Below, in pieces: positions 1-64,000 of a stretch of 64,000 nucleotides of DNA (its first letter is position 1; each line of letters opens with the position of its first letter). The DNA lies in contig JABVCE010000007.1 of the NCBI GenBank assembly GCA_014905635.1, positions 620,001 to 684,000 on the forward strand. The letters are read 5' to 3'. The notes below the pieces were generated by a model, which searched no databases, had not been told where the DNA came from, and saw nothing but the letters and a program-made list of their open reading frames with translations. The DNA comes from Scenedesmus sp. PABB004. Taxonomy: Eukaryota. The position numbers and the translations under genes were made by a program.

Positions 1-238
1 GTCGCGGGGCCGGGCAGTGGACGTCGGGAGCGGCGTGGGGCAGGACCGGGAGCTGCTGCGGCCGCCGTCACCGGGCGCGGTTTCGGCGCAACCGCTGCGG
101 CAGCAGTGCCGTTCGCAACTAGCGCCGCCCGCCCATCAAACTCGGACCAAGCGCCAGATCAACTCTCGTCTCAGCGCCGGCACACGCGCTCCGGCGCCCC
201 CGGCTGCGCGCCGCTGCTGCCGTGCGCCCGCTCACCAC

Positions 239-1521
239 ATGGCGCAGCACATCACCACCAACGATGGCGTGCGCCTGGCGTGGGAGGCGGCGGGCCCGGA
301 GGACGGTGCGCGGCGCCCCGCGCCGGCGGCCCACCGCCCCCGCCGTGCCGCTGCCGCGCCGCCGCGCCCAGCCCGCGGCCGCCACGCCCAGCCCGCGGCC
401 GCCGCGCGCAGGCCCGGCTGTGGTCCTGATCCACGGCTGGTCGGGCAGCCGCCGCTACTTTGACCGGAACGCCCCCGCGCTCGCGGCGGGCGGCTGCCGC
501 GTCGTTCGCTACGACCAGCGCTCGCACGGCGAGTCCGACGCGCCGCCGCACGGCCACCACGTGGCGCGGCTCGCCGCCGACCTGCGCGACGTGCTGGCCG
601 CGCTGGACGTGCGCGACGCGACGCTCGTGGGCACGAGCATGGGCTGCGCCGTGATCTGGAGCTACGTTGAGCTTTTCGGCCTCGAACGCGTGAGCCGTGT
701 CGTGTGGGTCGACCAGGCGCCGCTGCAGGTGCTGCGCGGGGCGCCGCGGGCGGCGCGGCGGCGGCGCGCGGGCGGCGGCGCGCGGGCCGCCGGGGGCGCC
801 GAGGCGCGCGCGCGTCGCGCCGCAGAACCGCGCGCCGGGGTGGGAGCTCGGCTCGCGCGGCATCTACGACGAGGCCAGCCTCGCGGCGCTGCGGGCGACG
901 CTGGACGGCGAGGGCGGCCTGGACGCGGTCGCAGACGGCAACACCGCCGTGTGCCTTTCGCTGCCGCTGCCGGCCGACGTTGCGGCGCTGCTGCGCGCCG
1001 AGACGATGCGGTGCGCTGGGGCGGAGCAGGCCGCGTCGGTGCGTTCGCGGCGCGCGACAGCGGCGGCGGCGCCCGACAGGCCCGCGCGCGCGCCGCAGGT
1101 GCGACCCGCGCGCACTGGGCGCGCTCATGGCCGACCACACGCAGCTCGACTGGCGCCCGTTGCTGCCGCTCGTCGCCTGCCCCGCGCTGAACGTCGTCGG
1201 CGGCACCAGCGGGTGCTTCCCCGTCGAGGTGCGGCGTCACCGCGGCGGCGGGCGCATGCCCATGTGACCGTCGCCCCGCGACTCGCGCGGCGGCGCCTCG
1301 CGCGGCTGGCTGCGCCGGCGCGAGGTCCCACGCGCGCGCTGCCGCCGCTCGCGCAGGGCTGCCTCACCAACGACGAGCTGGCGCCGCACTGCTGCAGCGT
1401 GCTGTTCAAGCGTGCCAACCACTGGCTCTACCTGGAGCAGCCGGAGGCGTTCAACGCGCTGCTGCTGGACTTCGTGGCGCGCGGCAACGAGGGGCGGCCG
1501 AAGCGCGACGAGGTCGCGTGA
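239..1521 (+). CDS. Alpha/beta-fold hydrolase (non-heme haloperoxidase/AB hydrolase-1-like), multi-exon
   Basis: Exons read MAQHITTNDGVRLAWEAAG / VVLIHGWSGS / YDQRSHGES / LVGTSMG (nucleophile elbow) / NHWLYLEQPEAFN...RDEVA*. Separated by GT-AG introns. Confidence 0.88.
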
Positions 1522-1559
1522 CCGGCTGAGCTGAGCGGTCGGGCTGTTTTGACTCGGCT

Positions 1560-1564
1560 TGTAA
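1560..1564 (+). promoter_or_regulatory. Putative chlorophyte polyadenylation signal TGTAA
   Basis: TGTAA about 40 nt after the hydrolase stop codon. UGUAA is the established poly(A) signal in Chlamydomonas-type algae. Confidence 0.55.
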
Positions 1565-2099
1565 CGGCCGCCAGGTGTTGAACACCAACGGCCCCCGACA
1601 GCTGGGTCGGCTCTCAGGGCAGGGAGCCTCGCTCGCTCGCTCAACGCCGCATGCGCGCGCGCGCACGCCGCGCGCAGGCCGCCGGGGGCAGTCAGCCGCG
1701 CCGCGCGGGGCGCCGCCCCGCGCTGCTGGCGCGGGCCCCCGGCGGCAGGCCAGCTGCGTGCGCGCGCCGTCGCCCCCGGGACGCGTCAGTGCTTGGACGC
1801 GGGGCCCACGCGCGGGGCGAGCGCGCGTGCATTGGGTCAGGTGCGCCGCTGCGCTCCTAGTCAGTCATAGCAGACCCACGCAATGGATAAAACGGGGAGG
1901 AACGCAGTGACGTGGTCACGCCGCGCGCGCCGGCAGGCCGGCGCAGCCGCGCGGGCGGGCTTGGCAGTGCCGGCCGGCCGCCCCGTCGCCGCCGCGGGGC
2001 GCGGCCAAAAAACGCGCGCGCGCGCGCGGGCTGGGTCCGCCCGCGTCGCGCCGCGCGTGCCCGGGCGGGGGCCGCTCCGGCCCCGGGCCTCGTCAGGCC

Positions 2100-3237
2100 T
2101 CAGGCCTTCTTGTCCAGGAAGACGGTGAGCGTGCGGCCCTCGAGCTCGGAGCCGTGGAACTGCTCGATCGCGGCGTTGGCCGCCTCCTTGGTCGTGAAGC
2201 GCACCGTGCCCCAGCCCTGCGGCGCGCGGCGGCGGGTCGGGCGGCGGTCGCGCGGCCGCCGGGCGCGCCCGCGCTGCCGCTGGCGCTGCAGTGCCCGCTG
2301 CCGCCTGCTGCTGGCGCTGGCGCGCTGGCTGGCGCTGGCGCTGTTGCTGGCGCTGCTGCGGCGGTGGCGCGCACGCTGCGGCGCCCCGCGCGCCGCACCT
2401 TGCTGCGGCCGTCGGGCGCGGTCATGACGTCGGCGCGCTCCACCTCGCCGCACTCGGCGAGCAGGTCCTTGAGCTCCTTCCAGGCGTACTTCCAGGGGAT
2501 GCCCTGGACGCAGACCTGTCGCGGCCGCGCGGGCGGCGGCCCAAGGCGGTCGGCGCAGCAGCACCGGCAGCGGCGGCGCTGCGCGCCGCCCGCGCGCCGC
2601 GGCGCCGGGGCTGCCGATCCCGGGGGCCGCGCGCGGGCCCGGGCGTGCCGGTTCCGGCTCCTCCCGAGCGCTTCCGCCGCACCTGGAAGCCGGAGGGCTC
2701 GCCCTCGATGGGCGGCCTCGGCGCGCGCCCGCGGCCGCGCCCGCGCTCGCCGCCGACGCGGCCGCCGCGCGGCCCCCGACCGCGACCGGCGCCGCCCTCC
2801 TCGCCCTCGACGAACTGCTTGACGTCCCGGTCCTCGCGGTCCTCCCGCACCGCGATCCGGCGGCCGCCGAGGTCGGCCCCGTTCAGCGTGTTCACCGCCG
2901 CGATGGCCTCGTCCGGGGTCTCGAACTCCACGATGCCCCAGCCCTTGGAGCGGCCTGCGGGACCGAACGGGGGCGCCCTCGCGCCGGGCGGGCGCGCGGC
3001 GCGCGCATCTGTTGCCCGTCGTGCCCCTGCCGAGCCCCCGGCGCGCGCGCGCGCTCGCGCACCGTCATCGCCGCGCGTGACGTTGGCGTACACCACGGTT
3101 CCGCACTCCCTGAACTTGTCCTTGAGGTCCTGCCAGCTGGTGCGCCAGGCCAGGTTGGAGACGTAGCAGCGCTTGCCGATCCGCATCATCCCATCGTCGA
3201 CCGGCCCCGCGCCCGCGCCGCCGTTCTCCTCCGCCAT
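2100..3237 (-). CDS. GBP1: Two-RRM nucleic-acid binding protein, Gbp1p/G-strand telomere-binding protein-like
   Basis: RRM1 CYVSNLAWRTSWQDLKDKF...GRSKGWGIVEF...REDREDRD, an RGG-rich linker, and RRM2 ...GRSKGWGTVRF...FLDKKA*. Confidence 0.8.
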
Positions 3238-3630
3238 GGCTCCGGCACACCGGGCCTCCTGCTGCCGCCCGCCTTCTGCACGCCCGATCGCGCCGCCCGA
3301 GCTCCGTCTGGTGCTGCTCCGACTGCCGGCGCCGCGGGGCGGGCGGCGGGGACGGGGGCGCAGCAGCAGGGGGCGCAGCAGCAGCAGCTGGGGCCCTGCC
3401 ATCAGAACCGCGCGCGGCTGACGCTCGAGTCGGCTTGGCCAATCGGCTGTTGCTTGCTTACCGTGAGAGGTTGGGACCTGCCTGACTAATCAACGCGCAA
3501 TCCACCGCGCCCGCAGCCGCGCCCAACTCGCCGCCGCCCGCGCCGCACCGCCCGCGCGCGGGCCGTGCGTTCGCCTGTCTGCCCGCCGACCTTCTCGCCC
3601 CTGCTCCCCCTCCCATCATCCCCCAGCCCT

Positions 3631-5945
3631 TCAGCGCGCCAGGCCGGTGAAGTGGCGCTCAAACGCGGCCTCGGCCAGCGCGCGCTGCTTGGCGTGCTCG
3701 GACGCGACCTGCAGGCGGGGCGCGGACGCGCGCGCGGGTCGTGGTGCGGCGTGGTGCGGCGTGCGGCGTGCGGCGGCGGCGGCGAGCGCGCGGCCAGCGC
3801 CGGCCCGGCGCGCGGCGCTGCGGCGCACCGGGCTGCGCGGCGCCGCCGCCTCGCGCGCGCCCGCCGGGCTGCGCGGCGCCGCGTCGGCCTGGCCCGCCAC
3901 GTCGCCGAGCTGGCGCACGGGCGCGGGCGGCAGCTGCTGCTTGGCGCCGTGCGCGCGGCCGCCGCCGTGCGGCGCGTGCGACGCGACGTGCGGGCCAGGC
4001 ACGTAGCCGAGCTCCCAGCCGCCGGGCGCGAGCTCGGCGACGAGCAGCTGCGGGCCCGCGAGGGGCGGCGCGCTGCCGCCGGCGCTGCTGCCGCGCGTGC
4101 TGCTCGCGAGCGAGCTGCCGCGCCGGCCGCCGCGCTCGCGCTCCGCGGCGGCCGCGCCGCGCTCGTCGCCCTCGGCGATGCCGGTCAGCGACAGCGGGTT
4201 GAGCCGCCCCGCGCCGCGCCCGGGCGGCGCGGGCGGGAAGCTCACGGGCGGCACGTTCTGCCGGATGCCCACAAACACGCCTGCGGCGCGGCGTGGCACG
4301 GCGACGCGCGGCGCGGCGCGCGTGAGCGGCGCGGGCTGGCCGGCGCGGCGCGCCCGCGGGCCGGCGCGCGGCGGCCGCGCGCACCCGCGAGGTGCTCGCT
4401 GCGGTGGCGCGGCGCGTGGAGGTGCAGCACGAGCACGCGCCGCCCCGTGCGCAGCGCGGTCGCCTGCTTGATGCTGCAGCGCTGGCACTGCGGGTAGAAG
4501 CGCTGCAGCGGGCGGCCGCGGCCCGCGAGGCCGATGAGCTCGCGCACCTGCGGGCGCGGCGGGCGGCGGCGGCGTCAGGCGCAGTGCGCGGCCCGCACAA
4601 ACAACAAAACAAGGTGCCGCCCGGCCCTGCCCCGGCACCGGCGCCGCGCCTTGCCGACGCCCGGGAGGTCGCCGAGCAGGCCGCCGAGCTTGTCGGCCTT
4701 GTTGCGCCCGCCGACGAGCTTGTTGGGCGGCATGTGGTCGCCGATGACGGGGCCGCGCCGCGAGCCTGCGCCGCGAGGCGCGGGGGCGGCGGCGGCGCTG
4801 GGCGGGGCACGCTCCTGGCGGCGGCGGCGCCCGCAGCTGCGACGCCGCCGTGCGCACACACGCGCACACACGCACGCGCACGCACCGCAGTGGTGGCAGC
4901 CGTCGCGGCGGAAGATGCGCGCGAGCTCGCGCTTGACGCTGGGCTTGGCGTACGCCTCGCTCGCCTCGGGGCGCGCGGGGATGGACTCAAACGCGAGCGC
5001 GCCGGGGCGGGCCAGGTCGCTCGGCATGAGGCTGCTGAAGCGCCCGCCCATGGCCTGCACGGGTTCAGGCGCGCCGCGCGGCGGCCGGCGTCGCGCCGCG
5101 CGCCGGCGCTGCCGCGGCGGCGGCACTGGCCCCCCGCGGCGGCGGCGCTGGCCCCCCGCGGCGGCGCGCTGGCCCCCCGCACGGCTGCGGGCTGGCCCCG
5201 CGCGCGCGCGCGCGCCTTGAACATGGTCGCGCCGAGCAGCGCGTCGAGCACGACGTCGTCCATGTCGAGCGGCTCCCAGAACCCCGGCGCAGCGGGTGGC
5301 CGCCGCCGCTCACGAGCTTGTGCGTGTGCTTGGACGCCTGGCCCGCGAGCGCCGACGCGACGCCGACGCCGATGACGCCCATGCAGGGGCCCAGCACGGG
5401 CGTGGCGCAGGAGATCTTGAGCACAAAGCCCACGAGCTGCGCAGGCGGCGGGCAGGCCCGGCGGCGCGGCGCGGCGCGGCGCGGCTGAGGGGGTGAGCGC
5501 CGCCGGCGCGCGCGTGCCGCGCCGCGCCCGTCCCCGCCGGACTGCTGGCAGGGGGCCGTGGGGCGCTCGCGCGCGGCCGCGCGCGCCGCCGCCCGCCCGC
5601 GCCTGCGTCGCGGTCACGCCGACGGTGTACGCCGCGGCGCTCGCGACGACCTGGGCGCCGAAGGGCAGAATCTTGCCCCAGGCCTTGATGACCTTGCGCT
5701 TGGCCTCCTCCGCCACCTGCTCCTGCGCCCGCCGCCTGCGCGCGGCGACGCGGCGAGCAGCGGCGGCGGGCGGGCGCGGCGCGGCTCGCCGCAGGCGCTG
5801 CGGGCGCGGCGGTGCTGCGGAAACGCCCGTCCGCGCGCGACGGTGGCGCGCCGGGCGACCGCCGGGCGGCCAGGGCGCGGGGCCGTGCTCGTGGCGCGGG
5901 CGCCCACCTCTCGGCGGCCCGGCCGCCCTCCTGGCCCCGCCCCAT
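3631..5945 (-). CDS. Hypothetical protein with N-terminal hydrophobic segments and an HNH/His-Me-finger-like domain, multi-exon
   Basis: Exons give FSSLMPSDLARPGA...RDGCHHCG / GPVIGDHMPPNKL / QRFYPQCQRCSIKQ (CxxC...DHxxP...CxxC). Start inferred at MGRGQEGG (5945). Ends FERHFTGLAR*. Confidence 0.6.
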
Positions 5946-6193
5946 GGCGCACGACAGCGAGCGCGTGCGACCGCGAGCGGCGCAGCCGGTGCTGCGCGGC
6001 GCAGAGGCCGGGCGGGCGGGCTGGCGCGAGCTCGCCAACAGCAGCAGGGCGCGCGAGCAGCGCCGAGGCCCGAGCGTGCGCGGGTGAAGCGGGTGCGCGC
6101 GGCGGCGCTGTGCGTCGCAGGGGCAGTGCGCGGCGCGGGCGGCGGCGGCCGGGCGGGCGGGCCCGCCGTCGGTTACGCTCTTGCGCCCTGGGC

Positions 6194-6344
6194 CCCGGCG
6201 GCGTCGCTCGGCAAGCACGTGTGCGAGCCTTGTCCCGCAGGCGCCCCGCTCACGGCGGCGTGGCGACCCGGCGGCGTCGCTCGGCAAGCACGTGTGTGAG
6301 CCTTGTCCAGCAGGCACGCGCGCCGCTCACGGCGGCGTGGCGAC
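6194..6344. repeat. Imperfect ~73-bp tandem duplication covering the stop codon and 3' UTR of the HAD gene
   Basis: cccggcggcgtcgctcggcaagcacgtgtg...ccgctcacggcggcgtggcgac occurs at ~6194-6267 and ~6267-6344 with few differences. Confidence 0.9.
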
Positions 6345-8565
6345 GGCGCGCAGGCGCCCGAGCGGCAGCGGCGCGCAGCTGCGCACCGTCCAGCCGCCGC
6401 GCTCGAGCGCGGCGCGCGCGCCGTCGGCGTCGGCGCCGGGCGCCTCCACGCAGAGCCGCCCGCCCGGGCGCAGCACGGTGCGCAGCTCGTCCAACGCCTC
6501 GGCCGACAGCACCTCGCCGGCGGCCAGCCCGCCGTCCGCGCCGGCGCGCGTGTAGACCAGCACCGCGTCCACGCCCCCAGCGGGCGCGGCCGCGGCGGCC
6601 GCCGCGAGCGAGCCGGCGCGCAGCGGCTCGCCGCTGTACGTCACGCAGCGCAGGCCGCGCCGCGCGGCGCCGGACGCGTCGGCGTCGACCGCCAGCACGG
6701 CGAGGCCCTTGCTGGCGAGCATCTTTGACAGGGCGCCGTCACCGCAGCCGACGTGCAGCACCGCGTCGCCGCCGCCCTGGGGGCACGCCTGCGCGGGCGC
6801 GCGGGGCGGGGCGGCGTGTGCGCGGCGCCCGCGCGAGCCGCCGACCCGCGCGCGCGCGCCGCCCCGGCCCGCCCCGCCCGGCACCCGCGCCGCGACCGCC
6901 GCCGCGGCCGCCGCACCTGCAGGCCGCCCGCGGCGGCGCCCATGCGCGGGTACGACGTGCTCGCGAGCGTCACGTGCCCCGCGCCGACGAGGGCGTCCAG
7001 GAAGTCGAGCCCCGGCGGCGGCGCGCCCGGCGTGGTGGGGTCGAGCCACGGCGGCAGCCCCGCCGCGCCGCCGTCATCGTCGCTCTCGCTCTCGCTCTCG
7101 CTCTCGCTGCGCAGGCTCCAGCCGAGCAGGCCGAGGCTGGAGGGGTCGAGCGCGCCGTCGGCGGCGCCGCCGGTCGGCGCCGAGTCGATCAGGAAGCGGC
7201 GCAGCTCGTCGAGGCCGCCCACCGACAGCGTCGGCACCGCGCCCGGCGGCGGGGCCGCGGCCGCGCCGCCGACCTCATTGCCGCCGCCCTTGACGAGGCA
7301 CGTCGCGGCGCCGGCTGAGGCGCGCGCGGCGCGCGCGGGCTGGGCGGCTGCGGCGCACGCGCGCTGCGCGGGGGCCGCCCCGCGGCGCCGGCGGCGCGCT
7401 GCCGCTGCGCTCACCCGCGTTGCCGACCTCCACGTCTTCGAAGGAGTCCCCCACCATCAGCAGCTTGCCGGGGTGGAGCTGCCACGCCTGCGGGCGCGCG
7501 CGCGGCGCTCAGCGCCGCGCCGGGCCTCACAGCGTCGCCGACCGCCGCCCGCCCAGCTGGCCCTGGCCCCTTCGCCTGGCCGCGCCACCGCCGCGCCGCC
7601 GCTGCCCCAACCGCGCCGCGCCGCCGCGCCTGCGCGACGTCGAGCAGCAGGCGCTTGTCGGGCTTGACGTAGCGGAACTCGCGCGTGCGCACCTCGCTGA
7701 ACAGGGTGCGCCACTCCTCGCCGATGAGGGCGAAGAGCGCGGCCACGCTGGGGCGGGCGCGCACGCGCGGACGCGCGGACGCGCGGACGCGCAGGCAGAC
7801 GCGCACGCGCGGCGGTGGCGGCGGCGGCGGCGGCGGCGGCGGAGCTCGGGCGCAGGCCAGGGAAGCGGCGGCAGGCGCGGCGGCGGCGGCGGCGGCGGGC
7901 GGCCACGGCGCAGCGGCGCGGGGCGCGCCGGCCGCGCGCCGCGCGCCGGCCGCACCTCGCCGTCGTGTTGCGCGTGACGAGCGCGACCTTGACCTGCGGC
8001 GGCGGCGGCGGGGCGGAGCTCGGCGGCTGCGCGCTGCACACGCTGCGCGCGCGCCGCGCGCCCCGCCGCGACCCCGGCCGGCGCGCACGTCGGCGTCGCG
8101 GAGCATCTCCAGCAAGTCGATCAGGCCGGGCTTGGCGCTCACGCGCGCCGCGGCCTCGGCCTCAATCTCCAGTATGATGTCCATGCTCGCCTTGATGCGC
8201 CCCGGCTCCTCCCACGACTCCATCGCCACAAACAGGTCCCCGACCGGGATGTCTGCACGCGCGCGCGGGTGCGCGGGTGCGCGGGCGCGCGGCGCGGGCG
8301 CGGGCGTAGGTGCGGGGCGCGCGGCGCGTTGTGCCCGTTTTGCGGCGCGCACGCGCGCACCCGTGCGGCGGCGCATGTCCGCGAAGTCGATGTGCGCCTC
8401 GGTCAGCGTGCCGTCCATGTCAAACACGACCCCGTCGTAGAGCAGGCGGCGGCGGCGCGTCGGCGTGGCGCCCGCGGTGCCGCTGTTCGCTGCGGCGCGG
8501 CGGCCCGCGCGGCGCGGCGCGGCGGCCCATTGGCGGCGCGCCGCCCGGCCCAGGGCGTCCTGCAT
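6327..8565 (-). CDS. HAD-superfamily hydrolase with C-terminal class I SAM-methyltransferase-like domain, multi-exon
   Basis: HAD motif I VVFDMDGTLT, LVTRN, KPD and MVGDSFEDVEVG. C-terminal VLHVGCGDGAL...LAVDAD resembles MTase motifs I/II. Start codon uncertain. Confidence 0.8.
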
Positions 8566-9122
8566 TGCACAGCGGCGTGCGGGCTGCTGAGCGAGAGCGG
8601 GGGCGCCGCGCCGCGGAGCTGCAGCGCTGCCGCCGGTGCCGCTGCGAGCGGCCTGTGTTCGGTGGCGCTCGTCGCCGTGCTTCTCGCCTGAGCAGCTCGC
8701 GGCGGACAGGGTGGGCCAGGCGGCTGTTCAGCTGAGCAGGCGGGGCTGCTCGGCGGTTCAGGGCGGCACGCCGCGACCGTCTGCACAATCCGGTGCGCGG
8801 CGCTTGGGCACCAGATCGTGCACGGTCGGAGGCACGCAGCGGTCACCCGCGCCCGGCGAGAGCCGCCCGCGATGCAGCGCTCGTCGATCGCGCGCCAGTA
8901 CGCGCGCTGCGGGCAGCCCAAGCCGGCGCGCGCCGCGATGGATGGCAGCCTGTGAGGCGGGTGTTGTGTGGTGCGTGCGTCGCGGCCGGTCGGATCGCGC
9001 ACTCCGCCGCCGGGCGCGTTCCGGAAGATTCATGCCGCCGCCCCGCCCCGCCCCGCCCCGCGCCGCGCCGCGCCGCCCCTCCGTCAGGCTCCACGGCCTC
9101 GGTTGAGGGCGCGCTGGGCGCC

Positions 9123-9389
9123 ATGGAGCCGGAGCCGCCGCCGCCGCCGCCGCCGATCGGCGGCGGGCAGCAGGAGGCGCAGCAGCGCGCCGGCGCGCCG
9201 GCTCAGGCCGATCCCGCGCACCCCGTGGCGCCCGCCGGCCTTTTCGCGCTGCCGGTGCTGAACTGGGGCGCGCCGCAGCCCGCGCCGCAGCCGGCGGCGC
9301 CAGCGCAGCCGCGCCCGCCGCCGGCTGGCGCCGGCTGGCGCCGCGCGTATCGCGGGCCGGCAGAGGACGACTGGCTGCAGCCGCCGGAG

Positions 9390-9439
<50 letters not shown>

Positions 9440-12400
9440 GCAGCGCGCGGGCGCGGCGCCGCGGCACCCGCCCGCCGGCGGCGGCTTCGCGTACCAGGAG
9501 GTGGTGCGCGGGCAGGCGCGCCAGGACCTGCCGGGGCACGACTGTGCCCAGTGCCGTGACTTCTACGACGCCCTCTCCACCTGGGGCGCGCCGGCGCCGG
9601 GCACCACGATGCTGCTCCCGTGCGCCCACGCGCTGGCCCCGGCCGCGCTGCAGGCCGCGTCGCGGCACCGCGCCAAGCACGCGCCTCCCGAGACCCCGCC
9701 GGGGTTTTGGGACATCGGGTTCGCGCTCGGCGGTGGCGGCAGGGGCAGCCCCGGGCCCAGCAGCAGCAGCAGCGGCAGCGGGAGCGTCAGCGGGAGCGGC
9801 CGGCGCGGCGGCAGCCCGGCGCCGCGGCCGGACGACGCGCCGGTGCCGGCGCCGGCGCCGCCGCCGCCCGTGGCGCCGCAGCAGCGGCAGCCGCAGCCGG
9901 CCGCGCCGCGCGGCGCGCCGGCGCCGGCGCCGCCGCCGCCGCCGCCGCCGCCGGAGGAGCTCATGGCGCCCGCTGGCACGTGCAGCGGCGCCCAGCTCCG
10001 CGCGCTGCAGTATGAGCTGTGGCGCTGCGGGTTAGAGCTCGTGCACGGCCGCGCCGACGGCCTGTGCGCCTACTACCTCATCGCGGCGGCCATGCTGGGG
10101 CTGCTGCACACGGCGCTCCCGCGGCAGCCGCACGAGGACGTGCGCACCTTTGACGCAGCCACGATGCCCGTGCTGGAGGAGCAGGCGCTCCAGCTGCGGG
10201 CGCTGACGGCGCGGCGCGTGCTGGAGCTGGGGCTGAACGACGCGATGCACGACAGCGGCGTGCCGTGGCGCGAGGTGTTTGTCGACGCGGGTGGCGAGGC
10301 CGCCGTGCGTGCGCTCGCGCAGAGGGTGGCCGGGGGGGGGGGGGGGGGGCTACCCCGGCGAGGCGGAGCTGCGGGCCCTGTGCATGCTCCCCCGCCTGGG
10401 GGTCTCCCTGGGCCCGACGTTCAGCCCCGACACGCTGCTCATCGCCCTCCGGACGCTGGGCGACACGCTGCAGGCGAGCGAGGGCAACCTGCTCGTGCTG
10501 TTTGCGCTGCCGGCCGCCGCGGCGCCGGCGTTTGCGCCCCTGTTCGGGGCGCAAAACCCGCTGCCGCTCAACCACTGGGCGGCGGTGGTGCGGGCGCGCA
10601 GGCCGCCGCCGCGCAGCCCGCCGGCGCTGCTGGGGCAGCCGCGCGAGCCGCCGCGCGGCGCGCCGGCGGTGCTGCAGCAGGCGCGCGAGCCGCCGCGCGG
10701 CGCGCCTGCGCAGCAGCGGCTGCAGGAGGCGGCGCCGCGCGCCGCGGAGCTCGCCGCGGACAGCAGCGACGAGGAGGGCGGCCCGGCGGCGGGCCAGCCG
10801 CTGCAGCCGCTGCAGCCGCTGCAGCCGCAGCAGCTCGGGCGCAAGGAGCGCCGCGGCAAGGGCAACGGCGCCGCGGCGCCGCTGGGCACCAGCAACAGCG
10901 ACAGCAGCAGCAGCAGCCGCCGCCGCCGCCGCGCCGCGACCGCCGCCGCCATTGACGCGGCGTGGGAGAAGCCGGTGGAGCGCGGCGCGGAGCTCGACGC
11001 GTCCAAGGCGCGCGCCGAGGCGGCCGGGCCGTCCGACGAGGACGTGCGGCGCTCCAAGCAGCGCGCGAGCTACGACGCCAAGCACGCGCGCCGCGGCGGC
11101 GGCGGCACGAGCCGCGCGCGCAGCGACAGCGCCGGCGGCAGCGCCGGCAGCAGCACCGGCGGCGGCACGAGCGGCGCGCGCAGCGGCGGGGGCACCCCGG
11201 GCCCCCGCCCGCGCGCGCATCGACCCCGCCGAGTGCGCGGCGCAGCCCGTGGAAGGCGCCGGCTGGGAGGCGCTGCGCCGCCACGCGCAGGCCCGCGGCG
11301 AGGCCGCCCGCGCGGCGGCGATGGCGGCGGTGCTCTCGGCGCCCGCCGCCAGCGTCGGCTCGTCCGCCGGCAGCGCCGCGGCCAGCAGCGACGAGGAGGA
11401 GGGCGGCCCGGCGGCGAAGCGCGCGCGCGGCGCCGACGCGGCGCAGCGCCGCAGCCGCAGCCGCGGCCGCGGCCGCGGCCGCGGCCGCGGCCGTGCGCGC
11501 TCGCGCGGCAGCGCCAAGGCCGCGACGCGCGGCGGCCGCACGCCCTCGCGCGGCGGCGGCGCGCGCGCTCGCGCGGCGGCGCGGCGGCGGCGCCGCGCGG
11601 CCGCCGCAAGCGCTCGCGCGGCGCCGACGAGGCGTCGGGGCGTGCCTCGCCCGCGCGCGGTGCAGCGGCGGCCGAGGCGGGCGACAAGGCAGGGCGGCAG
11701 CAGCAGCAGGCGCTGCCGCGGCACTTCGCCAAGCGCAGGAAACAACAGACCGAGCAGGCCAAAAAGGCAGCGGCTGGCTCTGGCATGCGTGAGTGTGCCC
11801 GCCGCGCGGCGCGCCGCCGGGGCGCCGGGCCGCTGTCTCGGCACCCTGCGCCGCCGCCGCCCCGCGCCCTGCCCGCGCCCCCCTCACCTGCCCTCGCCCG
11901 CCCGCCCGCCCGCCCGCCTCAGGCGTGCGCGTCTGCGCGCTGCGCGGCGCCGTGCGCAAGCCAGAGGTGGTGCCTTTCCTTGAGGCGCTCGTGCGCGCCT
12001 ACAGCCTGGTGGGCATCCTGGGCCGCGACGCGCACCACGTGGCGCTCGTGTATGGGGCCAGGTGCGCGCGCGCGCGGGTGGGCGTGCCCGCGCGCTGCGC
12101 GCGGCGCTTTGCGCCCCCCTCCTCCTCGGCGCCGCCCGCCGAGTCGCGCCGCCCGTCCGCCCGCCCGCCCGCCCGCTGCGCAGCCGGCTGTACGGGCTCG
12201 ACACGCGTCAGCCGCCGCCGCAGCCGGCGGCGCAGGAGCAGGAGCAGGGCCAGCAGCAGCCGCAGCAGGCCCAGCAGCCGGCGCCGCCGCCGCCCGCGTG
12301 CGCCTGCTACCTGCAGGCCGCGTGCGGCGGCGCGCACCTCGTGTACGACCTGATCGACTTTTTCAGCCAGGGCAACTGGCGGCGCGTCGGCGGCGGCCTG

Positions 12401-14220
12401 TCCAGCGACCTGCGCCATGCCCTGGAGCAGGCCTGCGGCGCCAACGAGCTGCAGCGCGTGCCCCTGCCGGCCTGGGTGACGGGCAACCTTCACCACTGCC
12501 TGCTCGCCCCGCTCGCGGAGCTGTACAACACCAACATGCAGCTCCACCTCGCTGACGGCCAGCGCCTGGAGAAGGCGCTCGACGCCGCCGCCCTGCAGGC
12601 GTGGTTTGCCGCGGGCTGCACCGGCACGCCCAGCCGCGCCACGCGCGACTGCCTCATCGCCGGCGGCGCGGCGCTGCTGTACAGCGCGTCGCCGCTGCTC
12701 TGGGAGCGCCAGGGCGTGCTGCAGCCGGGCGAGGGCGTGGTGCCCGCGGCGGCGGGCGACGGCCAGGACGCCGGCCGGCTGCGGCTGGCCATGGCGATGA
12801 TGCGCGACATGCTCGCGCAGATGCGCCTGCACCTGGAGCAGCCCTACCCGGCGGCGGCGGACGGCCAGGCGCGCGCGCCCGCGGCCGGCGCGGCGCGCAC
12901 GCGCCAGGCGACAGGGGCGCAGGCGACGCCCAGCCTGCAACGCTGGGAGTCGGACGAGGCGGCCGGCAAGCACGGCCGCGTGCTCGACTGGGCGCGGAGC
13001 GGCATGCCGCGCGCGCCGGACGCGGGCGCGCAGGCAGGGGGCGCGCCGCTCGTGCCGCAGCCGCCGGAGCCGCTGGCGCACGGCGCGGGCGCGGCGGCGC
13101 GGCAGCAGCACGACGCGGCCTACGACGCCTGGCGCGCGGCGCTGGCCCAGCAGCTCGAGGGCCTGGCGTACCGGGAGGGCGACGCCGACGCCATGGCGCG
13201 CCGCGTCGCGCGCGACTTTGTCGTCATGCGCGGCCAGCAGCACATGTTTGCTGCCTGCGCGCCGCGGCTGGCGGACTCGCTGGCAGCCCAGCAGGGCGCA
13301 GCGGCGCGGCCGGCGCTGGAGGCGATGCTGCGCCGCGCCGCGTCGCTCGGGGCGGCCCCGGAGCAGCCGTCGGCCGGCGCGCTCGCGGCGGCCGTCGCGT
13401 TGCTGGCAGAGGCGCTGGACGGCAGCAGCGGGGGCAGCGGCAGCGGCAGCAGCCGCAGCAGCCGCAGCAGCCGCGGCCAGCGTCCGCCGGCGCCCCGCAA
13501 GCTGCTGGACGCCAGCGCCCAGGAGCCGCGCCTGCGCGAGCTGCAGCGGGCGCGCGAGCTGGGCAAGCTCGAGGCGGCGGTGCAGCGCCTGCGCGCCGCC
13601 GTGGATGCCAGCGAGGCGGCCGTGCGTCTGCGCAAGGACCCCCTCAAGGCCCTGCAGCTGGAGGTCGCCGGCGCTGCGGTCCCTGATCGCCACGCCCGCA
13701 ACCGGCTGCGCCGCCTGCAGCGCAAGGACGCGCACGCGGCGGCGCTCCGGCGCCGGCTGGCCGCCGCGGAGGCGCGGCTGCTCCGCGCCCGGGGGCAAGG
13801 CGCCGCGCCGGGCGCGGCGCCGGGCCAGGGGCCGGGCGCGGCGCTGCCGGCCGCGGCCGCGGAGCGGCTGCGGCTGGCGCTGGCCGCGCTGACCGCCGCC
13901 GGCGACGCGACGGTGGGGGCCGACCTCGCAGCCGTGGAGGCGGAGTGGCAGGCTGCCATGGCGCAGCACCACGAGCGCGACGCCGCGCTTGTGCACCACC
14001 AGCGGCGCCTCGCGCGGCCGCACGGCGCGGCGGCGGCGCCCGACGCGGACGCGGCCCGCCGCGCGGTGGACGCCGCCGGCGCCGCGCGTGACCAGGGCAC
14101 GCGGCTGCTGGGCGACTGCGGCGCCCGACTGGCGGCCGCGCGCGGCCTCCTGGCGGCCGCGCGCGGCCACCTGGCCGCCGCAGCGGCCGCGCAGGGTCGC
14201 GCTGCGCCGGCGCCGCCGGC

Positions 14221-14271
<51 letters not shown>

Positions 14272-16090
14272 GCCCGCGCCGCGCACGCCCGAGGTGGCGG
14301 CGGCGGCTGTCGCGGCGCTGCGTCGCGAGGTCTCGACCGGCTTGCGCCGTGCGGTGTGCGCGACGCTCGAGGCGGTGCTGGCTGCGGCGACCGCCGCCGG
14401 CGCGGCGCCGCCGGCGGCGGCGCCGGCGCCGCCCGGCGACCGCAGCGGCGGCGCGCAGCCGCCGCAGCGCGCCGGCGGCGCGGGGCAGCACCCCGACGCG
14501 CTCGTCGCGGTCGCGGGCGCGTGCAAGGTGATGCGCGCCCTGCGCTCGCGGCACGCCGCGCGCGTGGCGCTGCCCAAGCGGCGCGCCTTCACGCTGGCGC
14601 CGGTGCCCAAGTACGGCACCCAGCACCTGCACCTGTCCACCTCGGGCATGCAGGCGCTGGACGCAGCGCTGCGCGCGCGCCAGGCCAAGGCGCCCGCTGC
14701 GGGCCAGCCGGCAGGCCAGCCGCCGCCGCCACCGCCGACCCAGGAGGGCGGGGGCTACGATCCCGTTTGGGATGCATATTTTCATTTTGGCCGGCGCCCC
14801 GGGCGTGCGCGCGGCGTGCTGCACGCCAACACGCGCTTTGCGGGCTCGGTGACGTTTGATCTGGCGGCGCTGCACGTGCGCGTGCGCGTTGAGGGCGCCG
14901 CCGACCCCGCCCCGCGCCGCGGCCAGCAGTCGCGCGCCGCCAAGGCGGCGCAGCGCGCGGCAGAGCACCGCGCGGGCGTGGAGGCAGCGCAGCGGCTGCT
15001 CTGCGACGCGCTGGCGCCGCATGGCGTGGCCGACGAGGCGGCGCTCGTCGCGCTGCCGCTCGACCCGTGCGAGCTGCGCGGCGTGGAGGGCCTGCCGCCG
15101 GGGCACGCGCTGCGCGGCGCGGCCGCGGCCGTGCACGCGGGCGTGCGCATCGTTGGAATCGACCCGGGCCGGGCGCGCATGATATGCGCCGCGACTTGGC
15201 GGCAGGGCCCGGGCTGCATGCGCGTCGCGCACCGCCGCATCGCGCAGCGGCGCTGCCCCAACGCGCCGCGCAGCCGCGACGACCCCGGCCGCCGCTACGA
15301 GGCGGAGAGCATCATCCGAATAAAGACCGCCGCGCACCGCGACTCGCGCGGGATCGAGCGGCACCGCCTATGGCAGCAGGGGCGGCCGGGGCGGCCGGGG
15401 CGGTACGACCGCCGCCCGCCCGCCGGCGGCGACTGCGTGCATGCCTGCCTGAACCGCGTGCCTGCCTACTCGGGCACGAGCGTCGCCGCCGCCGGGGCGT
15501 GGCGCAACGGCCGGGTGCATCATGTGTTGGACAATGCATTCGCATATAGCTTGCTTGCGTGCCGTGCAGAGTGTGCGTGGCGGCTGCGGAAGCACGGGCT
15601 GAAGCAGCGCGCGCTGCATGCGGCCATTCAGTTGACCGCGTACGGCCGGGTCTTTGTGCGCGGGCGCGTCCGGCCGCACGCGCGCCTGCCCGCCGACCTG
15701 CCCGCGGTGGTGCTGGGCATCGGGGACGCCAGCCTGGGCATGGGGGGCTGCATCTCGGGGCCGGGGCCGCCGCGGCAGGCGCTGCTGGCGCTGCTGCGCA
15801 CTTATTATGCGCGCCGGCGCGTCGCCGCGGTGCTCATGGACGAGCACCGCACGAGCGTCACCTGCTCGGTGTGCGCGTCGCGCATGGAGAAGCTGCGGGG
15901 CATTTACGGTCTGATGCAGTGCCCCGGGTGCACGGTCGTCGCGCCGCGCGACGACAACGCGGCGCGCAACATCTGCGCGCTGACGCTGCACGAGTTGCTG
16001 CCCGGCGGCCGAGGCACGGCCGGCGGCGCGCGCCTCGCCGGCGCGTTCCGGCAGGCGGCCGCTGCCGCCGCGGTGGGACCCCCGGCGTGA
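9123..16090 (+). CDS. Giant Fanzor1 (TnpB-family RuvC RNA-guided endonuclease) with N-terminal CtIP/Sae2-like and OTU-like domains. Model: 9123-11788, 11923-12061, 12184-16090, with a frameshift at the G18 run 10332-10349
   Basis: RuvC-I VGIDPG (Asp codon 15161), VLGIGD, RuvC-II MDEHRTS (Glu 15842), CSVC...CPGC zinc finger, RuvC-III RDDNAARNI (Asp 15950). Fanzor1-like upstream motifs FTLAP, VWDAYFHF, FAGSVTFD. Two phase-compatible GT-AG introns at 11789-11922 and 12062-12183. The Fanzor call is strong; fusion to the 5' domains is less certain. Confidence 0.85.
9486..9722 (+). other. CtIP/Ctp1/Sae2/COM1 C-terminal domain within the Fanzor locus
   Basis: FAYQEVVRGQARQDLPGHDCAQCRDFY...SRHRAKHAPPETPPGFWDIGF carries the EVVR, CxxC, RHR and TPxxFW motifs of the CtIP C-terminus. 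Confidence 0.88.
10020..10590 (+). other. OTU-like cysteine protease domain, split by the G18 frameshift
   Basis: LELVHGRADGLCAYYLIA (DGxC, Cys codon 10065), LQLRAL, then after the G-run YPGEAELRAL and LNHWAAVV (His codon 10573). Motif order matches OTU-family proteases. Confidence 0.6.
14222..14269 (+). repeat. (CAG)16 poly-Gln tract in the Fanzor insertion region
   Basis: Perfect CAG run. A second, imperfect poly-Q tract lies at ~9396-9443. Confidence 0.95.
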
Positions 16091-16690
16091 GCGGCGTGTG
16101 CGGTGCGCTGCGCTCTCCGTCCTGGGCAGGACGTTTAAAGGCCTCTTGCTGTTGTGTGTTGCCAGGTTAGGTCAGGCGTGTGCGCGTGTGTTTCTCGCAT
16201 GGCCACCCGTTCCGGGTGGGGGGCACCCCCTCTCGCGGGGGCACCGACCGACGGGCCGGTCCCAAACCGTCATGCCTCACGCCGCTGTGGCCTGTTTCAG
16301 GCGGCCGGCGTTGATAGGCTGCCCATGGTCGGTGTTGGCGGCGGCGGCGCGCGCGCGCGGCGGTGGCAGCGCCGCGCACGCGCGCCGCGCGCCCGCGGCG
16401 CCGGGACGCCCCCCGGGGCGCCCCGGCAGCCCCCATCCCCCAGCCGCCGGTGTTGAGACCACCGGCCGGCGCTCCCACGGCGGTTGCGAGCCGGCGGGGA
16501 GCACGCCCACTGGGCGGGTTGAAGCCGCTGCACCCCGAGTGCCACCGCCCGCCCCTGGCCGCCCACGCACCACCCAGCGCCGATCAGGAGCACCCACTAG
16601 GCGGGCAGGCGTGGCGGGCCGCGGGTGAAACCGCTGGCAGCAGCACAGGCCTCGCGCTCGCGGACCAGGCCTCACACTCCCGCTTTAATT
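16091..16690 (+). ncRNA. Candidate Fanzor omegaRNA / structured right-end region (boundaries unknown)
   Basis: Directly 3' of the Fanzor stop, where Fanzor/TnpB guide scaffolds are encoded. Many stems, e.g. CCACCCG/CGGGTGG 16203-16219, CACCGACC 16242-16249 with GGTCGGTG 16327-16334, and GCCGGTG/CACCGGC 16446-16466. Confidence 0.55.
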
Positions 16691-16874
16691 GCCCTCGACG
16701 AACCACCGGCCCCCGACACGCTCCTGCGCCGCGGCACCGCATCCGGGAGCGCTGCAGCCGCCGGCGGGCGCGCGGCGGTTGTGCTCGCAGCAGCAGCGGC
16801 GGCGCCGCTCTCGCCTCTCCGGCAAGGCGCAGGTGCCAGCCAGCGCGCGGCGCGGCGGCGGCACGGTCGCCGCG

Positions 16875-18457
16875 ATGCAGGCCTCCAAGCGCAAGGCCGC
16901 GTCGGCGCGGCGCAAGGAGCGCAAGGAGGCGGAGGAGCTGAAGCAGCTGCTGCTGCTCGTGGGCGACTTCCTCGTCACCGGCATCTGGGTGCTGATCTCC
17001 TCGGGCTTCTCCGAGGCGCGGCGCCGCCGCCGCCGCGCGGCCCGCGAGGCCCGCGCGCCGCCGGCGCCGGCGCCGGGGCCGCGGCCGCACGCGGCGGCCG
17101 CCGAGCGCCGCGCCGCGCCGCGCCGCGCCGCGCCGCGCAGGCCGCCGCGATGCTCGCCGGCATCAGCGGGCTCGGCGAGTTTGCGCTCGCAGTCGCGATG
17201 ACCTGCGCCGCGCTGCTGATGATGGGACCGATGTGCGACATGTTTGGCGGTGCGCCGCGGCCCTGGGCGGCGGCGACGCGGCCGGCGGCGTGGCCGGGGG
17301 GCCGCAGCGGCGCGGCGGCGCGCGGGTTGAACATGCGCCGGCGCGGCGCGCAGGCGCGATGTTCAACCCGATCCACAACGCCGCGTTTGTGTGCGCCGGC
17401 AAGGGCACCGTGCGCATGAACGCGGTGCGCATGGCGGCCCAGATCGGCGGCGCGCTCGCGGGGAGCTACACCGCGGTCGCCATCACGCCCGACTGGATGA
17501 AGCAGTGAGGCGGCGGCGGCGGCGGCGCGCACACAGCGCGCTGGCGCCCGCCCGCGGCGGCGCCCGCCGACGGCCGCGCCGCGCGCGCCCGCCGCAGGCA
17601 CTTTCCCAAGCTGCCGGGTGGGCTGAAGGAGGGCGTGGCGCTGCAGGCCGGCGTCGCGGTGGAGATGGTCTGCGGCCTCGTCATCAACCTGGTCGTGCTG
17701 CACGCCATGGGTGAGAGGAGCGGCGGCGGCGGCCGCGCGGCGCGTGTAGCACGCTGGAGCCTGGCCGGCCCGCGGCAGCGGCCTGCGGTCGAGCGCGCCG
17801 CCGCGCCGCAGACACCAAGAACCGCATCGTCGCCTACTGGGCGCCGATCGTGGCGACCGTCGCGCTGGTGCGGCGCCGCGCCGCGGCGGGGCGCCCGCGC
17901 CCGCGCCCGCGCCCTGCGCCCGGCGCCCTCGCGCCGACCCGCGCCCGGCGCCGGCCCCGCGGCGCGCAGATCGTGGGCGGGTCGTACTACACCGGCCCCT
18001 CCATGAACCCGGCCATCGTGAGCCCAGCCAGCCGCGCCGCCAGCGCCGCGGCGCCGGCCCCGGCGGCGCCGTGCGCTGCGCGCCGCCGCCGCCCCGGGCC
18101 TCCTCTGCCCAGCGCCGTGCGCCGCGCGCGCCGCCGCGGCGCACACGCGCAGGCCTTTGGCTGGTACCATCACTACGGCGGCCACCCCTGGGTGGAGCAG
18201 ATCGCCGTCTACTGGGCGGCGCCCTTTGCCGGAGTGCGCGCCGCGGGCGCGGCCGGCGCCGCGCGCCGGCGCGGGCGCGCCGCGCCGCGGCCACGCCGAC
18301 GCCCGCGCCGCCCGCCGACGGCCACGGCGCCGCGCCTGCGCAGGCGATGCTGGGAGGGCTGCTGTACCGCGCGGTCGCGGGCCGCGCCGAGCCGCCCCGC
18401 GCGCCGCGCAGCCTGCCGGCGGGGCTGAAGGCCGCCGCGGGCGCCAAGGAGGAGTGA
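16875..18457 (+). CDS. Aquaporin/MIP-family channel, SIP-like, multi-exon
   Basis: LVGDFLVTGIWV, variant first loop FNPIHN, MAAQIGGALAG, VEMVCGLV, second loop GPSMNPAI, VYWAAPFAG, and a basic C-terminus ending AKEE*. Confidence 0.85.
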
Positions 18458-18474
18458 GCGCCAAGGAGGAGTGA
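18441..18474. repeat. 17-bp perfect tandem duplication including the aquaporin stop codon
   Basis: gcgccaaggaggagtga x2. Confidence 0.95.
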
Positions 18475-19032
18475 GCACCCCGCGCGGGGGCAGGGGGCGG
18501 ACCGCCGCCAGCGGCGGCGGCGGCTGCGGCAGCAGCAGCGCGCGGCTGCTGCGGGCCGGCAGCCGTCTGGGGCCGGGCGCGGCGCGGCGTCGGCAGCAGC
18601 GGCTGCCCGGGCTGGGACGTGGGGGCGGTGCGGACGTCGGGCGTGGCCTTGCGCGCCCGGCCGGAGCAGACAGGGGGTGGGGGCGTCTGGCTGAGTAGTG
18701 GGCCAGGCGTGGGGTGGTTGCTGCTGCTGTTGGCTGCCGGCGGCCGCGGCGGCACAGTTTTGGGGGCGGGCGGCACGTGCACTGCGATGGAGGCGACGGG
18801 TGACGGACCACGGGGCCACGCGTTACGTCCGCGCGCTGCGCGCCGACAGCGCAGCCCCTCACACCCGCGTGCCTGCGCGGGCTGCCGCTGCAGCCACGCG
18901 CCGGCAGCACCCGCAGGCCCAGCCGACTGTCGCCGCGCCGCCGCCGGGACTGCTGGCACGCGCGCCGCCCCCACGACCTGCGCCGGCTGCCGCTGCAGCC
19001 GCGCGCCGCCCGCCCGCGCGTGCAGCGCGCGC

Positions 19033-19875
19033 TCAGTCGCTGCTGTCCGGGCGCTGCTGCTTGTCCTTTTTCTTCTTTTTCTTGGGCCTCTCACCGCTGC
19101 CAGCCGCCCCCTGCTCGCCGCCGCTCGCGCCCGCCTCCGGAGGCGCGCCGTCGCCGCCCTTTCTGTGCTTGTCCTTCTTGCCCTTGCCGCCCACCGCCGG
19201 CGGCGCCGTGGCGGGCGCCTGCTGCGGAGCGGCCGCGCCGCCACCACCGGGCGGCGTGGCCGGCGGCGGCCGCTGCGCCTTGGGCGCGCTCGCCGGCGGC
19301 GGCTGCTGCTCCGGCGGCTGCTTCGCGGCGGGCGTCGCCGCGTCGTCGCCGCCGGCGGCGGCCGCGCGCTTCTGCTTCTTGTCTTTATTGCCCTTCTTGT
19401 GCTGCGGCCCCTCCGGCGGCTGCGGCGGCTGCTCCGCAGCGGCGGCGGCCGCCGCTGCCGCTGCAGCCGCCGCCGCCTCCGCCTTGCGCTGCTTCTTGCT
19501 GCGCTTGCCGCCCTCCGCGCCGGCGCTGCCGGGCTCGCCGGCCTCCGCTGCAGCAGCCTCTGCGGCCTGGCGCTTGCGCTTCTTGCCGCCGCCGCCGCCG
19601 CCGGCCGCCGCCGCTGCTGCGGGGCCGTCGCCGGCTGCGGCGTCGCCGCCGGCGCCCGCGCCGCCGCCAAGGGCGTCTTGGATGAACCCCAGGTCGTCCC
19701 CGGGCATGGGCGCGGGGTGGCCCTCCAGCACCGCCCAGCACAGCTGCATGACGTGCGCCAGGCCCGGCCGCAGGCCCGCCTCGCGTTCCAGGTGCCCCCG
19801 GATGGCGGCCGCCGCGAACTCGGCGGTCGCGGGGGCCGCGCCCGCGGGCGCTATGCGCAGAAAGGTGCGCTGCAT
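19033..19875 (-). CDS. Hypothetical intronless Lys/Ala/Pro-rich protein with NLS-like basic clusters
   Basis: MQRTFLRIAP...HVMQLCWAVLEG... followed by KKRKRQ, KKQRK and KKKKKKDK clusters. AAG-rich codon usage fits real coding in this frame. Confidence 0.55.
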   Translation of the reverse strand: MQRTFLRIAPAGAAPATAEFAAAAIRGHLEREAGLRPGLAHVMQLCWAVLEGHPAPMPGDDLGFIQDALGGGAGAGGDAAAGDGPAAAAAAGGGGGGKKRKRQAAEAAAAEAGEPGSAGAEGGKRSKKQRKAEAAAAAAAAAAAAAAEQPPQPPEGPQHKKGNKDKKQKRAAAAGGDDAATPAAKQPPEQQPPPASAPKAQRPPPATPPGGGGAAAPQQAPATAPPAVGGKGKKDKHRKGGDGAPPEAGASGGEQGAAGSGERPKKKKKKDKQQRPDSSD

Positions 19876-20232
19876 CCCGCGCCGACTGCTGCGCCGGCGC
19901 GGCGCGCACACACGAGGAGGTGGCCTGCGGGCGGTCGCGACCGCGGCGCGATCTGGCGGCACGGCGCTGGGCAGGCGGTGCCGGCCCAGCGATTTGGGGG
20001 AGCGAGCGGGCGGCAGCTGCTGAGCCCCGGGCTGCTCCACGCCCGTCCTCCTCCTCCCCACCCCACCCACGCCAGTCCCGCCGCAGCTCGCGCCGCCCGC
20101 GACGCACCGCACCGCAGTGCCGCCGCACCGCTCCGCGCCGACCCCGGCGCGCCGCTGCCGCACACGCGCGGCGCTCGCGCGGCGCGCCCATTCGCGGCCC
20201 CGCCGCCGCCGGGCGCCCACAGCCATCCCGGC

Positions 20233-22446
20233 ATGGCCTCCCCGCTCGCCGCAGACCCCACGCGGGGCGGCGGCGCGCCGCGCTGCGCCGCCGCCGCCCG
20301 GCGCGGCGCCGCGGCGCGCCGGCCGCTCGCCGCCGGCGGCGCGCGCCACCGGCCGTGTGCCGCCGCCGGGCCCGCGCCGCCCCGCGCGCTGCCGGCGGAG
20401 GCGGACGCCGTGGTCGTCGGCGGTGGGCTCGCGGGGCTGAACGCCGCGGCGGTGCTCCGCCGCGCGGGGCTGCGCCCGCTCGTGCTCGAGGCGTCCGACG
20501 GCGTCGGCGGCCGCGCGCGCAGCGACGTGGTGGAGGGGTTCACGCTCGACCGGGGGTTTCAGATCTTCCTCACGGGGTACCCGGAGGCGGCGGCCACGCT
20601 CGGTGCGGCGCGGCGGCGGCGGCGGCGGCGGGCGCGGGGCGGGGGCTGTGCGCCCGCACGCGAGCGCCCACGAGCGCGCCGCGCGCGAGCGAACGCGCCC
20701 GCCCCGCCCCGCCCCGCGCGGCACGCGGCGCGGCGCGCAGACTACGAGGCGCTGCAGCTGCGCCCGTTTTACGCGGGCGCGCGCGTGCGCTTCGGCGGCG
20801 CCTGGCACACGGTCGCCGACCCGCTGCGCCACTTTTGGGACGGCGTCGCGTCGCTCGGCAACCCCATCGGCAGCGTGGCAGACAAGGTCAACGTGGGGCT
20901 GTTCCGGTGCGCAGGCGGCGGGGGCGCCGGGCGGCGCGCAGCGCGCGCTGCAGCGGCGGCGGCGGGGGCCCGTCAGGCGAGCGTGGCGCGACGCACCGCG
21001 GCCGCGCGCGCGCGTGCACGCAGGATCAAGTCCCTGCTCGGCCCGCTGGACGCGATCTTTGAGCGGCCAGAGACGACCACGCTGGAGCGCCTGCAGGCGC
21101 GCGGCGCTGCCGGCGCCGGCCCGCCCGCCCGCGGCCCGCGCCGCGCGGCGCGTGCCGCGTGTCGCGCCGCGCCCACGCGCGCCGCGCGCCGCGTCCGCGT
21201 CCGCGTCCGCGCCCGCCAGGCGGAGGGCTTCAGCCCCGCCATGGTTGACCGCTTCTTCAGGCCCTTCCTGGGCGGCATCTTCTTCAACACCCAGCTGTCG
21301 ACGTCGAGCCGGCTGTTTGAATTCGTGATGCGCATGCTCGCGACCGGCTCCAACTGCCTCCCCGCGGCCGGCATCGGCGCGATGGCGGGCCAGCTCGCGG
21401 CGGGCCTGCCGGACGACAGCGTGCTCACGGGTGCGGCGCCGGCGGCGGCGCGGCGGCGGCGCGGGGTCGGCCGCGCGCGGGCGGCGGGGGCGGCGCGGGT
21501 GGCGCCGCCGACGACCCGGGCGCCGGCGCGGCGCGCAGGCGCCAAGGTGCAGCGCGTGACGGCGGCCGCCGGCGGCCGCCCGGCGTGCGTGGAGCTGGCG
21601 AGCGGGGAGACCGTGGCGGCGGCGCACGGCGTGGTCGTGGCGGTCGAGGGCCCCGAGGCATGGCGCTTGCTGGGCGAGGCGATGGACGTGCGTGGGGGCG
21701 CTGGCGGCTGCAGCGCGCCGCCGCCGCGCCGCCGCTGTGCCGCCCGCGCCCCGCCGCGCCGCCAACGCCGCCGCCCGCCGCCCGCCGCCGCCGCGGCGCA
21801 GGTCGCGCCGTCCAAGAGCGAGCCGGGCGTGGGCACGGCGTGCGTGTACTTCCGCGCCCCCGCGCCGCCCGCGCCCGACCCCATCCTCTACCTCAACGGC
21901 ACCGGGGAGGGCCTGGTCAACAACTGCTGCTTCCCCAGCACCGTCGCGCCCTCGTACGCGCCGCCGGGCCAGGTGCGTGCGCGCAGGCGCCCAGCCGCTT
22001 CGCCGGTTTGGCGCCCGTTTGGCGGCGCGCGGCGCCCGGCGCCGCGCCCCGACGCCGCGCGCCCGTGCGCGCAGACCCTGGTGTCGGCCTCGGTCATCGG
22101 CACGCAGCCGCAGCTGTCCGACGAGCAGCTCGTCGCGGCGGTGCGGCGCGAGCTGGCGGAGTGGTTTGGCGGCGCCGCGGTCGACAGCTGGAGCCACCTG
22201 CGCACGTACCGCATTCCCTATGCGCAGCCCAACCAGGCGCCGCCGACCAACTTTACGCGCCCCGTCGCGCTCGGCGGCGGGCTGTTTGTCTGCGGCGACC
22301 ACCGCGACAGCGCCACGTTTGACGCCGCGCTGCGCTCGGGGCGGCGCGCCGCCGAGGCGCTGATCGCGGCGGCGGGGACGCGCGGCGCCGGCGGCGCGGC
22401 GCCGGCGCTCGCGGCGGCGGCGGCAGCGCGCGCCGGGAGCGCGTGA
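20233..22446 (+). CDS. FAD-dependent oxidoreductase, flavin-containing amine oxidase/phytoene desaturase-like family, probably plastid-targeted; 7 exons
   Basis: VVVGGGLAGL...LEASDGVGGR...DRGFQIF (Rossmann fold plus GG motif), FFRPFLGGIFF, YRIPYAQP and FVCGDHRDSATFDAALRSGRRAA. Ala/Arg-rich N-terminus. Introns at 20603-20740, 20907-21023, 21097-21219, 21431-21538, 21688-21801, 21973-22074. Confidence 0.9.
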   Translation: MASPLAADPTRGGGAPRCAAAARRGAAARRPLAAGGARHRPCAAAGPAPPRALPAEADAVVVGGGLAGLNAAAVLRRAGLRPLVLEASDGVGGRARSDVVEGFTLDRGFQIFLTGYPEAAATLGAARRRRRRRARGGGCAPARERPRARRARANAPAPPRPARHAARRADYEALQLRPFYAGARVRFGGAWHTVADPLRHFWDGVASLGNPIGSVADKVNVGLFRCAGGGGAGRRAARAAAAAAGARQASVARRTAAARARARRIKSLLGPLDAIFERPETTTLERLQARGAAGAGPPARGPRRAARAACRAAPTRAARRVRVRVRARQAEGFSPAMVDRFFRPFLGGIFFNTQLSTSSRLFEFVMRMLATGSNCLPAAGIGAMAGQLAAGLPDDSVLTGAAPAAARRRRGVGRARAAGAARVAPPTTRAPARRAGAKVQRVTAAAGGRPACVELASGETVAAAHGVVVAVEGPEAWRLLGEAMDVRGGAGGCSAPPPRRRCAARAPPRRQRRRPPPAAAAAQVAPSKSEPGVGTACVYFRAPAPPAPDPILYLNGTGEGLVNNCCFPSTVAPSYAPPGQVRARRRPAASPVWRPFGGARRPAPRPDAARPCAQTLVSASVIGTQPQLSDEQLVAAVRRELAEWFGGAAVDSWSHLRTYRIPYAQPNQAPPTNFTRPVALGGGLFVCGDHRDSATFDAALRSGRRAAEALIAAAGTRGAGGAAPALAAAAAARAGSA

Positions 22447-23660
22447 GAGGCGAGGAGCAATGGCTGGGCATGTGATTACAGGGCCCAGTCAGTGCGAGCG
22501 CGCCAGTCCGGTCGATGCCTGCGCGCCAGGAGCGCCAGCTGTACGCACCGTCGTGTGCATGTCGTGTGCAAGGCAACAGGGCAGCCGGCCCGCCGGCGCC
22601 GCGCAGGGCGCCAAAGCAAGTCGTGCCGCCGACCACGTGCGTGCGTTCACCTGCAGCCAGCCCAGCCCAAGCCCCAGCGCCGCCCCCCTGGCCAGCCGCT
22701 GCAGCAGCAGCTTATTGTCGGTGCACGCTCACAGCGTTTTCTTTCTTTTCTTGTTTTGGGACGCGCCTTGCGTCCACGTGGCTTGATCATCGGCGCGCCA
22801 ATGCGCGTGCTCGTTGCGGCAGGGCTGGCAGGCGCACGAGCGCCGCCAACTTGGCCAAGTGCGTTTGGGGCTCAGCGAGCCCCACCGCCATCACTCGTTC
22901 ATCACGGCAACCCTCAGTTGAATGGGCGTCCGCGCGCGCGCGTGCGTGCAAGCCTCACAGGCGAGGCGCCGCAGCGCGCGCGCCCAGCCCCGCCGCCGCC
23001 GGCGGCCGCGCACCGCAGGGCGCGCACAGCCTCGCCTCCCCCCCCCCCCCCCCCCCCCCCCCCCCACCCAACCCATACACACGGGCCGCAGGGATCAGCC
23101 GCCCAGGTCGCATGAGCCCACCGCCTCTGTCGTTCCCTCACGGCACACGCGTTTGATGGTTGGTCCCAGCCGGGTGGCTCTGCGCGAGCCGACCGGGCAA
23201 GCCCACCCACGCCGATTGACCCGATGGGGCGAGGTCGCCCCATCGCCGCCCACCGCCCACGCCTCGGCTGGATAACAGGTGACCCAGCCCACACACACAC
23301 TGGAGCAACGATTGCCCCCGAATGGAGCAATGAGTAGCCCCGACTGGAGCGCTGACTGCCCGGAAGACAGCGTACGCACGCGCGTACGCACACCCCCCGC
23401 CGCACGGCCCATACCCGCCCACCTCAGCTCGCGGGCAGCAGCGCGCCCTTCTTGCCTAGGCCGGACTGTTGTGTGAGCGTGTCCCACACGGCACGTGCGT
23501 TGGGTGGTCCCCGCCCAGCCACGTCGCCGGAAGAGAGGCGCTTTATGTGAGGCCAGCGCGCCGAAGGTGGCGCCGCGCATCGGCCACCCCCGCACGCTTA
23601 AACTCGGTGCAAACGATGCCAGGGATGCTGGGTGCAGCCTGGGCCCCTCGCTCCCACGCC

Positions 23661-26600
23661 CTAGAGCGCGTAGGAGCGCCTGGCCGGGGAGGTGACGATC
23701 GACTGGCAGATCTGGGTCACCAGGGTCGGGAAGTTGCCCGTGCACGACTGGCCGTTGCAGGGCACGGCGCAGCTGATGCAGAAATCCTCGAACTCTCCCA
23801 CTGTCGCCGGCGGCGGCTTGGCGCAGCAGCACACGCCGTTGGACTTGCAGGGGTTGCCGCCCACGCTCGAGCACGTGCCGGAGCCGGCGCAGTTGGCGAT
23901 GCAGTGGCAGTCCCTGCCGCCGGCCTTCTGGCAGTCGCTGTCGCCGCACGTCAGGCCGCAGCCGGTGCTGCCGGGCAGCTTGGGCGTGCACACGCCGCCG
24001 CAGCAGCATGAGTCCAGCAGCGTCGAGCACTGCGCGTCGGTGGTGCACGTGGCTGCGGCGGGCGCGCGACGCAGCGCGGGCGGCGTGAGGGCGGGCAAGG
24101 ACGTCGCGCGCGGCGCGCGGCGCGCGGCGCGCAGCGCCGCCACCGAGGCCGCGCCGCCGAGCGCGCAGCCTCACTTGAGCAGTTGGTCAGCGGCTTGCAG
24201 ACGCCCGCCGCGCACGCCGCGCCGCAGGTGTTGTTGACCGCGCTGCTGCAGTCGGTGCCGTTGCCGACGGGGATGCGGTAGCACTGCCCCGTGACCGTGT
24301 CGCACTGGCCCAGGTTGCACACGTCCGCGGCGTCGTTGCAGTCCAGCGGCGTCGTAGTGCAGCGGTCGTTAATCTCATCGCACACCCCAGCCAAGCACTT
24401 CCCAATGCCTGCGGCGGCGCGGGCGGCGCGGGCGGCGTCGCGCCTCGGCGGCCCTCGGACGCACGCTCGACCGGGCGGGGCCGGCCGCGCGGCCGGCCGC
24501 GGGCACGGCCGCCGCGCCGTGCGCCGCGCGCCGCGCGCCGCACCTGAGCAGTTCCGGGGCGTGCCGCCGCCGCAGACGCCGGCGCGGCAGACGCTGGTGC
24601 CATCGACCGTGCAGAAGAGGCCGTCGTCGCAGACCGTGTTGTCGGGCTTGGCCTGCGCCGAGCACGTGCCCGTCGCCGGGTTGCAGACGCCCACGGTGCA
24701 CTGGCCTGCGCGGCGGCGGCGGCAGCGGGCGCGGCGGCGGGCGCGGCTCGGCCGGCGTTCGCCTGGGGGCGCGCCGCGGCGCCGCCGCTCGCCGCCGCCG
24801 CACGGCGCCGCCGCACGCCGCCGCGCGGCGCCGCCGCACCGTTGAGGCTGCTGCAGTTGGTGGGGGTCACGGTGCAGGTCTTGTTCTTCTCGTCGCAGGT
24901 CAGCTTGTTGCACTTGTTGGTGGGGTCGACCGCGGGGCACGTCGGCTGCCCGCCGCCGCACTTGCCGCCGGTGCACGTGGTGTTGGAGGTGCAGAACACC
25001 CCGTCGCTGCACGCGGGGGCGGAGGCGGCGGCGCGGGTGCGGCGTGAGCCCCCGCCCCGCGTGCGAGTGACGGCGGCGGGGGCGCAGCCAGCGGCGGCGG
25101 GGGCGCAGCGCGCTGCTGCGGGCCGCGCGCTCACTCGCAGATGGTGCCGTTGGCGCGGGGCGTCTTCACGCACTGGCCGGTGGCGGCGTCGCAGGTCGCG
25201 GTGTTGCACGCGTCGGCGGCGGCGGTGCAGTTGTTGAGCGCGCCCGGCTTGCACACGCCCTTGTCGCAGGTGTCGGCGCTGCACTTGCCGGTGCCGACGT
25301 CGCAGGCGGTGCCATCGGGCTTGTCCACCGTCTCGCAGCCGCCGGCGGACTCGCTGCACTTGGCCGTGCGGCACTGGTCCGGAATGAGCGGCACCGGGCA
25401 CACGAGCGGCCGGCCGACGCACTGGCCGGCCGAGCAGGTGTCGCCGGTGGTGCAGGCGAGGCCGTCGTTGCAGGGCTGGCCGTTGTTGGCGGGCTGGCGC
25501 TCGCAGGCGCCGGAGTTCGGGTTGCACACGCCTGCCGGGGTGGGGGGGGGGGGGGGGGGGGGCGGGGGGGGGGGGGGGGGGGGGCGCACGCGCGCGGCGT
25601 GTGAGCACGGGCGGGCGGGCAGGCGGGCGGGCGGGCGGGCGCGCGGCCGCCGGCCGTGGTGCCGCGGCGCCGCCGCGCACCGACGGAGCACTGGTCGTTC
25701 AGCGCGCTGCAGTTCTTCTGCAGCTGGAAGCAGGCCTCGTACGTGTTGTCGCACACGCTCTGCAGGCACAGGTTGAAGACCAGCGGCACGGGGCAGGGGC
25801 GCGCCTCGCCGCCGCTGCACACGCCTGCCGCGGGTCGGGTGCGCACGCGCAGCGTGTGAGCGCGGCCGGGCGGGCGGGCGGGCGGGAGGCGCGCGGGCGC
25901 GGCGGGCGCAGCGGGCGCGGCGCGGCGGCGCCGCCGCGCACCGGCTGTGCACTTGGTGTTGACGTTGCAGAAGAGCCCGTCGTTGCAGGGCGTGTTGTCG
26001 GGCCGCGCCGTGGCCACGCACTTGCCGGTCGCGTTGTTGCAGGTGCCGGTGTTGCACTCGTCGTCGAGGTCGGTGCAGTCGCGCGCGGGCCCGACCGTGC
26101 AGACGCCGGCCCGGCAGACGTCGGCGCTGCAGACGCCGCTGCCGGTGTCGCAGTAGCTGCCGTCAGGCTTGGGGCCGAGCGCGCAGCCCGTGCCCTCGAT
26201 GCAGACGGGCTCCTGGCACGTGCTCGTCGGCACGATGTTGGAACAGTCGAGGGGGATACCGACGCAGTCGCCGCCGGAGCAGACGTCGTTGGTCGTGCAG
26301 GTGAGACCGTCGCTGCACGTCGTGCCGTCCGGCTTGTGCCGGGTCACGCACGTGCCGTTGACGCTCAGCGGGTCGCACACCAGCTGCTTGCACGTGTTGG
26401 GGTGCGCGGGGCAGACCTTGGGCGTGCCGGCGCAGGTGCCGATGGGGGTGCAAACGTCGTCGACGGTGCAGGGATTGTTGTCTGCGGCACGCGCGCACGC
26501 ACGGGCGCCAGCCGGGGCGGGGCGCGATCGCTCACTCGCTCCGCGCGCCGCGCGCGCCGACCCTTGGCCCCGCGCCAGCTCTGGAAGCCTGGGCGCCGCC

Positions 26601-28110
26601 GCCGCCACCGCGCGCACCGTTGCAGGTCGCGTTGACGTTGGGGACGTCGATGCAGGTGCCGTCGGGCGCCAGCTCGGACTTGAAGCAGGGGTCGGCCGGC
26701 GGCGGGCACGGCGCCGGCGACGGCGACGGCGCGGGCGCAGGGCTGGGCGAGGCGGGCGCGGGGCTGGGCTTGGTCGGGCCCGGGTCGGGGCTGGGCCTGG
26801 GCGCCGGGCTGGGCGCGGGGCTGGGCTTGGGGCTCGGCGGGCGCGGCGAGGGCGCTGCGGCGGCGGTGCGGTCGCGGGTGACTCGCCAGCGCAGAGCGGG
26901 CGCGGGGGCTTGGCAGGTGCGCCCCGCCCGGGCGGCGCGTGCGCGCGCGCGCTCCCGCACTCACAGGGCGCTGGGCTGGGGCTGGGGCTGGGGCTGACCT
27001 CCTGGGGGGAGATGGGGAGGCAGATGTTGTTCGTGCACTCGCCCGTGGTGGTGTCGTTGAGCTGGCACAGCGTGCCGTCGGGCTTGCTCTGCGTGACGCA
27101 GCCCTGCGTGGTGAGGCACACGTTCTCGAGGCACTGGTCGGGGTTGACCGGGCAGCGGCGCGGCCGGCCAGTGCACTGCCCGTTTAGGCAGCGGTCGCCG
27201 AGCGTGCACCTGCACCGGGGCGCGGCGGCGGGGGGCGTCGGAGGAGGGGCGCGCGCCCGGCGCGCGCGCGGCGGCGGCGGCGGGCGCCGCGCGAGGGCGC
27301 GTGCGCACCGGTTGCGGTCGTTGCAGGTGGTGCCGTTGGCCTTGGGCACCGTCGTGCAGCGCCCGGTGGACGGCTGGCACACGGCGTCGGCGCAGGGGTT
27401 GCTCGGCTGCGGGCAGACCTGAGCGCGAGCGCGCGTGCAGCGGAAAGCGCGTCGGGGGCGGCGGGCACGCGCGCGCGCATGGGCGCGCGCCGGGCCGCGC
27501 CGCGCCGCACGGGCGCACCTTGGGCCTGGTCACGCATGTGCCGGCGGAGCAGGTGCCGACCTCGCACTTGCCCGCGCCCGCCGCGGTGCAGCTGCTGCCG
27601 TTGCGCGCGTCGAAGGCGACGCACTTGCCCGTCGCGGGGTCGCAGGCGAAGAACTTGCACGGCGGCGGCGTGCCGGGGCAGCGCACGGGGATGCCGTAGC
27701 AGATGCCCTCGTAGCACTCGCCGTTGGTGAGGCACTTGGTGCCGTCGCTGCAGGGCATCCCGTTGGGCGCGCGGCCGGTCGTGCAGTTGCCGCCGCCGCC
27801 GCCGCCGCCCCAGTGGGTGCCCGTCTTGCTGCCCTTGGGGCACACCGTCCACGAGCAGTTGCAGGGCCCCTGCGTGCGACCGGCAGCGGCAGCCGAGGGT
27901 GGGTGGGTGACTGGACTGCGGCGCCGGGCGGCGCGCGCAGAGGGAAAAAAGTGCTTCTGCGCCGCATCTCCGCCGGCCGCCACGCACGTGCGACGTCATC
28001 GGCGAGAGCGCGCCGAACGGGTTGGCAGTGGACGTGGGGACCGCCTCCTGGGCGTGCGCGAGCGCTGCCAGCCCTAGCGCGACGAGCGCCAACGCGAAGC
28101 GGCGCTGCAT
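23661..28110 (-). CDS. Secreted cysteine-rich repeat protein (CxDGxxCTxxDxC repeats, Dictyostelium-repeat-like) with Ser/Pro-rich hinge
   Basis: Signal peptide MQRRFALALVALGLAALAHA. Many repeats such as CSDGLTCTTNDVC, CNDGLACTTGDTC, CDDGLFCT and CNPATGTC. PSPKPSPAPSPAP segment. Confidence 0.85.
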
Positions 28111-28865
28111 GGCGGCTTGCGCGTTTGAGGTTGGGTCGCTCAGATCAGTGAGGCTCCACCCGCGGGCGGAGGCGGCTGCTGGTGCGCTGGGCGCTGCAGG
28201 GCGGCCAGCTGGGTAAGAGTGGCACCCTCCGAGCGCCTCTGGCGGGGTGCGCTTGCCTAGACCGACCGGGTGAAGCTGAATACGCCGTCGGACGAGTTGA
28301 GTGCGCCGAGGACAAGCAAGAGCCAACGGCTGCGGCGACCGGTCGCCTTTCCAAGGTGCGGCCACTTCAGCTTCTTGTTGCATCCACGCCGCAGCGCCCT
28401 CAGGGCGCCCTCGGTTGCGCGTTCGTCCACGTGCTCACCGGCTGCTCGTGTCCGACAGGTGGCCCGGTGCAGCGCGCGCGCGGCAAAGCGACCTCGGGCG
28501 CGGGCGGCACGCAACAGCAGGCCGTGCCGGGCGCGCCCTGGGGTGCTGAGGCCTTGGCAATTCTGTTCCGGCGGCAGCCGAGCCACCTGGTGGCCGACGA
28601 GCCGGGCAGGGCGGAGCTGGGGCCATGCCATGACCGCGCGCCAATCCGCCACACCAGCCGCGCACAGGCTCCGGCGAGCCGTCCCAAGGCCATTGCCGTT
28701 TGGCCGCTTCACGTCAGTGCCGGCCGCAGAGCCTGTGGCGACCTGGTCGTCGTCCTCGTCCGCGCGTCACCGGCGAGCAGGGTCACCGCCGGACAACGAC
28801 GGCGCTGGGGCTGCCAAAAGCCTGGGGTTACCGCTGCCCCCGCCCCCCGCCCCCCGCGCCTCTGA

Positions 28866-31800
28866 TCAGCCCCCGCGGCCCAGCAGGGCGGACACGTATT
28901 GCAGCGCCGCGCCGAGCTGGCCCGCCGCCGCCGCGCCCTCGCCGCGCGCGAGGTCCGCCGCGGCGTCGGCCGCAAAGCCGCCGGCGTGCGCCTCCAGCTG
29001 CGCCGCCACGGGCGCGGCAGCGCCCGGGTCGCCCAGGAGCGAGGAGCACAGCGCCGCGAGCGCGAGGCCCGCCTGCAGCAGCCCTGCCTGGCGCTCGGGC
29101 GGCAGCGGCGCCGGCTGCGCGGCCGCTGCTGCGAGCTGCATGCAGTGCGCCGTCTCTCGCTCCAGCGCCGCCACTGCCTCCTGCAGGGCTTGCTGGATCG
29201 CGGCGCCCGCCGCCGCAGCGAGTGGCGGGTGCTGCTGCAGCTGCGGCACCACCGCCGCCAGCAGCGCCAGCGCAAAGGACAGAAGCTGGTGCAGGCGCAG
29301 GCAGGGGCCCTGCAGCTGCGGCGGCGCCACGGCGGCCGCTGCCGCCGCCAGCGCCGCCCCCACTGCCGCGTCTGCTGGGCCCGGCGGCGGACGCCCGGGG
29401 GCGCCGCCGGGCACGCCGCCCCCGGGCGCCGCTGGTGGCGTGCCGGGTGTGCTGCCCGCCGCAGCCGCGATGGCGGCCGCCGGCGCCGACTGGGGCGGCG
29501 CCGCCGCCGCGCCGCAGCCGCGCAGCCCCGCCGCAGCGGCCACCTCGGCCGCTGCCGCGTCGGCGCCAAACGCCTCCAGCAGCAGCACGACGCGCGCGGC
29601 CACGGCCTCGGCCAGCCGCCCGGGGCCGAGCTCCGCCAGGCGCCGCGCCGCGAGCTTGCGGTGGACGTCCTGCAGGTACGACACCGCCGCCTCCAGCTCG
29701 GCCCGGCGGTGCGGCGCCGCGTGCTGCGGCGCGAGGTGGTCCTGCGCGGCGCGGCGCGGCGCAGCGCGGCGCTGTGGGTGCGCGCGCGCGCGCTGCCCCG
29801 CCGCCCGCCCGCCCGGCCGCCCGCCGCGCGCGCGGCCGTCGCGCCGTCGCGCCGCGCGCGCGCGCGCCTGCAGCACGGCGCGCCAATGCTTATTTAGCAG
29901 GTGCAGCAGATCGTGGTCGGCCCAGGGTGGGCAGGCCGACACCACGTCAAGCCACAGCTCCTCGTACTCGGATTTGAAGATTGCCTCCAGCCGCGGCGCC
30001 AGCGCACCACGCAGCGCCGCAATGTGCCCCTGCGCGGCCGCCACCGCCGCGGCGTCGGGCGGCGGCGCCCGGCCGCGGGGCCCCTCGGGCCCGGGCGCGT
30101 CGGCGGTGGCGCCGCCGCGCGCCAGGGCCGCGAGCGCCGCCAGCAGCTGCTGCGGCTGCGGCTGGTGGAGGCTGCCTCGCGCCGCCGGCAGCTCGCGCAG
30201 CGAGGCGGCGGCGATGCTGTTTGCTTGGGCCTGCGACGACGGCAGCGGCGGCGGCAGCGCTGGTGCGGCGCGCCGGCGTGCTGCGCGCATCGAAGCACGC
30301 GCTGCCGAGGGGCGAGCCCGTCAGGCCCCCTGCCTGCTCCCCTCCCCTGTGCACGCGCCTTGAGACGAAACGCTGTGTCGTTCGTGAGCAGCAGCAGGCC
30401 GCCCCCGGCGCCCTGCTGCATCGCGCACTGCAGGATGCGGTCGTCCGCCACCAGCGCGCTGTCCGGGAGCCCAAAATCAAACGCGCGCGCCGCCTCGCGC
30501 AGCTCCTGCGCAGCGGCGCACGACGCAGCCTCGGCGCGCGTCGCGCGGGGCGGGCGGGAGGCGGCGGCCAGCGGCGGCAGCCGCACAGCGCCCCTCTACC
30601 TTCCCCTGCGCGCACCTGGAGGCTCTGGGCCCTGTAGACGACCGCCCCGCCGCCGCCGCTGCCGCCGCCGGGCGCCAGCGCGCCCTGGAGGTGGTGCAGC
30701 GCCGCACGCGCCCGGCCCGCCACGGCGCCGCCGTCGTCCTGCGCGCCTGCCGGCAGGGTTGGGGGCGTGCGCGTTGGCGGCCCTGCCGGCGGGGGCGCCC
30801 ACAGCCCACGCAGCGCCGCAGGCGGGCCCCCGCCGCGCGCGCCGCTCACGGGCTTTGAGCTTGTCCAGCTCTGCCAGCACCGTCCAGGGGACCACGATCG
30901 CCAGCTGCTGCGCCTGCTGCGCCTGCTGCGCCTGCTGCGCCTGCTGCGCCTGCTGCGCCTGCTGCGCCTGCTGCGGCAGCCGCTGCAGCGCCTGCAGCAG
31001 CGCCAGGCCGCGCGGGTCGAGCCACACGTTGGTGTCCACGACGACTACGAGCAGCGCCGCGCCGCCCTGCCCCTGCTGCGGTGGCGCGCCGCCGCCCGGC
31101 CGCTGCTGCTCGCCCGGCTGCAGCTCCGCCGGCTCCCACTCCATGTCCACCGCGCGGGTGAGCTCCTCCAGAAACGCCGGGTCGTGCCGCAGCGCCGCGA
31201 CCAGCGCGACCGCCTCGGCGGCGGCCTGGTCGGGCATTGCAGCGTCGCCGCCGTCGCCGTCGCCGCCGCGGGCGCCGGCCGCAGGGCGGCCCGCCGCTCT
31301 TGCCGCCGCGCCGCCGCCGGGCGCGCCCTTGCCGCCGGCCGCCGCGGGCGGCAGGCCCATCAGCGCCAGCGCGAGCCAGAGCGGCAGCCAGAGCGCGGAG
31401 GGCCCGTGGCAGACAGGGAAGTCGCGGGGCCAGCAGCCGCTGCCGGCGTAGCGCAGCAGCTGCGCCCCCGGGAACGGCCCGAACGGCGCGCCCGCGTCGT
31501 TCAGGTACCACCACTGCGCCGCGTCCGGCGACGCGTCAAAGGCCGCCGGCGCCGCGAGCTGGGCGAGCAGCTTGCGCGCGAGCTGCGCGAGCGCGGCCGC
31601 GCTGCCGGCCGCCGCGTAGCGCGCGCCGCGCGCCGCGTGCCGCTCCGGGCGCGCCGGCACCTGCGCGGCGGCAGGGGTGGTGGCGGTGGGGTGCGCGGCC
31701 AGAGCGCGGCGGCGGTGGGGTGCGCGGCGCCAGCCAGCTGCGCGCAGCGTGGTCACCCAGATGCTGGCGCCGCCCTCAAACGTGACCGTGGCGTTGTCCA

Positions 31801-31876
31801 CCGTCGAACCAAAGAGCTGGTGTGCCTGCCAGCGCGAGCGGGCGTGGTCAGGCGGCAGCTCCATGAACTCCGGCAT
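28866..31876 (-). CDS. GYF-domain plus PIN-domain (SWT1/PIN_4-like) ribonuclease, multi-exon
   Basis: WWYLNDAGAPFGPF (GYF-like). PIN motifs VVVDTNVWL, IVVPWTVLAELDKLK, ADDRILQCA and LLLTND. Helical C-terminal region. Confidence 0.78.
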
Positions 31877-32400
31877 GGCGGCGCGGCGGCGGCGGCGGCG
31901 GCGCGGCGGCGCGGCGGGCGCCCCGCTGCTGGCGTGCACCCCGCGCGCTGCTGCCACCCCGGGAGCCCGCGGCAACCCGCCCCCGGCTCACTCTCTCGGG
32001 TGGCAGCCAGATCGTGGCACTTTCCTGGGACATCGGCGTGCATGGCCGGCCGGCTGTCGGGGTCTGGCGCTGCCTGCCCGCCCTGCCCTGTCTGTGTCGA
32101 GTGCCGATGGCAAGCAACCACGCGCTTTTCACGCGCGACCGCCCGCCGCGCGCCGCCGCCATGACGCCGACCGCCCGCCTCCCCCGAGCGCCGCGCGTGA
32201 GCCGCCGAGCCGACCTACACATGTACACATGTACAGGCTTGCTGGTGTACACACTACTATCTCCCTCCCGCGCCTGCGCCGCGCTACCCTGCTCGCCCGA
32301 GCCGGTGCGCGGGCCGCCCACACCCGCGCTCGCCTCGCCGACCGCTGCCGCCGCCGCCGCTCCGCCGACCGCCGCCGCCGCTGCCGCCGGGGCCGTGGGC

Positions 32401-35400
32401 TCAGCCGCGGTACACGGCGATCTGCGCGCTCGTGCTCTGCAGCTTGCCGTACAGCTCCGACTCGACGAGCTCGAAAAACTGCGCCGGGCGCGGGCGCGGA
32501 CGCGCGGGCGGCGTCGTGGCGGCGGCGCGCGCGCGCGCCGGCGCCCGCGCCCCGCCGCGCGCGGCGGCCCGCGGCGCGGCGCGGCGCGGCGCGCCTTGAC
32601 GATGCGGGTGTGCACGTTGACGCTCGAGTTGATGACGCTCAGGCGCAGCTCCGCGTCGAGCGCGAGCTCCTTGGCCTTCTCGACCAGCCCGCTCAGGCGC
32701 TCGACCTCGGCCGCCAGCATCTCCTGCCCGTCCTCAAACAGGTTTTGGTTGACGCGGTTCTGCGCCTCGTCAAACTCGTCGGCGTAGAGCTGCCCGCCCA
32801 TGAAGAAGTAGGCAAAGGCGTAGCTGTTGGACAGAACCTGGCCGGCGAGGGCGGCGGGCGCGGCGGTGGGGCGGGCGGCGGCGAGGGGCAGGCCCGCGGC
32901 GGTGGGGCGGGCAGGCCCGCGGCGCACGGGCCGGCGGCGTGGCCCGGCGGGCGCGCCGCGCCTGGCGCGCCATGCGCAGCTGCTCCAGCGCCTTGAGCAG
33001 CCAGCCAAAGTCGCGCGACTCGGTGCCGTCGTGCTCCGACGCAGCGATGCGCGACACGAGCTTGGACCTGCGCGCCCGCCGGCGGGTCGGACGACGCGGC
33101 GGCGTGGTTCGCGCGCGCCGCGCGCCGCGCGGCGCGCCGCCGCCCCGCCCCGCCCTGTTGCGCCGCGCCGCGCCGCGCCGCCGCGCGCTGTGTGCTGTGT
33201 GCTGTGCGGTGGCGCCGGGTGCGCGCCTCACCGGTTGCTCTTCTCCTTGTTGAGCGAGTCGAGGTGCTGCTTGTAGCGCTCAAAGTAGTGCAGGTAGCGC
33301 TTGTGGCTGCGCATCGCGTCGTTGATCTGGGCATGGGCGTGGGCGTGGTTGTGGTGAGGGCGCGGTGTGGGTGTGGGTGGGCGGGTGAGGGCAGGTGTGT
33401 GGTGTGGGCGTGAGGGCGTGGGCGTGGGTGGGTGGGTGAGGGCAGGCGAGCGCAGGTGAGCGTGTGTGTGTGGGAACGCGCGCGCGCCGCGCCTTGGCGT
33501 CGGCCTCGTCCTTGTAGCGCCCGCAGCTGTGGTTCTCGATCTGCGGGCGAGCGCGCGGCGGGCGTGTGAGCGGCGGCGGCGCGCGCAGCGCCGGCCCGCG
33601 CGCAGCGGCGGGTTGCGCGGCGGCCACCTGCGTCCACGTGTGCCGCGTGCCCGTGCCGCAGCCGCACAGCCAGCAGAAGGGCTGCGGCGGCGGCGGGGCG
33701 CGGCGGCGGCGGCGGGGCGTCAGCGCGCGCGGGGGCGCTGCTGCGCGCAGCCGCGCGCCGTGCCCCGCGCGGCGCCGCGCCGTGCCTGGCCGCAGGAGCA
33801 CACGACGAGGTTGCAGCCGCCGTTCTTCTCCACCGGCTTGGCGCACTTGGGGCAGGGCTGCGCGGGCGCGGGTGCGTCGGTGCGCGCGCGTGCGCCCTGC
33901 CGCGAGCGCGCGCGCCGCGCCGGCAGGCGCCGCCGCCGCCACGCTGCCACGCCGCGGCAGCGGCGGCGCGCCTTGGTGTTTGCGGCGAGCCAGTTGCGCG
34001 TCTCGCTGTCGCCGTTGATCTTCTCGTCCCACATGCCCCACATCTCGCACGTGCACGGGCTGTGCGGCGCGCGCGCGCACTTGAAGCAAAACGCGACGCC
34101 GCAGGGGCACTCCGGCTCAACGTACGGGTCGCTGTCGACCTGGCGCGACACGCGCGGCGGCGGCGCGGTGCCGGCGCGGCGGCGGCGGCGCGGCTCGGCC
34201 TCCGGGCCGGGCGCGGGCACCCCACACCACGCGCCGCCGCGGCGCGTCCCGCACAGCGAACCCCGCGCCGCTCTCTGCCCGGCGGCTCTCACCTCGACGG
34301 CGCGGCCGCACCAGGGTACGCTGGGGCAGAAGGCCACGCGATGGTTGTCCTCCATGTAGCTCTCCAGGTGGCTCTGCCGGTACTTGGCCAGCAGCTCGGC
34401 CTCGCCCTGCGCCGCGGTCGCGCCGGCGCGGCGCGGCGTTCGGCGTCGCGCGCCGCGCGCTGCGCGCCGCGCACGCCGCGCGGCGAGCCCCGCGCGCGCG
34501 CTCGCAGGACGGCCGCGGCGGCGGCGGCGCTCGGCGCTCGGCGCGGCGCGCTCGCACGGCGCGCCTGCATGACCGCGGCGACGAGCTCCTCGTCCGCGAC
34601 GACGCCGCACTTGTAGGCCATGCAACTGATGTGCCGCGCCTTGCCGTCCTGGATCTGCACCGCGAGGTGGCTGCGCCAGCAGCCCGAGCAGAACGTGTGC
34701 CCGCAGCCGTTGGTGGAGCACTCGGAGCGGTCGTGCTCGCACATGCACACCTCGCACGCCACCGGGCCCGCCGCGTCGTCGTTGGCCGAGCCTGCGCGCC
34801 GCGGCGGCCGCGGCGGCGGCGGCGCGCGCGCGGTCGGCGGCCGCGCGGGCGGGCGGGCGCGGGCGGCGCGCTTGCGCGCCGCACCCGCTGCCTTGGCGCC
34901 CTCCTGCTGCTCGGCCACGCCGGCCGCCTTGTAGACGTGCTCCGGCCCGCGCTCGGCCAGCTCGCCTGCCGCCAGGGAGGGGGGAGCAAGCGGGGGCGTG
35001 AGCATACTCCGCCGGCTGCCGCGCAACGAGTACCGCCCAGCCGCCCAGCCGCCGCGGCTCGAGAGTGGTGCGCGCGCGTGCGCACGCGCGCGGCCCCGGC
35101 AGCAGGCTGCAAGCGCGGCAGCGCGCAGCGGCTGCGCCGCGCGTCTGGCGCGCGCTGCCGCGCTCACTCAGCAGCTTCTCCTTGTCCCACATGTGGTGCA
35201 TCAGCAGCGTCTTGGCCACGCTCTTCTTGCAGCCCCAGATGGCCTCCACGTCCGCGACCGCCTCGGCCTGAGGTGAGCGCGGGCGGGCGGGCGCCCGTCG
35301 CGCACGCAGCGCCGCGGGCGGGGCGCCGCGGGCGGGGCGCCGCCGGCCCCACACACATCCACACCCACCCACACGCACCTGGACCTTCTTCAGCAGCTCC

Positions 35401-35600
35401 GCGTCGATCACGCGGTATGGCGGGCGCTCCTTGGCGGCGCCGGGCGGCGCGTCAAGGCCCATGTCGGCCTCGTCGTTGTCGCTGCTGTCGCAGTAGCTCG
35501 TGCCGTCGCCCGACGACGGCGCGCCGTCGTCGCTCGAGCCCGCCGCCTCGTCCTCGCTGACCTCCACGTCCGTCATGCGCACCGAGCCGGGGCCGACCAT
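32401..35600 (-). CDS. ARI: ARIADNE-family RBR E3 ubiquitin ligase
   Basis: Acidic N-terminus. RING1 CEVC...CGHTFCSGCW, IBR FCPSVPWC...CPCGVAFCFKC...HSPCTC, RING2 CPKCAKPVEKNGGCN...FCWLC. Ariadne domain RYLHYFERY...LSNSYAFAYF. Confidence 0.92.
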
Positions 35601-36535
35601 GGCGCCGCGCGCGGGCGCGGCGCGCGGCCTGGCGGCAGCGGGCGCGGGCGCGGCGGGCGCGTGCGGCGCGTGAGCGCCGGGCGCCGCCGCGGTCGGGCGC
35701 GGCGACAGGCCACCCGCTGCACGCATCCCCGCCGTCCTGACGCGGCACGGGCGCAGAGCGGCGCGCTGGCGGCCGCTGCAGGCGCCGCCGCTGCTGCTCC
35801 GCCGAGGCCAGCCCTCCCGCCGCAGCCACGCCCCGCCGAGGCGTTGCCCGCAGCGCCCGCGATCGCCAAACACGCGCAGACACTCACCGCGGCCGAGCTG
35901 GCACGCCCCGCGGGCCCGGCGCGCGGGGCGGGGCGCCCGCACCCGCGCAGGTGCCTGGCCCCGCCGCTGCGGCACGGTCCGAGCCTGGGCGCCGGCGGAG
36001 GGCAGGCTGCGGATCGAGACCGTCGACGCGAGCGCGCGCGCGCGGCCCCGGGTGCTCTGCAGGAGGCGCAGCAGCACGCGAGCGAGCGGCGGCGCGGCGC
36101 TGTGTGTGGCGCTGTCTGGCCGTGCCGCTGCCCCTGCCCGGCGTGGGATTATCCGGCGGGCACCCGCAGGAGGAGCCCCCCGCGGCCGGGGCGCTCGCGC
36201 GTGCGCCGCGCCGCGCCGCAGAGCCCCGCCGCCTGCCGACGCGCGGACGCGCCGCGTCCGAGTCCGCGGGCGACCCTGTCACCACCCTGCCACGCTCGCT
36301 GCACCGCGGTCGCGCCGCGACGCTCCTGCCGCCGTCGCGCGTGCGGCCCTCGGCGCCCGCCGCGGCGCCGCGGCACCGCCCAGCTGTGCACGCTCGCCGC
36401 GCTCTCGTGCCGCGCTCACAAACAAAACTGCTGCAGCCCTCGAGCCGAGGGCTGCCCGCGCCGGGCGGCGCGCCCGCAGGGGCGGGCGCCCGCGCTCCCG
36501 GGCTGCTCGCCGCCGCTGCTCGCTCGTGGGTGCGA

Positions 36536-37226
36536 TCAGTCGTCGTCCACAAACTCCCTGCGTGGCGGCGGCGGCGGGGGCGAAGGGCGTGAGAGCGGGC
36601 GCGCACGGCGCGGACCCGCTGCGCGGCCCCGCCCCGGCCGGCCAGCCGGGCGGGCCGCACGCCCTGGCCGGCAGCCGCCGGGCGCGGAGCGCGCAGCGCG
36701 GCGCGCCTGCGGTCCGTCCACTTGGGCTTGCGGATGCGCGCAATCTCGTCCTGCGTCGCGGGGAGTCAGCGGAGGAGGGGTTGAGGCCGCGCAGCCGCTG
36801 CAGCGGCGCGCCGGCAGCAGCGCTGCCGCGGCGCGCGCCTCAGCGGCGGCGGGCCCCGCCGCGCGCCGCCGCGCTGCCCTGGCGCCCCGGCGGCGGGCTC
36901 ACGTCGTTCATGTACTCCCCCGTCTCCTCAAAGTTGGCGCGGTTCATGGCGCGCAGCTCCTCCAGGCGCTCCTCGTCGCGCTCGGTGCGGTTGATGTAGA
37001 ACGCGGGCGCGCCGATGCCGAACAGCAGGCCCAGCGCCAGGCCCGCGAAGCTGAGCTGCGTGTCGGGGTCGCTGAAGTCGAGCTCGATGGCGCGCGCCCG
37101 AATGGCGGCCCGCGCGGGGCGCTGCTGCTGCAGCGCCCGCGGCGACGCGCGCAGCGCCGGGCGCGCCGAGCGCGCAGGCGCGACGAGCGCACTGGAGCGG
37201 CCGCCAGCCACGGCCAGGCCGGCCAT
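36536..37226 (-). CDS. Small single-pass membrane protein with plastid-transit-like N-terminus, 3 exons
   Basis: MAGLAVAGGRSS... transit-like region, IELDFSDPDTQLSFAGLALGLLFGIGAPAFY (TM), then ERDEERLEELR / DEIARIRKPKWTDRR / EFVDDD*. Confidence 0.75.
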
Positions 37227-37580
37227 GGCGCGGGGCGCTGCGGCGCGGCTGCTGCTGTCCACGCGACGGCCGGGCGCGTGCGGGGGCGGCGCTGCGGCGT
37301 CGGGTGTGGTCGGGAGGCGCTGGTTGTGCAGGGACGAGCGGCGGGGCGCACAGGGGCAGGGCGCTCGCTGGGCGCCGGGGTGCGTCTCAGCGCCGGTCCG
37401 CCGCCGCCGCAGTCCTTGGCCGCCTGCGCAGCGGAGCCCGGGCGACGCGTGAGGCGAGTCGAGCAGCTCACCGCCAGCTCACGGCCAACCACGCAGCAGC
37501 GCGCCGGCCCCCCTCGCGCGCCGCCGCCGCCGCCGGAGCAGCGCGCGCCAGCGCTGGCCGCGAGTCCGGCCGGCCGCGCA

Positions 37581-38778
37581 ATGAGCGCCGCGGGCGGCGC
37601 GGCAGGGCCGGCCGGGCTGGCAGGCGGCCAGAGCGGCGACGGCCAGGCCGCCGCGCTGGCCGCGCACATAGCGCGGCTGGAGGACCACCGGCGCCTGTGC
37701 GAGCTCAGCGGCCGCTACGCAGAGGCCGCCGCGGCTGCGGCGCGCGTGCGGGAGCTGCGCGGCGCGCAGGCGGCGCGCCTGCGCGGCGACCTCGGCGCCC
37801 TTCACCGCGCGGAGCTGGCGGCCGTGCAGGAGCGGCACGCGCGGTCGACGGCGTCGTTCGACGCGGGCTGGCGCGCGCGCGTGGGCGACTATGAGGCGGG
37901 CGTGGCGGCGCAGCAGGCGGCGCTGTGCGCGACGCACGACGCCGCGGTCGCCGCGTTTGACCTCGCCGCCGAGCTCCAGCGCCCCGCCAAGCCAGTGCAT
38001 AGCGGCGACTACATCGCCCAGCGGCGAACGGAGGAGCTGTTGGTCAAGCAGGTGCGCAGCTGCAGCTGCCCCCAGCTGGGGGCGCCGCGCCTGGGGGCTG
38101 CAGCCAGCTGGCTCGTTGAGAGTTGCGGGGCGAGCCGGCCCGGCGGCTGCAGCTGCGGGCGGCTGCAGCCGCCCGCGCACCGCCCGCGCGGCGCGCCCCG
38201 CAGGGCGCCTACCGCAAGGCGCACGCGCTGAAGGTCGCCGCCGACGGGCTCTTCGTCGGCGAGCTGGCCGCGACGCACGCGGCGTGGGACGCGGACGTGC
38301 AGCTGCGGCGCGCCAAACTGCTGATCAAGCAGCAGGGTGCGCGATGCTGCAGCGGGGGCGGCGGGGCCTCGCGGCCAGGCCCCCTGTGGGCCCGCGCGGC
38401 GCAGCCGCCGCAGCTCCACAGCATGCGCCCGCCGCCCCCGCCTGGCGGCGCAGGCGAGGCCGACGCCGCGCTGCAGCGCGCCGCGCGGGGGCGCGACGAG
38501 CTGGAGCTGCGGCGGCTGGACGAGGCGCAGCGGCGCCACAACCGCCTCCGCTGCGTGGTGCAGGTGTGCGCGCCGCGGCTGCGGGGGGCGCCGCCGCGGT
38601 GCCACCGGCTGGCTGACCTTGACCTGCCCCTGCGGCGCAGGGGCTCGAGGGAATGCACCGCCTGGAGACTGTGCAGCTGGAGAGCTGGCTCGAGGGCGGC
38701 GCCGAGGGGGCGTTCGCGCCGCTGCGGGAGAGCGCCGCGTTTCGGCGCAAGCGCGAGCAGCTGCTGGCAAGCCTGTGA
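37581..38778 (+). CDS. Hypothetical coiled-coil protein, multi-exon
   Basis: MSAAGG...LEDHRRLCELSGRYAEA...EELLVKQ / AYRKAHALK / ...RKREQLLASL*. Exons are joined by plausible GT-AG introns. Confidence 0.65.
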
Positions 38779-38864
38779 CCTGCGCCGGTGCGGCCGCCAC
38801 GCACGACCCGGCCGCGCGGCGCGCCGAGGACTGGGCGGTCACACAGCATGCTGGTGCGCCCAAG

Positions 38865-40958
38865 CTACGGCGTGCCCCCGCCGGCGCCGCTGCCCTGCTT
38901 GCTCCCGCGCGCACCGGGCCCGGTGCGCCCGGCCCCGACCGTGGCGGGCGGAGCTCGCGAGCTGCTCGCGCCGCCGCCGCGGCCGCCGCCGCACGCCTGG
39001 GCGCGGCTGGCCACGATGGTGTCGACCGTGCGGCCCCTCTCCTGTGCGATGCCACCAAACGGCACGCACCGCGTCTCGCGCGCCGGCTGCGACGCGAGCA
39101 TCGACCGCGCGCTGCCGGCCGCCGCCGCAGCGCCGGGCACGGCCGCCTTGCGCGCCGGGTGCGCTGCGTCGTCCCACGTGCGACCGCACCTGCGCGCGAC
39201 ACGCAGCAGACGCGCACGTAAGGCAATTGCCGTCAACGCGCCGCCTGCGCAGCGCGCTCCATGCACGCGCCTGCCGCGCAGCGCGCTGCGCGCGCTGACC
39301 CAGTCGCAGCCCCGCCTGCCCGGGTGGCCGCGCACCTGTCCGCCTCGCCGGGCGAGAGCTGCTGGAAGGTGAGCAGGGAGAACACGTCCACGCGGTGCGG
39401 GTTGTCGGCAGAGCGAAAGGGGTCCGCCACGAGGCCGCGGCCCTGAGGGCGGCCGCGGCCCACCACCGTGCCCGGCGGCAGCGCCTCCTGCGCGGGGCGC
39501 GGCCGTGCGCAGTGCGGTGGCGTTGCCGCCCTCAGCCGCCGCGCCCGGCGCGCTGCGGCCCGCATGCGCCCGCGAGCACAGCCCGTGTCGGCCGGCGCCC
39601 GCGCCACACCTCGACGCGCACGCACTGCGCGGCTGTCACCCAGCGGCCGGCCGCGGACGGCGGCGCGAGGGGGCGCTTGCCGACGGGCGGGAGGTCGCAC
39701 CAGCACCCGTCCGCCGGCACTCCCCCCGCCCAGGTGGCGGCGTGCAGGTGGTCTGCCTCCGGCTGCTCTGTCGCGCGCTTGCCCTTGTTGGGCTGGATCA
39801 GCCGGTTGCCCACCCAGGCGTCGGCCTGCGCCGCCTCGGCGGCTTCGTCAGCGGCGGGGCCATCGCGCAGCACGCGCTGCTGGAGCAGCGCAAACAGGTC
39901 GGGGCGGCCGCGCAGCGCCGACGGGTCGGGCGCGTGGCCGCGGCCCTTGGCCGGGTTGATTGCGGGATGGCCGACCCACGCGTCGCAGCTCGCGCTGCCT
40001 GCGGCTGCACGCGGGCAGCGCGCGCGCAGCGCGGCGCGCCGTCGGCGGCCGCCGCCGGCGCCGCGCGTGCGCGTGGGCGGCGCGCTGGGCGCGGCCCGCG
40101 CGGGCGTGCGTGCGCACCCGCCGCCGTGTGCGCGAGCAGCTGCGAGAGGGTGATGCTCCGTTTGGCGTCGGTCGGCGCCGGCACCCAGCGCTTGCCCGCG
40201 CCCGTGGCGGGGATGCTCATGTGCCCGATCCAGCTGTCCGCCCCGCCGGCCTCCGTGCCCTGCAGCAGGCCGAAGAGGCTCTTGCGGCCGTCGGGGCCGA
40301 CCGGGCCGAGAGCGCGCGCGTGCCCTCGGGCCGGAGCGGCAGGCCGCGCGGGTGCAGCTCGCCTGGCGCGGCGGCGCGCGGCGAGCTCAGCGCGCGCAGC
40401 GCTGCGGCGAGGGGGCGTGCGCGCGAGCTGGGCGCCGCCGCCGCCGCCGCCGCACCCGGTGCGCCCTCCTTGAGGAGCGAGACGTCGCCCCAGCCGTGCC
40501 ACGCCGCGCGCTGCAGCGAGCCGTCGCGCGCGTCTGCGCGGCGGGCAGGCGGCGGTCGGTGAGGCCAGCGCGCGCGAGCGACCGCGCGGCGGGCGCACTC
40601 GCTTGCGCGTCTCACTCGGCGCGTGCTGCTGGGCGCCGACGGAGAAGAGTTTGTGTGTCGTCTCGGTGAGCGGCGGCACGGCGGGCACGCTGCGCGTGAA
40701 CCTGCGCGGCGGCCACCGCGCAGGTCGGGGCGGGGTCGGGCAGGGTCGGGGCGCGCGCCGAGCGGCGCCGCTCGGCGCGCGCCGGCCGGCGCAGCCACCA
40801 GCGAGGGCCCCGGCCGAGCTACGAAAAAACTGAATCGTGGCGCGCCTGACGTGCGGCGCCGCCTGCGCCGCGGTCGCAAAGCTGCGGCTCCCGCAGGAGC
40901 TCCGGTAGCCGTTCAGCAGCTCGCCCCAACTGCTGGGCACTCGCTCAGGCTGGGCCAT
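38865..40958 (-). CDS. Hypothetical protein, multi-exon (3' end uncertain)
   Basis: Non-low-complexity exons MAQPERVPSSWGELLNGY, FTRSVPAVPPLTETTHKLFS, DGRKSLFGLLQ, WVGNRLIQPNKGKR and DVFSLLTFQQL flanked by splice-like sites. Confidence 0.5.
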
Positions 40959-41313
40959 GGCGGCGCGCGCGCCGCCGCTGTCTCGGCGCCGCGCCGCGCT
41001 GGCCGCTGCGCCGCCGGCTGCCGCGCGAGCTCGGGCGTGGGGCGGGGGACTTGCTGGCGCAGCAGGGCCAGGGCTGCAGGAGAAATGTTGCAGCGGCGTT
41101 GGGTCTCAGCAGTGCGGCGCGCGAGACCCTCGCTGCGCGCCGGACTGGCCGCCACACCGGCGCCCGCTCGACAGGCAGGACGCCCTCACGACCAGCCACA
41201 CCAGGGGCGCTCGCCGGAGCCCGGGGAGGCGCGAGCAGCCCGGACGGCACCGGCCGCTCCCTCCACCGGCGAGCGCGCGCCATGCCGGCGCTATAGCATT
41301 CGTGGCAGCGGCT

Positions 41314-44300
41314 ATGGCAGCGCCGGGCGCGCGCGCGTGGTGCCTGTGGCTGCTGGCGCTCCACGGCGCGGTAGTGTGCGGCCGCGCACGCGCCGCCTGC
41401 GACGCCGGCTGCCCCGCGGCGCCGGCGGTGGTGTGCGGGAGCGATGGGCGGAGCTACGCCAACGCCTGCGTCGCGGCCTGCGCCGGGGCGAGCGTGCGGG
41501 CGCAGGGCTACTGCCCGGGTGCGCGCAGCTGCCGGCCGCGCCCTCCCGGCCCCCGCACCGCGCGGCCAGGGCGGGGGCGGGCTGGCCGGCCTGCCACGCA
41601 GCAGTGTGGGCGCGCCGGGCAGCAGCGGCGCGCGCGGCGGCCGGCGGCGCCGGGCCGCGCGCGGCGCGCCGCTGCTGCCCGCGCCGAGTGCCGCCGGCGC
41701 GGCCCGTGCTCCCCCGCCGCTGACCCCCTCGCGCTCTCCGACCCCAGGTGACGCCGTCCGCTTCGTCCCGCCCGGCGACGAGGGCAGCAGCAGCAGCAGC
41801 AGCGGCGGCGGCGGCAGCGCAGGCGCCAGGCCGGGCGCGCCGCAGCCCAACTGGCGGGCCGCGCGCGAGCGCGCGGCGGTGGTGACGCCGGAGGTCATGA
41901 ACCGCTTTGCTGACCAGGGCTACGTCTACCGGGGGCGCGTGGCGGTGTCGGGCTCGGGCGTGCGGCCCAAGGAGCGCCTGCAGGTCACGACGGACGCCGA
42001 CGCCGCGGCCGGCAGCCCGCCCAGCAACAGCAGCAACGGCAGCGGCACCAGCGGTGGCGGCAGCACCACCACCAGCGGCAGCGGCAGTGGCGGCGGCAGC
42101 AGCAGCAGCAGCACCAGCACCACCAGCACCAGCGCCGCCACCAACGCCACCAGCGCGGCCCGCCCGGCAGCGCCGGCGCCCGCCGCAGCGGCGGCGGTGG
42201 TGGCGGCAGTGCCCGCGCAGGCGCCCGCCGCGGTGGTCGTGGCGGTGCTGCGCGTCGACAGCAAGGGCAACCTGTACCAGAAAACGTGCGGCCCCGGGGC
42301 GTCGCGCGCGGCTCTCTGGCCCGCCAGCTTCAGCTGAGCGGGGCGCGCGCCCTGACGGCCGCTGCCCCGCCCCCGCGCCTGCCGCCGCAGGTTCACGTAC
42401 GACCCCAAGCGCTTCCCGGCGACCTCGTACCCGCCGTTTGACCCCACCGTCGGCGGCACGGTCAACACCAGCCTCGCGGCGTTCACGGCGGCCGCCGCGG
42501 CCGCGAGCGCGGCCGCGGCGGCGCCCGCGAGCAGCAGCAGCGCGGCCGCGAAGGCGCCGGCGGCACCGGCGCCGGCCAGCGCGCCGGCGCCGACGCCCAA
42601 GCCTGCCGCAGCGCCGGCCCCCGCGCAGGCGCCGGCGCCCAAGCCGTCGCCGTCGCCCGCTCCCGCTCCCGCGCCGGCCAAGGCGGCGTCGCCGCCGCCG
42701 GCCACAAAGCCGCCCAGCAGCAGCGGCAGCAGCAGCAGCAGTAGCAGCAGCAGTGGGAGCAGCAGCGGGAGCAGCAGCAGTGGCAGCGGCAGCAGCAGTA
42801 GCAGTAGTGGCAGCAGCAGCGGCAGCAGCGGCAGCAGCGACGGGAGCAAGCCTGCCTCTGGCATGCTGCAGGGCGCCGGCGGCGAGCTGATCACGCCCGA
42901 GGCCGGCGCCTATGCCGGCAGCAGCGGTGGCGCCGTGGCCGGCGCGCCCGCGCCGGCGGTGGTCTCGGAGCGGCCAGGCGGCGGCGGCGACGAGCCCGCC
43001 ACCACGACGGTCACCTTTGCCACCGATGACGGCGCCGACACGGAGCTGCTGCTCGGCGGCGCGGCGGGCGCGGGCGAGGCCGCGGGCGGCGAGCCTGCGG
43101 GCGAGCCCGGCGTGCAGCTGGAGTCGGGCGGCGGCTGCCCGCGCGGCACCGCGCCCGTGTGCACCGACGTCGTGACGGGCGGCAGCCGCTACTTTGGTGC
43201 CAAGACCAACGCCAGCGCGGCGTCCGACCTCACGCCCATCGTCGGCCTCGGACGCGTGAGCGGCGTGACGCTCTACTTCAACGCCACGAGCGGCTGCCTG
43301 CGCGGCGCGGCGCTCGCGTACCACGCGGCGGCGCTGCCAGGCGTGTACCTCACCAGCGCGCTGCTCGGCAGCGCCGCGTCGACGCCCGCGGGCGTGGTCG
43401 TGCGCTCGCTCGCGCTCGCGCCGGGCGAGGCGGTCGTGCGCGGCCTGGTGTACGCGCCGACGTGAGCGCCCTGCCGCGCGCGCTGCTGGCCGGCGCCGCG
43501 CCGCGCCGCGCGGGCTGCGAGGCTGCCGCCTGACGCCGCCGCCGCTCGCGCTGCGGCCGCCGCGCCCGCTCCACCCCCTCAACCCAGGTGCGTAAAGTAC
43601 ATCAAGCTCACGACCGACCGCAACGCCAGCGTGTCGGTCGGCGCCGCGCCGCCGGGCGCGGCGCTCTTCACGCCCGCCGCGGGCCGCCCCGGCGGCCGGC
43701 TCGTGGCGCTGCGGGGCTTCCAGGACAAGCCCACGACCAAGGGTGCGCGCCCGCCGCGCCTGCGCGGCGCGCGCACGTGGGGCAGGGGTGCTCGCTGCCG
43801 CACGCGGCGGCGTGGCGCGGCCGCCCGACCCGCGCCCGCCGCCCGCTGCCCTGCGCCGCAGTGGTCGCCGGCGGCGCCCCGGTCAGCGCCCCCGGCGTGC
43901 TGAAGCAGCTGCAGCTGGTGTGGGGTGAGACGGCGTGCACCTGCAACGTGACGCAGCCGCAGCTGCCGGCGGCGGTGGCGACCGCGGCAGTGCCGGCGGC
44001 GGTGGCGACGGCCGCAGCGCCGGCGCCTGCGGCAGCAGCTGCTGCCAAGCCGGCCGCGCCCGCCGCGAGCCCCGCCGCCAAGCCGAGCCCCAGCCCGCTG
44101 CCGGCGAGCATCGGCGGCGGCGGCGCGGCCAAGCCGGCCGCCGCCAGCGGCGCGCCCGCCAGCGGCAGCGGCCGGCGCCTGGCGGGCGCGGCCGACACCG
44201 ACGGCGGCGCCGACGCCGCGCCGCCGCACCGCCGCCGGCTGCGGCAGCTGCTGTCGCGGCTGGGGCTGGGCGACGCGGCGCGGCACGGCGGCGGCGACGC

Positions 44301-45102
44301 GGGCGCGGGGCACCTCGGCGGCGCGGCGCGGCGCGTGCTGAGCGTGCTGTTCCCCGACACGCGGCAGCCCTGCCCCGTGCTGACGTTCCCCTTCCAGACG
44401 CTCGGGCAGATCAACGCCAAGGCCGCCGACGGGGGCTTTGTCTGCTCGGGCGGCCTCATCGGCGAGTCGCGCGTGCTGACGGCGGGGCACTGCGTGTGGG
44501 ACGACCGCGACGCGCAGGGCCCGTTCCGGGACCTCTCCTTCTCGCCGGGGCAGTGGAAGCGCGACGGCCGCGTCACGCCGCCGCTCGGGTCCGTGGAGTG
44601 GGACTACGTCACGCTGTTTGAGGCGTACGTCAACGACCCCGACGGCGGCGGCCTCGCGTACGACGTGGCCGTCATAACGCTCGCGTCGCCGGTCGGCCGC
44701 GCGCTCGGGCACCTCGGCGTGCGCGGCGACGCGGGCGCGTGCCGGCCGTCGCCGCTCACGCTCACGCTCGCGGGCTACCCGGGCGAGGACCCGGCCTTCC
44801 CCCTCGCCGGCGGCGCAGCGGGCGGGTGCTTCCACGACTCGTGCACCGTGTCGTTCTCGTGCGGCGTCTCCATCACCAACCACACCTGCGACAGCTACGT
44901 CGGCCAGAGCGGCGCGCCGATGTACGACCGCGGCGCGTACGTGCGCGCGGTGCACACGCTCGGCGTGCTCCCGGGGTTTAGCGTCTCCAACGGCGCCATC
45001 ACCATCACCAAGTTCCTGCTCGACAACCTCATGGGATACTTTGTGGACGGCGGCTTTGCGCCCGCGCCGCCGCCCGGCGCCGCCGGCGGGGGCTACTACT
45101 GA
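41314..45102 (+). CDS. Secreted multidomain protein: Kazal domain, Ser/Pro/Ala-rich linkers, jacalin-like lectin domain and trypsin-like (S1) serine protease
   Basis: Signal peptide. Kazal VCGSDGRSYANACVAAC. LAPGEAV...YIKLTTDR...LVALRGF...LQLVWG (jacalin-like). Catalytic triad LTAGHC / YDVAVITL / GQSGAP. Confidence 0.85.
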
Positions 45103-45418
45103 CCCGCCACGGCGCGCGGGGAGGATCGGGAGAGTGCAGCGGAGCGCAGCAGAGCGCAGGTGCGGGGGACGGGTCGGCGCGCATCGCCTTCCTTGGCATT
45201 CCTCGATGCTGCGCCCCGCGCTGCACAAGCGCGCGGCGGGGGCGGCGGCCCCGCCGCCGCACGCGGCAACTCGCGTGTCGCGCAGCCCAGTTCAGCGGCA
45301 GGTCACAGATCACGGCCCCAGCCCCGCCCCGCGCGCGCAGCCCCGGCAGCACGCGCCGCCGCGCCCCGCTTCTTCGCCCGGCATGGCCGCCCTCGCCTCG
45401 CTGCCCCGCTGGCTGCCC

Positions 45419-45436
45419 TCTCTGTCTCTGTCTCTG

Positions 45437-45470
<34 letters not shown>
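45419..45470. repeat. (TCTCTG)n-(TC)n microsatellite between convergent genes
   Basis: tctctg repeated about six times, followed by a tc run. Confidence 0.9.
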
Positions 45471-45548
45471 GCGCGCAGTCACTGGTCCGTGGCCTCGCCC
45501 CGCCCCACACCACATGACCACACGGCGCCCCGCCTGCGCCCGCGGCCA

Positions 45549-48155
45549 TCACCCAAAGTTGAAGGTGAACGTGAAGCCGCCGCCCTGCTGCTGGAAGTGC
45601 TGCGGGTGGCCCCACCCGCCGCCGCCGCCGCCGGCGGGTTCGAGGTCGTCGCCGCGGTCGTAGCGCGCGCGGCGCTCGTCATCCGAGAGCACCTCGTACG
45701 CCTCGGCCACCTCCCGGAAGCGCTCCTCGTTCTCCGCCTTTTCCTTGGACGAGTGGACCTGCGCGCGCGGTCGGGTCGACGCGGGCGCGGGTTGGGCGTG
45801 TGAGGGCGCGCGTGGGAGCGCGCGCGCGAGGGCGGTGGACGCGCGCGCGGGCGGCGGTGTGCGCGGGCGTGCGCAGCGAGAGAGGGAGTGTGGGTGTGTG
45901 GGTGTGTGGGTGTGTGGGTGTGTGGGTGTGTGGGTGTGTGGTTGTGCGCGTGCGCGGCGGACCTTGTCGGGGTGGAACTGCTTTGCGAGCGCGCGGTACG
46001 CCGACTTGACCTCGCGCTGCGCCGCGGCCCGGTCGACGCCGAGGACCTTGTAGTAGTCCTGCAAGGAAGGGGGGGGGTGAGGGGAGAGGTGAGTGAGACA
46101 GGGAAGTGAGAGAGGGGAGCGAGAGGGGGAAGGTGCGCGGGCGGGCGCGCGCACGGCGCGCGGGGGCGTGCCTTGCGCTTGGACATCTTCAGCGCGCGCT
46201 CGGCCTCCTGGTAGAGGCTGTGCGCATCGCCGTCGTCCTGGCGCTCCTGCAGCAGGCGCCGCGCGAGCGTGACGGCGTCGTCGTGCCGCGCCGCGCCGAT
46301 GAGCGCACGAACGAGCTCCTTGCTGGCCTCGTAGTAGCCAGCGTCCAGCGACAGCGCCGCCTCGCACGCCTGCCGGGGACGTCGGCGGCGCGCGGCGCGG
46401 CGTCGGCGTCGGCGGGGCGGCGCGGCGCGGGCCGGCGGCGGTGGCGGCGCCGCATGGCGGGGCCCCGCAGGGTGAGCGCCGCTGCGGCCGCGCGCCTGCA
46501 CGGCGGCCTCGGCCTTGTCGAGCGAGCGCTGGACGCGGCAGAGCTGCAGCTGCAGCTCCTTGTTCGCCGCGGCGTGGCCGGGGTCGACCGCGAGCGCCGC
46601 GGTCAGCAGCTCCTCGGCCTCGCCAAACTCCTGCGCCTCCAGGGCCCTGCGTGCGCCCCGCGCGCGGGCGCGGGCGCGCCGCGCGTGAGGCGCGCGTCCG
46701 GCGCGCTGCCTCGCGCGGCGCCGCGCCGGCGCCGCGCCGGCCTCGCGCGGCGCTGCGCAGTGCGTGCCTGAGCGCGCGGTCGCGCTTGCGCTGGAGGTCC
46801 TTGAGCCGGTTGAACGCGGCCCGCGCGGGGGCGTGGTCGGGGTCAAACTTCAGCGCCTCTGCGCCGACGGCGGTGCGGTCAGGCGGCGGCCGGGGGACGG
46901 TCACGCGGCGGCAGTCGTCATCATCGTCACCAGGGTTAGCCCCTTGGGGTTTAAAGCAGCGCCCTTTTCCGCGCCACGCCGCGCGCGGCGCTGCGTGCGC
47001 ACCCGCGAAGTGGCGCTTGGCCATGTCGCTGTCGCCCAGGTACATGTACCCGCGCCCCCGCAGCGTGAGCGCCTCGAGGTGCCCCGGGCTCGACTTGACG
47101 ACGCGACCCGTCGCGGCGATGGCCTGCGCGCGAGGCGCCGCAGGGTCGGCGCCGCACCGGGGCCTTCTGCCGCACGGCTGGCCACACAGCTCGCCCCGCT
47201 GCGAGCACGGCTGGCGCTGCGCCGCGCCGCGCGGGGGCCGCGCCGCGCAGCCGTCCGCGCGCCGCACCTCCTCGTACTTGCCCGCCGCCATCATGAGCTT
47301 CGCCTCGAGCAGCGCCGCGGGGATGCAGTCCGGCGCGGCGCGCAGCACGCGGTCAATCACGGCCTGCGCGGCGGCGTCGTCCGCGCCGCCGGCGCCGCCG
47401 GCGCCGCCGCCGTCGCTGCCTGCCGCCTCGGCGAGTGCCTTGAGCTCCGCCACGCCCGCTGCCAGGTCGTCGAGCGCCTGCAGCTCCTTGGGCGCCGCGC
47501 TGTGGCCGGGCTTGATCCGCAACACCGCCTCAAAGTCGGACCGCGACGCCGATAGGTCGCACACCGACCTGCCGGCGCGGCGCCAGCAGCGGCGGCGCCG
47601 GCGGCGTGGGCGCGGCTCCGCGCCGCGCCGCCGGCGGCCGGCGCCAGCTGCACGGGACCGCACCTGTGCAGCCTGCCGCGGCTGAGCAGGGCGGACGAGT
47701 AGCTGCCGTCCAGCTCGATCGCGCGGTCCAGGTCCTTGAGCGCTTGCGCAAACTGCGCGGGGCACGGGGCGCGTCGGCGCGCTGCGGCTGGCGCGCGCGG
47801 CGCGGCGCCGCCCCGCCCCGCCCCGCGCCGCCCTGCCGCCCCGAGCCGGGCGGGCACCCCGGCCGCGCGCCTTTTTGATCGAGACGTACGCCGCGGCGCG
47901 CTTGGTGTAGAAGAGGGCGGTGCCGCTGTCGAGCTCCAGCGCGCCGCTGTAGTGCCGGATCGCCGCCGAATAGTCGCCCGCGCTCAGTGCCGCGTCGCCC
48001 GCGCCCAGCAGCGCCGCCGCGCTCGCCGCGGCCGCGGGCAGCGCGGCGAGGAGCAGCACGCCCGCGGCGAGCACCGCGGCGGCGCCCAGGCCGGACCCGC
48101 CCGCCAGCGCCAGCGCTGCCGGCGTGGCGGCCGCCGCCGGGTGCGCCAGCAGCAT
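45549..48155 (-). CDS. DNAJC3: DnaJ homolog subfamily C member 3 (P58IPK): signal peptide, TPR repeats and J domain
   Basis: Hydrophobic N-terminus. TPRs (AIRHYSGALELD, EALKFDPDH). J domain DYYKVLGV...YRALAKQFHPDK...FREVAEAYEVLSD. C-terminal FTFTFNFG*. Confidence 0.9.
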   Translation of the reverse strand: MLLAHPAAAATPAALALAGGSGLGAAAVLAAGVLLLAALPAAAASAAALLGAGDAALSAGDYSAAIRHYSGALELDSGTALFYTKRAAAYVSIKKARGRGARPARGGRAARGGAGRRRAARASRSAPTRPVPRAVCASAQGPGPRDRAGRQLLVRPAQPRQAAQVRSRAAGAGRRRRGAEPRPRRRRRRCWRRAGRSVCDLSASRSDFEAVLRIKPGHSAAPKELQALDDLAAGVAELKALAEAAGSDGGGAGGAGGADDAAAQAVIDRVLRAAPDCIPAALLEAKLMMAAGKYEEVRRADGCAARPPRGAAQRQPCSQRGELCGQPCGRRPRCGADPAAPRAQAIAATGRVVKSSPGHLEALTLRGRGYMYLGDSDMAKRHFAGAHAAPRAAWRGKGRCFKPQGANPGDDDDDCRRVTVPRPPPDRTAVGAEALKFDPDHAPARAAFNRLKDLQRKRDRALRHALRSAARGRRGAGAAPREAARRTRASRAARPRPRAGRTQGPGGAGVWRGRGAADRGARGRPRPRRGEQGAAAAALPRPALARQGRGRRAGARPQRRSPCGAPPCGAATAAGPRRAAPPTPTPRRAPPTSPAGVRGGAVAGRWLLRGQQGARSCAHRRGAARRRRHARAAPAAGAPGRRRCAQPLPGGRARAEDVQAQGTPPRAVRAPARAPSPSRSPLSLPCLTHLSPHPPPSLQDYYKVLGVDRAAAQREVKSAYRALAKQFHPDKVRRARAQPHTHTPTHPHTHTPTHPHSLSRCARPRTPPPARASTALARALPRAPSHAQPAPASTRPRAQVHSSKEKAENEERFREVAEAYEVLSDDERRARYDRGDDLEPAGGGGGGWGHPQHFQQQGGGFTFTFNFG

Positions 48156-48713
48156 GGCTTTGCTGCTGTCCGAGCGCTGCGCAGAGCAGACTCCTCCCCT
48201 CTCCGTCCGCCGGCGCCGCTTCAGAAGCAGCGCTCCAGAAGCAGCAGCGCTCGGTGTCGCCGCCGCCGCTCGCGTGCCGGCCGGCCCTTTGCGTCAGCTC
48301 TGAGCGGCAACGCTGGTACACACGCGCGACTGCGCAGGCCCCTGTGAGGCGGCGGCTCGCGCCGGGCAGGGAGGCTGGGGCTCGGTGAGGTGTCCTGGTG
48401 ATGCAGCGCCCCTCCTGCGCTGCCTGGGCGGGCTGGCGCGCGCTGCAGCGTCGTGGGAGTGGGGCGCAGGGAGATGCGTCCGTCTGCAGCGGCGCGCGGG
48501 CGGACGGGCTCGCAACACGCGGCAGCAGAGCGGCCGGCTGTTCTTTTCGCGAGACTGCCGCCACGCGCGCCCCCCGCCGCGGCAGCGCACTCCCGGCACG
48601 CCCGCCATCATCCCGCCGCCACGTGACGCAAGCCGGCGCCACCACCGCGCAGCAGCAGCACCACCCGCAGCAGCAGCGGCGAGCGTCGCACGCCGCCGCG
48701 CCGCGCGGGGGCC

Positions 48714-50623
<1,910 letters not shown>

Positions 50624-50844
50624 GGCGGCGCGTGAGGCCGCGCGGGCGCAGCGCGCCGCTCGCGTCGTAACGCGGCGTGTTGGGCAGCGGCGCAGCCCGG
50701 CCGCCAGACGGACGGTGAGGGCGGACGCAGGCTGCGCCGCGCCATGCCGCGCGACTCGCCGCCTCGGCGCGCCGACACCCGTCGCGCCGCCCGCGCGCCC
50801 CGGCGGGCGCCACGGGCCGCGATCCGGCCGCGGGGACGGCCCTG

Positions 50845-52747
50845 ATGGCGGACAAGTGCGGGCCGGGGGCGGCGGCGGGCGTCGGGGCGGCGCGCGCGGC
50901 GCGCTCACGCCGGGCCGCCCCCCGCCGCAGGGCCGCGAGCAGACGCGCCGCACCCGCCGCTGGGGCTCACCTGGCGCCCAACACGCCCACGTCCGGCCCC
51001 CACACGCGCTCCCACGGAGCGCCGCCGCCGCCGCCGCCGCCGGCGCCGCCGCTGGCGACCGCGACGGCCACCGCCACGGCGCAGGCGATCGCCGTGCTGC
51101 AGCACCGCCACGCGAGCAGCGCCGGCCTCGCAGCCATGGCCGAGGCGGCGGCCGCCGCGCTCGCCGGTGGCCTCAGCCCCGGGCCCCTGGCGCGGCAGCG
51201 CGTGGTGCTGGGCCGCGCGGCGGCGGCCGCGGCGCTCGCGGCGGCGGGCGCCTACGCGCTGCTGGGCGCGCCCACGCGCCTCGGCTGGCGCGCCGAGGCC
51301 GCGCTGCTGGCGAGCTGGGGCGGCGGCAACGCGGTCGCGTGGGCGCTGATGTCCGCGCTGGGGCTCTTCCCGGCGGTCCTCGCGTGCGTGGCGTGGCCGT
51401 CGCTGCGCAGCAGCCGCGGCAAGGTGTGCGCGCGCGGGCACGGGCGCGGGCGGGGGCCTGGCGGCAGCCCAGGAGGCCTTGCGCGCCCGCGCCGCGCTCA
51501 CCGCCGTGCGCGCGCGCGGCAGGTGCCGCTGGCGCCGCACCTCGCCGCCTCGCTGCTGTGCGGCGCCTTTGCCCTGCTGGCCTACCTCTCGCGCTGGGCG
51601 CCGCCGCGCAAGCCCGCGGCGCTGCCGCCGGCGCGCCAGGTGCGCGCCCGCCGCGCGGCGGCCGGGCCCGCCCCGCGCCCCGTCGCCGCGCGCCGCCCAC
51701 GCGCGCGCGCGCGCCCGCGCGCCGCAGGCCGCCGGCCGCGGCGCGTGGCTGGCGCGCCTGGCCGAGGGCCGCGCCCTGCCCGCCGCGCTGCTCGCGGGCG
51801 CGCTGGCGCTCGCGGCCGTCGCCGCCGCGGCGTCGCCCGCGACCTGGGCTCACTTTGGTTTCCTCGCGGCGCGCAGCTGGAGCCTTCGCATCATGCTGGT
51901 TGACGCTGGCCTGCTCACGCTGCTGAGCCCCTGGCTCGTCCTGCGCGACGCGCGCGCGCGGCGCTGGCGCCCCGCGTCCCGCCCCGCCGGCCAGCTGCTG
52001 CTCTGCGGCGCGGCGCTCGCGGCGCCGCTGCTCGGCCCCGCGGCGTACCTGCTGCTGCGCCCCGTCGCGCCCGGCGGCGGCGTGCGCGGGGGCTGGGCGG
52101 CGCTGCGCGGCGCCGCGGCGCCCGGCGGCCGCGGCGGCGGCCGCGGCGGCGGCGCACGGGGGCGCGGCCGCGGGCGGGGCGCCGCGGCGCCGGCGGGCGC
52201 CGACGACGCAGGCGTCGCGGCCGCGGCGGCGCTGCCGCTGCCCGGGCCGCTCGCGACGTCCGCGGCCGCGATTGCCGCGCTCGTGGCCGAGCGCTGGCGC
52301 GCGGGCTGGGCCTGGGTTGGCCAGCGCGCGGCGCGCCTGCGCGGCGGCGGCAGCCCGGCGGCCTCCTCCAGCGACCGTGAGCGCGCGCCGCGAGCCGCTG
52401 CGCGGCCGCCAGCGCGGGCGGCCGCCTGCCCGCCGCCCACCCGCTGCCTCCCCGCCGCGCCGCCGCCTGCAGCTGCCGGCGAGGAGCTGGACGTCGACGG
52501 CGGCGACGGCGTCGAGCCGAGCGCGGCGGGCGGGACCTCGGGCGGCGCGCACGTCCACGGCGGCGCGCCGCCCGGCGCGCTCGGCCCGCGCGCCGCGTTC
52601 ACGGTCGCGTCTAGGCCGGGCGGCGCGCAGGAGCTGGTCTTCCTTGACAACCACGACGAGGACGACGCGCTGCTAGGGGATGGCGGCGGCGGCAGCGGCA
52701 GCGAGCGCACGTCCGACGCCGACGCGGACGACAGCGGGTTCGACTCG

Positions 52748-52813
<66 letters not shown>

Positions 52814-53014
52814 GGCGAGGGCGAGGGCGAGGCGGACGCGGGGCGCCCAGAGGGCGGCGCCGCCGGCGGCGACAGCGATGACGGCGGCCCGAGCGGCGAG
52901 GCGGAGGGCGGCGGCGCCTCGGGCGGCGAGCCGCCCGGCGGCGGCACCAGCGGCGGCGGCGACACCGCTCGCGTCGACGCAAGCGACTCTGGCGGGGCGG
53001 AGGCAGAGTCCTAG
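50845..53014 (+). CDS. Hypothetical multi-pass membrane protein with acidic C-terminal tail
   Basis: Hydrophobic exons WALMSALGLFPAVLACVAWP, SLLCGAFALLAYL and MLVDAGLLTLLSPWLVLRDARAR...PLLGPAAYLLLRP. Poly-Asp tail. Start and 5' exons uncertain. Confidence 0.6.
52748..52810 (+). repeat. (GAC)21 poly-Asp tract
   Basis: Perfect GAC run within the coding tail. Confidence 0.95.
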
Positions 53015-53219
53015 GCAGTTTGCGGCGGCATGTGCCTCACTGGCAGTTGTGGGCGGGCGCCGCGCGGCTTGGCACGGCCCGCGCGGTCGCCGCGCCTTTG
53101 ATTGGGGGCGGGGGGGGGGGGGGGGCGGCTGACCCGGCGGCGCGCTCAGTTGTTTACCGCTCGCTGCCGCGCAGCCCCCCGCTGCAGAGCCCCTCAGCTC
53201 AGCGGCACAGCCCCTCGGC

Positions 53220-55100
53220 TCAGCTGGCCGCGCCCAGGGCATGCAGGGCCTCCAGGGCATGCAGGGCCTCGTCCAGCGCCTCCAGCAGGTCCTGCCCGCT
53301 GCTGCTGCGGTCCAGGTTGTGCTCACAGAGCTTGTCGCGCAGCGGGCGCAGCGCCGCGGCCAGCTTCTGCGCCAGACTCTCCGCGAGCACGTTGCCGCCC
53401 GCGGCCAGCGCCGGCCAGCTGCGCACAAGCGCCGCCAGCAGTTGGCAGGCCGCGCGCAGCACGTGGCGCGCTGACGGCTGGCCGACCAGCACGAGCGCCT
53501 CGCGACTCGACAACAGGCCCAGCAGCGCGTCGCCCACGGCCAGCCGCTCGGGCTCTGCTGGCGCGCCGCCGGCCGCGTGTGGCGGCGCCAGCAGCCGCCG
53601 CGCCAGCTCCAGCGCGGCGCACTGCACTCTGTAGCGTGAGCGGGCCTCCTCCCGCGGCGCACGCTCCCACGCCAGCGCCGACGCGGCGGCCAGCAGGCCG
53701 CGGCGCCACGCGTGGCGGTCAGGCGGCGCCTCCGCAGCGGCTGGCGCCTGGACGGCCTCCTCCTGCTCCTCCGCCCATGCCAGGGAAGACAGCATTCGCA
53801 GCGCGACCTGCACGTCGTGTTCGTTGACCTGCCTCTGGTCAATGCGCGGCAGCGGCGGCGGCGGCGGCGCCGCCGCGCCGGGGGCGGCCGCGCCCGCCGT
53901 CACGACCCACGCGAGCGCCGCCGCGTGCGGCCGCAGCGCGGCGAGCAGGGGCTCCGCCCGGCCCAGCAGCTGCGAGCGGTTGAGCCGGAGGGCGACCATC
54001 CAGAAGGCGGCAGACACGCATCTGGCGCGCCAGTCGTTGACGCAGGCGCCGGCGACGACGGCGGCCGCGGGGCCGAGCAGCGCCTCGGCCGCCGCCTCGA
54101 TGTCGGCGTGACAGTTGCGCATGCGCTCCATCAGGCCGTCCCACACACCTGTCAACCATATGAGCGCCAATGTCGAAGCGTAGAGGTCCGCCTCCCCCGG
54201 CGGCTCCGCGGGCAGGGCGCACCACAGGGGCAGGAGCGCCGCAAAGCAGGCGCGCGCGGGCTGGAGCCCGATCTCGCGCGCGCAGCGCATGAGCACAGCG
54301 GCTGACTCGCGCATGTCCGGCCGCACGAGCGCCGCGCGCAGCGTGGCCGCCGTGCCACGCAGGCAGGCTGCGAGCGCTTCCTGCTCCTCGCGCTTGACCC
54401 TGGGCAGCTCCTGCAGGTCCAGGACGAGGGACCGCAGCATCGACCACAGCTCAAGCTGCACCGCGCTGGGCGCCGCGCCCAGCGCCCAGTCGCCGAACGC
54501 CGCCGGGAGCTGCGCCAGCAGCGCGACGCGCAGCCCGGGCGACACGTCGCCGCGGTCGCTCTCCCCCTCGGCCGCGCCGCGCGCGACGAGCTCGAGCAGC
54601 AGAGCCGCCGCGGCCTGCGCCGCCCTGGCGCTGCCCTCGGCGGCCCACATCGCGTCGTGCAGATCCCACAGCCGAGGTTCGCCCCACACCTTGGGCATGC
54701 GCCGCAGGAGCCAGAGCGCCAGCTCCAGCGTGGCGACGTCGCCCGCTCCGGCGGGCAGAAGGCACAGCACGTCATGCAGCAGCGTGGTGCGCGCCAGCAG
54801 CGGCGACAGGTCCGCGTCGAGCGCCTCGCCGCGACGAGCGTGCGCGGCCGCCGCGAACAGCACGAGGGCCGCGCGGTCGCGCCGGCTCTGGGCGACGACG
54901 CGCAGCGCCAGCTCGTCGCGCTCGGCGGCGCCGGCGCTGCGCAGCAGGACGCCGAGCAGCTCCAGCAGCGACGGCCGCGGCGCCCAGCAGCGACGGCCGC
55001 ATTGCGCGTCGTCGGAGTCGATGCTGCTCTCGCTGGTGGCGCTGCTGCCACTGCTGGTGGCGCTGTGCCGCGCTGCTGGCTCGGCCACTGCCGCTTCCAT
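53220..55100 (-). CDS. Hypothetical intronless all-alpha (Leu/Ala-rich) protein
   Basis: Continuous ~626-codon frame from ATG 55100 with protein-like composition (amphipathic helices, many W/L). No recognised motif. Confidence 0.65.
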   Translation of the reverse strand: MEAAVAEPAARHSATSSGSSATSESSIDSDDAQCGRRCWAPRPSLLELLGVLLRSAGAAERDELALRVVAQSRRDRAALVLFAAAAHARRGEALDADLSPLLARTTLLHDVLCLLPAGAGDVATLELALWLLRRMPKVWGEPRLWDLHDAMWAAEGSARAAQAAAALLLELVARGAAEGESDRGDVSPGLRVALLAQLPAAFGDWALGAAPSAVQLELWSMLRSLVLDLQELPRVKREEQEALAACLRGTAATLRAALVRPDMRESAAVLMRCAREIGLQPARACFAALLPLWCALPAEPPGEADLYASTLALIWLTGVWDGLMERMRNCHADIEAAAEALLGPAAAVVAGACVNDWRARCVSAAFWMVALRLNRSQLLGRAEPLLAALRPHAAALAWVVTAGAAAPGAAAPPPPPLPRIDQRQVNEHDVQVALRMLSSLAWAEEQEEAVQAPAAAEAPPDRHAWRRGLLAAASALAWERAPREEARSRYRVQCAALELARRLLAPPHAAGGAPAEPERLAVGDALLGLLSSREALVLVGQPSARHVLRAACQLLAALVRSWPALAAGGNVLAESLAQKLAAALRPLRDKLCEHNLDRSSSGQDLLEALDEALHALEALHALGAAS

Positions 55101-55524
55101 ACTGCTGTTGGATCCGTCTGGTGCTGCTGGCTCGGCCGCAGCTGCCACTCGCGCTGCTGGCTGCCTGCCTGCGCACTCGTGGCGGTCCGGGGGTCTGCTG
55201 CTGCCGCGCGCTGGTCAGCGGCGGCTGGCAACGACGCAAACCTTCGGGCGCGGGGAGCGGGTCGGCAGGCCCGGCTGTGGCCTGCCGGCGGGCGGGGCGG
55301 GGCTGCAGCGCTGCCAGCCGCGCTCCAGTCGCCGCGGCGTCTCAAGACGAGCGCGCCGCTGGCGGGCTGTGCCGCCGCGTGCGCCACCGCCGCTCCCACA
55401 GGCGACGAGTCCTCGCGCCCACGCACCGCGCCCACCGCGCCCAGCGCCGGCCCACGAGGGCGCGCGGCAGGCCCCGGCGGCAGCGGCGGCGGCCGCCGGC
55501 CCGCGGCGCCCGGCGCGCGGCGCC

Positions 55525-58500
55525 ATGGTCAAGGCCTACCTGCGCTACGAGCAGGCGGGGGCCTGGGGCGTGATTGCCAGCGGCGCCAACGTCGCGTTCG
55601 ACGCGGGCGGCAAGCACCTGCTCACGGGCACGCTCGAGAGCATCGCGCTGTGGAACCTGCGCCAGGGCGCCCAGGTGCGGCGCGGCGCGGTCCGGGAGGC
55701 GAGAGCGGGGGCCGGGGCAGCTCCCGGCACTGCGCGGCGGCGCGGCCGGGCGGCGCGGCCGGCAGCAGCGCCGGCGGCCGGCGGCGGGCGCGTCACCCGG
55801 CGGCTCGCGCGCAGGTGGCCACGCTGTCGCCGGAGCTGGCCAGCAGCAGCACCGCGCCGCGCGCGGCCGCGGAGGTCACGCGCATCGCCGTCGCGCCGGG
55901 CGGGCACCCGCTCGCGGCCGGCTACTCCGACGGCACGGTGCGCCGCGCTGTTGCTGCGCGCGGCGGCGGCGGCGGCGGCAGCAGCAGTCGTGTTATTCGC
56001 AGCGACAGCACGCACGCACACGGCAGTGCCGCCGGCCGGCAGCGGGCGCCCGCGAGCGCGCCGCGCGCCGCGCCGCGCCGCCGCGCGCCGCCGCAGGTGC
56101 GGCTCTGGGACGTGCCCTCGCGCACGTGCCTCGTCACGCTGTCGGGCCACACCGGCGCGGTCACGGCGCTCGCGTTCAGCGCCGGCGGCGGCCTGCTCGC
56201 GTCGGGCAGCGCCGACACGACCGCGATTCTGTGGGACGTCGTCGGCGAGGCGGGGCTGGTGCGGCTCAAGGGCCACCGCGACGCGATCACCGACCTGGTG
56301 CGCGGCGGCGGGGGCTTGGGGGGGGGGCAGGCGGGGACGCCACAGCGGCGGCGCCCTGCCACCGTCGCTGCCGCTGCCGCCGACGCCGCCGCCGCCGGCC
56401 GCGGGCGCAGGCGCTGCTGCACGGTGGCGCGAAGCTCGTGACGGGCAGCAAGGACGGCATGGTCAAGGTGTGGGACGCGGCGCTGCAGCACTGCTGCCAG
56501 ACGGTCATCGGCTTCAAAGGCGAGGTCTGGGCGCTCGCGGTCGACCCCGCGGAGCGCCGCCTCGTCGCGGGCTGCGTCGACAGCGAGCTGCGCGTCTTCG
56601 CGATCCGCTCGCCCGAGGGCGCCCGCGGCGCGGGCGGTGCCGGCGCCGGCGGCGACGGCGGCGCCGGCAGCGACAGCGACGCCGACGAGGGCGACGCGGA
56701 GCGGCGGCTCGCCGCGCTCGTGGCCGCGGCGGCCGCCGGCGGCGCCGGCGCCGCGGCCGGCGCCGGCGCCGGCGCGGCGCCGCGGCGGCACGAGCTGCTC
56801 GTGCCGATGGGCAGCGTGCGGCGGCTGGGCCAGGAGCGCGTGGGCGCGATACACTTCAGCGCGAGCGGCGACCTGCTGGGCGTCATGGGCGCGGGCAAGA
56901 GCCTGGAGATCTTCAAGTGAGCGCTGCTGCCGCCGCGCCGCAGGGCGCCGCCGCGCAGAGCGCCGCCATGCAGAGCGTTGCGGCCCCGCAGCCGCCGCCG
57001 CCGCCGACGCCGCGCTCGCGCCGCTGCCCGCCCCAGGGTGCGGGGCGAGGCGGAGGCGCTGCGCAAGATGAAGCGGCGGCGGCGGCGCAAGAAGGAGAAG
57101 GCTCACAAGGCGGCCAAGGGCGGCGACGGCGACGCGCCGGGTGCGCCGCCGCGCCGCCGCCGCTGCTGCGGCGCCGCCGCTGCACCGCCGCGCCGCGCCG
57201 CGAGGCCCGCCCCCCGCCCCCCGCCCCGCGCCGGCGCGCAGGCGGGCAGCGCGACGGCGACGACGACGACGCCGGCGACGACGCGGGCGCCGACGCGGCG
57301 ACCGCGGGCGACGAGCTCGGCAGCCTGCTGGTGGTCACGCTGCGGCACAAGGCCCGCAGCTTTGCGTTCAACGCCGCCGGCCACAGGGGCTGCCTCGGCC
57401 AGGTCGCGGTCGGGCTGGCCAACAACAGCGTGGAGGTGCGCGCACCGCGCGCCCGCGCGCGCGGCAGCGCTCACGCTGGCGCGCCGGCGCCGCGTGCTGT
57501 TGTCGGTTCTGACCGCCGCCGCTGCTGCTGCCGCGTCTGGTCGCCGCTGCTGCTGCCGCCGCGTCTGGCCGCCGCAGCTCATCGACATAAAGGACGGCAG
57601 CTACGCCGCGGCCGGCAAGCTCGACCTGCCCGGCCACCGCAGCGACGTGCGCTGCCTCGCGCTCTCCTCGGACGACGCGCAGCTGCTGTCCGGCAGCAAC
57701 GCCGGCTGCAAGCTCTGGGACGCCGGCAGCGGCGCGTGCCTGGGCAGCATAGACACGGGCTACGCCCTCTGCTGCGTCTTTGCGCCGGGCAACCGCCACG
57801 CCCTCGTCGGCACCAAGGCGCGCGCGCGGCGGCGGCGGCGCGGCGGCGGCGGCGGCGGCGGCGGCGCGGCGACGCCGCGGCCCGCGGCCCGCGGGCCGCG
57901 GCCACGCCGCGCGCGCGCGCGCCCGGGCCGCCGCGCGCGCCTGGCCCTGGCCGCCGCCCGACCCCCGCGCCGCCGCCGCGGGCTCGCGTGTGCGCGCGCG
58001 CGCGCCCTTGCAGGAGGGCGCCATCCAGCTCGTCGACGTGGGCGCCGCGGCGGTGATCCACAGCGAGGCCGCGCACGGCGGCGCGGTGTGGTCGCTCGCG
58101 CTGCTGCCGGACAAGTCGGGCTTTGTGAGCGGCTCCGCCGACAAGACGATCAAGTTCTGGACCTGGGCGGTCGCCGGCGGCGACGACGACGACGAGCAGG
58201 CGGCGGCGGCGGCGGCGGCCAAGAAGAAGAAGAAAAAGAAGGGCGGCGACGGCGGCGAGGGCGGCGGCGAGGGCGGCGCCGCCGCGCCGGGCGCGCGGCA
58301 GCTGCGCTTCAGCGAGACGCGGTCGCTCGAGATGGCCGACGACGTGCTCTGCGTGCGCGTCTCGCCCGACGGCCGCCTGCTCGCGGCGGCGCTGCTCGAC
58401 GCGACGATCAAGGTGTACTACGCGGACAGGTGCGGACCGCGGGCGCGGCGCGGCGCGGCGGGGCGGCCCCTGCCGCCTGCGCGCGCGCCGCCCGCCCGCG

Positions 58501-60278
58501 CCGCGCCTTGCATCTCCGCGCCGCCTCACCCCCTCCTCCCCGCTCCCGCCCCACCTCCGCTACTGCTGCCGCCGCGCAGCCTCAAGTTCTTCCTCAGCCT
58601 CTACGGCCACAAGCTGCCCGCGCTCACGATGGACATCTCCAGCGACAGCACCCTCCTCGTCACGGGCTCGGCCGACAAGAACATCAAGGCGCGCTCGCCG
58701 CGCGGCGCGCCCGCGGCGCGCGCTCGGCCGCGCGTGCCGGGCCGCGCGCCGGGCCGCCCGAGAGCGCGCGCCGCCGCCGCTTCTCACGCCGCCGCACCGT
58801 CGTCGCCGCAGGTGTGGGGCCTCGACTTTGGCGACTGCCACCGCAGCCTCTTTGCGCACCAGGACACGGTGACAGCTGTTGCCTTTGTGCGCGACACGCA
58901 CTACGCGTTCAGGTGGGCGCGCCCGCCTGGCCGCCCGCGCGCCCCTGCGGCGCGCCCCGCGCGCTGCCCGCCCGCGCGCCGCGGCCGGCCAGCCGACACC
59001 GCGCTGCTCGCGCCGCCGCCGCTGCCGCCGCTGCGTGTGCGCGCCCGCTCAGCGTGTCCAAGGACCGCGCGGTCAAGTACTGGGACCTGGACCGCTTCGA
59101 GCTGCTGCTGGAGCTGCCGGGGCACCACGGCGAGGTGTGGGCGCTCGCGCTGTCGGCCTACGGAGACATCGCGGTCACCGGTGCGCGCCGCCGACCTCCC
59201 CGCCGCTGCGCCGCCGCGCTGGGCTGTCCCGCCGCGCGCAGCGCCGGCCCGGGGCGCCCGCCGGCGGGCGGCACCGCCGACGCGCCGGCGCGCGCGCCCG
59301 TGCACGCGTGGCGCGGCAGGCTCGCACGACCGCTCGATCCGGCGCTGGGAGCGCACGAGCGAGCCGTTCTTTGTGGAGGAGGAGAAGGAGCGGCGCCTGG
59401 AGAGCCTGTTCGAGGCAGACCTGGAGTCGCAGCAGGCGCGCGCGCAGCGCGAGGGCGCGTCGGGCGCGCTCGTGCTGGGGCCGGAGGGCGCGACGTTTGG
59501 CGCGCCCGGCGACGGTGGCGACAGCGGCGACGGCGGCGCCGCTGCGCCCGCGGGGCGGCGCACGATCGAGAGCGTCTCGGCGGCGGACGCGATCGTGGAC
59601 GCGCTCGACGTCGCGGCGCACGAGGCCGAGAAGGAGGCCGAGCACGCTGCGGCGCTCGCCGCAGCGGCCAAGGGCGGCGGCGGCGGCGGCGCGGCGCCGA
59701 AGCGCCCGCCGGCCAACCCGCTGATGCTCGGCCTGCCGGCCGACGCGTACGTGCTGCGCGCGGTGTCGGGCGTGCGCGCGAACGACCTCGAGCAGGCCCT
59801 GCTGCTGCTGCCCTTCAACGACGCGCTGCGCCTGCTGGCGTGGGTGTCGGGCTGGCTGGCAAAGGGCGCGCAGGTGCGCGCGCGGCGCCGCGGCGCGGGC
59901 CCCGGCCGCGCGGCGCGCAGCGCGCAGCGCTGCGCGGGCGCCGCGTGCCGCCCGCGCGTGCGCCGCCCATCCGCCGCCCGCCGGCCGCGCGTGCCGCCGC
60001 GCGCGCCGCAGGTGGAGCTCAGCTGCCGCGTCGCGACGCTGTTGCTGCGGCTGCACCACGCCCAGCTCACGACGACGCCGGCGGCGCGCGCGACGCTCGT
60101 CGGCCTGCACACGCGGCTGCGCGGCGCGGTGATGGGCCTGCGCGACGTGCTGGGGTTCAACATCGCCGGCCTGCGCTTCCTGCAGCGCGCCACCAAGGAG
60201 TCGGCGGGCGTGGAGGACGACGCCGCGGTGCTCTCGGCGCGGCGGCAGCTCCTCGCCGGCGGAGACGCCGCGGTCTAG
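55525..60278 (+). CDS. WDR3: WD40-repeat SSU processome protein WDR3/UTP12/DIP2
   Basis: MVKAYLRYE start. WD repeats GHTGAVT, GHRDAIT, GHRSDVR, LSLYGHKLP and [34 protein letters not shown]. Utp12 domain DLEQALLLLPF...GFNIAGL. Confidence 0.93.
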
Positions 60279-60451
60279 GGCGCAGCGCGACGGCGGCGGA
60301 CCGCAGCGGTGTCGCCCGGCCTGGGTAACCCGCCTCACACCCCGCACCCCGCTGACCAGGGGCAGCGCGCGCCGCTGCGTCGCTGGCGGCGGCAGCGGCA
60401 GCGGCAGGTTGCGCGCCCGCCGCCGCAGCAGCTCGCCGTCGCGCCTGCGCA

Positions 60452-63400
60452 ATGGCGCGCGCCGTGCTGCAGCTCACCGTAGCTCTGGTCCTGCTGGTGG
60501 CGCTGGGCGGTGCCGGGGCTGCTGGAGCTGCTGGCGCCGGCGGCGGCATCCCCGACATCAGCGGCGGCGCCTGCGCGCGCGACCTGGAGAGGTACTGCGT
60601 CCACTCCGCAGACGAGGTGCGTCTGGCTGGCGGACTGGTGGCCGGGGCGGCGGCGCTGCCGCCGGCGGCCGCGGGTGGAGGCGTGGACCGCGCGTCACCG
60701 GCAGCTGCGCTGCTGCTGCCAACCGCCGCCGCTGCCAACCGCCGCCGCTGCCCGCGCGGCCGCTGCGCAGAAGGGAGCTGCAGCGGCGACGGGGCCGGGG
60801 CCGGGGCCGGGCGCCGCATCGGCGACAGGGCAGGGGCCGCCTGGCGCCGGCCAGGGCCGGCGGCGCCTGGCCGACGCCGCGGTGGCGGCGGCGGCGGCGC
60901 CGGAGCGCGAGAACGAGGCGGCGGCGCTGGAGCTGCTGGCGGCGCGGTTCAACGTCACGCTGCCGCGCCCGCTCGACCGCGCCGCGCTGCTCGACGGCCC
61001 CCGCAACGCGCGCTGCCTGCGCCGCGCGCTGCTGCACCCCGCGTCGTTCGCGGCGGGCGCACCGTACGGGTCGGAGGTGCTGCTGCCGGCGTGCGCCGCC
61101 GAGGTGTGGCGCTTCTTCGTCGCGCTCGCCGCCGACAGCGCGGCCGACCTGCAGCTGCTTGCTGCGTGCGCCGAGGACGCGGTCAAGCACTGCACAGCCA
61201 CGCCCTCCACGGCGCTGCTCCCCTGCCTCGCGCGGCGGCGGCCGGCGCTGAAGCGCTACTGCGCCGCCGCGGTCGGCAGCCGCGCCGCGGCGGCGGCGGG
61301 CCTGCTGGCGTGGGACCAGGACCTCGCGGCGCACTGCACGGCCGACGCGCGGCACTTTTGCGCCGCCGAGCTCGAGAGCGACGAGCGCCTGCCCGCGGCG
61401 GGGAACCACGCGCTCGGCTGCATCCGCGCGCGCGCGGCGCGCGAGCTCGAGGCGGGACTCGTCCTCGCCGGCGAGCCGGCCGAGGCAGTGGCCGCGGCGG
61501 TCGCGGCCGCGACCGAGGCGGTGGACGACGCCGTGACCTACGGCGCGCGCCGGCGGTCGCTGCGCGGCGGCGGCGCCGCCGACGCGGGTGGCGGTGACGC
61601 GCCGCCGGAGTGGGCGGAGGGCCGCCTGAGCCGGCGCTGCGCCCAGGCGATGTTCCGGCGGCAGGCGCGCGCGGCGCGTGCGGCGCGCCGGCGGCGCCGC
61701 CCGCGCGCTGCCTCGCCCGACGCCGTCCCGCTGCCGCCGTTGCCGCCGCCGGCTGCCGCCGCCGGCTGCCGCGGCCGGTCGCAGATGCTGGAGGGCGAGG
61801 ACGTGCGCTTCAGCTACGACCTCTCCCGAGGCTGCGCGCAGGAGCTGTCAGCGTTTTGCGCGGGCGCGGCCGACGCGCTCTCCTGCCTCGAGCGCCAGGC
61901 GGACAGCTGGGAGCTGGGCGAGGAGTGCATGGCGGCGGTGCAGGAGTCGCAGCTGCTGCGCGCCGCCGACGCGCGCCTCGACTCGCGCCTGCGCGAGCTC
62001 TGCCGCGCCGACGCGCGAGCGCTGTGCGCCCGCGACGCGGCGGCCGCGGGCGGGCTGTCGCCCTCGCTGCTGCTTGACGACTGGGAGGCGCCGCCGCTCG
62101 CGGGCGGCAACGTCACGATGTGCCTGCGCCGGCAGGCGTCCGACATCGAGAGCGAGCCCTGCCGGCGCCACGTGCTCGCCTGGACGAAGCGCACGTTTGC
62201 AAACGCGCTCCTCGACCCGCCGCTGCTGCAGGTGCGGGGGATCTGTCTAAACCCAAACCCCGGGCGCCGCGGCCGCGCTGGGCCGCCGCGCACCAGGCCC
62301 CCGCTCACCGCGCCGCCGCCGCTCGCGGCGCGGCGCGGCCCTGCCGCAGGCGTGCGCCGCCAACATCTCCACCCACTGCATGAACCCCGCCGAGGCGCTG
62401 GTCTGCCTCAAGGGCATGCTCGGCGCGGGCCTGCCCGTGGCGCCGGCGTGCGGCGACGTGCTGCGCGCGCGGCTGCTCGAGGCCGCGGGTGCGTGCCTGG
62501 GGGAGGCCGGGGGGCTGCCCGCTGCCAGCCGTCGCTGCGCGCGCGGCGCCTCGCGCAGAGGCCGTGCGGCACGCGCCCCGCCCGCACGCTGTGCGCAGAC
62601 AACTATGATCTGCTGCCAGAGGTCTCGGCCGCGTGCGCCGCCGAGCGGCGCGCGTTCTGCGAGGGCGTGCCGCCCGCCGGCGTGCTCGACTGCCTGACCG
62701 ACTCGAAAGACCACGAGCGGTTTGGCGAGAGCTGCAGGCGCGCGCGGGGCAGCCTGGGGGCGCGCTGCCGCGTCCGGCGCCGGCGCCTGGCCGGCGCTAA
62801 GGCCCCCCCCTCCGCCTCCATCCCCGCCGCCGCCGTCGCGTCGGAATGCAGGGAGGCGTTGACGGGGCAGCTTCTCGTCGCGGTCAGCGACATCCGACTC
62901 CTCACCTCCCTGCACCGCGCGTGCGCGCCCGCGGCGGCCGCGCTCTGCCCCGGCATCTCCCCCGGCGACGGGCGCATTATCGAGTGCCTGCAGCGCCGCG
63001 CGGACGAGGTCGACAGCGCGCCGTGCCGCCGCCAGCTGCTGCGGCTGCAGGGCTTTGCCGCGCACGACTACAGGCTGGACGCCACGCTGCGCGCGGTGTG
63101 TGTGCGCGCGCGGCACGCGGCGCCGGGCGCGCCGGCGAGGCGCGGCCGGCGCGCCCGAGCCCCCGGCCCCCGCGCCCGAGCCGCCGCCGCCGCCGCGCCC
63201 GGCGCGCAGGCGTGCGCCGCCGACGTCGCCGCGCACTGCGCGCACGTCGTGCCGGGCGACGGCCGGGTGCACACCTGCCTGCGGTCGCACGAGGCCGCGC
63301 TCTCGCCGGCCTGCCTGGCCAAGGCTCAGGAGGCGGAGGCGCGGGAGCATGGCGAGGTGTCGATCAACCCGGTCATACGAGAGTGAGTACGCGCGGCCGG

Positions 63401-64000
63401 CCGGCGGGCCCCGCTGGCTGCGCAGCGAAACCGCGGGCGGGCGCGGTCCCGGGCGTCAGGTCGTCATGTGGTCCTGAACCGCGGCACCACGCCGCCGCGC
63501 CGCCGCAGGGCGTGCGGGCCGAGCATCTCATCGCTCTGCGGCGCGCTGTCCGGCCGCTCGATCGCCCAGCTCGCGCCCTGCCTCGCGAGGCACGCCGCGG
63601 ACGACGCGCTGCCGGCGCGCTGCAGGGTCGCGCTCGCCGGCGCGCTCGCGCGCAGGCGGCAAAAGATCACGCTGCAGCCCGCGCTGCGCAAGGCGTGCGG
63701 CGGGGACGTGTCACGGCTGTGCCGCGGGCCCGGCGCCGGCGGCGGCGCGCGGCGTGCGCGCGCGCGCGCCGCCCGAGCGCTGCAGCAGCGCGTCGGGGCG
63801 GTGCAGGACGACGCCGGGGGCGGGGGTGGCGGCGGCGCTGCCGACGCGGAGCTCGTGTGCCTGGCGGCCAACCCGGCCGCGCTGAGCGCGGGCTGCAAGG
63901 CCGAGCTGGCGGCCGAGGCGCACCGGCAGCTGCTGCTCTACATCCCTGGCTCCCCGGTCACGGCCGGCTGCGACGCGGACGCGCGCAAGCTCTGCGGCGC
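60452..64000 (+). CDS. Golgi apparatus protein 1 (GLG1)-like cysteine-rich repeat protein, truncated by the window end
   Basis: Signal peptide MARAVLQLTVALVLLV. Repeats DARLDSRLRELCRADARALC, ISPGDGRIIECLQ, DYRLDATL and VVPGDGRVHTCLRSH. Confidence 0.78.

Follow-up and report, generated by a model that had tools for sequence, protein, structure and literature searches.

In a 64,000-nucleotide stretch of the Scenedesmus sp. PABB004 genome (hereafter the window; contig JABVCE010000007.1, positions 620,001 to 684,000), the + strand carries, in colinear order between 9123 and 16090, a CtIP/Sae2 C-terminal domain, an OTU-like segment, a basic linker, two introns and a Fanzor-like nuclease part. Just one close protein is on record, annotated as hypothetical and attributed by NCBI to Scenedesmus sp. 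PABB004. The features, numbered from the first letter of the window, are as follows.

9123..9464, + strand: start codon in the context GCC ATG G, then a leader rich in Pro and Gln that includes poly-Gln, frame 0
~9465..9722, + strand: SAE2/CtIP C-terminal domain (Pfam PF08573), CxxC, RHR, TP and FW motifs kept
9723..9962, + strand: low-complexity linker rich in Gly, Ser and Pro, frame 0, stop-free
9963..10331, + strand: N-terminal half of the OTU-like segment, from motif only, frame 0, D-G-L-C at 10056
10332..10349, + strand: run of 18 G (G18), where the coding frame switches from 0 to 1; in-frame sequence after the run GGG CTA C
10351..10600, + strand: C-terminal half of the OTU-like segment, from motif, frame 1, G..EL.AL at 10357 and NHW at 10570
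10601..11788, + strand: acidic/basic linker with NLS-like clusters RRKRSR and KRRK, ending in ATG 11785 and then a GTGAGT donor
11789..11922, + strand: intron 1, GTGAGT...CAG, 134 nt, phase 1, codon signal lost
11923..12061, + strand: exon 2, 46 codons long in frame 0, lacking an ATG
12062..12183, + strand: intron 2, GTGCGC...CAG, 122 nt, phase 2
12184..16090, + strand: third exon, 3.9 kb, no stop or frame change, ending in the TnpB/Fanzor core
12184..14500, + strand: N-terminal extension of ~770 codons, with a Cys/His-rich globular-looking part, a coiled-coil-like Arg/Leu/Ala part and poly-Gln
14501..16090, + strand: TnpB/Fanzor core, from Pfam TNB, NCBIfam TnpB models, the PDB entries TnpB-like L79 and LaTranC, and motif
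15161-15163, + strand: RuvC-I Asp (GIDPG), from motif
15839-15856, + strand: DEHRTS, from motif
15863-15874 and 15920-15931, + strand: CxxC pairs (CSVC, CPGC) of a C4 zinc finger, from motif
15947-15952, + strand: RD of RuvC-III, from motif, preceded by TVVAP
16088-16090, + strand: Fanzor stop codon, from sequence
16091..16350, + strand: 3' flank, the expected place of a Fanzor guide RNA, present with small indels in related contigs (records 8, 16 and 30)

This layout agrees with much of what a sequence-only reading had proposed: ATG 9123 opens a Pro/Gln-rich stretch, the domain order on the + strand is real, the linker is charged, and the two introns (134 nt in phase 1 and 122 nt in phase 2, both GT..AG) are phase-compatible. 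That reading had also stressed that no stop codon follows the CtIP domain. Frame 0 is indeed open there, but the GC content is 73-82% within the window and the window's ORF list holds frames hundreds of codons long in all six frames, so that at ~80% GC, as at this locus, open frames alone are poor evidence. By codon statistics, coding character is unbroken from 9123 to 11788: the frame-0 score is positive from ~9100, and gaps lacking coding signal never exceed ~120 nt, in contrast to the 786 nt devoid of coding signal that separate the next gene from the Fanzor stop codon. The unbroken codon bias therefore favors one transcription unit, and its continuity suggests one coding unit for the CtIP part and the Fanzor part. 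The poly(A) signal TGTAA does not occur in 8000-18500, and each strand of the 64 kb has it just once.

The CtIP-like domain proposed earlier is confirmed by Pfam PF08573, which matches with an E-value of 5.8e-12 (47.1 bits; the cut-off is 19.8). In an alignment of 16 sequences (the locus and 15 homologues), all 11 invariant residues (V14, R15, R19, L22, C27, C30, F33, H68, T77, P78 and W82) and all five near-invariant columns are present at the locus. CxxC, RHR, T-P and F-W are the names of the conserved CtIP/Sae2 motifs, and the likeness to CtIP/Sae2/COM1 thus includes every conserved residue, these motifs among them. A phmmer search gave 438 homologues of the domain at E <= 0.001 among 1.84 billion representatives. 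In all of the 150 homologues listed, the best match is confined to the CtIP part; none of these 150 continues into an OTU or Fanzor sequence, and the domain combination proposed by the sequence-only reading is found in none of them. In 129 of 149 tallied among those 150, no more than 30 residues follow the domain; the longest tail is 115 residues, and no protein in this tally exceeds 1,283 aa. At our locus it occupies residues 115-200 from the protein start and is followed by at least 200 codons of open coding sequence. The locus therefore differs from known CtIP/Sae2/COM1 proteins, which mostly end with the domain and have an oligomerisation region at the N-terminus, and also in its 114-residue Pro/Gln leader, in which no N-terminal coiled coil is seen. 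Known members of the family promote resection and stimulate the endonuclease of MRE11. Metagenome contigs searched with the CtIP/OTU query gave one locus, of 52% GC, with an ordinary intron-split CtIP domain and no OTU-like or Fanzor sequence within 4.3 kb downstream. Rather than being the CtIP of the host itself, the domain at our locus is probably a captured paralogue.

The OTU consensus has a catalytic Cys in D-G-x-C, a His in x-H-aromatic and G..EL.AL between them. All three motifs occur here with OTU-like spacing across the frame break, and no second such triple occurs in the six frames of the 64 kb, the patterns having been chosen post hoc, after inspection of the sequence. The C-terminal half (10351..10600) has a strong frame-1 codon score. 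OTU (PF02338) found no Pfam match up to E = 10 in either half or in the segment read through the break, PDB sequences and NCBIfam gave no match, and a single-sequence AlphaFold2 model (mean pLDDT 40.7) was too poor for a fold search. The OTU identity claimed for this segment comes from its motifs and is otherwise unsupported. Among the profile matches that had been predicted, SAE2 and TnpB were thus obtained but OTU was not.

The CtIP/OTU-N part lies +1 out of frame with everything downstream, with the break at the G18 run. When one base is skipped at the run, the spliced length is 6708 nt, or 2236 codons, which reproduces the ~2,240-aa protein said to result from one indel. The further claim that a single indel suffices stands in so far as frame 1 has no stop between 10237 and 12555, but an island at ~11200-11520 inside the linker has a codon bias that fits frame 2. 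Because this island overlaps a direct repeat (10752-10834 / 11374-11464) with an offset of 622 nt (1 mod 3), we read it as an out-of-frame internal duplication with frame 1 intact. Three independent frameshifts were rejected, given this overlap and frame 1 on both sides of the island.

Contigs from seven DNA metagenome runs with small shares of related sequence allowed the offset to be compared in the parts that they cover. Both contigs that span the run keep it: the run is 6 shorter in one (X2 record 10) and 9 shorter in the other (X3 record 18), so that the three lengths, 18, 12 and 9, are spaced by multiples of three, although one of the two contigs, at depth 2.6, could be erroneous. A further record (X3 record 17) spans 9965-10301 gap-free. 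Since both spanning contigs share the offset, an assembly slip is argued against; the offset is probably real and an assembly error improbable. A neutral broken gene would give the multiples-of-three pattern about 1 time in 9, a hint that the reading frame through the run may still matter. The frame change could also be bridged by splicing between GT 10326 and AG 10362, but we rejected this intron as too short (37 nt here, 28-31 nt in relatives). Beyond the run, the zero-frame product has strongly negative codon scores. CTA, the codon that follows GGG there, is very rare in confident exons, where it accounts for 2 of 2,851 codons in total and 2 of the 268 that encode Leu.

Both introns are canonical GT..AG and compatible in phase with the flanking coding frames, and neither exon 2 nor exon 3 has an ATG close to its 5' end; the start of the Fanzor ORF must therefore lie in exon 1. 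As an alternative start for Fanzor alone there is ATG 11785, which is the final complete codon of exon 1. Around it, at 11520-11790, the codon score is weak (0.16-0.34 versus 0.4-0.8 bits per codon elsewhere). Since 6 of the last 16 codons of exon 1 end in A or T, unlike the rest, this part could belong to a separate Fanzor gene as its 5' UTR.

The exon at 12184-16090 is far longer than neighboring host exons (~200-600 nt). Its N-terminal extension belongs to no known family by profile searches, and 12296-12721 had no homologue among proteins of 250-2000 aa. For the nuclease part, Cas12f1-like_TNB (PF07282) matched the ORF with E 2.9e-8 (34.2 bits against a cut-off of 26.3) and the core with E 6.6e-9, NCBIfam TnpB models matched with E-values between 6e-5 and 9e-4, short of the cut-offs set for whole proteins, and PDB TnpB-like L79 matched with E 0.016. 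The Fanzor motif D-X(125,275)-[TS][TS]-X-X-C4-X(5,50)-RD, as given by Bao and Jurka (2013, PMC3627910), is complete: the Asp at 15161 is followed 230 residues on by TS (from 15851), two CxxC pairs, five residues and RD at 15947. The sequence-only reading had named a full Fanzor1. The TNB profile and the complete motif uphold the nuclease identity, but the profile matches reach only the last ~70 residues of the Fanzor part, short of a full WED/REC/RuvC fold. A single-sequence AlphaFold2 model made with no alignment had a mean pLDDT of 40.6; residues 880-1368 of the ORF had no homologue among proteins of 752-2394 aa, and the core matched nothing in metagenome, prokaryote-genome and viral contigs. 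The Asp/Glu/Asp triad and the zinc finger are intact, and 17 of the 28 listed differences among relatives (15285-16078) fall at third codon positions. Judged by these residues and by the third-position bias, the Fanzor part still looks maintained.

A structured RNA had been proposed next to the nuclease gene. Rfam gave no match in 8700-17000, and the predicted fold of 16040-16340 is no better than that of shuffled sequences (z = -0.38), which leaves this proposal unsupported. The 64-kb window holds no second copy of the element, no transposon ends or target-site duplications were found in it, and the search for terminal inverted repeats returned only GC-rich simple sequence; the label "transposon-type" is therefore an analogy, backed by a paralogue elsewhere. 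That paralogue is a 94%-identical Fanzor C-terminus in another genome, where it adjoins an OB-fold gene that is absent here. The related contigs include deleted variants, one type lacking 56 nt at 15646-15701 and another in which 15948-16056, the RD region, is replaced by 13 letters. The deleted variants fit a multi-copy, decaying family.

Several accounts of the locus have to be weighed. The two parts might be separate neighbors, that is, a frame-broken CtIP-C/OTU-like gene beside an independent Fanzor that starts at ATG 11785 with a 5' UTR at ~11500-11784, the Fanzor element having been inserted and the long open frames being a by-product of 80% GC. Such frames do occur in all six frames, ATG 11785 lies directly before the GTGAGT donor, the weak codon score at 11520-11790 and the six A/T-ending codons would suit a UTR, and almost all listed homologues carry the CtIP domain at the C-terminus (tail of 30 residues or less in 129 of 149 tallied). 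However, two genes would need a 3' UTR, a promoter and a 5' UTR between them, and no signal-free stretch separates the parts; frame 1 is kept across the duplicated island, and a Fanzor that began at ATG 11785 would be devoid of the NLS-like clusters. We regard this account as unlikely, though deserving serious attention. Those clusters lie upstream of ATG 11785, and an N-terminal NLS is a Fanzor feature described by Jiang et al. (2023, PMC10530073), which speaks for an intact CtIP-C/OTU/Fanzor protein of ~2,236 aa in which G18 is an assembly error for G17 or G20. Such a protein would cut, recruit or activate MRN, and promote resection and homologous recombination for homing or restoration of the element. 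The shared strand, continuous codon bias, phase-compatible introns and intact CtIP motifs, including the TP site, are consistent with it, and removal of one base at the run joins both halves of the OTU-like motif set, itself defined post hoc. It is opposed by the frame class that both spanning contigs keep with runs 6 and 9 shorter, by the matching of the CtIP part alone in the 150 listed of 438 homologues, and by an OTU segment that Pfam, PDB and NCBIfam do not support and whose model is unusable. The succession of cut, CtIP-driven resection and homologous recombination is coherent, each step being one that we infer, and an intact protein of this kind appears improbable.

The same fusion could be made by recoding, either through a +1 ribosome shift at GGG-CTA-C or through RNA polymerase slippage on the G-run, which would give a short CtIP-domain protein and, more rarely, the full fusion. 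With a slippery Gly run before it, the rare Leu codon CTA would occupy the A site, a layout that resembles known +1 sites such as that of Ty1, whose +1 frameshift site is CUU-AGG-C, and the run lengths of 18, 12 and 9 in the window and both spanning contigs share their residue modulo three. On the other hand, just two contigs were available for comparison, one of them at depth 2.6; the shift would fall inside the putative OTU domain, whereas known programmed shifts lie between domains, and the zero-frame product past the run scores strongly negative. Recoding is thus highly unlikely in our estimation, and for an intact or recoded fusion protein taken together the chances are still small. At the other extreme, the whole locus may be a dead relic in which neither part is expressed or functional any longer. 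The broken frame of the head, the deleted variants among related contigs and the failure to find homologues of the 770-codon extension among proteins of 250-2000 aa point that way, but a 3.9-kb exon with no stop or frame change, intact catalytic and zinc-finger residues and the bias of relatives' differences to third positions (17 of 28 listed) argue against it, and we give this account very little credence.

Taken together, we lean, at rather less than even confidence, towards a lineage-specific, transposon-type Fanzor1-like gene with a captured CtIP/OTU-like head that is now frame-broken at the poly-G run. This would be a three-exon gene, whose long exon 1 carries the captured CtIP/Sae2 C-terminal domain and the OTU-like segment before an NLS-rich linker, and its origin is most likely a single chimeric ORF. 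Translation from ATG 9123 would now yield a CtIP-domain protein running into ~200 out-of-frame codons, and the Fanzor part would need an internal start, at ATG 10384 or ATG 11785. Since every invariant residue is kept, the CtIP head would be unexpected as a dead fragment unless the break is young. If active, the Fanzor should make an RNA-guided cut at the element's vacant site, with subsequent repair restoring the element, as for other Fanzor/TnpB proteins. The sequence shows the CtIP and Fanzor domains, the exon structure, the unbroken coding character and the frame offset, which relatives also have; common transcription of the parts, capture by a mobile element and any activity are matters that we infer. 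A bolder reading, which strikes us as rather doubtful, is that one gene encodes a Fanzor with its own CtIP/Sae2 domain and possibly a deubiquitinase-like module, made at full length only by +1 recoding at GGG-CTA-C; the element would then cut its vacant site, push repair to homologous recombination and dose the fusion against the short CtIP product.

Fanzor and TnpB are thought to aid their elements because the host repairs the break from the element-carrying copy. In eukaryotes end-joining often wins, and this cut-and-repair strategy should work poorly. A natural fusion that cuts and steers the repair is a real but unproven possibility here, the CtIP and Fanzor parts being out of frame. If true, it would be the first mobile element to encode repair-pathway choice beside its RNA-guided nuclease, and could serve directly as a template for editing tools that favor homology-directed repair. 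On a cautious reading, the locus would record the capture of a DNA-repair domain by a Fanzor gene, and it offers a cheaply testable case of possible poly-G recoding.

Engineered Cas9-CtIP fusions raise homology-directed repair, and the putative protein of our locus would resemble them in that a programmable nuclease is joined to a resection factor. The CtIP fragment of the engineered constructs is N-terminal, whereas the locus carries the C-terminal, Sae2-like domain. In the open full-text literature, Fanzor and CtIP occur together only in an editing review of 2026 (PMC13674456), Fanzor with Sae2 does not occur, Fanzor with OTU occurs only in unrelated papers among those listed, and domain fusions of Fanzor appear only as engineering; survey supplements, such as table S1 of PMC10530073 with its domains of neighboring ORFs, could hold such a case. 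Bacterial TnpB and IscB are described, in two preprints, as guide-RNA homing nucleases that keep the transposon via break-induced recombination (bioRxiv 10.1101/2023.03.14.532601 and 10.1101/2023.11.20.567912). The expected nuclease role at our locus is similar, namely a cut at the vacant site and repair from the element-bearing copy, but the bacterial systems rely on host recombination and have no repair-pathway module of their own.

The locus also resembles Fanzor1. It encodes a eukaryotic TnpB homologue with the D...TS..C4...RD motif and introns in a chlorophyte nuclear genome; its N-terminal half is variable, and basic, NLS-like clusters precede the nuclease. Green-algal Fanzor1 (CRe-1/2/3 of Chlamydomonas reinhardtii; CrFNuc, Fanzor1c) is carried by non-autonomous Helitron2 elements (PMC3627910; PMC10530073), and Fanzors are compact proteins of about 600 aa (Jiang et al. 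2023, PMC10530073). At our locus, by contrast, no Helitron2 ends, hairpins or target-site duplications are definable and the guide RNA is a candidate, and the core is preceded by ~770 extra codons of the same exon and, further upstream, by the CtIP-C and OTU-like coding sequence.

We tentatively read the + strand locus at 9123-16090 as a chimeric, transposon-type Fanzor gene, in which a captured CtIP/OTU-like head is frame-broken and the nuclease part is still maintained. Coding frames were judged by codon-position G+C and by a log-odds score of codon usage, with confident exons as the training set. G+C is 73-82% across the whole window and all six frames hold stop-free stretches hundreds of codons long; therefore, the lack of a stop codon after the CtIP domain, stressed in the sequence-only reading, is correct in that the frame is open but is no evidence by itself. 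The frame-0 codon signal begins at ~9100, and ATG 9123 lies in a GCC ATG G context.

Features of the locus, in 5' to 3' order
From ATG 9123, + strand, frame 0: Pro/Gln leader, then SAE2/CtIP C-terminal domain
After the CtIP domain, + strand, still frame 0: Gly/Ser/Pro linker, then a segment with D-G-L-C
10332-10349, + strand: G18 run, frame change from 0 to 1 by codon-position G+C and codon score
After G18, + strand, frame 1: motifs G..EL.AL and N-H-W, followed by an extended acidic/basic linker containing clusters of the RRKRSR and KRRK types
End of exon 1, + strand: ...GGC ATG C, then GTGAGT donor; final complete codon ATG 11785
11789-11922, + strand: intron 1, GT..AG
11923-12061, + strand: exon 2
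12062-12183, + strand: intron 2, GT..AG
12184-16090, + strand: exon 3, a single open exon, strongly codon-biased

Both introns carry a C-rich tract ahead of CAG and their phases match the coding frames on both sides, confirming the two phase-compatible introns proposed to lead into Fanzor. Exon 3 measures 3.9 kb, compared with ~200-600 nt for neighbouring host exons. Its end matches the Pfam family Cas12f1-like_TNB (E 2.9e-8 for the ORF, 6.6e-9 for the core), and the core gave weak matches to NCBIfam TnpB models and matches the PDB chains "TnpB-like protein L79" and LaTranC. Moreover, the Fanzor/TnpB-defining motif, as given in the excerpted text of Bao and Jurka 2013 (PMC3627910), is complete in exon 3: the GIDPG Asp at 15161 is followed after 230 residues by the TS of DEHRTS, then by CSVC and CPGC, and five residues later by RD. 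The Fanzor assignment is thus upheld, with profile support in the C-terminal part of exon 3 only. Profile and homologue searches found no relatives and no family for the ~770 codons ahead of the core, and an AlphaFold2 model of the core, built from the single sequence without alignment, was unusable (pLDDT 40.6). Excerpts of PMC10530073 describe Fanzors as about 600 aa in size.

The SAE2/CtIP C-terminal domain matches Pfam PF08573 (E 5.8e-12, 47.1 bits against a cut-off of 19.8) and, aligned with 15 homologues, has all invariant columns (both CxxC Cys, RHR His, T-P and Trp), which substantiates the CtIP-like domain claimed earlier. When 1.84 billion representatives were searched by phmmer with the CtIP-linker-OTU-N piece (E <= 0.001), 438 matches were returned, none below 1e-30. 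The best-aligned stretch falls in the CtIP part for all 150 matches listed of the 438. Of these, 149 were tallied: in 129 no more than 30 residues follow the CtIP domain, and across the tally tails reach at most 115 residues and proteins 1,283 aa. Inspected tails held low-complexity sequence only, and the sole metagenome locus found for the CtIP/OTU query is an ordinary CtIP gene. The combined CtIP-OTU-Fanzor architecture sought in homologues is absent from these 150 of 438 matches, a weak comparison because this CtIP copy has no close relative on record.

OTU identity of the following segment is possible. Its three motifs, in OTU-like order and spacing, are the sole such triple in the six frames of the window, with patterns picked after viewing the sequence. 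Searched up to E = 10, Pfam matched neither half nor the region translated across the frame break; PDB sequences and NCBIfam gave no match for the OTU-like region either, and the region translated across the break, modelled by AlphaFold2 from its single sequence, reached pLDDT 40.7. Of the proposed OTU-like domain, the motif pattern remains.

Three studies contribute four metagenome runs with short contigs that match parts of the locus at 93-99% identity. The window was compared with the two contigs that span the G-run, which is shorter by 9 in one (X3 record 18, depth 6.0) and by 6 in the other (X2 record 10, depth 2.6, hence less safe); both keep the 0-to-1 offset. X3 record 17 is ungapped over 9965-10301. 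From these contigs the offset seems real and common to relatives. Because two of two spanning contigs retain it, an assembly slip is the less likely explanation, and an intact fusion with an assembly error at G18 is improbable. A fusion made through recoding at the G-run is very improbable, and would draw on two features. The run lengths of 18, 12 and 9 differ by multiples of three, a pattern expected about 1 in nine times under neutral homopolymer drift and a hint that the frame across the run may still matter. Additionally, the run is followed by GGG CTA C, and CTA occurs in 2 of 2,851 confident codons; such a rare-codon layout would suit a shift of the kind known from +1 frameshift sites. 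The G-run and CTA may mark a recoding site or be due to chance.

Further apparent frame changes, from 1 to 2 near 11200 and from 2 to 1 near 11520, have no net effect and overlap the copies of a direct repeat at 10752-10834 and 11374-11464, which share 78% identity and are offset by 622 nt (1 mod 3). The two copies encode SSDEE(E)GGPAA and differ in frame. The frame-2 stretch appears to be an out-of-frame insertion of internally duplicated sequence that leaves frame 1 intact; since the changes cancel, the statement that only one indel is needed is formally right. It is rather unlikely that the CtIP part and Fanzor are separate neighbouring genes. ATG 11785 is a candidate Fanzor-only start; with the weak codon score at 11520-11790 and the A or T ending of 6 of the 16 final exon 1 codons, this stretch could serve a Fanzor-only gene as its 5' UTR. 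However, neither exon 2 nor exon 3 has an ATG close to its start, and therefore the Fanzor ORF must begin in exon 1, where no gap in coding signal exceeds ~120 nt from 9100 to 11788. Moreover, NLS-like clusters, which excerpts of PMC10530073 place at the Fanzor N-terminus, lie in the linker upstream of ATG 11785, the last ATG of exon 1. By comparison, 786 nt between the Fanzor stop and the next gene are without coding signal.

Among the 28 best supported differences listed over 15285-16078, 17 fall in third, 6 in second and 5 in first codon positions, with 93 more differences beyond those listed. The 3 differences listed for the OTU-like N-half (of 8 in the contig) are all in first or second positions. 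X1 record 7 and X2 record 16 are colinear with the window, beside X3 record 21 and X5 record 30, which lack 56 nt of the Fanzor core (15646-15701) and have 15948-16056, including the RuvC-III RD motif, replaced by 13 letters; therefore, decayed variants exist and both kinds coexist in the environment. That the whole locus is a dead relic is highly unlikely. The sole protein relative found, P0152 (271 aa; NCBI name hypothetical protein, Scenedesmus sp. PABB004), resembles the Fanzor C-terminus and shares 94% identity over 84% of a query of 103 aa. Its gene model begins at an internal Met of Fanzor and continues into an OB-fold gene absent from the window, which points to a second locus and, in turn, to mobility or duplication.

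The adjacent structured RNA that had been proposed found no backing, with no Rfam match and a fold of the 3' flank at z = -0.38 against shuffles. Related contigs contain this flank with small indels; its conservation is uninformative because the intron is conserved to the same degree.

Neighbouring genes in the window are of the ordinary intron-rich eukaryotic kind. Scanning 137 codon-biased ORF pieces with Pfam identified alpha/beta hydrolase, RRM protein, methyltransferase, amine oxidase, Ariadne-type E3 ligase, trypsin-like protease, DnaJ/TPR, NKAP, WDR3/Utp12 and Cys-rich repeats. The locus is flanked by a divergent upstream gene with the HAD-type hydrolase motif DMDGTL (7411-8727, - strand) and a downstream membrane protein gene with an NPA motif (~16876-18430, + strand), both spotted by eye; the scan gave no family for their exon pieces, nor for an uninterrupted, strongly codon-biased 1.8-kb ORF piece (53223-55049, - strand, 609 aa), the second-longest intron-free coding stretch of the window. 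Long homopolymers comprise C28, two G21 runs separated by one base, and G16 (23038-23065, 25542-25584 and 53110-53125, respectively). G+C is lowest at 22001-24000 (0.725), and G+C skew is elevated (0.115-0.13) at 24-28 kb. TGTAA, the usual green-algal poly(A) signal, occurs just once per strand in 64 kb; the poly(A) signal of Scenedesmus sp. PABB004 is probably another.

Taken together, the observation behind the sequence-only reading is largely real and its interpretation is possible. We propose that a CtIP/OTU-like head may have been captured by a transposon-type Fanzor gene and would have lost frame at the G-run, with the nuclease part maintained. Searches of full-text papers, supplements of Fanzor surveys aside, turned up no natural protein that joins Fanzor to CtIP/Sae2 or to OTU. 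Intron-bearing Fanzor1 genes on Helitron2 elements are already known in green algae, according to excerpts of PMC3627910 and PMC10530073, and bacterial TnpB/IscB proteins are homing nucleases, according to excerpts of two preprints (bioRxiv 10.1101/2023.03.14.532601, 10.1101/2023.11.20.567912). The suggested mechanism, in which a guided cut is followed by repair steered to homologous recombination, is possible and would be consistent with known CtIP function and TnpB homing.

Follow-up and report, generated by a model that had tools for sequence, protein, structure and literature searches.

A divergent, apparently intact and intron-bearing Fanzor gene in a very GC-rich eukaryotic genome

Introduction

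To our knowledge, Fanzors are the only RNA-guided DNA endonucleases of eukaryotes, and they are under development as compact genome editors. A first-pass annotation of the window (the whole 64-kb stretch of DNA analyzed here) proposed that a long open reading frame (ORF) encodes a Fanzor1 nuclease core, and that its product may be a new genome-editing enzyme. Here we ask whether this ORF is a gene, whether its product belongs to the Fanzors, and whether it is still borne by a transposon or has become a host gene, which is its main biological interest. We find that the window carries an apparently intact, intron-bearing Fanzor gene, a divergent new member of a known family and no new type of system. 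The gene is real and constrained, and it encodes at least ∼1,350 residues.

Results

Coding frame and exon structure

The stop-to-stop ORF extends from 11984 to 16090 on the forward strand (1,368 codons), and the GIDPG, DEHRTS, CSVC/CPGC, and RDDNAARNI motifs reported by the first-pass annotation were all found at the claimed positions in this one frame. Because the G+C content of the window is 72 to 82% and the antisense strand over the same DNA has an ORF of 1,122 codons, the lack of stops is weak evidence of coding. The frame is nevertheless coding, as judged by its periodicity, its collinear homology, and an excess of synonymous changes relative to a close relative (see below). The 3-base periodicity has codon position 2 lowest in G+C and position 3 at ∼0.9 to 1.0; it is unbroken from ∼12150 to ∼15975 and gone past ∼15975. 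In alignments, relatives are collinear with the protein, starting at the WED strand and continuing into the C-terminal tail, with zero stops or frameshifts in the ORF across ∼500 residues.

The features of the gene are collected in Table 1. With the inferred acceptor at 12183/12184, the last exon agrees with the earlier description of a 3.9-kb exon free of stops. In the long ORF, Met first occurs at residue 185, and the splice model places a candidate start farther upstream; a basic extension (KRRK, RRKRSR) in the same frame upstream of this ATG is possible. The frame is preserved when 11788 is joined to 11923, and a splice from 12061 to 12184 leads into the main ORF in frame. Between the two putative introns, the periodicity (11925 to 12075) falls in a different frame from that of the main ORF. 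By eye only, the product of the 139-nt exon resembles the N termini of relatives P0011 and P0018. The splice-site words of intron 2 are identical to those of an inferred intron of the host WDR3 gene (56298 to 56410), and the two are similar in length. Judged by such sequence features, the putative introns of the Fanzor gene resemble this host intron. A (CCCG)n-CAG acceptor tract was considered as a general mark of introns and dropped, as it has only 8 matches in the window.

Table 1. Features of the Fanzor gene and its 3′ flank (positions in the window)
Feature	Position	Strand	Basis
Candidate start, ATG plus one base, before GTGAGT donor	11785–11788	+	Inferred; ATG in frame required by splice model
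Putative intron 1, 134 nt, GTGAGT ... C-rich tract ... CAG	11789–11922	+	Sequence; periodicity drops out
Exon, 139 nt, strand-plus-helix N-terminal segment (VRVCALRG..., FLEALVRAYSLVG...)	11923–12061	+	Periodicity, sequence
Putative intron 2, 122 nt, GTGCGC ... GCGCAG	12062–12183	+	Sequence
Last exon, 3,907 nt including TGA stop	12184–16090	+	ORF and continuous coding periodicity
∼580-residue Ala/Arg/Leu/Gln-rich coiled-coil-like stretch	12800–14560 (approximate)	+	Composition
WED-like region, RRAFTLAP up to RuvC-I	14579–15154	+	Aligned with relatives P0002, P0008, P0010
RuvC-I GIDPG, D1060 (codon 15161–15163)	15155–15169	+	Family profile DPG on GIDPG of ApmFz2 (D324)
Strand VVLGIGDAS, site of canonical TnpB RuvC-II Glu, here without Glu	15716–15733	+	Alignment, sequence
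DEHRTS with relocated RuvC-II E1287 (codon 15842–15844) and TS of family motif	15839–15856	+	Aligns to ApmFz2 E467
C4 zinc ribbon CSVC (15863–15874) ... CPGC (15920–15931), TNB/NUC domain	15863–15931	+	Pfam PF07282
RuvC-III RDDNAARNI, D1323 (codon 15950–15952)	15947–15973	+	Aligns to RD of ApmFz2
Conserved C-terminal tail AFRQA, just before stop	16043–16057	+	Relatives: TFRQA, VFRQ, AFKRE
3′ flank, expected place of Fanzor guide (omega) RNA	16091–16350	+	G+C ∼0.62–0.80 by codon phase, lower

The last exon encodes, in order, a helical N-terminal region, a low-complexity stretch, and the WED, RuvC, and zinc ribbon portions. Coding periodicity persists through the low-complexity stretch, which follows the N-terminal helical region and precedes the WED strand. 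Residues 271 to 840 are 29% Ala, 12% Arg, 10% Leu, and 9% Gln, with a poly-Gln run at 14222 to 14269. No Pfam family was found in this stretch, and none of the relatives found has a counterpart of it. For the N-terminal helical region, the ESM Atlas gave no more than generic clusters of helical repeats, and recognition was low. An OTU domain suggested by the ESM Atlas for 9960 to 10328 (lead score of 0.85, 11% of cluster members) was rejected, as Pfam found no OTU there.

Family membership of the nuclease core

Pfam family PF07282 (Cas12f1-like TNB) matched residues 1274 to 1330 (E value, 2.9e−08; 34.2 bits against a cutoff of 26.3), and NCBIfam TnpB models matched the same stretch weakly, far below their cutoffs (IS607_TnpB, 6.7e−05). 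Among 1.84 billion cluster representatives, 24 relatives were found at an E value of ≤0.001 (best E value, 2.3e−20); the best relative is 34% identical, and the relatives found are metagenome proteins. Queried with the 549-residue core, a word-indexed protein search gave nothing at ≤0.001, and single-sequence PDB searches with relatives P0011 and P0002 reached no Fanzor1 structure. A profile of 12 relatives, run against PDB sequences, matched ApmFz2 (9b0l; 1.5e−14), GtFz1 (9cer; 4.7e−07; profile positions 132 to 387, from RuvC-I to RuvC-III), SpuFz1 (8gkh; 7.3e−07), and PpFz1 (9cf0; 7.9e−07).

The active site agrees with this assignment. The superfamily motif D-X(125,275)-[TS][TS]-X-X-C4-X(5,50)-RD, as given by Bao and Jurka (2013; PMC3627910), is present as D1060, a 229-residue gap, T1290-S1291, V-T, CSVC...CPGC, 5 residues, and R1322-D1323. 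HMMER placed E1287 on E467 and D1323 on the RD of ApmFz2, and the DPG of the profile on D324. The first Asp and the Glu thus fall on residues that are essential in this mimivirus Fanzor2, in which D324A and E467A are each described as abolishing cleavage (PMC10530073). As Jiang et al. (2023) describe it, ApmFNuc lacks the canonical RuvC-II Glu and uses an alternative Glu ∼45 residues away, E467 (PMC10530073). The same relocation is seen here, with a Glu-free GIGDAS strand 40 to 42 residues upstream of E1287, and the earlier reading of a Fanzor-typical Glu before the zinc finger was right. G1245 and G1247 precede E1287 by 42 and 40 residues, respectively, in a predicted beta strand (VVLGIGDAS; model residues 422 to 428); one of them probably stands at the canonical Glu position. 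The adjacent D1248 is Asn in most relatives.

Conservation follows the same pattern. E1287 is invariant in all 12 rows of one alignment of relatives (A1), the four Cys of the zinc ribbon are almost invariant in a second (A2), and the R and D of RuvC-III are almost invariant in both. In the WED region, relatives show patterns such as RRFCLCPE... and FAGxxxTDGVxxxVH. The AFRQA tail also aligns with relatives, which speaks for the stop codon as placed.

The AlphaFold model covers the C-terminal part of the protein and has a mean pLDDT of 56.5, with low confidence before model residue ∼220 and in the WED-like region; from model residue 331 onward, blocks of 10 residues are mostly at 59 to 90, except for a loop at 431 to 444. 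With this model, the top Foldseek match was SpuFz1 (E value, 9.7e−06), and all 13 matches at ≤0.001 were Fanzor, Cas12f, Cas12o, or Cas-phi proteins. VIA-align gave Z scores of 10 to 11 over model residues 220 to 549. Both methods recover a RuvC fold into which a zinc ribbon is inserted, on a model of moderate confidence. Pfam, the ApmFz2 alignment, and Foldseek together bear out the annotation of a Fanzor-family (TnpB-superfamily) core with an intact RuvC Asp/Glu/Asp triad and C4 zinc ribbon.

Fanzor1 or Fanzor2

Fanzor1 forms a monophyletic clade with families 1a to 1d. Structure comparison does not separate this clade from the others, since Fanzor1, Fanzor2, TnpB, and Cas12f tie at Z scores of 10 to 11. 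The enlarged architecture and the first Foldseek match, SpuFz1, only lean toward Fanzor1. The spacing from the RuvC-I Asp to the Glu is 227 residues, compared to 158 in SpuFz1 and 143 in ApmFz2; long helices occupy model residues 348 to 401, and over 800 residues lie ahead of the WED strand. A Gly and a Glu described as conserved in Fanzor1 (G500 and E536 of SPu-1-1p; PMC3627910) have counterparts here in G1252, almost invariant in A1, and E1287, at a distance of 35 residues compared to 36. This pair does not discriminate Fanzor1, however, because Fanzor2 has the same Glu.

Selection and relatives in metagenomes

One metagenome contig of 896 nt represents a close relative, ∼96% identical over 15371 to 16270. 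Its 26 listed coding differences comprise 16 synonymous and 10 nonsynonymous changes (199.7 and 517.3 sites, respectively), which gives a pN/pS of ∼0.24 for this part of the nuclease core (binomial P = 3.4e−04). The nuclease core is therefore under purifying selection. None of the listed changes touches the D, E, D, or four Cys residues. The listed indels of relatives are −9, +6, and −3 within the ORF, all multiples of 3, whereas those past the stop measure 1 to 3 nt, and most of them are not divisible by 3.

Broken relatives also exist. In a second form, found in two metagenome runs, 15948 to 16056 (including RDDNAARNI) is replaced by 13 nt, and one contig skips 56 nt (15646 to 15701), a frameshift. 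Contigs with 91 to 99% identity tile the gene and its flanks (9458 to 17038) with similar divergence throughout, and none of them bridges gene and flanks. Joints that skip kilobases (e.g., 10525 to 17508) were rejected as evidence of an empty site: their sides are only 20 to 25 nt, and we regard them as repeat or foreign matches. The 8 sequencing runs listed have small shares (0.05 to 0.15), and none is RNA, so that they are silent on expression. In a wider metagenome scan, none of 65 loci was close (best, 51% identity over 60 residues), and tblastn of the spliced model against these loci aligned only C-terminal query residues 1171 to 1318.

Surroundings of the gene

Over 180 nt of the 3′ flank, the close relative's contig shows 6 substitutions and 4 short indels. 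Within 15980 to 16349, the folding of 15980 to 16330 as a whole and of four of five subwindows was no better than that of shuffled sequences (z = 0.06, 0.10, −0.11, 0.07, and −0.54), and Rfam and tRNA scans of the whole window were empty. No terminal inverted repeats stood out among the 738 GC-rich repeat pairs in the window, no transposase was found among the 36 periodic ORFs scanned, and there is one Fanzor copy in the 64 kb. Every neighbor recognized by Pfam is an ordinary host gene (SAE2/CtIP, amine oxidase, Ariadne E3, DnaJ-TPR, NKAP, and WDR3), and the SAE2/CtIP-type DNA end resection gene lies directly upstream on the same strand. TGTAA, a poly(A) signal of green algae, occurs twice in the window, neither time near the Fanzor gene.

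Discussion

We consider it probable that this locus, in a eukaryotic nuclear genome very rich in G+C, is a real, apparently intact Fanzor gene with host-like introns. Its protein would be a split RuvC nuclease formed by D1060, the relocated E1287, and D1323, with a C4 zinc ribbon. By analogy with SpuFz1 and ApmFz2, it would bind an RNA transcribed from the 3′ end of its own gene and, guided by it, cut matching double-stranded DNA beside a short motif. The gene may belong to the Fanzor1 branch and may ride, or once have ridden, in a nonautonomous transposon.

We think it unlikely that the gene is instead a domesticated, single-copy Fanzor resident in the host, one that has lost its transposon, gained introns and the low-complexity/coiled-coil region, and is selected for a cellular role, with or without RNA-guided cutting. 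The absence of a transposase, terminal inverted repeats, and a second copy in the 64 kb would fit such a gene, as would the ordinary host neighbors, the host-like introns, and the pN/pS. The similar divergence of contigs over gene and flanks is likewise what orthologous loci should show, although no contig bridges the two. As described in PMC3627910, however, many Fanzors reside in nonautonomous elements without a transposase, and a transposon-borne Fanzor (CMe-1A) shows purifying selection as well. Deleted and frameshifted relatives argue against an indispensable gene. A more specific version, doubtful on present evidence, is that a (formerly) RNA-guided nuclease, now single-copy, spliced, selected, without transposon ends, and next to a CtIP/Sae2-type gene, was recruited to a cellular task; if true, that task might be DNA repair or genome defense.

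It is less likely still that the gene is an inactive relic, with motifs intact, guide RNA and ends lost, and no RNA-guided activity, drifting to decay. Neither a structured or conserved 3′ RNA nor element ends were found in the window, relatives include the RuvC-III deletion and frameshift forms, the long low-complexity stretch might interfere with the REC lobe, and CrFNuc-1 showed no cleavage (PMC10530073). Decay is nevertheless hard to reconcile with the excess of synonymous changes, with listed ORF indels that are all in frame, with retention of every catalytic and zinc-binding residue, and with the uninterrupted alignment to homologues.

A spurious ORF whose motifs arose by chance in this extremely GC-rich DNA, for which long ORFs in several frames on both strands could speak, is refuted by the above-cutoff Pfam match, the collinear homologues, the fold match by Foldseek and VIA, the strand- and frame-specific periodicity, and the excess of synonymous changes, and we give it practically no credence.

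Taken as an apparently intact Fanzor gene, the locus adds to the Fanzors a deeply divergent lineage in which all catalytic residues are kept and purifying selection is measurable. From its sequence, the protein may be catalytically competent and might be developed as a genome-editing enzyme. Its value as an editor is doubtful, however, because of its size, the extreme GC content, the ∼580 low-complexity residues, and the guide RNA not found in the window. The proposal is weakened further by the example of CrFNuc-1, the sole green-alga Fanzor1c tested in print, which formed a ribonucleoprotein (RNP), with cleavage undetectable in vitro (PMC10530073).

Comparison with known systems

With prokaryotic ISDra2 TnpB and Cas12f, the protein shares the RuvC fold and zinc ribbon (Z scores of 10.5 for 8h1j and 11.0 for 7wju). 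These proteins, of ∼400 residues and with an omega RNA containing a pseudoknot, carry the canonical RuvC-II Glu on the strand corresponding to VVLGIGDAS of our protein.

Among the Fanzors with solved structures, the best sequence match is ApmFz2/ApmFNuc, a Fanzor2 (mimivirus L79; PDB 9B0L), with an E value of 0.017 for the single sequence compared to 1.5e−14 with the profile. Its Glu, four Cys, and RD match those of our protein position by position, although only the last 50 to 90 residues align well. ApmFz2 is viral, intron free, and of the IS607 type, with 520 residues and 143 residues from D324 to E467 as described in PMC10530073, whereas our protein has much larger REC and RuvC inserts.

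The Fanzor1 genes of Chlamydomonas reinhardtii (CRe-1, -2, and -3/CrFNuc; Fanzor1c), compared here by description, are likewise multiexonic and lie in a GC-rich genome of the green-alga type. For these genes, PMC3627910 and PMC10530073 report RNA derived from the 3′ end and the formation of an RNP. As described, they are multicopy (six full copies and hundreds of truncated loci) and reside in Helitron2 elements with hairpins, asymmetric terminal repeats, and target site duplications, none of which was found in our window.

SpuFz1 of Spizellomyces punctatus (PDB 8GKH; Saito et al. 2023, PMC10432273) has 638 residues, and its 2.1-kb element, with a single ORF and inverted repeats of 30 nt, occurs at 42 loci, in contrast to the at least ∼1,350 residues, introns, lack of recognizable repeats, and one copy seen here. 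It has 158 residues between Asp and Glu (D383 and E541) and 65 between Glu and the last Asp (D606), compared to 227 and 36 in our protein. Its REC and RuvC are themselves larger than those of TnpB (PMC10432273). Identity in structural alignments is only 16 to 18%. In both proteins, WED comes first, followed by RuvC-I, a helical insert, the relocated Glu ahead of the C4 zinc ribbon, and RuvC-III.

Coding evidence and gene model

The locus contains a constrained gene that encodes a RuvC domain with the Fanzor-type Asp/Glu/Asp triad and a C4 zinc ribbon; Fanzors are eukaryotic relatives of the TnpB and Cas12 RNA-guided DNA cutters. All four motifs in the first-pass annotation (GIDPG, DEHRTS, CSVC/CPGC, and RDDNAARNI) were recovered in the frame of one long open reading frame (ORF), and their coordinates proved exact. 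That annotation also noted 3.9 kb free of stops, which is true but is weak coding evidence on its own because G+C content was 72 to 82% in every 2-kb bin of the whole window and a 1122-codon ORF lies antisense over the same DNA. ORFs of >1000 codons occurred in several frames on both strands of the window, and genes are told apart from noise here by codon periodicity and not by ORF length. In 150-nt windows from ~12150 to 15975, codon position 2 was lowest in G+C (0.38 to 0.80) and position 3 was about 0.76 to 1.00, a plus-strand pattern that was gone after ~15975 to 16050, where G+C dropped to about 0.62 to 0.74. The Fanzor frame is coding by three independent tests: periodicity, homology, and selection.

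Features of the Fanzor locus and its surroundings
Feature	Position	Strand	Details
SAE2/CtIP C-terminal domain	9075-9728	+	PF08573, E 1.1e-13; ~2 kb upstream of Fanzor exons, same strand
Putative intron 1	11789-11922	+	134 nt; GTGAGT...CAG; read from sequence
Putative exon	11923-12061		139 nt
Fanzor ORF, stop to stop	11984-16090	+	1368 codons
Putative intron 2	12062-12183	+	122 nt; GTGCGC...GCGCAG; read from sequence
Inferred last exon	12184-16090		3,907 nt
GIDPG	15155-15169	+	D1060, codon 15161-15163
DEHRTS	15839-15856	+	E1287, codon 15842-15844
CSVC	15863-15874	+	in ORF frame
CPGC	15920-15931	+	in ORF frame
RDDNAARNI	15947-15973	+	D1323, codon 15950-15952
Palindromic stretch	16300-16449	+	210 nt beyond Fanzor stop
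Host intron, WDR3/Utp12 gene	56298-56410	+	113 nt

The earliest Met of the long ORF is residue 185, and the start codon therefore lies upstream. The reading frame is kept across both putative intron joins, and the putative exon between them has codon periodicity in a frame of its own and encodes a strand-plus-helix segment resembling, by eye only, the N termini of two metagenome relatives, P0018 and P0011 (615 to 632 residues). The yardstick for these introns was the WDR3 intron, inferred from beta-propeller domain continuity across two frames, which has the same donor and acceptor as putative intron 2. The last exon in this model agrees with the 3.9-kb exon annotated earlier. A candidate ATG at 11785 agrees in frame with the spliced model, and the frame is also open further upstream through KRRK and RRKRSR, which resemble the basic N termini of the relatives. 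We partly infer this two-intron model, with a start that may be the candidate ATG, from the sequence. A segment of ~580 residues separates the N-terminal helical region from the WED strand; it is rich in Ala, Arg, Leu, and Gln and includes a poly-Gln run. Coding periodicity continues through this low-complexity stretch, which matched no Pfam family and had no counterpart in the relatives found.

Family membership and catalytic residues

The Pfam Cas12f1-like TNB model matched the protein at 34.2 bits (cutoff, 26.3), and HMMER found 24 relatives at E ≤ 0.001 among 1.84 billion cluster representatives. The top relative, the metagenome protein P0002 (E 2.3e-20), was 34% identical over query residues 235 to 522. 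The relatives were collinear with the protein from the WED strand (RRAFTLAP versus RRFCLCPE) to the C-terminal tail (AFRQA versus TFRQA and VFRQ), and the alignment over this span required no frameshift or stop.

A PDB sequence search with a profile built from 12 relatives matched ApmFz2 (9b0l, the mimivirus Fanzor2 L79, also called ApmFNuc; E 1.5e-14), GtFz1 (9cer; E 4.7e-07; profile positions 132 to 387, RuvC-I to RuvC-III), SpuFz1 (8gkh, the Fanzor1 of Spizellomyces punctatus; E 7.3e-07), and PpFz1 (9cf0; E 7.9e-07). The DPG of the profile aligns on the GIDPG of ApmFz2 (D324), and the correspondence with ApmFz2 is residue for residue at the Glu, all four Cys, and the RD motif, with E1287 on E467. 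Jiang et al. (2023, PMC10530073) report that the canonical RuvC-II Glu is lost in Fanzors, with Gly or Pro instead, that an alternative Glu ~45 residues away serves them (E467 in ApmFNuc), and that D324A and E467A abolish ApmFNuc cleavage. In our protein, the strand that carries the Glu in TnpB reads VVLGIGDAS, 40 to 42 residues ahead of E1287; D1248, adjoining the GIGDAS Gly, is Asn in most relatives. These alignments, with GIGDAS at the canonical site, bear out the first-pass claims that the RuvC triad and zinc finger are intact and that the Glu before the zinc finger is the relocated Fanzor-type residue. The family motif reported in 2013, D-X(125,275)-[TS][TS]-X-X-C4-X(5,50)-RD (PMC3627910), is also present; its gap spans 229 residues here.

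An AlphaFold model of the core, built with 24 sequences, was mediocre overall (mean pLDDT, 56.5), with pLDDT of 59 to 90 in most 10-residue blocks from model residue 331 on, except the loop at 431 to 444. Its top Foldseek match was SpuFz1 (E 9.7e-06), and all 13 matches at E ≤ 0.001 were Fanzor, Cas12f, Cas12o, or Cas-phi. VIA-align of model residues 220 to 549 gave Z of 10 to 11 alike for Cas12f, PpFz, TnpB, ApmFz2, and SpuFz.

Environmental relatives and selection

Three studies of freshwater and sludge contributed four metagenome runs with short contigs 91 to 99% identical to the locus; these contigs tile 9458-17038, covering the gene as well as its flanks. One of them, 896 nt long, aligns collinearly over 15371-16270 with 35 differences; of the 32 listed, 26 lie in the coding part. 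The listed coding differences comprised 16 synonymous and 10 nonsynonymous changes (199.7 versus 517.3 sites; pS about 0.080, pN about 0.019, ratio about 0.24; binomial P 3.4e-04). The nonsynonymous changes listed were mostly conservative within the RuvC/zinc-ribbon core (e.g., Val to Ile, Met to Val, and Ser to Ala), and none touched D1060, E1287, D1323, or the four Cys. Among the differences listed for the metagenome contigs, which leave aside 2 more indels and 98 more substitutions, ORF-internal indels were -9, +6, and -3 nt, and those past the stop codon were 1 to 3 nt, mostly non-multiples of 3. A second form, in two runs, has 13 nt in place of 15948-16056 (109 nt, including RDDNAARNI) and, with letters read by eye, remains in frame and ends at the same stop. 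In one contig, 56 nt (15646-15701) are missing, which shifts the frame. Broken or nuclease-dead relatives, either alleles or paralogues, therefore exist.

Genomic context and 3' flank

No second Fanzor copy was found within the 64-kb window by tblastn or when 571 six-frame ORFs were searched with a profile, no inverted repeat stood out from 738 GC-rich pairs, and none of the 36 periodic ORFs scanned with Pfam was a transposase. Neighbors with Pfam matches were host-type genes (alpha/beta hydrolase, RRM, methyltransferase, the upstream SAE2/CtIP, amine oxidase, PIN, Ariadne/IBR, trypsin-like protease, DnaJ-TPR, NKAP, WDR3/Utp12, and Cys-rich FGFR repeats). The boldest reading, a host-domesticated Fanzor adjoining a CtIP-type gene, we consider unlikely. 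Coding-like periodicity extends between the SAE2/CtIP domain and the Fanzor exons and marks no boundary between the two genes. Within this interval, periodicity switches frame at a ~21-G run (10329-10350); the run is 9 nt shorter in a metagenome relative, which makes a simple assembly error an unlikely cause of this switch. Segment 9960-10600 (+) has a DGLC ... NHW pattern suggestive of OTU-type cysteine proteases; Pfam matched no OTU domain there, and ESM Atlas gave a weak lead (0.85; OTU on 11% of one cluster). Downstream (16870-18430, +), the next gene begins near 16870 (MQASKRK...), and a later frame holds a possible NPA-type motif, GPSMNPAIV, of the kind seen in aquaporin/MIP channels.

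Fanzor guide RNAs are reported to derive from the 3' ends of Fanzor genes (including in PMC10530073). An Rfam scan of the window gave no match, 15980-16330 folded no better than shuffles (z, 0.06), and four of five 150-nt windows at the 3' end had z between -0.54 and 0.10. Only the palindromic stretch, a GC-palindrome run in the intergenic space downstream of the Fanzor gene, stood out, with z of -2.88, and beat all 200 shuffles. In the first 180 nt past the stop, the 896-nt contig carries 6 substitutions and 4 short indels, numbers too small to indicate constraint, and none of the relatives found was close enough for covariation in the guide RNA region.

Comparison with known Fanzors

By analogy with SpuFz1 and ApmFz2, the protein would bind RNA from its own 3' region and recognize a short motif adjoining a matching target, both strands of which it would cut in its single RuvC site. 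We put the chance that it may perform such RNA-guided cutting today at about even. Green-alga Fanzors have been reported since 2013 (PMC3627910), and the 2023 catalogue holds 3,655 Fanzors. No relative at least 50% identical was found among the 1.84 billion cluster representatives; judged against these, the protein is a new, very divergent family member with an unusual low-complexity region. It looks unattractive as a genome editor because it is large, no guide RNA was found for it here, and the algal CrFNuc-1 (Chlamydomonas reinhardtii Fanzor1c) was reported to be inactive in vitro (PMC10530073).

Fanzor1 is defined as a clade, and its hallmark is enlargement of the REC and RuvC inserts. Although the VIA Z-scores are tied and sequence scores favor the ApmFz2 C terminus, the Asp-to-Glu spacing, the >800 residues ahead of the WED strand, and the first place of SpuFz1 in Foldseek lean toward Fanzor1, and membership in this clade is probable. 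The spacing, at 227 residues, is longer than in either SpuFz1 (158) or ApmFz2 (143).

Follow-up and report, generated by a model that had tools for sequence, protein, structure and literature searches.

A Fanzor1 transposon family in Scenedesmus sp. PABB004 with a structured right end that probably encodes its guide RNA

Described relatives and the Fanzor1 gene of the window

The closest described systems are CRe-1, CRe-2 and CRe-3 of the green alga Chlamydomonas reinhardtii, non-autonomous Helitron2 elements which, according to excerpts of the reports, carry an intron-bearing Fanzor1 of the green-algal type without a transposase (PMC3627910; PMC10530073; 10.1101/2023.06.13.544871). Helitron2 elements of the CRe-1 type have an asymmetric inverted repeat of 8-15 bp, whose 3' copy lies 20-30 bp from the end, and a 5' hairpin. 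The small RNA of CRe-1 starts ~100 nt past the last exon and crosses the element end, and a conserved upstream region is absent from the RNA trace (10.1101/2023.06.13.544871). For SpuFz1, GtFz1 and PpFz1, the scaffold lies between gene and right end, with a flank-derived guide and a stem-loop adjoining it (PMC10432273; PMC11423790). Solved Fanzor1 omegaRNAs measure 75, 90 and 150 nt, and omegaRNA length differs widely between species (excerpt of PMC11423790); known guides have a length of 14-20 nt (excerpts of PMC10432273 and 10.1101/2023.08.09.552727).

Here, we analyzed a stretch of 64,000 nt from Scenedesmus sp. PABB004 (the window), in which a young, multi-copy Fanzor1 element has its right end at 16091-16506, followed by host flank at 16507-16690 (Table 1). 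The family is a non-autonomous Fanzor1 DNA transposon, and no transposase was recognised within 8741..16506. It resembles CRe-1, -2 and -3 in its 3'-anchored, 5'-truncated copies with internal deletions and duplications of variable length (PMC3627910), in the extra DNA captured at some left ends and in its many gene-less copies, and it shares a structured 3' UTR at the right end with the CRe elements and CrFNuc fRNA. The distance from stop to element end is 416 nt, compared with roughly 250 nt in the CRe elements (counted by eye in supplementary file 13 of PMC3627910). Unlike these, the family described here has no TTTT target and no clear Helitron2 inverted repeat or partner, and it carries an N-terminal CtIP/Sae2 domain, whereas the PGFW motif has 0 occurrences in the protein file of PMC3627910.

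The original prediction had placed a Fanzor ORF directly upstream of 16091, and we identified it as a Fanzor1 with an intact D-E-D triad (D218, E445 and D481, encoded at 15161, 15842 and 15950, respectively). The Fanzor1 motif D-X(125,275)-[TS][TS]-XX-C4 zinc finger-X(5,50)-RD (PMC3627910) was matched by protein P0001 at D218, T448-S449, C452/455/471/474 and R480-D481. Two further Fanzor1 traits, DPG in RuvC-I and a glutamate six residues before the zinc finger (excerpt of 10.1101/2023.08.09.552727), were found as GIDPG and as E445 to C452. The Fanzor protein showed a Pfam TNB match (E 6.6e-9), and the top three hits of a fold search were Fanzor1 chains (best PpFz1 and SpuFz1), followed by a Fanzor2 in fourth place, all at E 1.5e-4 to 5.3e-4 and all obtained with a low-confidence model (pLDDT 56.7). 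Distant relatives were missed by a word-based protein search and recovered by a profile-free scan (23 proteins, best E 5.8e-19); metagenomes contributed 46 distant loci, and no Fanzor relatives were found in viral contigs. Taking out both predicted introns leaves the frame open to the Fanzor stop, splicing being predicted from the sequence. The GT-AG introns, together with the relatives of the host SAE2, suggest a green alga.

Table 1. Coordinates of the element, its parts and its flank in the window
Feature	Position	Strand	Basis or remark
Fanzor1-bearing transposable element, 7,766 bp (7.8 kb)	8741..16506	+	Both boundaries common to paralogs
CtIP/Sae2 C-terminal domain (CxxC, RHR, TP-GFW motifs)	9486..9722	+	Pfam SAE2 E 1e-12, above cut-off
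OTU-like segment (DGLC ... NHW)	10056..10581	+	Atlas lead 0.88 to cluster with 34% OTU
Predicted GT-AG intron 1	11789..11922	+	
Predicted GT-AG intron 2	12062..12183	+	
Last exon: Fanzor1 REC/WED/RuvC/zinc finger	12184..16090	+	Stop 16088-16090
G/T-rich unstructured part of the element 3' region	16091..16194	+	Folding z +0.6; also in paralogs
Two small hairpins and multibranch domain	16203..16334	+	Folding z, variants among copies
Most structured part: GC hairpin 16342-16396, hairpins 16397-16430, 16446-16466 and 16471-16502, then ACGC	16340..16506	+	
Predicted guide of the window copy (flank)	16507..16526	+	First 9 nt common to flank of copy L023
Single-copy host intergenic DNA containing the two final stems of the original list plus the AT patch	16527..16874	.	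No paralog match; z ~0

Right end, fold and extent of the candidate scaffold

Searching the own genome, we obtained 52 matches and retrieved 30 loci; the family comprises ~30 copies. The alignments stop near 16506-16528, with no paralog match past ~16528, and the terminal motif closing at 16506 is present in 29/30 fetched loci (L019 stops at 16425). For the boundary consensus, 28 independent copies were used, L028 being dropped as a duplicate of L027. The commonest base reaches 96-100% over 16495-16506, a value that is partly built in because nine of the positions ending at 16506 are the alignment anchor itself, and then 89, 71, 61 and 46% at 16507-16510. The alignment of paralogous loci, which had been proposed as a check for a conserved 3' boundary, thus gave sequence that is shared up to 16506 and variable past it, and the transposon right end expected in 16091..16690 was confirmed. 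Since the element ends at 16506, the last 184 of these 600 nt are locus-specific flank and 416 nt belong to the element.

Among the copies, two loci (L061 and L062, G000:C67:893836 and 943321) share the same rearranged left part with different right flanks, and the 3' region of L062 contains an insertion of 42 nt. Older gene-less copies are represented by L153:4248-4461 (72%) and L154:3858-4150 (83%). In L154, a different sequence forms a hairpin at the position of the GC hairpin, and L153 shows a decayed duplication at its ends.

The 600 nt following the stop had been described as dense, nested hairpins. All nine stems listed at that time and the AT patch are present at their positions in the sequence, but only the stems inside 16195-16506 beat chance as a set. 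The proposed comparison of folding energy with dinucleotide shuffles gave a marginal excess for the whole 600 nt (z -1.91; 3/100 shuffles as good), a clear one for 16195-16506 (z -3.5, the best among long segments) and none for 16091-16194 or for the flank 16507-16690 (z -0.04). The chief source of the excess is the 167-nt segment 16340-16506 (z -3.2 and -3.8 in two runs) with its terminal part 16440-16506 (z -3.8 and -3.1 in two runs); these target segments were chosen post hoc, after looking, and their z was reached by 0/70 (167 nt) and 2/140 (67 nt) background tiles from the rest of the window, in which GC is ~79%. For comparison, intron 2 of the same element showed a z of -2.8. The minus strand folds equally well in 16311-16470, and the diverged copies L153 and L029 gave z -0.4 and -0.8.

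In the ensemble of the 600 nt, pair probabilities of at least 0.88 were obtained for 16226-41, 16242-334, the GCCTG arm, 16400-27, 16446-66 and 16471-502, and 0.38 for the stem 16203-19. The stem 16118-33 is context-dependent, with a probability of 0.82 in the 600-nt fold and 0.01 in the fold of 16091-16526, and the GACGG/CCGTC stem of the original list has a probability of 0.0, its first two bases being altered in 13/20 other copies. Hairpin 16471-16502 (0.99-1.0) ends 4 nt before the element end, as a stem-loop adjoining the guide. A long-range helix 16336-16435 is predicted in the old copies L153 and L154, and has a probability of at most 0.03 in the window copy.

These data refute the claim of an unusually long omegaRNA of ~600 nt: the paralog boundary at 16506 leaves room for at most 416 nt of scaffold between the stop and the element end, and structure is missing from the first 104 nt. 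A single structured RNA of ~600 nt with its end at the AT patch (16690), for which the existing arms and the overall z of -1.9 could be quoted, is hardly credible, as 184 nt of it lie outside the element, are single-copy with a z of 0 and contain two stems with pair probabilities of 0.32 and 0.12.

The further part of the claim, a scaffold with a flank-derived guide in this region, fits the sequence, and the right end probably encodes the guide RNA of the Fanzor nuclease. By analogy with the characterised systems, we consider it quite probable that the omegaRNA scaffold ends at 16506, continues into a flank guide and has its 5' end at ~16280-16400. The resulting estimate of ~110-230 nt compares with 75-150 nt for the scaffolds of SpuFz1, GtFz1 and PpFz1 in the excerpts cited above, and the scaffold is likely to be at most moderately longer than the known Fanzor1 range; a moderately long scaffold of 200-270 nt is possible. 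In the predicted fold, 16340..16506 is the best candidate for both the core of the omegaRNA scaffold and the end signal of the transposon, 16203..16334 may or may not be part of the mature RNA, and 16091..16194 is probably not scaffold. Gene-less copies begin at 16164, 16166, ~16180, 16244, 16276-85, 16279, 16280 and ~16364. Three short copies with different flanks start at 16276-16285, a post hoc cluster (within ~5-10 nt, p 0.04-0.14) which we regard as a hint only.

We also considered a mature omegaRNA that contains the multibranch domain as well, with its start near 16242, near 16200 or at the stop (265-416 nt), which would far exceed the known Fanzor1 RNAs. The z of 16195-16506 points in this direction, as do the closing stem and the 16280-16310 arm of the domain, which are nearly invariant even in the older copy L154, and the wide variation of omegaRNA length between species (excerpt of PMC11423790). 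However, 16195-16340 alone has a z of -1.5, the inner stems are remodelled between haplotypes in 13-15/20 copies without compensation, and in CRe-1 the conserved upstream region is missing from the RNA trace (10.1101/2023.06.13.544871), so that we judge such a long scaffold quite unlikely.

Conservation cannot show selection in this young family, since the introns of the 6 full copies are as conserved as the 3' region (pairwise difference 1.2-1.6% and 0.3-5.1%, respectively). Across 25 distinct rows (28 sequences), pairing in the four named helices amounts to 98.3%, compared with 33-53% when slid. RNAalifold on 16 copies gave no covariation support (term +2.84), and the proposed covariation check remained marginal: both-sided change does occur, but in 1/37 pairs and in one copy (L029), a count that 71/500 shuffles equal, the covariation score being reached by 14/500, and template-switch repair of near-palindromes could also produce this double change. 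Variable positions make up 25/84 of the unpaired and 38/228 of the paired positions (p 0.016), the structure being predicted from the same sequence. Over the last 110 nt, recurrent variants lie mostly in loops or keep the pairing.

No Rfam match was obtained up to an E of 5. With a covariance model, 58 sources (window, 46 metagenome loci, 11 own-genome loci) yielded own-genome copies only, and in 80 of the 121 viral pattern loci no hit was under E 0.4. ARAGORN returned 0 genes, so that the frequent terminal CCA does not mark a recognisable tRNA. A scan for bacterial promoters and terminators, which is not apt for a eukaryote, gave 0 hits.

Guide, flanking bases and mobility

The guide of the window copy is predicted to start at 16507 and, judging from known Fanzors, to be roughly 15-20 nt long. 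It had been suggested to search with the next ~20 nt as the guide, and no exact target was found elsewhere in the assembly: a 14-nt guide matches only itself exactly, and one-mismatch sites number 4 vs 12 for the reversed control. With 28 natural guides, a base-precise end, nested natural 5' truncations and an intact-looking algal Fanzor1, the family offers a testable system.

The shared flank prefixes are up to 14 nt long and nest within each other as in a tree. In 9/28 copies, the longest shared prefix measures 9-14 nt, compared with at most 6 at +60 nt. In the four copies with duplications, the left duplicate does not match the first 2-6 bases of the flank, which lie outside the duplication. 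Since flank bases appear to be inherited from the parent, the first guide bases would often be inherited as well and not copied from the target. Guide-directed targeting as the cause of the shared prefixes is not favoured, because, in these four copies, part of the initial flank bases is missing from the left duplicate; own-guide matches in the flanks follow the swapped-guide null, duplications excepted. An imperfect repeat of end-plus-guide was observed at 16593-16636, 87-106 nt downstream; its part at 16593-16605 has 3 mismatches in 14, a level reached by 82/756 null pairs, and was rejected.

All 28 copies keep the right end and 21/28 are shorter than 3.5 kb, i.e. they are 3'-anchored and 5'-truncated. 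Full copies keep the predicted introns, and retrotransposition was rejected for this reason. Duplications of 18-21 nt were detected in 4/28 copies, the null maximum being 16 in 112 swaps, and no shared TAM precedes these four duplications. A TTTT insertion target was found at 0/9 left ends and 0/4 duplications. With this family, a second alga shows the odd insertion signature of inherited flank bases and 18-21-bp duplications, which has tentatively been ascribed to Fanzor (excerpt of PMC10288648).

In this respect, the family resembles Replitron-1 and Replitron-N1 of C. reinhardtii, which have fuzzy right ends from the parent flank, variable duplications and a right-end hairpin, with the terminal motif of Replitron-1 directly repeated near the left end (excerpt of PMC10288648), as may be the case here in some copies. 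In contrast to Replitron-1, which carries no Fanzor, 5' truncation is the rule in this family, a Rep gene was neither present in the element nor found in the genome (searched without a positive control), and RG precedes the left end in only 1/9 left ends. The Spu-1 loci offer a further comparison, as their gene-less ghosts also keep the end (excerpt of PMC10432273); Spu-1, however, has terminal inverted repeats and its ghosts keep both ends, whereas the short copies described here are one-ended truncations.

Of the 9 left ends, 3 (all of one lineage) show the 8-nt end motif again, placed 4 nt ahead of the common left boundary, and 3 more have shorter forms; it is absent in the window copy. This motif could represent a direct terminal repeat or else a target/TAM motif. 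An ACGC-like TAM is weakly predicted by the left junctions. Complete or in part, the right-end motif stands 4 nt before the common left boundary in L044, L050, L051, L060 and L158; in four of these copies it is embedded in an extension of ~50-70 nt which they share and which includes a small hairpin. In L047, L048, L053 and L059, the usual left end is present over the first 60-70 bases in an inverted, diverged form; L059, an old copy, contains a palindrome of the same motif, which suggests a left-end fold-back. One 8-bp inverted-repeat candidate was found (8742-8749 with 16426-16433), at a distance of 73 nt from the end; at 80% GC, it may be a chance match.

A RepHel partner (PF14214) gave no match in the genome, in a search whose control gave no signal either. 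For the Replitron Rep (HUH), none was seen in the element and PF21859 had no match in the genome (search without a positive control). Searches for families sharing only the ends, also without a positive control, found only this Fanzor1 family. Because it behaves like CRe-1 and neither RepHel nor Rep was found, we describe the family as a Fanzor1 element working like CRe-1 and assign it to neither Helitron2 nor Replitron.

With covariation marginal (one pair) and the omegaRNA predicted from the sequence, the hairpins could also be single-stranded DNA transposition signals. In the strict form of this explanation, they are the recognition structure of an HUH transposase of the Helitron2 or Replitron type acting in trans, and a functional omegaRNA is no longer made. 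It would agree with the terminal hairpins 16440-16506 forming under DNA parameters as well (-25.7 kcal/mol), with the folding of both strands, with the right-end anchoring of all copies and their retained introns, and with a CRe-1 RNP that formed and showed no cutting in a TAM screen (excerpt of PMC10530073). We nevertheless regard it as unlikely, since ~310 nt are structured here as opposed to the ~50-bp ends common to CRe or Replitron families and their partners (PMC3627910; excerpt of PMC10288648), the nuclease triad is kept while third codon positions of the nuclease are more changed (8.5% vs 3.6-4.8% segregating), and neither an ends-only family nor a Rep was found, the family searches having no positive control.

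Under the favoured reading of a right end that encodes a guide RNA, transcription would, as in characterised Fanzors, run through the gene and past the element end, and the transcript would be trimmed to the omegaRNA. The terminal hairpin cluster would then serve as scaffold, the 3' 15-20 nt from 16507 as guide, and 16091-16194 as 3' UTR that is trimmed away. The terminal hairpins probably double as a single-stranded DNA signal starting a one-ended copy-and-paste transposition, as suggested by the 3'-anchored, 5'-truncated and intron-retaining copies. A new copy would often drag along 2-14 nt of parent flank and take its remaining guide bases from the new site. Empty sites that match would be cut by the Fanzor RNP, which would favour homology-based restoration or insertion.

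CtIP/Sae2 domain, OTU-like segment and host neighbourhood

The CtIP-bearing element is more unusual than the omegaRNA locus, which is an expected part of a Fanzor element. In CtIP/Sae2 proteins, the C-terminal module stimulates MRN. SAE2 is found in 7 element copies and in 1 host gene (G000:C9:331645-331956; ~70% DNA identity). Its motifs are intact in 6/7 element copies, with a nonsynonymous difference of ~0.30 (~30%) from the host gene. The first ATG candidate for the SAE2-bearing exon lies at 9123. After SAE2, a Pro/Gly-rich linker (window 9722-9980; L044, L048, L049) varies from 258 to 1,591 bp through tandem repeats.

The second additional part shows a motif set which we take to be an OTU-protease pattern. 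This segment had a weak Atlas lead and no Pfam hit, folds poorly without an alignment (pLDDT 40.9) and visibly differs between the window copy and L049. In the window copy, it is split by a frame change at an 18-G run (10332-10349), which may be real or an assembly error. This run is the only net break; from the middle of the segment onward, covering its second half, the spliced model stays open as far as the stop. SAE2 is in frame with the OTU-like part in 3/7 copies, the others being shifted by private indels. In L049, SAE2 and TNB share one open frame of 2,749 residues with a compensated shift in the middle. No copy is clean from end to end for a SAE2-OTU-Fanzor frame, and open frames are cheap at 80% GC.

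A SAE2-Fanzor fusion was not seen among database proteins, where four long relatives have SAE2 alone, at the C-terminus. The combination of CtIP/Sae2 and Fanzor was not found in the literature searched, with most subscription journals and Repbase lying outside its scope, and CtIP or Sae2 has 0 occurrences in an excerpt of a 2026 review (PMC13565253). CtIP acts in resection, and engineered Cas9-CtIP fusions, which likewise couple an RNA-guided nuclease to a resection factor, raised homology-directed repair (excerpt of PMC11531618). In contrast to these, the combination found here is natural and transposon-borne and comprises the C-terminal Sae2 module, whereas one engineered version uses an N-terminal fragment (excerpt of PMC11531618).

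The captured CtIP domain may push Fanzor breaks toward resection. In a joint reading of all parts, a spliced CtIP/Sae2-OTU-like-Fanzor1 polyprotein of ~2,300 residues or more, with a scaffold of ~230 nt (the longest for Fanzor1), would be a natural fusion of nuclease and resection factor. It would cut, activate host MRN resection and copy itself into breaks from the right end without a transposase, and the first guide bases would be handed down from parent to daughter. Built from sequence features, this reading is doubtful, and we give it a small but real chance. A CtIP module that proves functional would be nature's equivalent of the engineered nuclease-CtIP fusions, and would provide direct evidence for a role of eukaryotic Fanzors in steering the repair of breaks toward homing.

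In the surroundings of the element, TGTAA, the polyadenylation signal of Chlamydomonas, occurs once per strand in the 64 kb, and a signal of the Chlamydomonas type therefore seems unused here. Downstream, a multi-exon host gene (window 16875-18457, ATG 16875) showed NPA-like motifs, from which we presume it to be an aquaporin; its fragments had no Pfam hit. The element sits between this gene and a divergent HAD-hydrolase gene.
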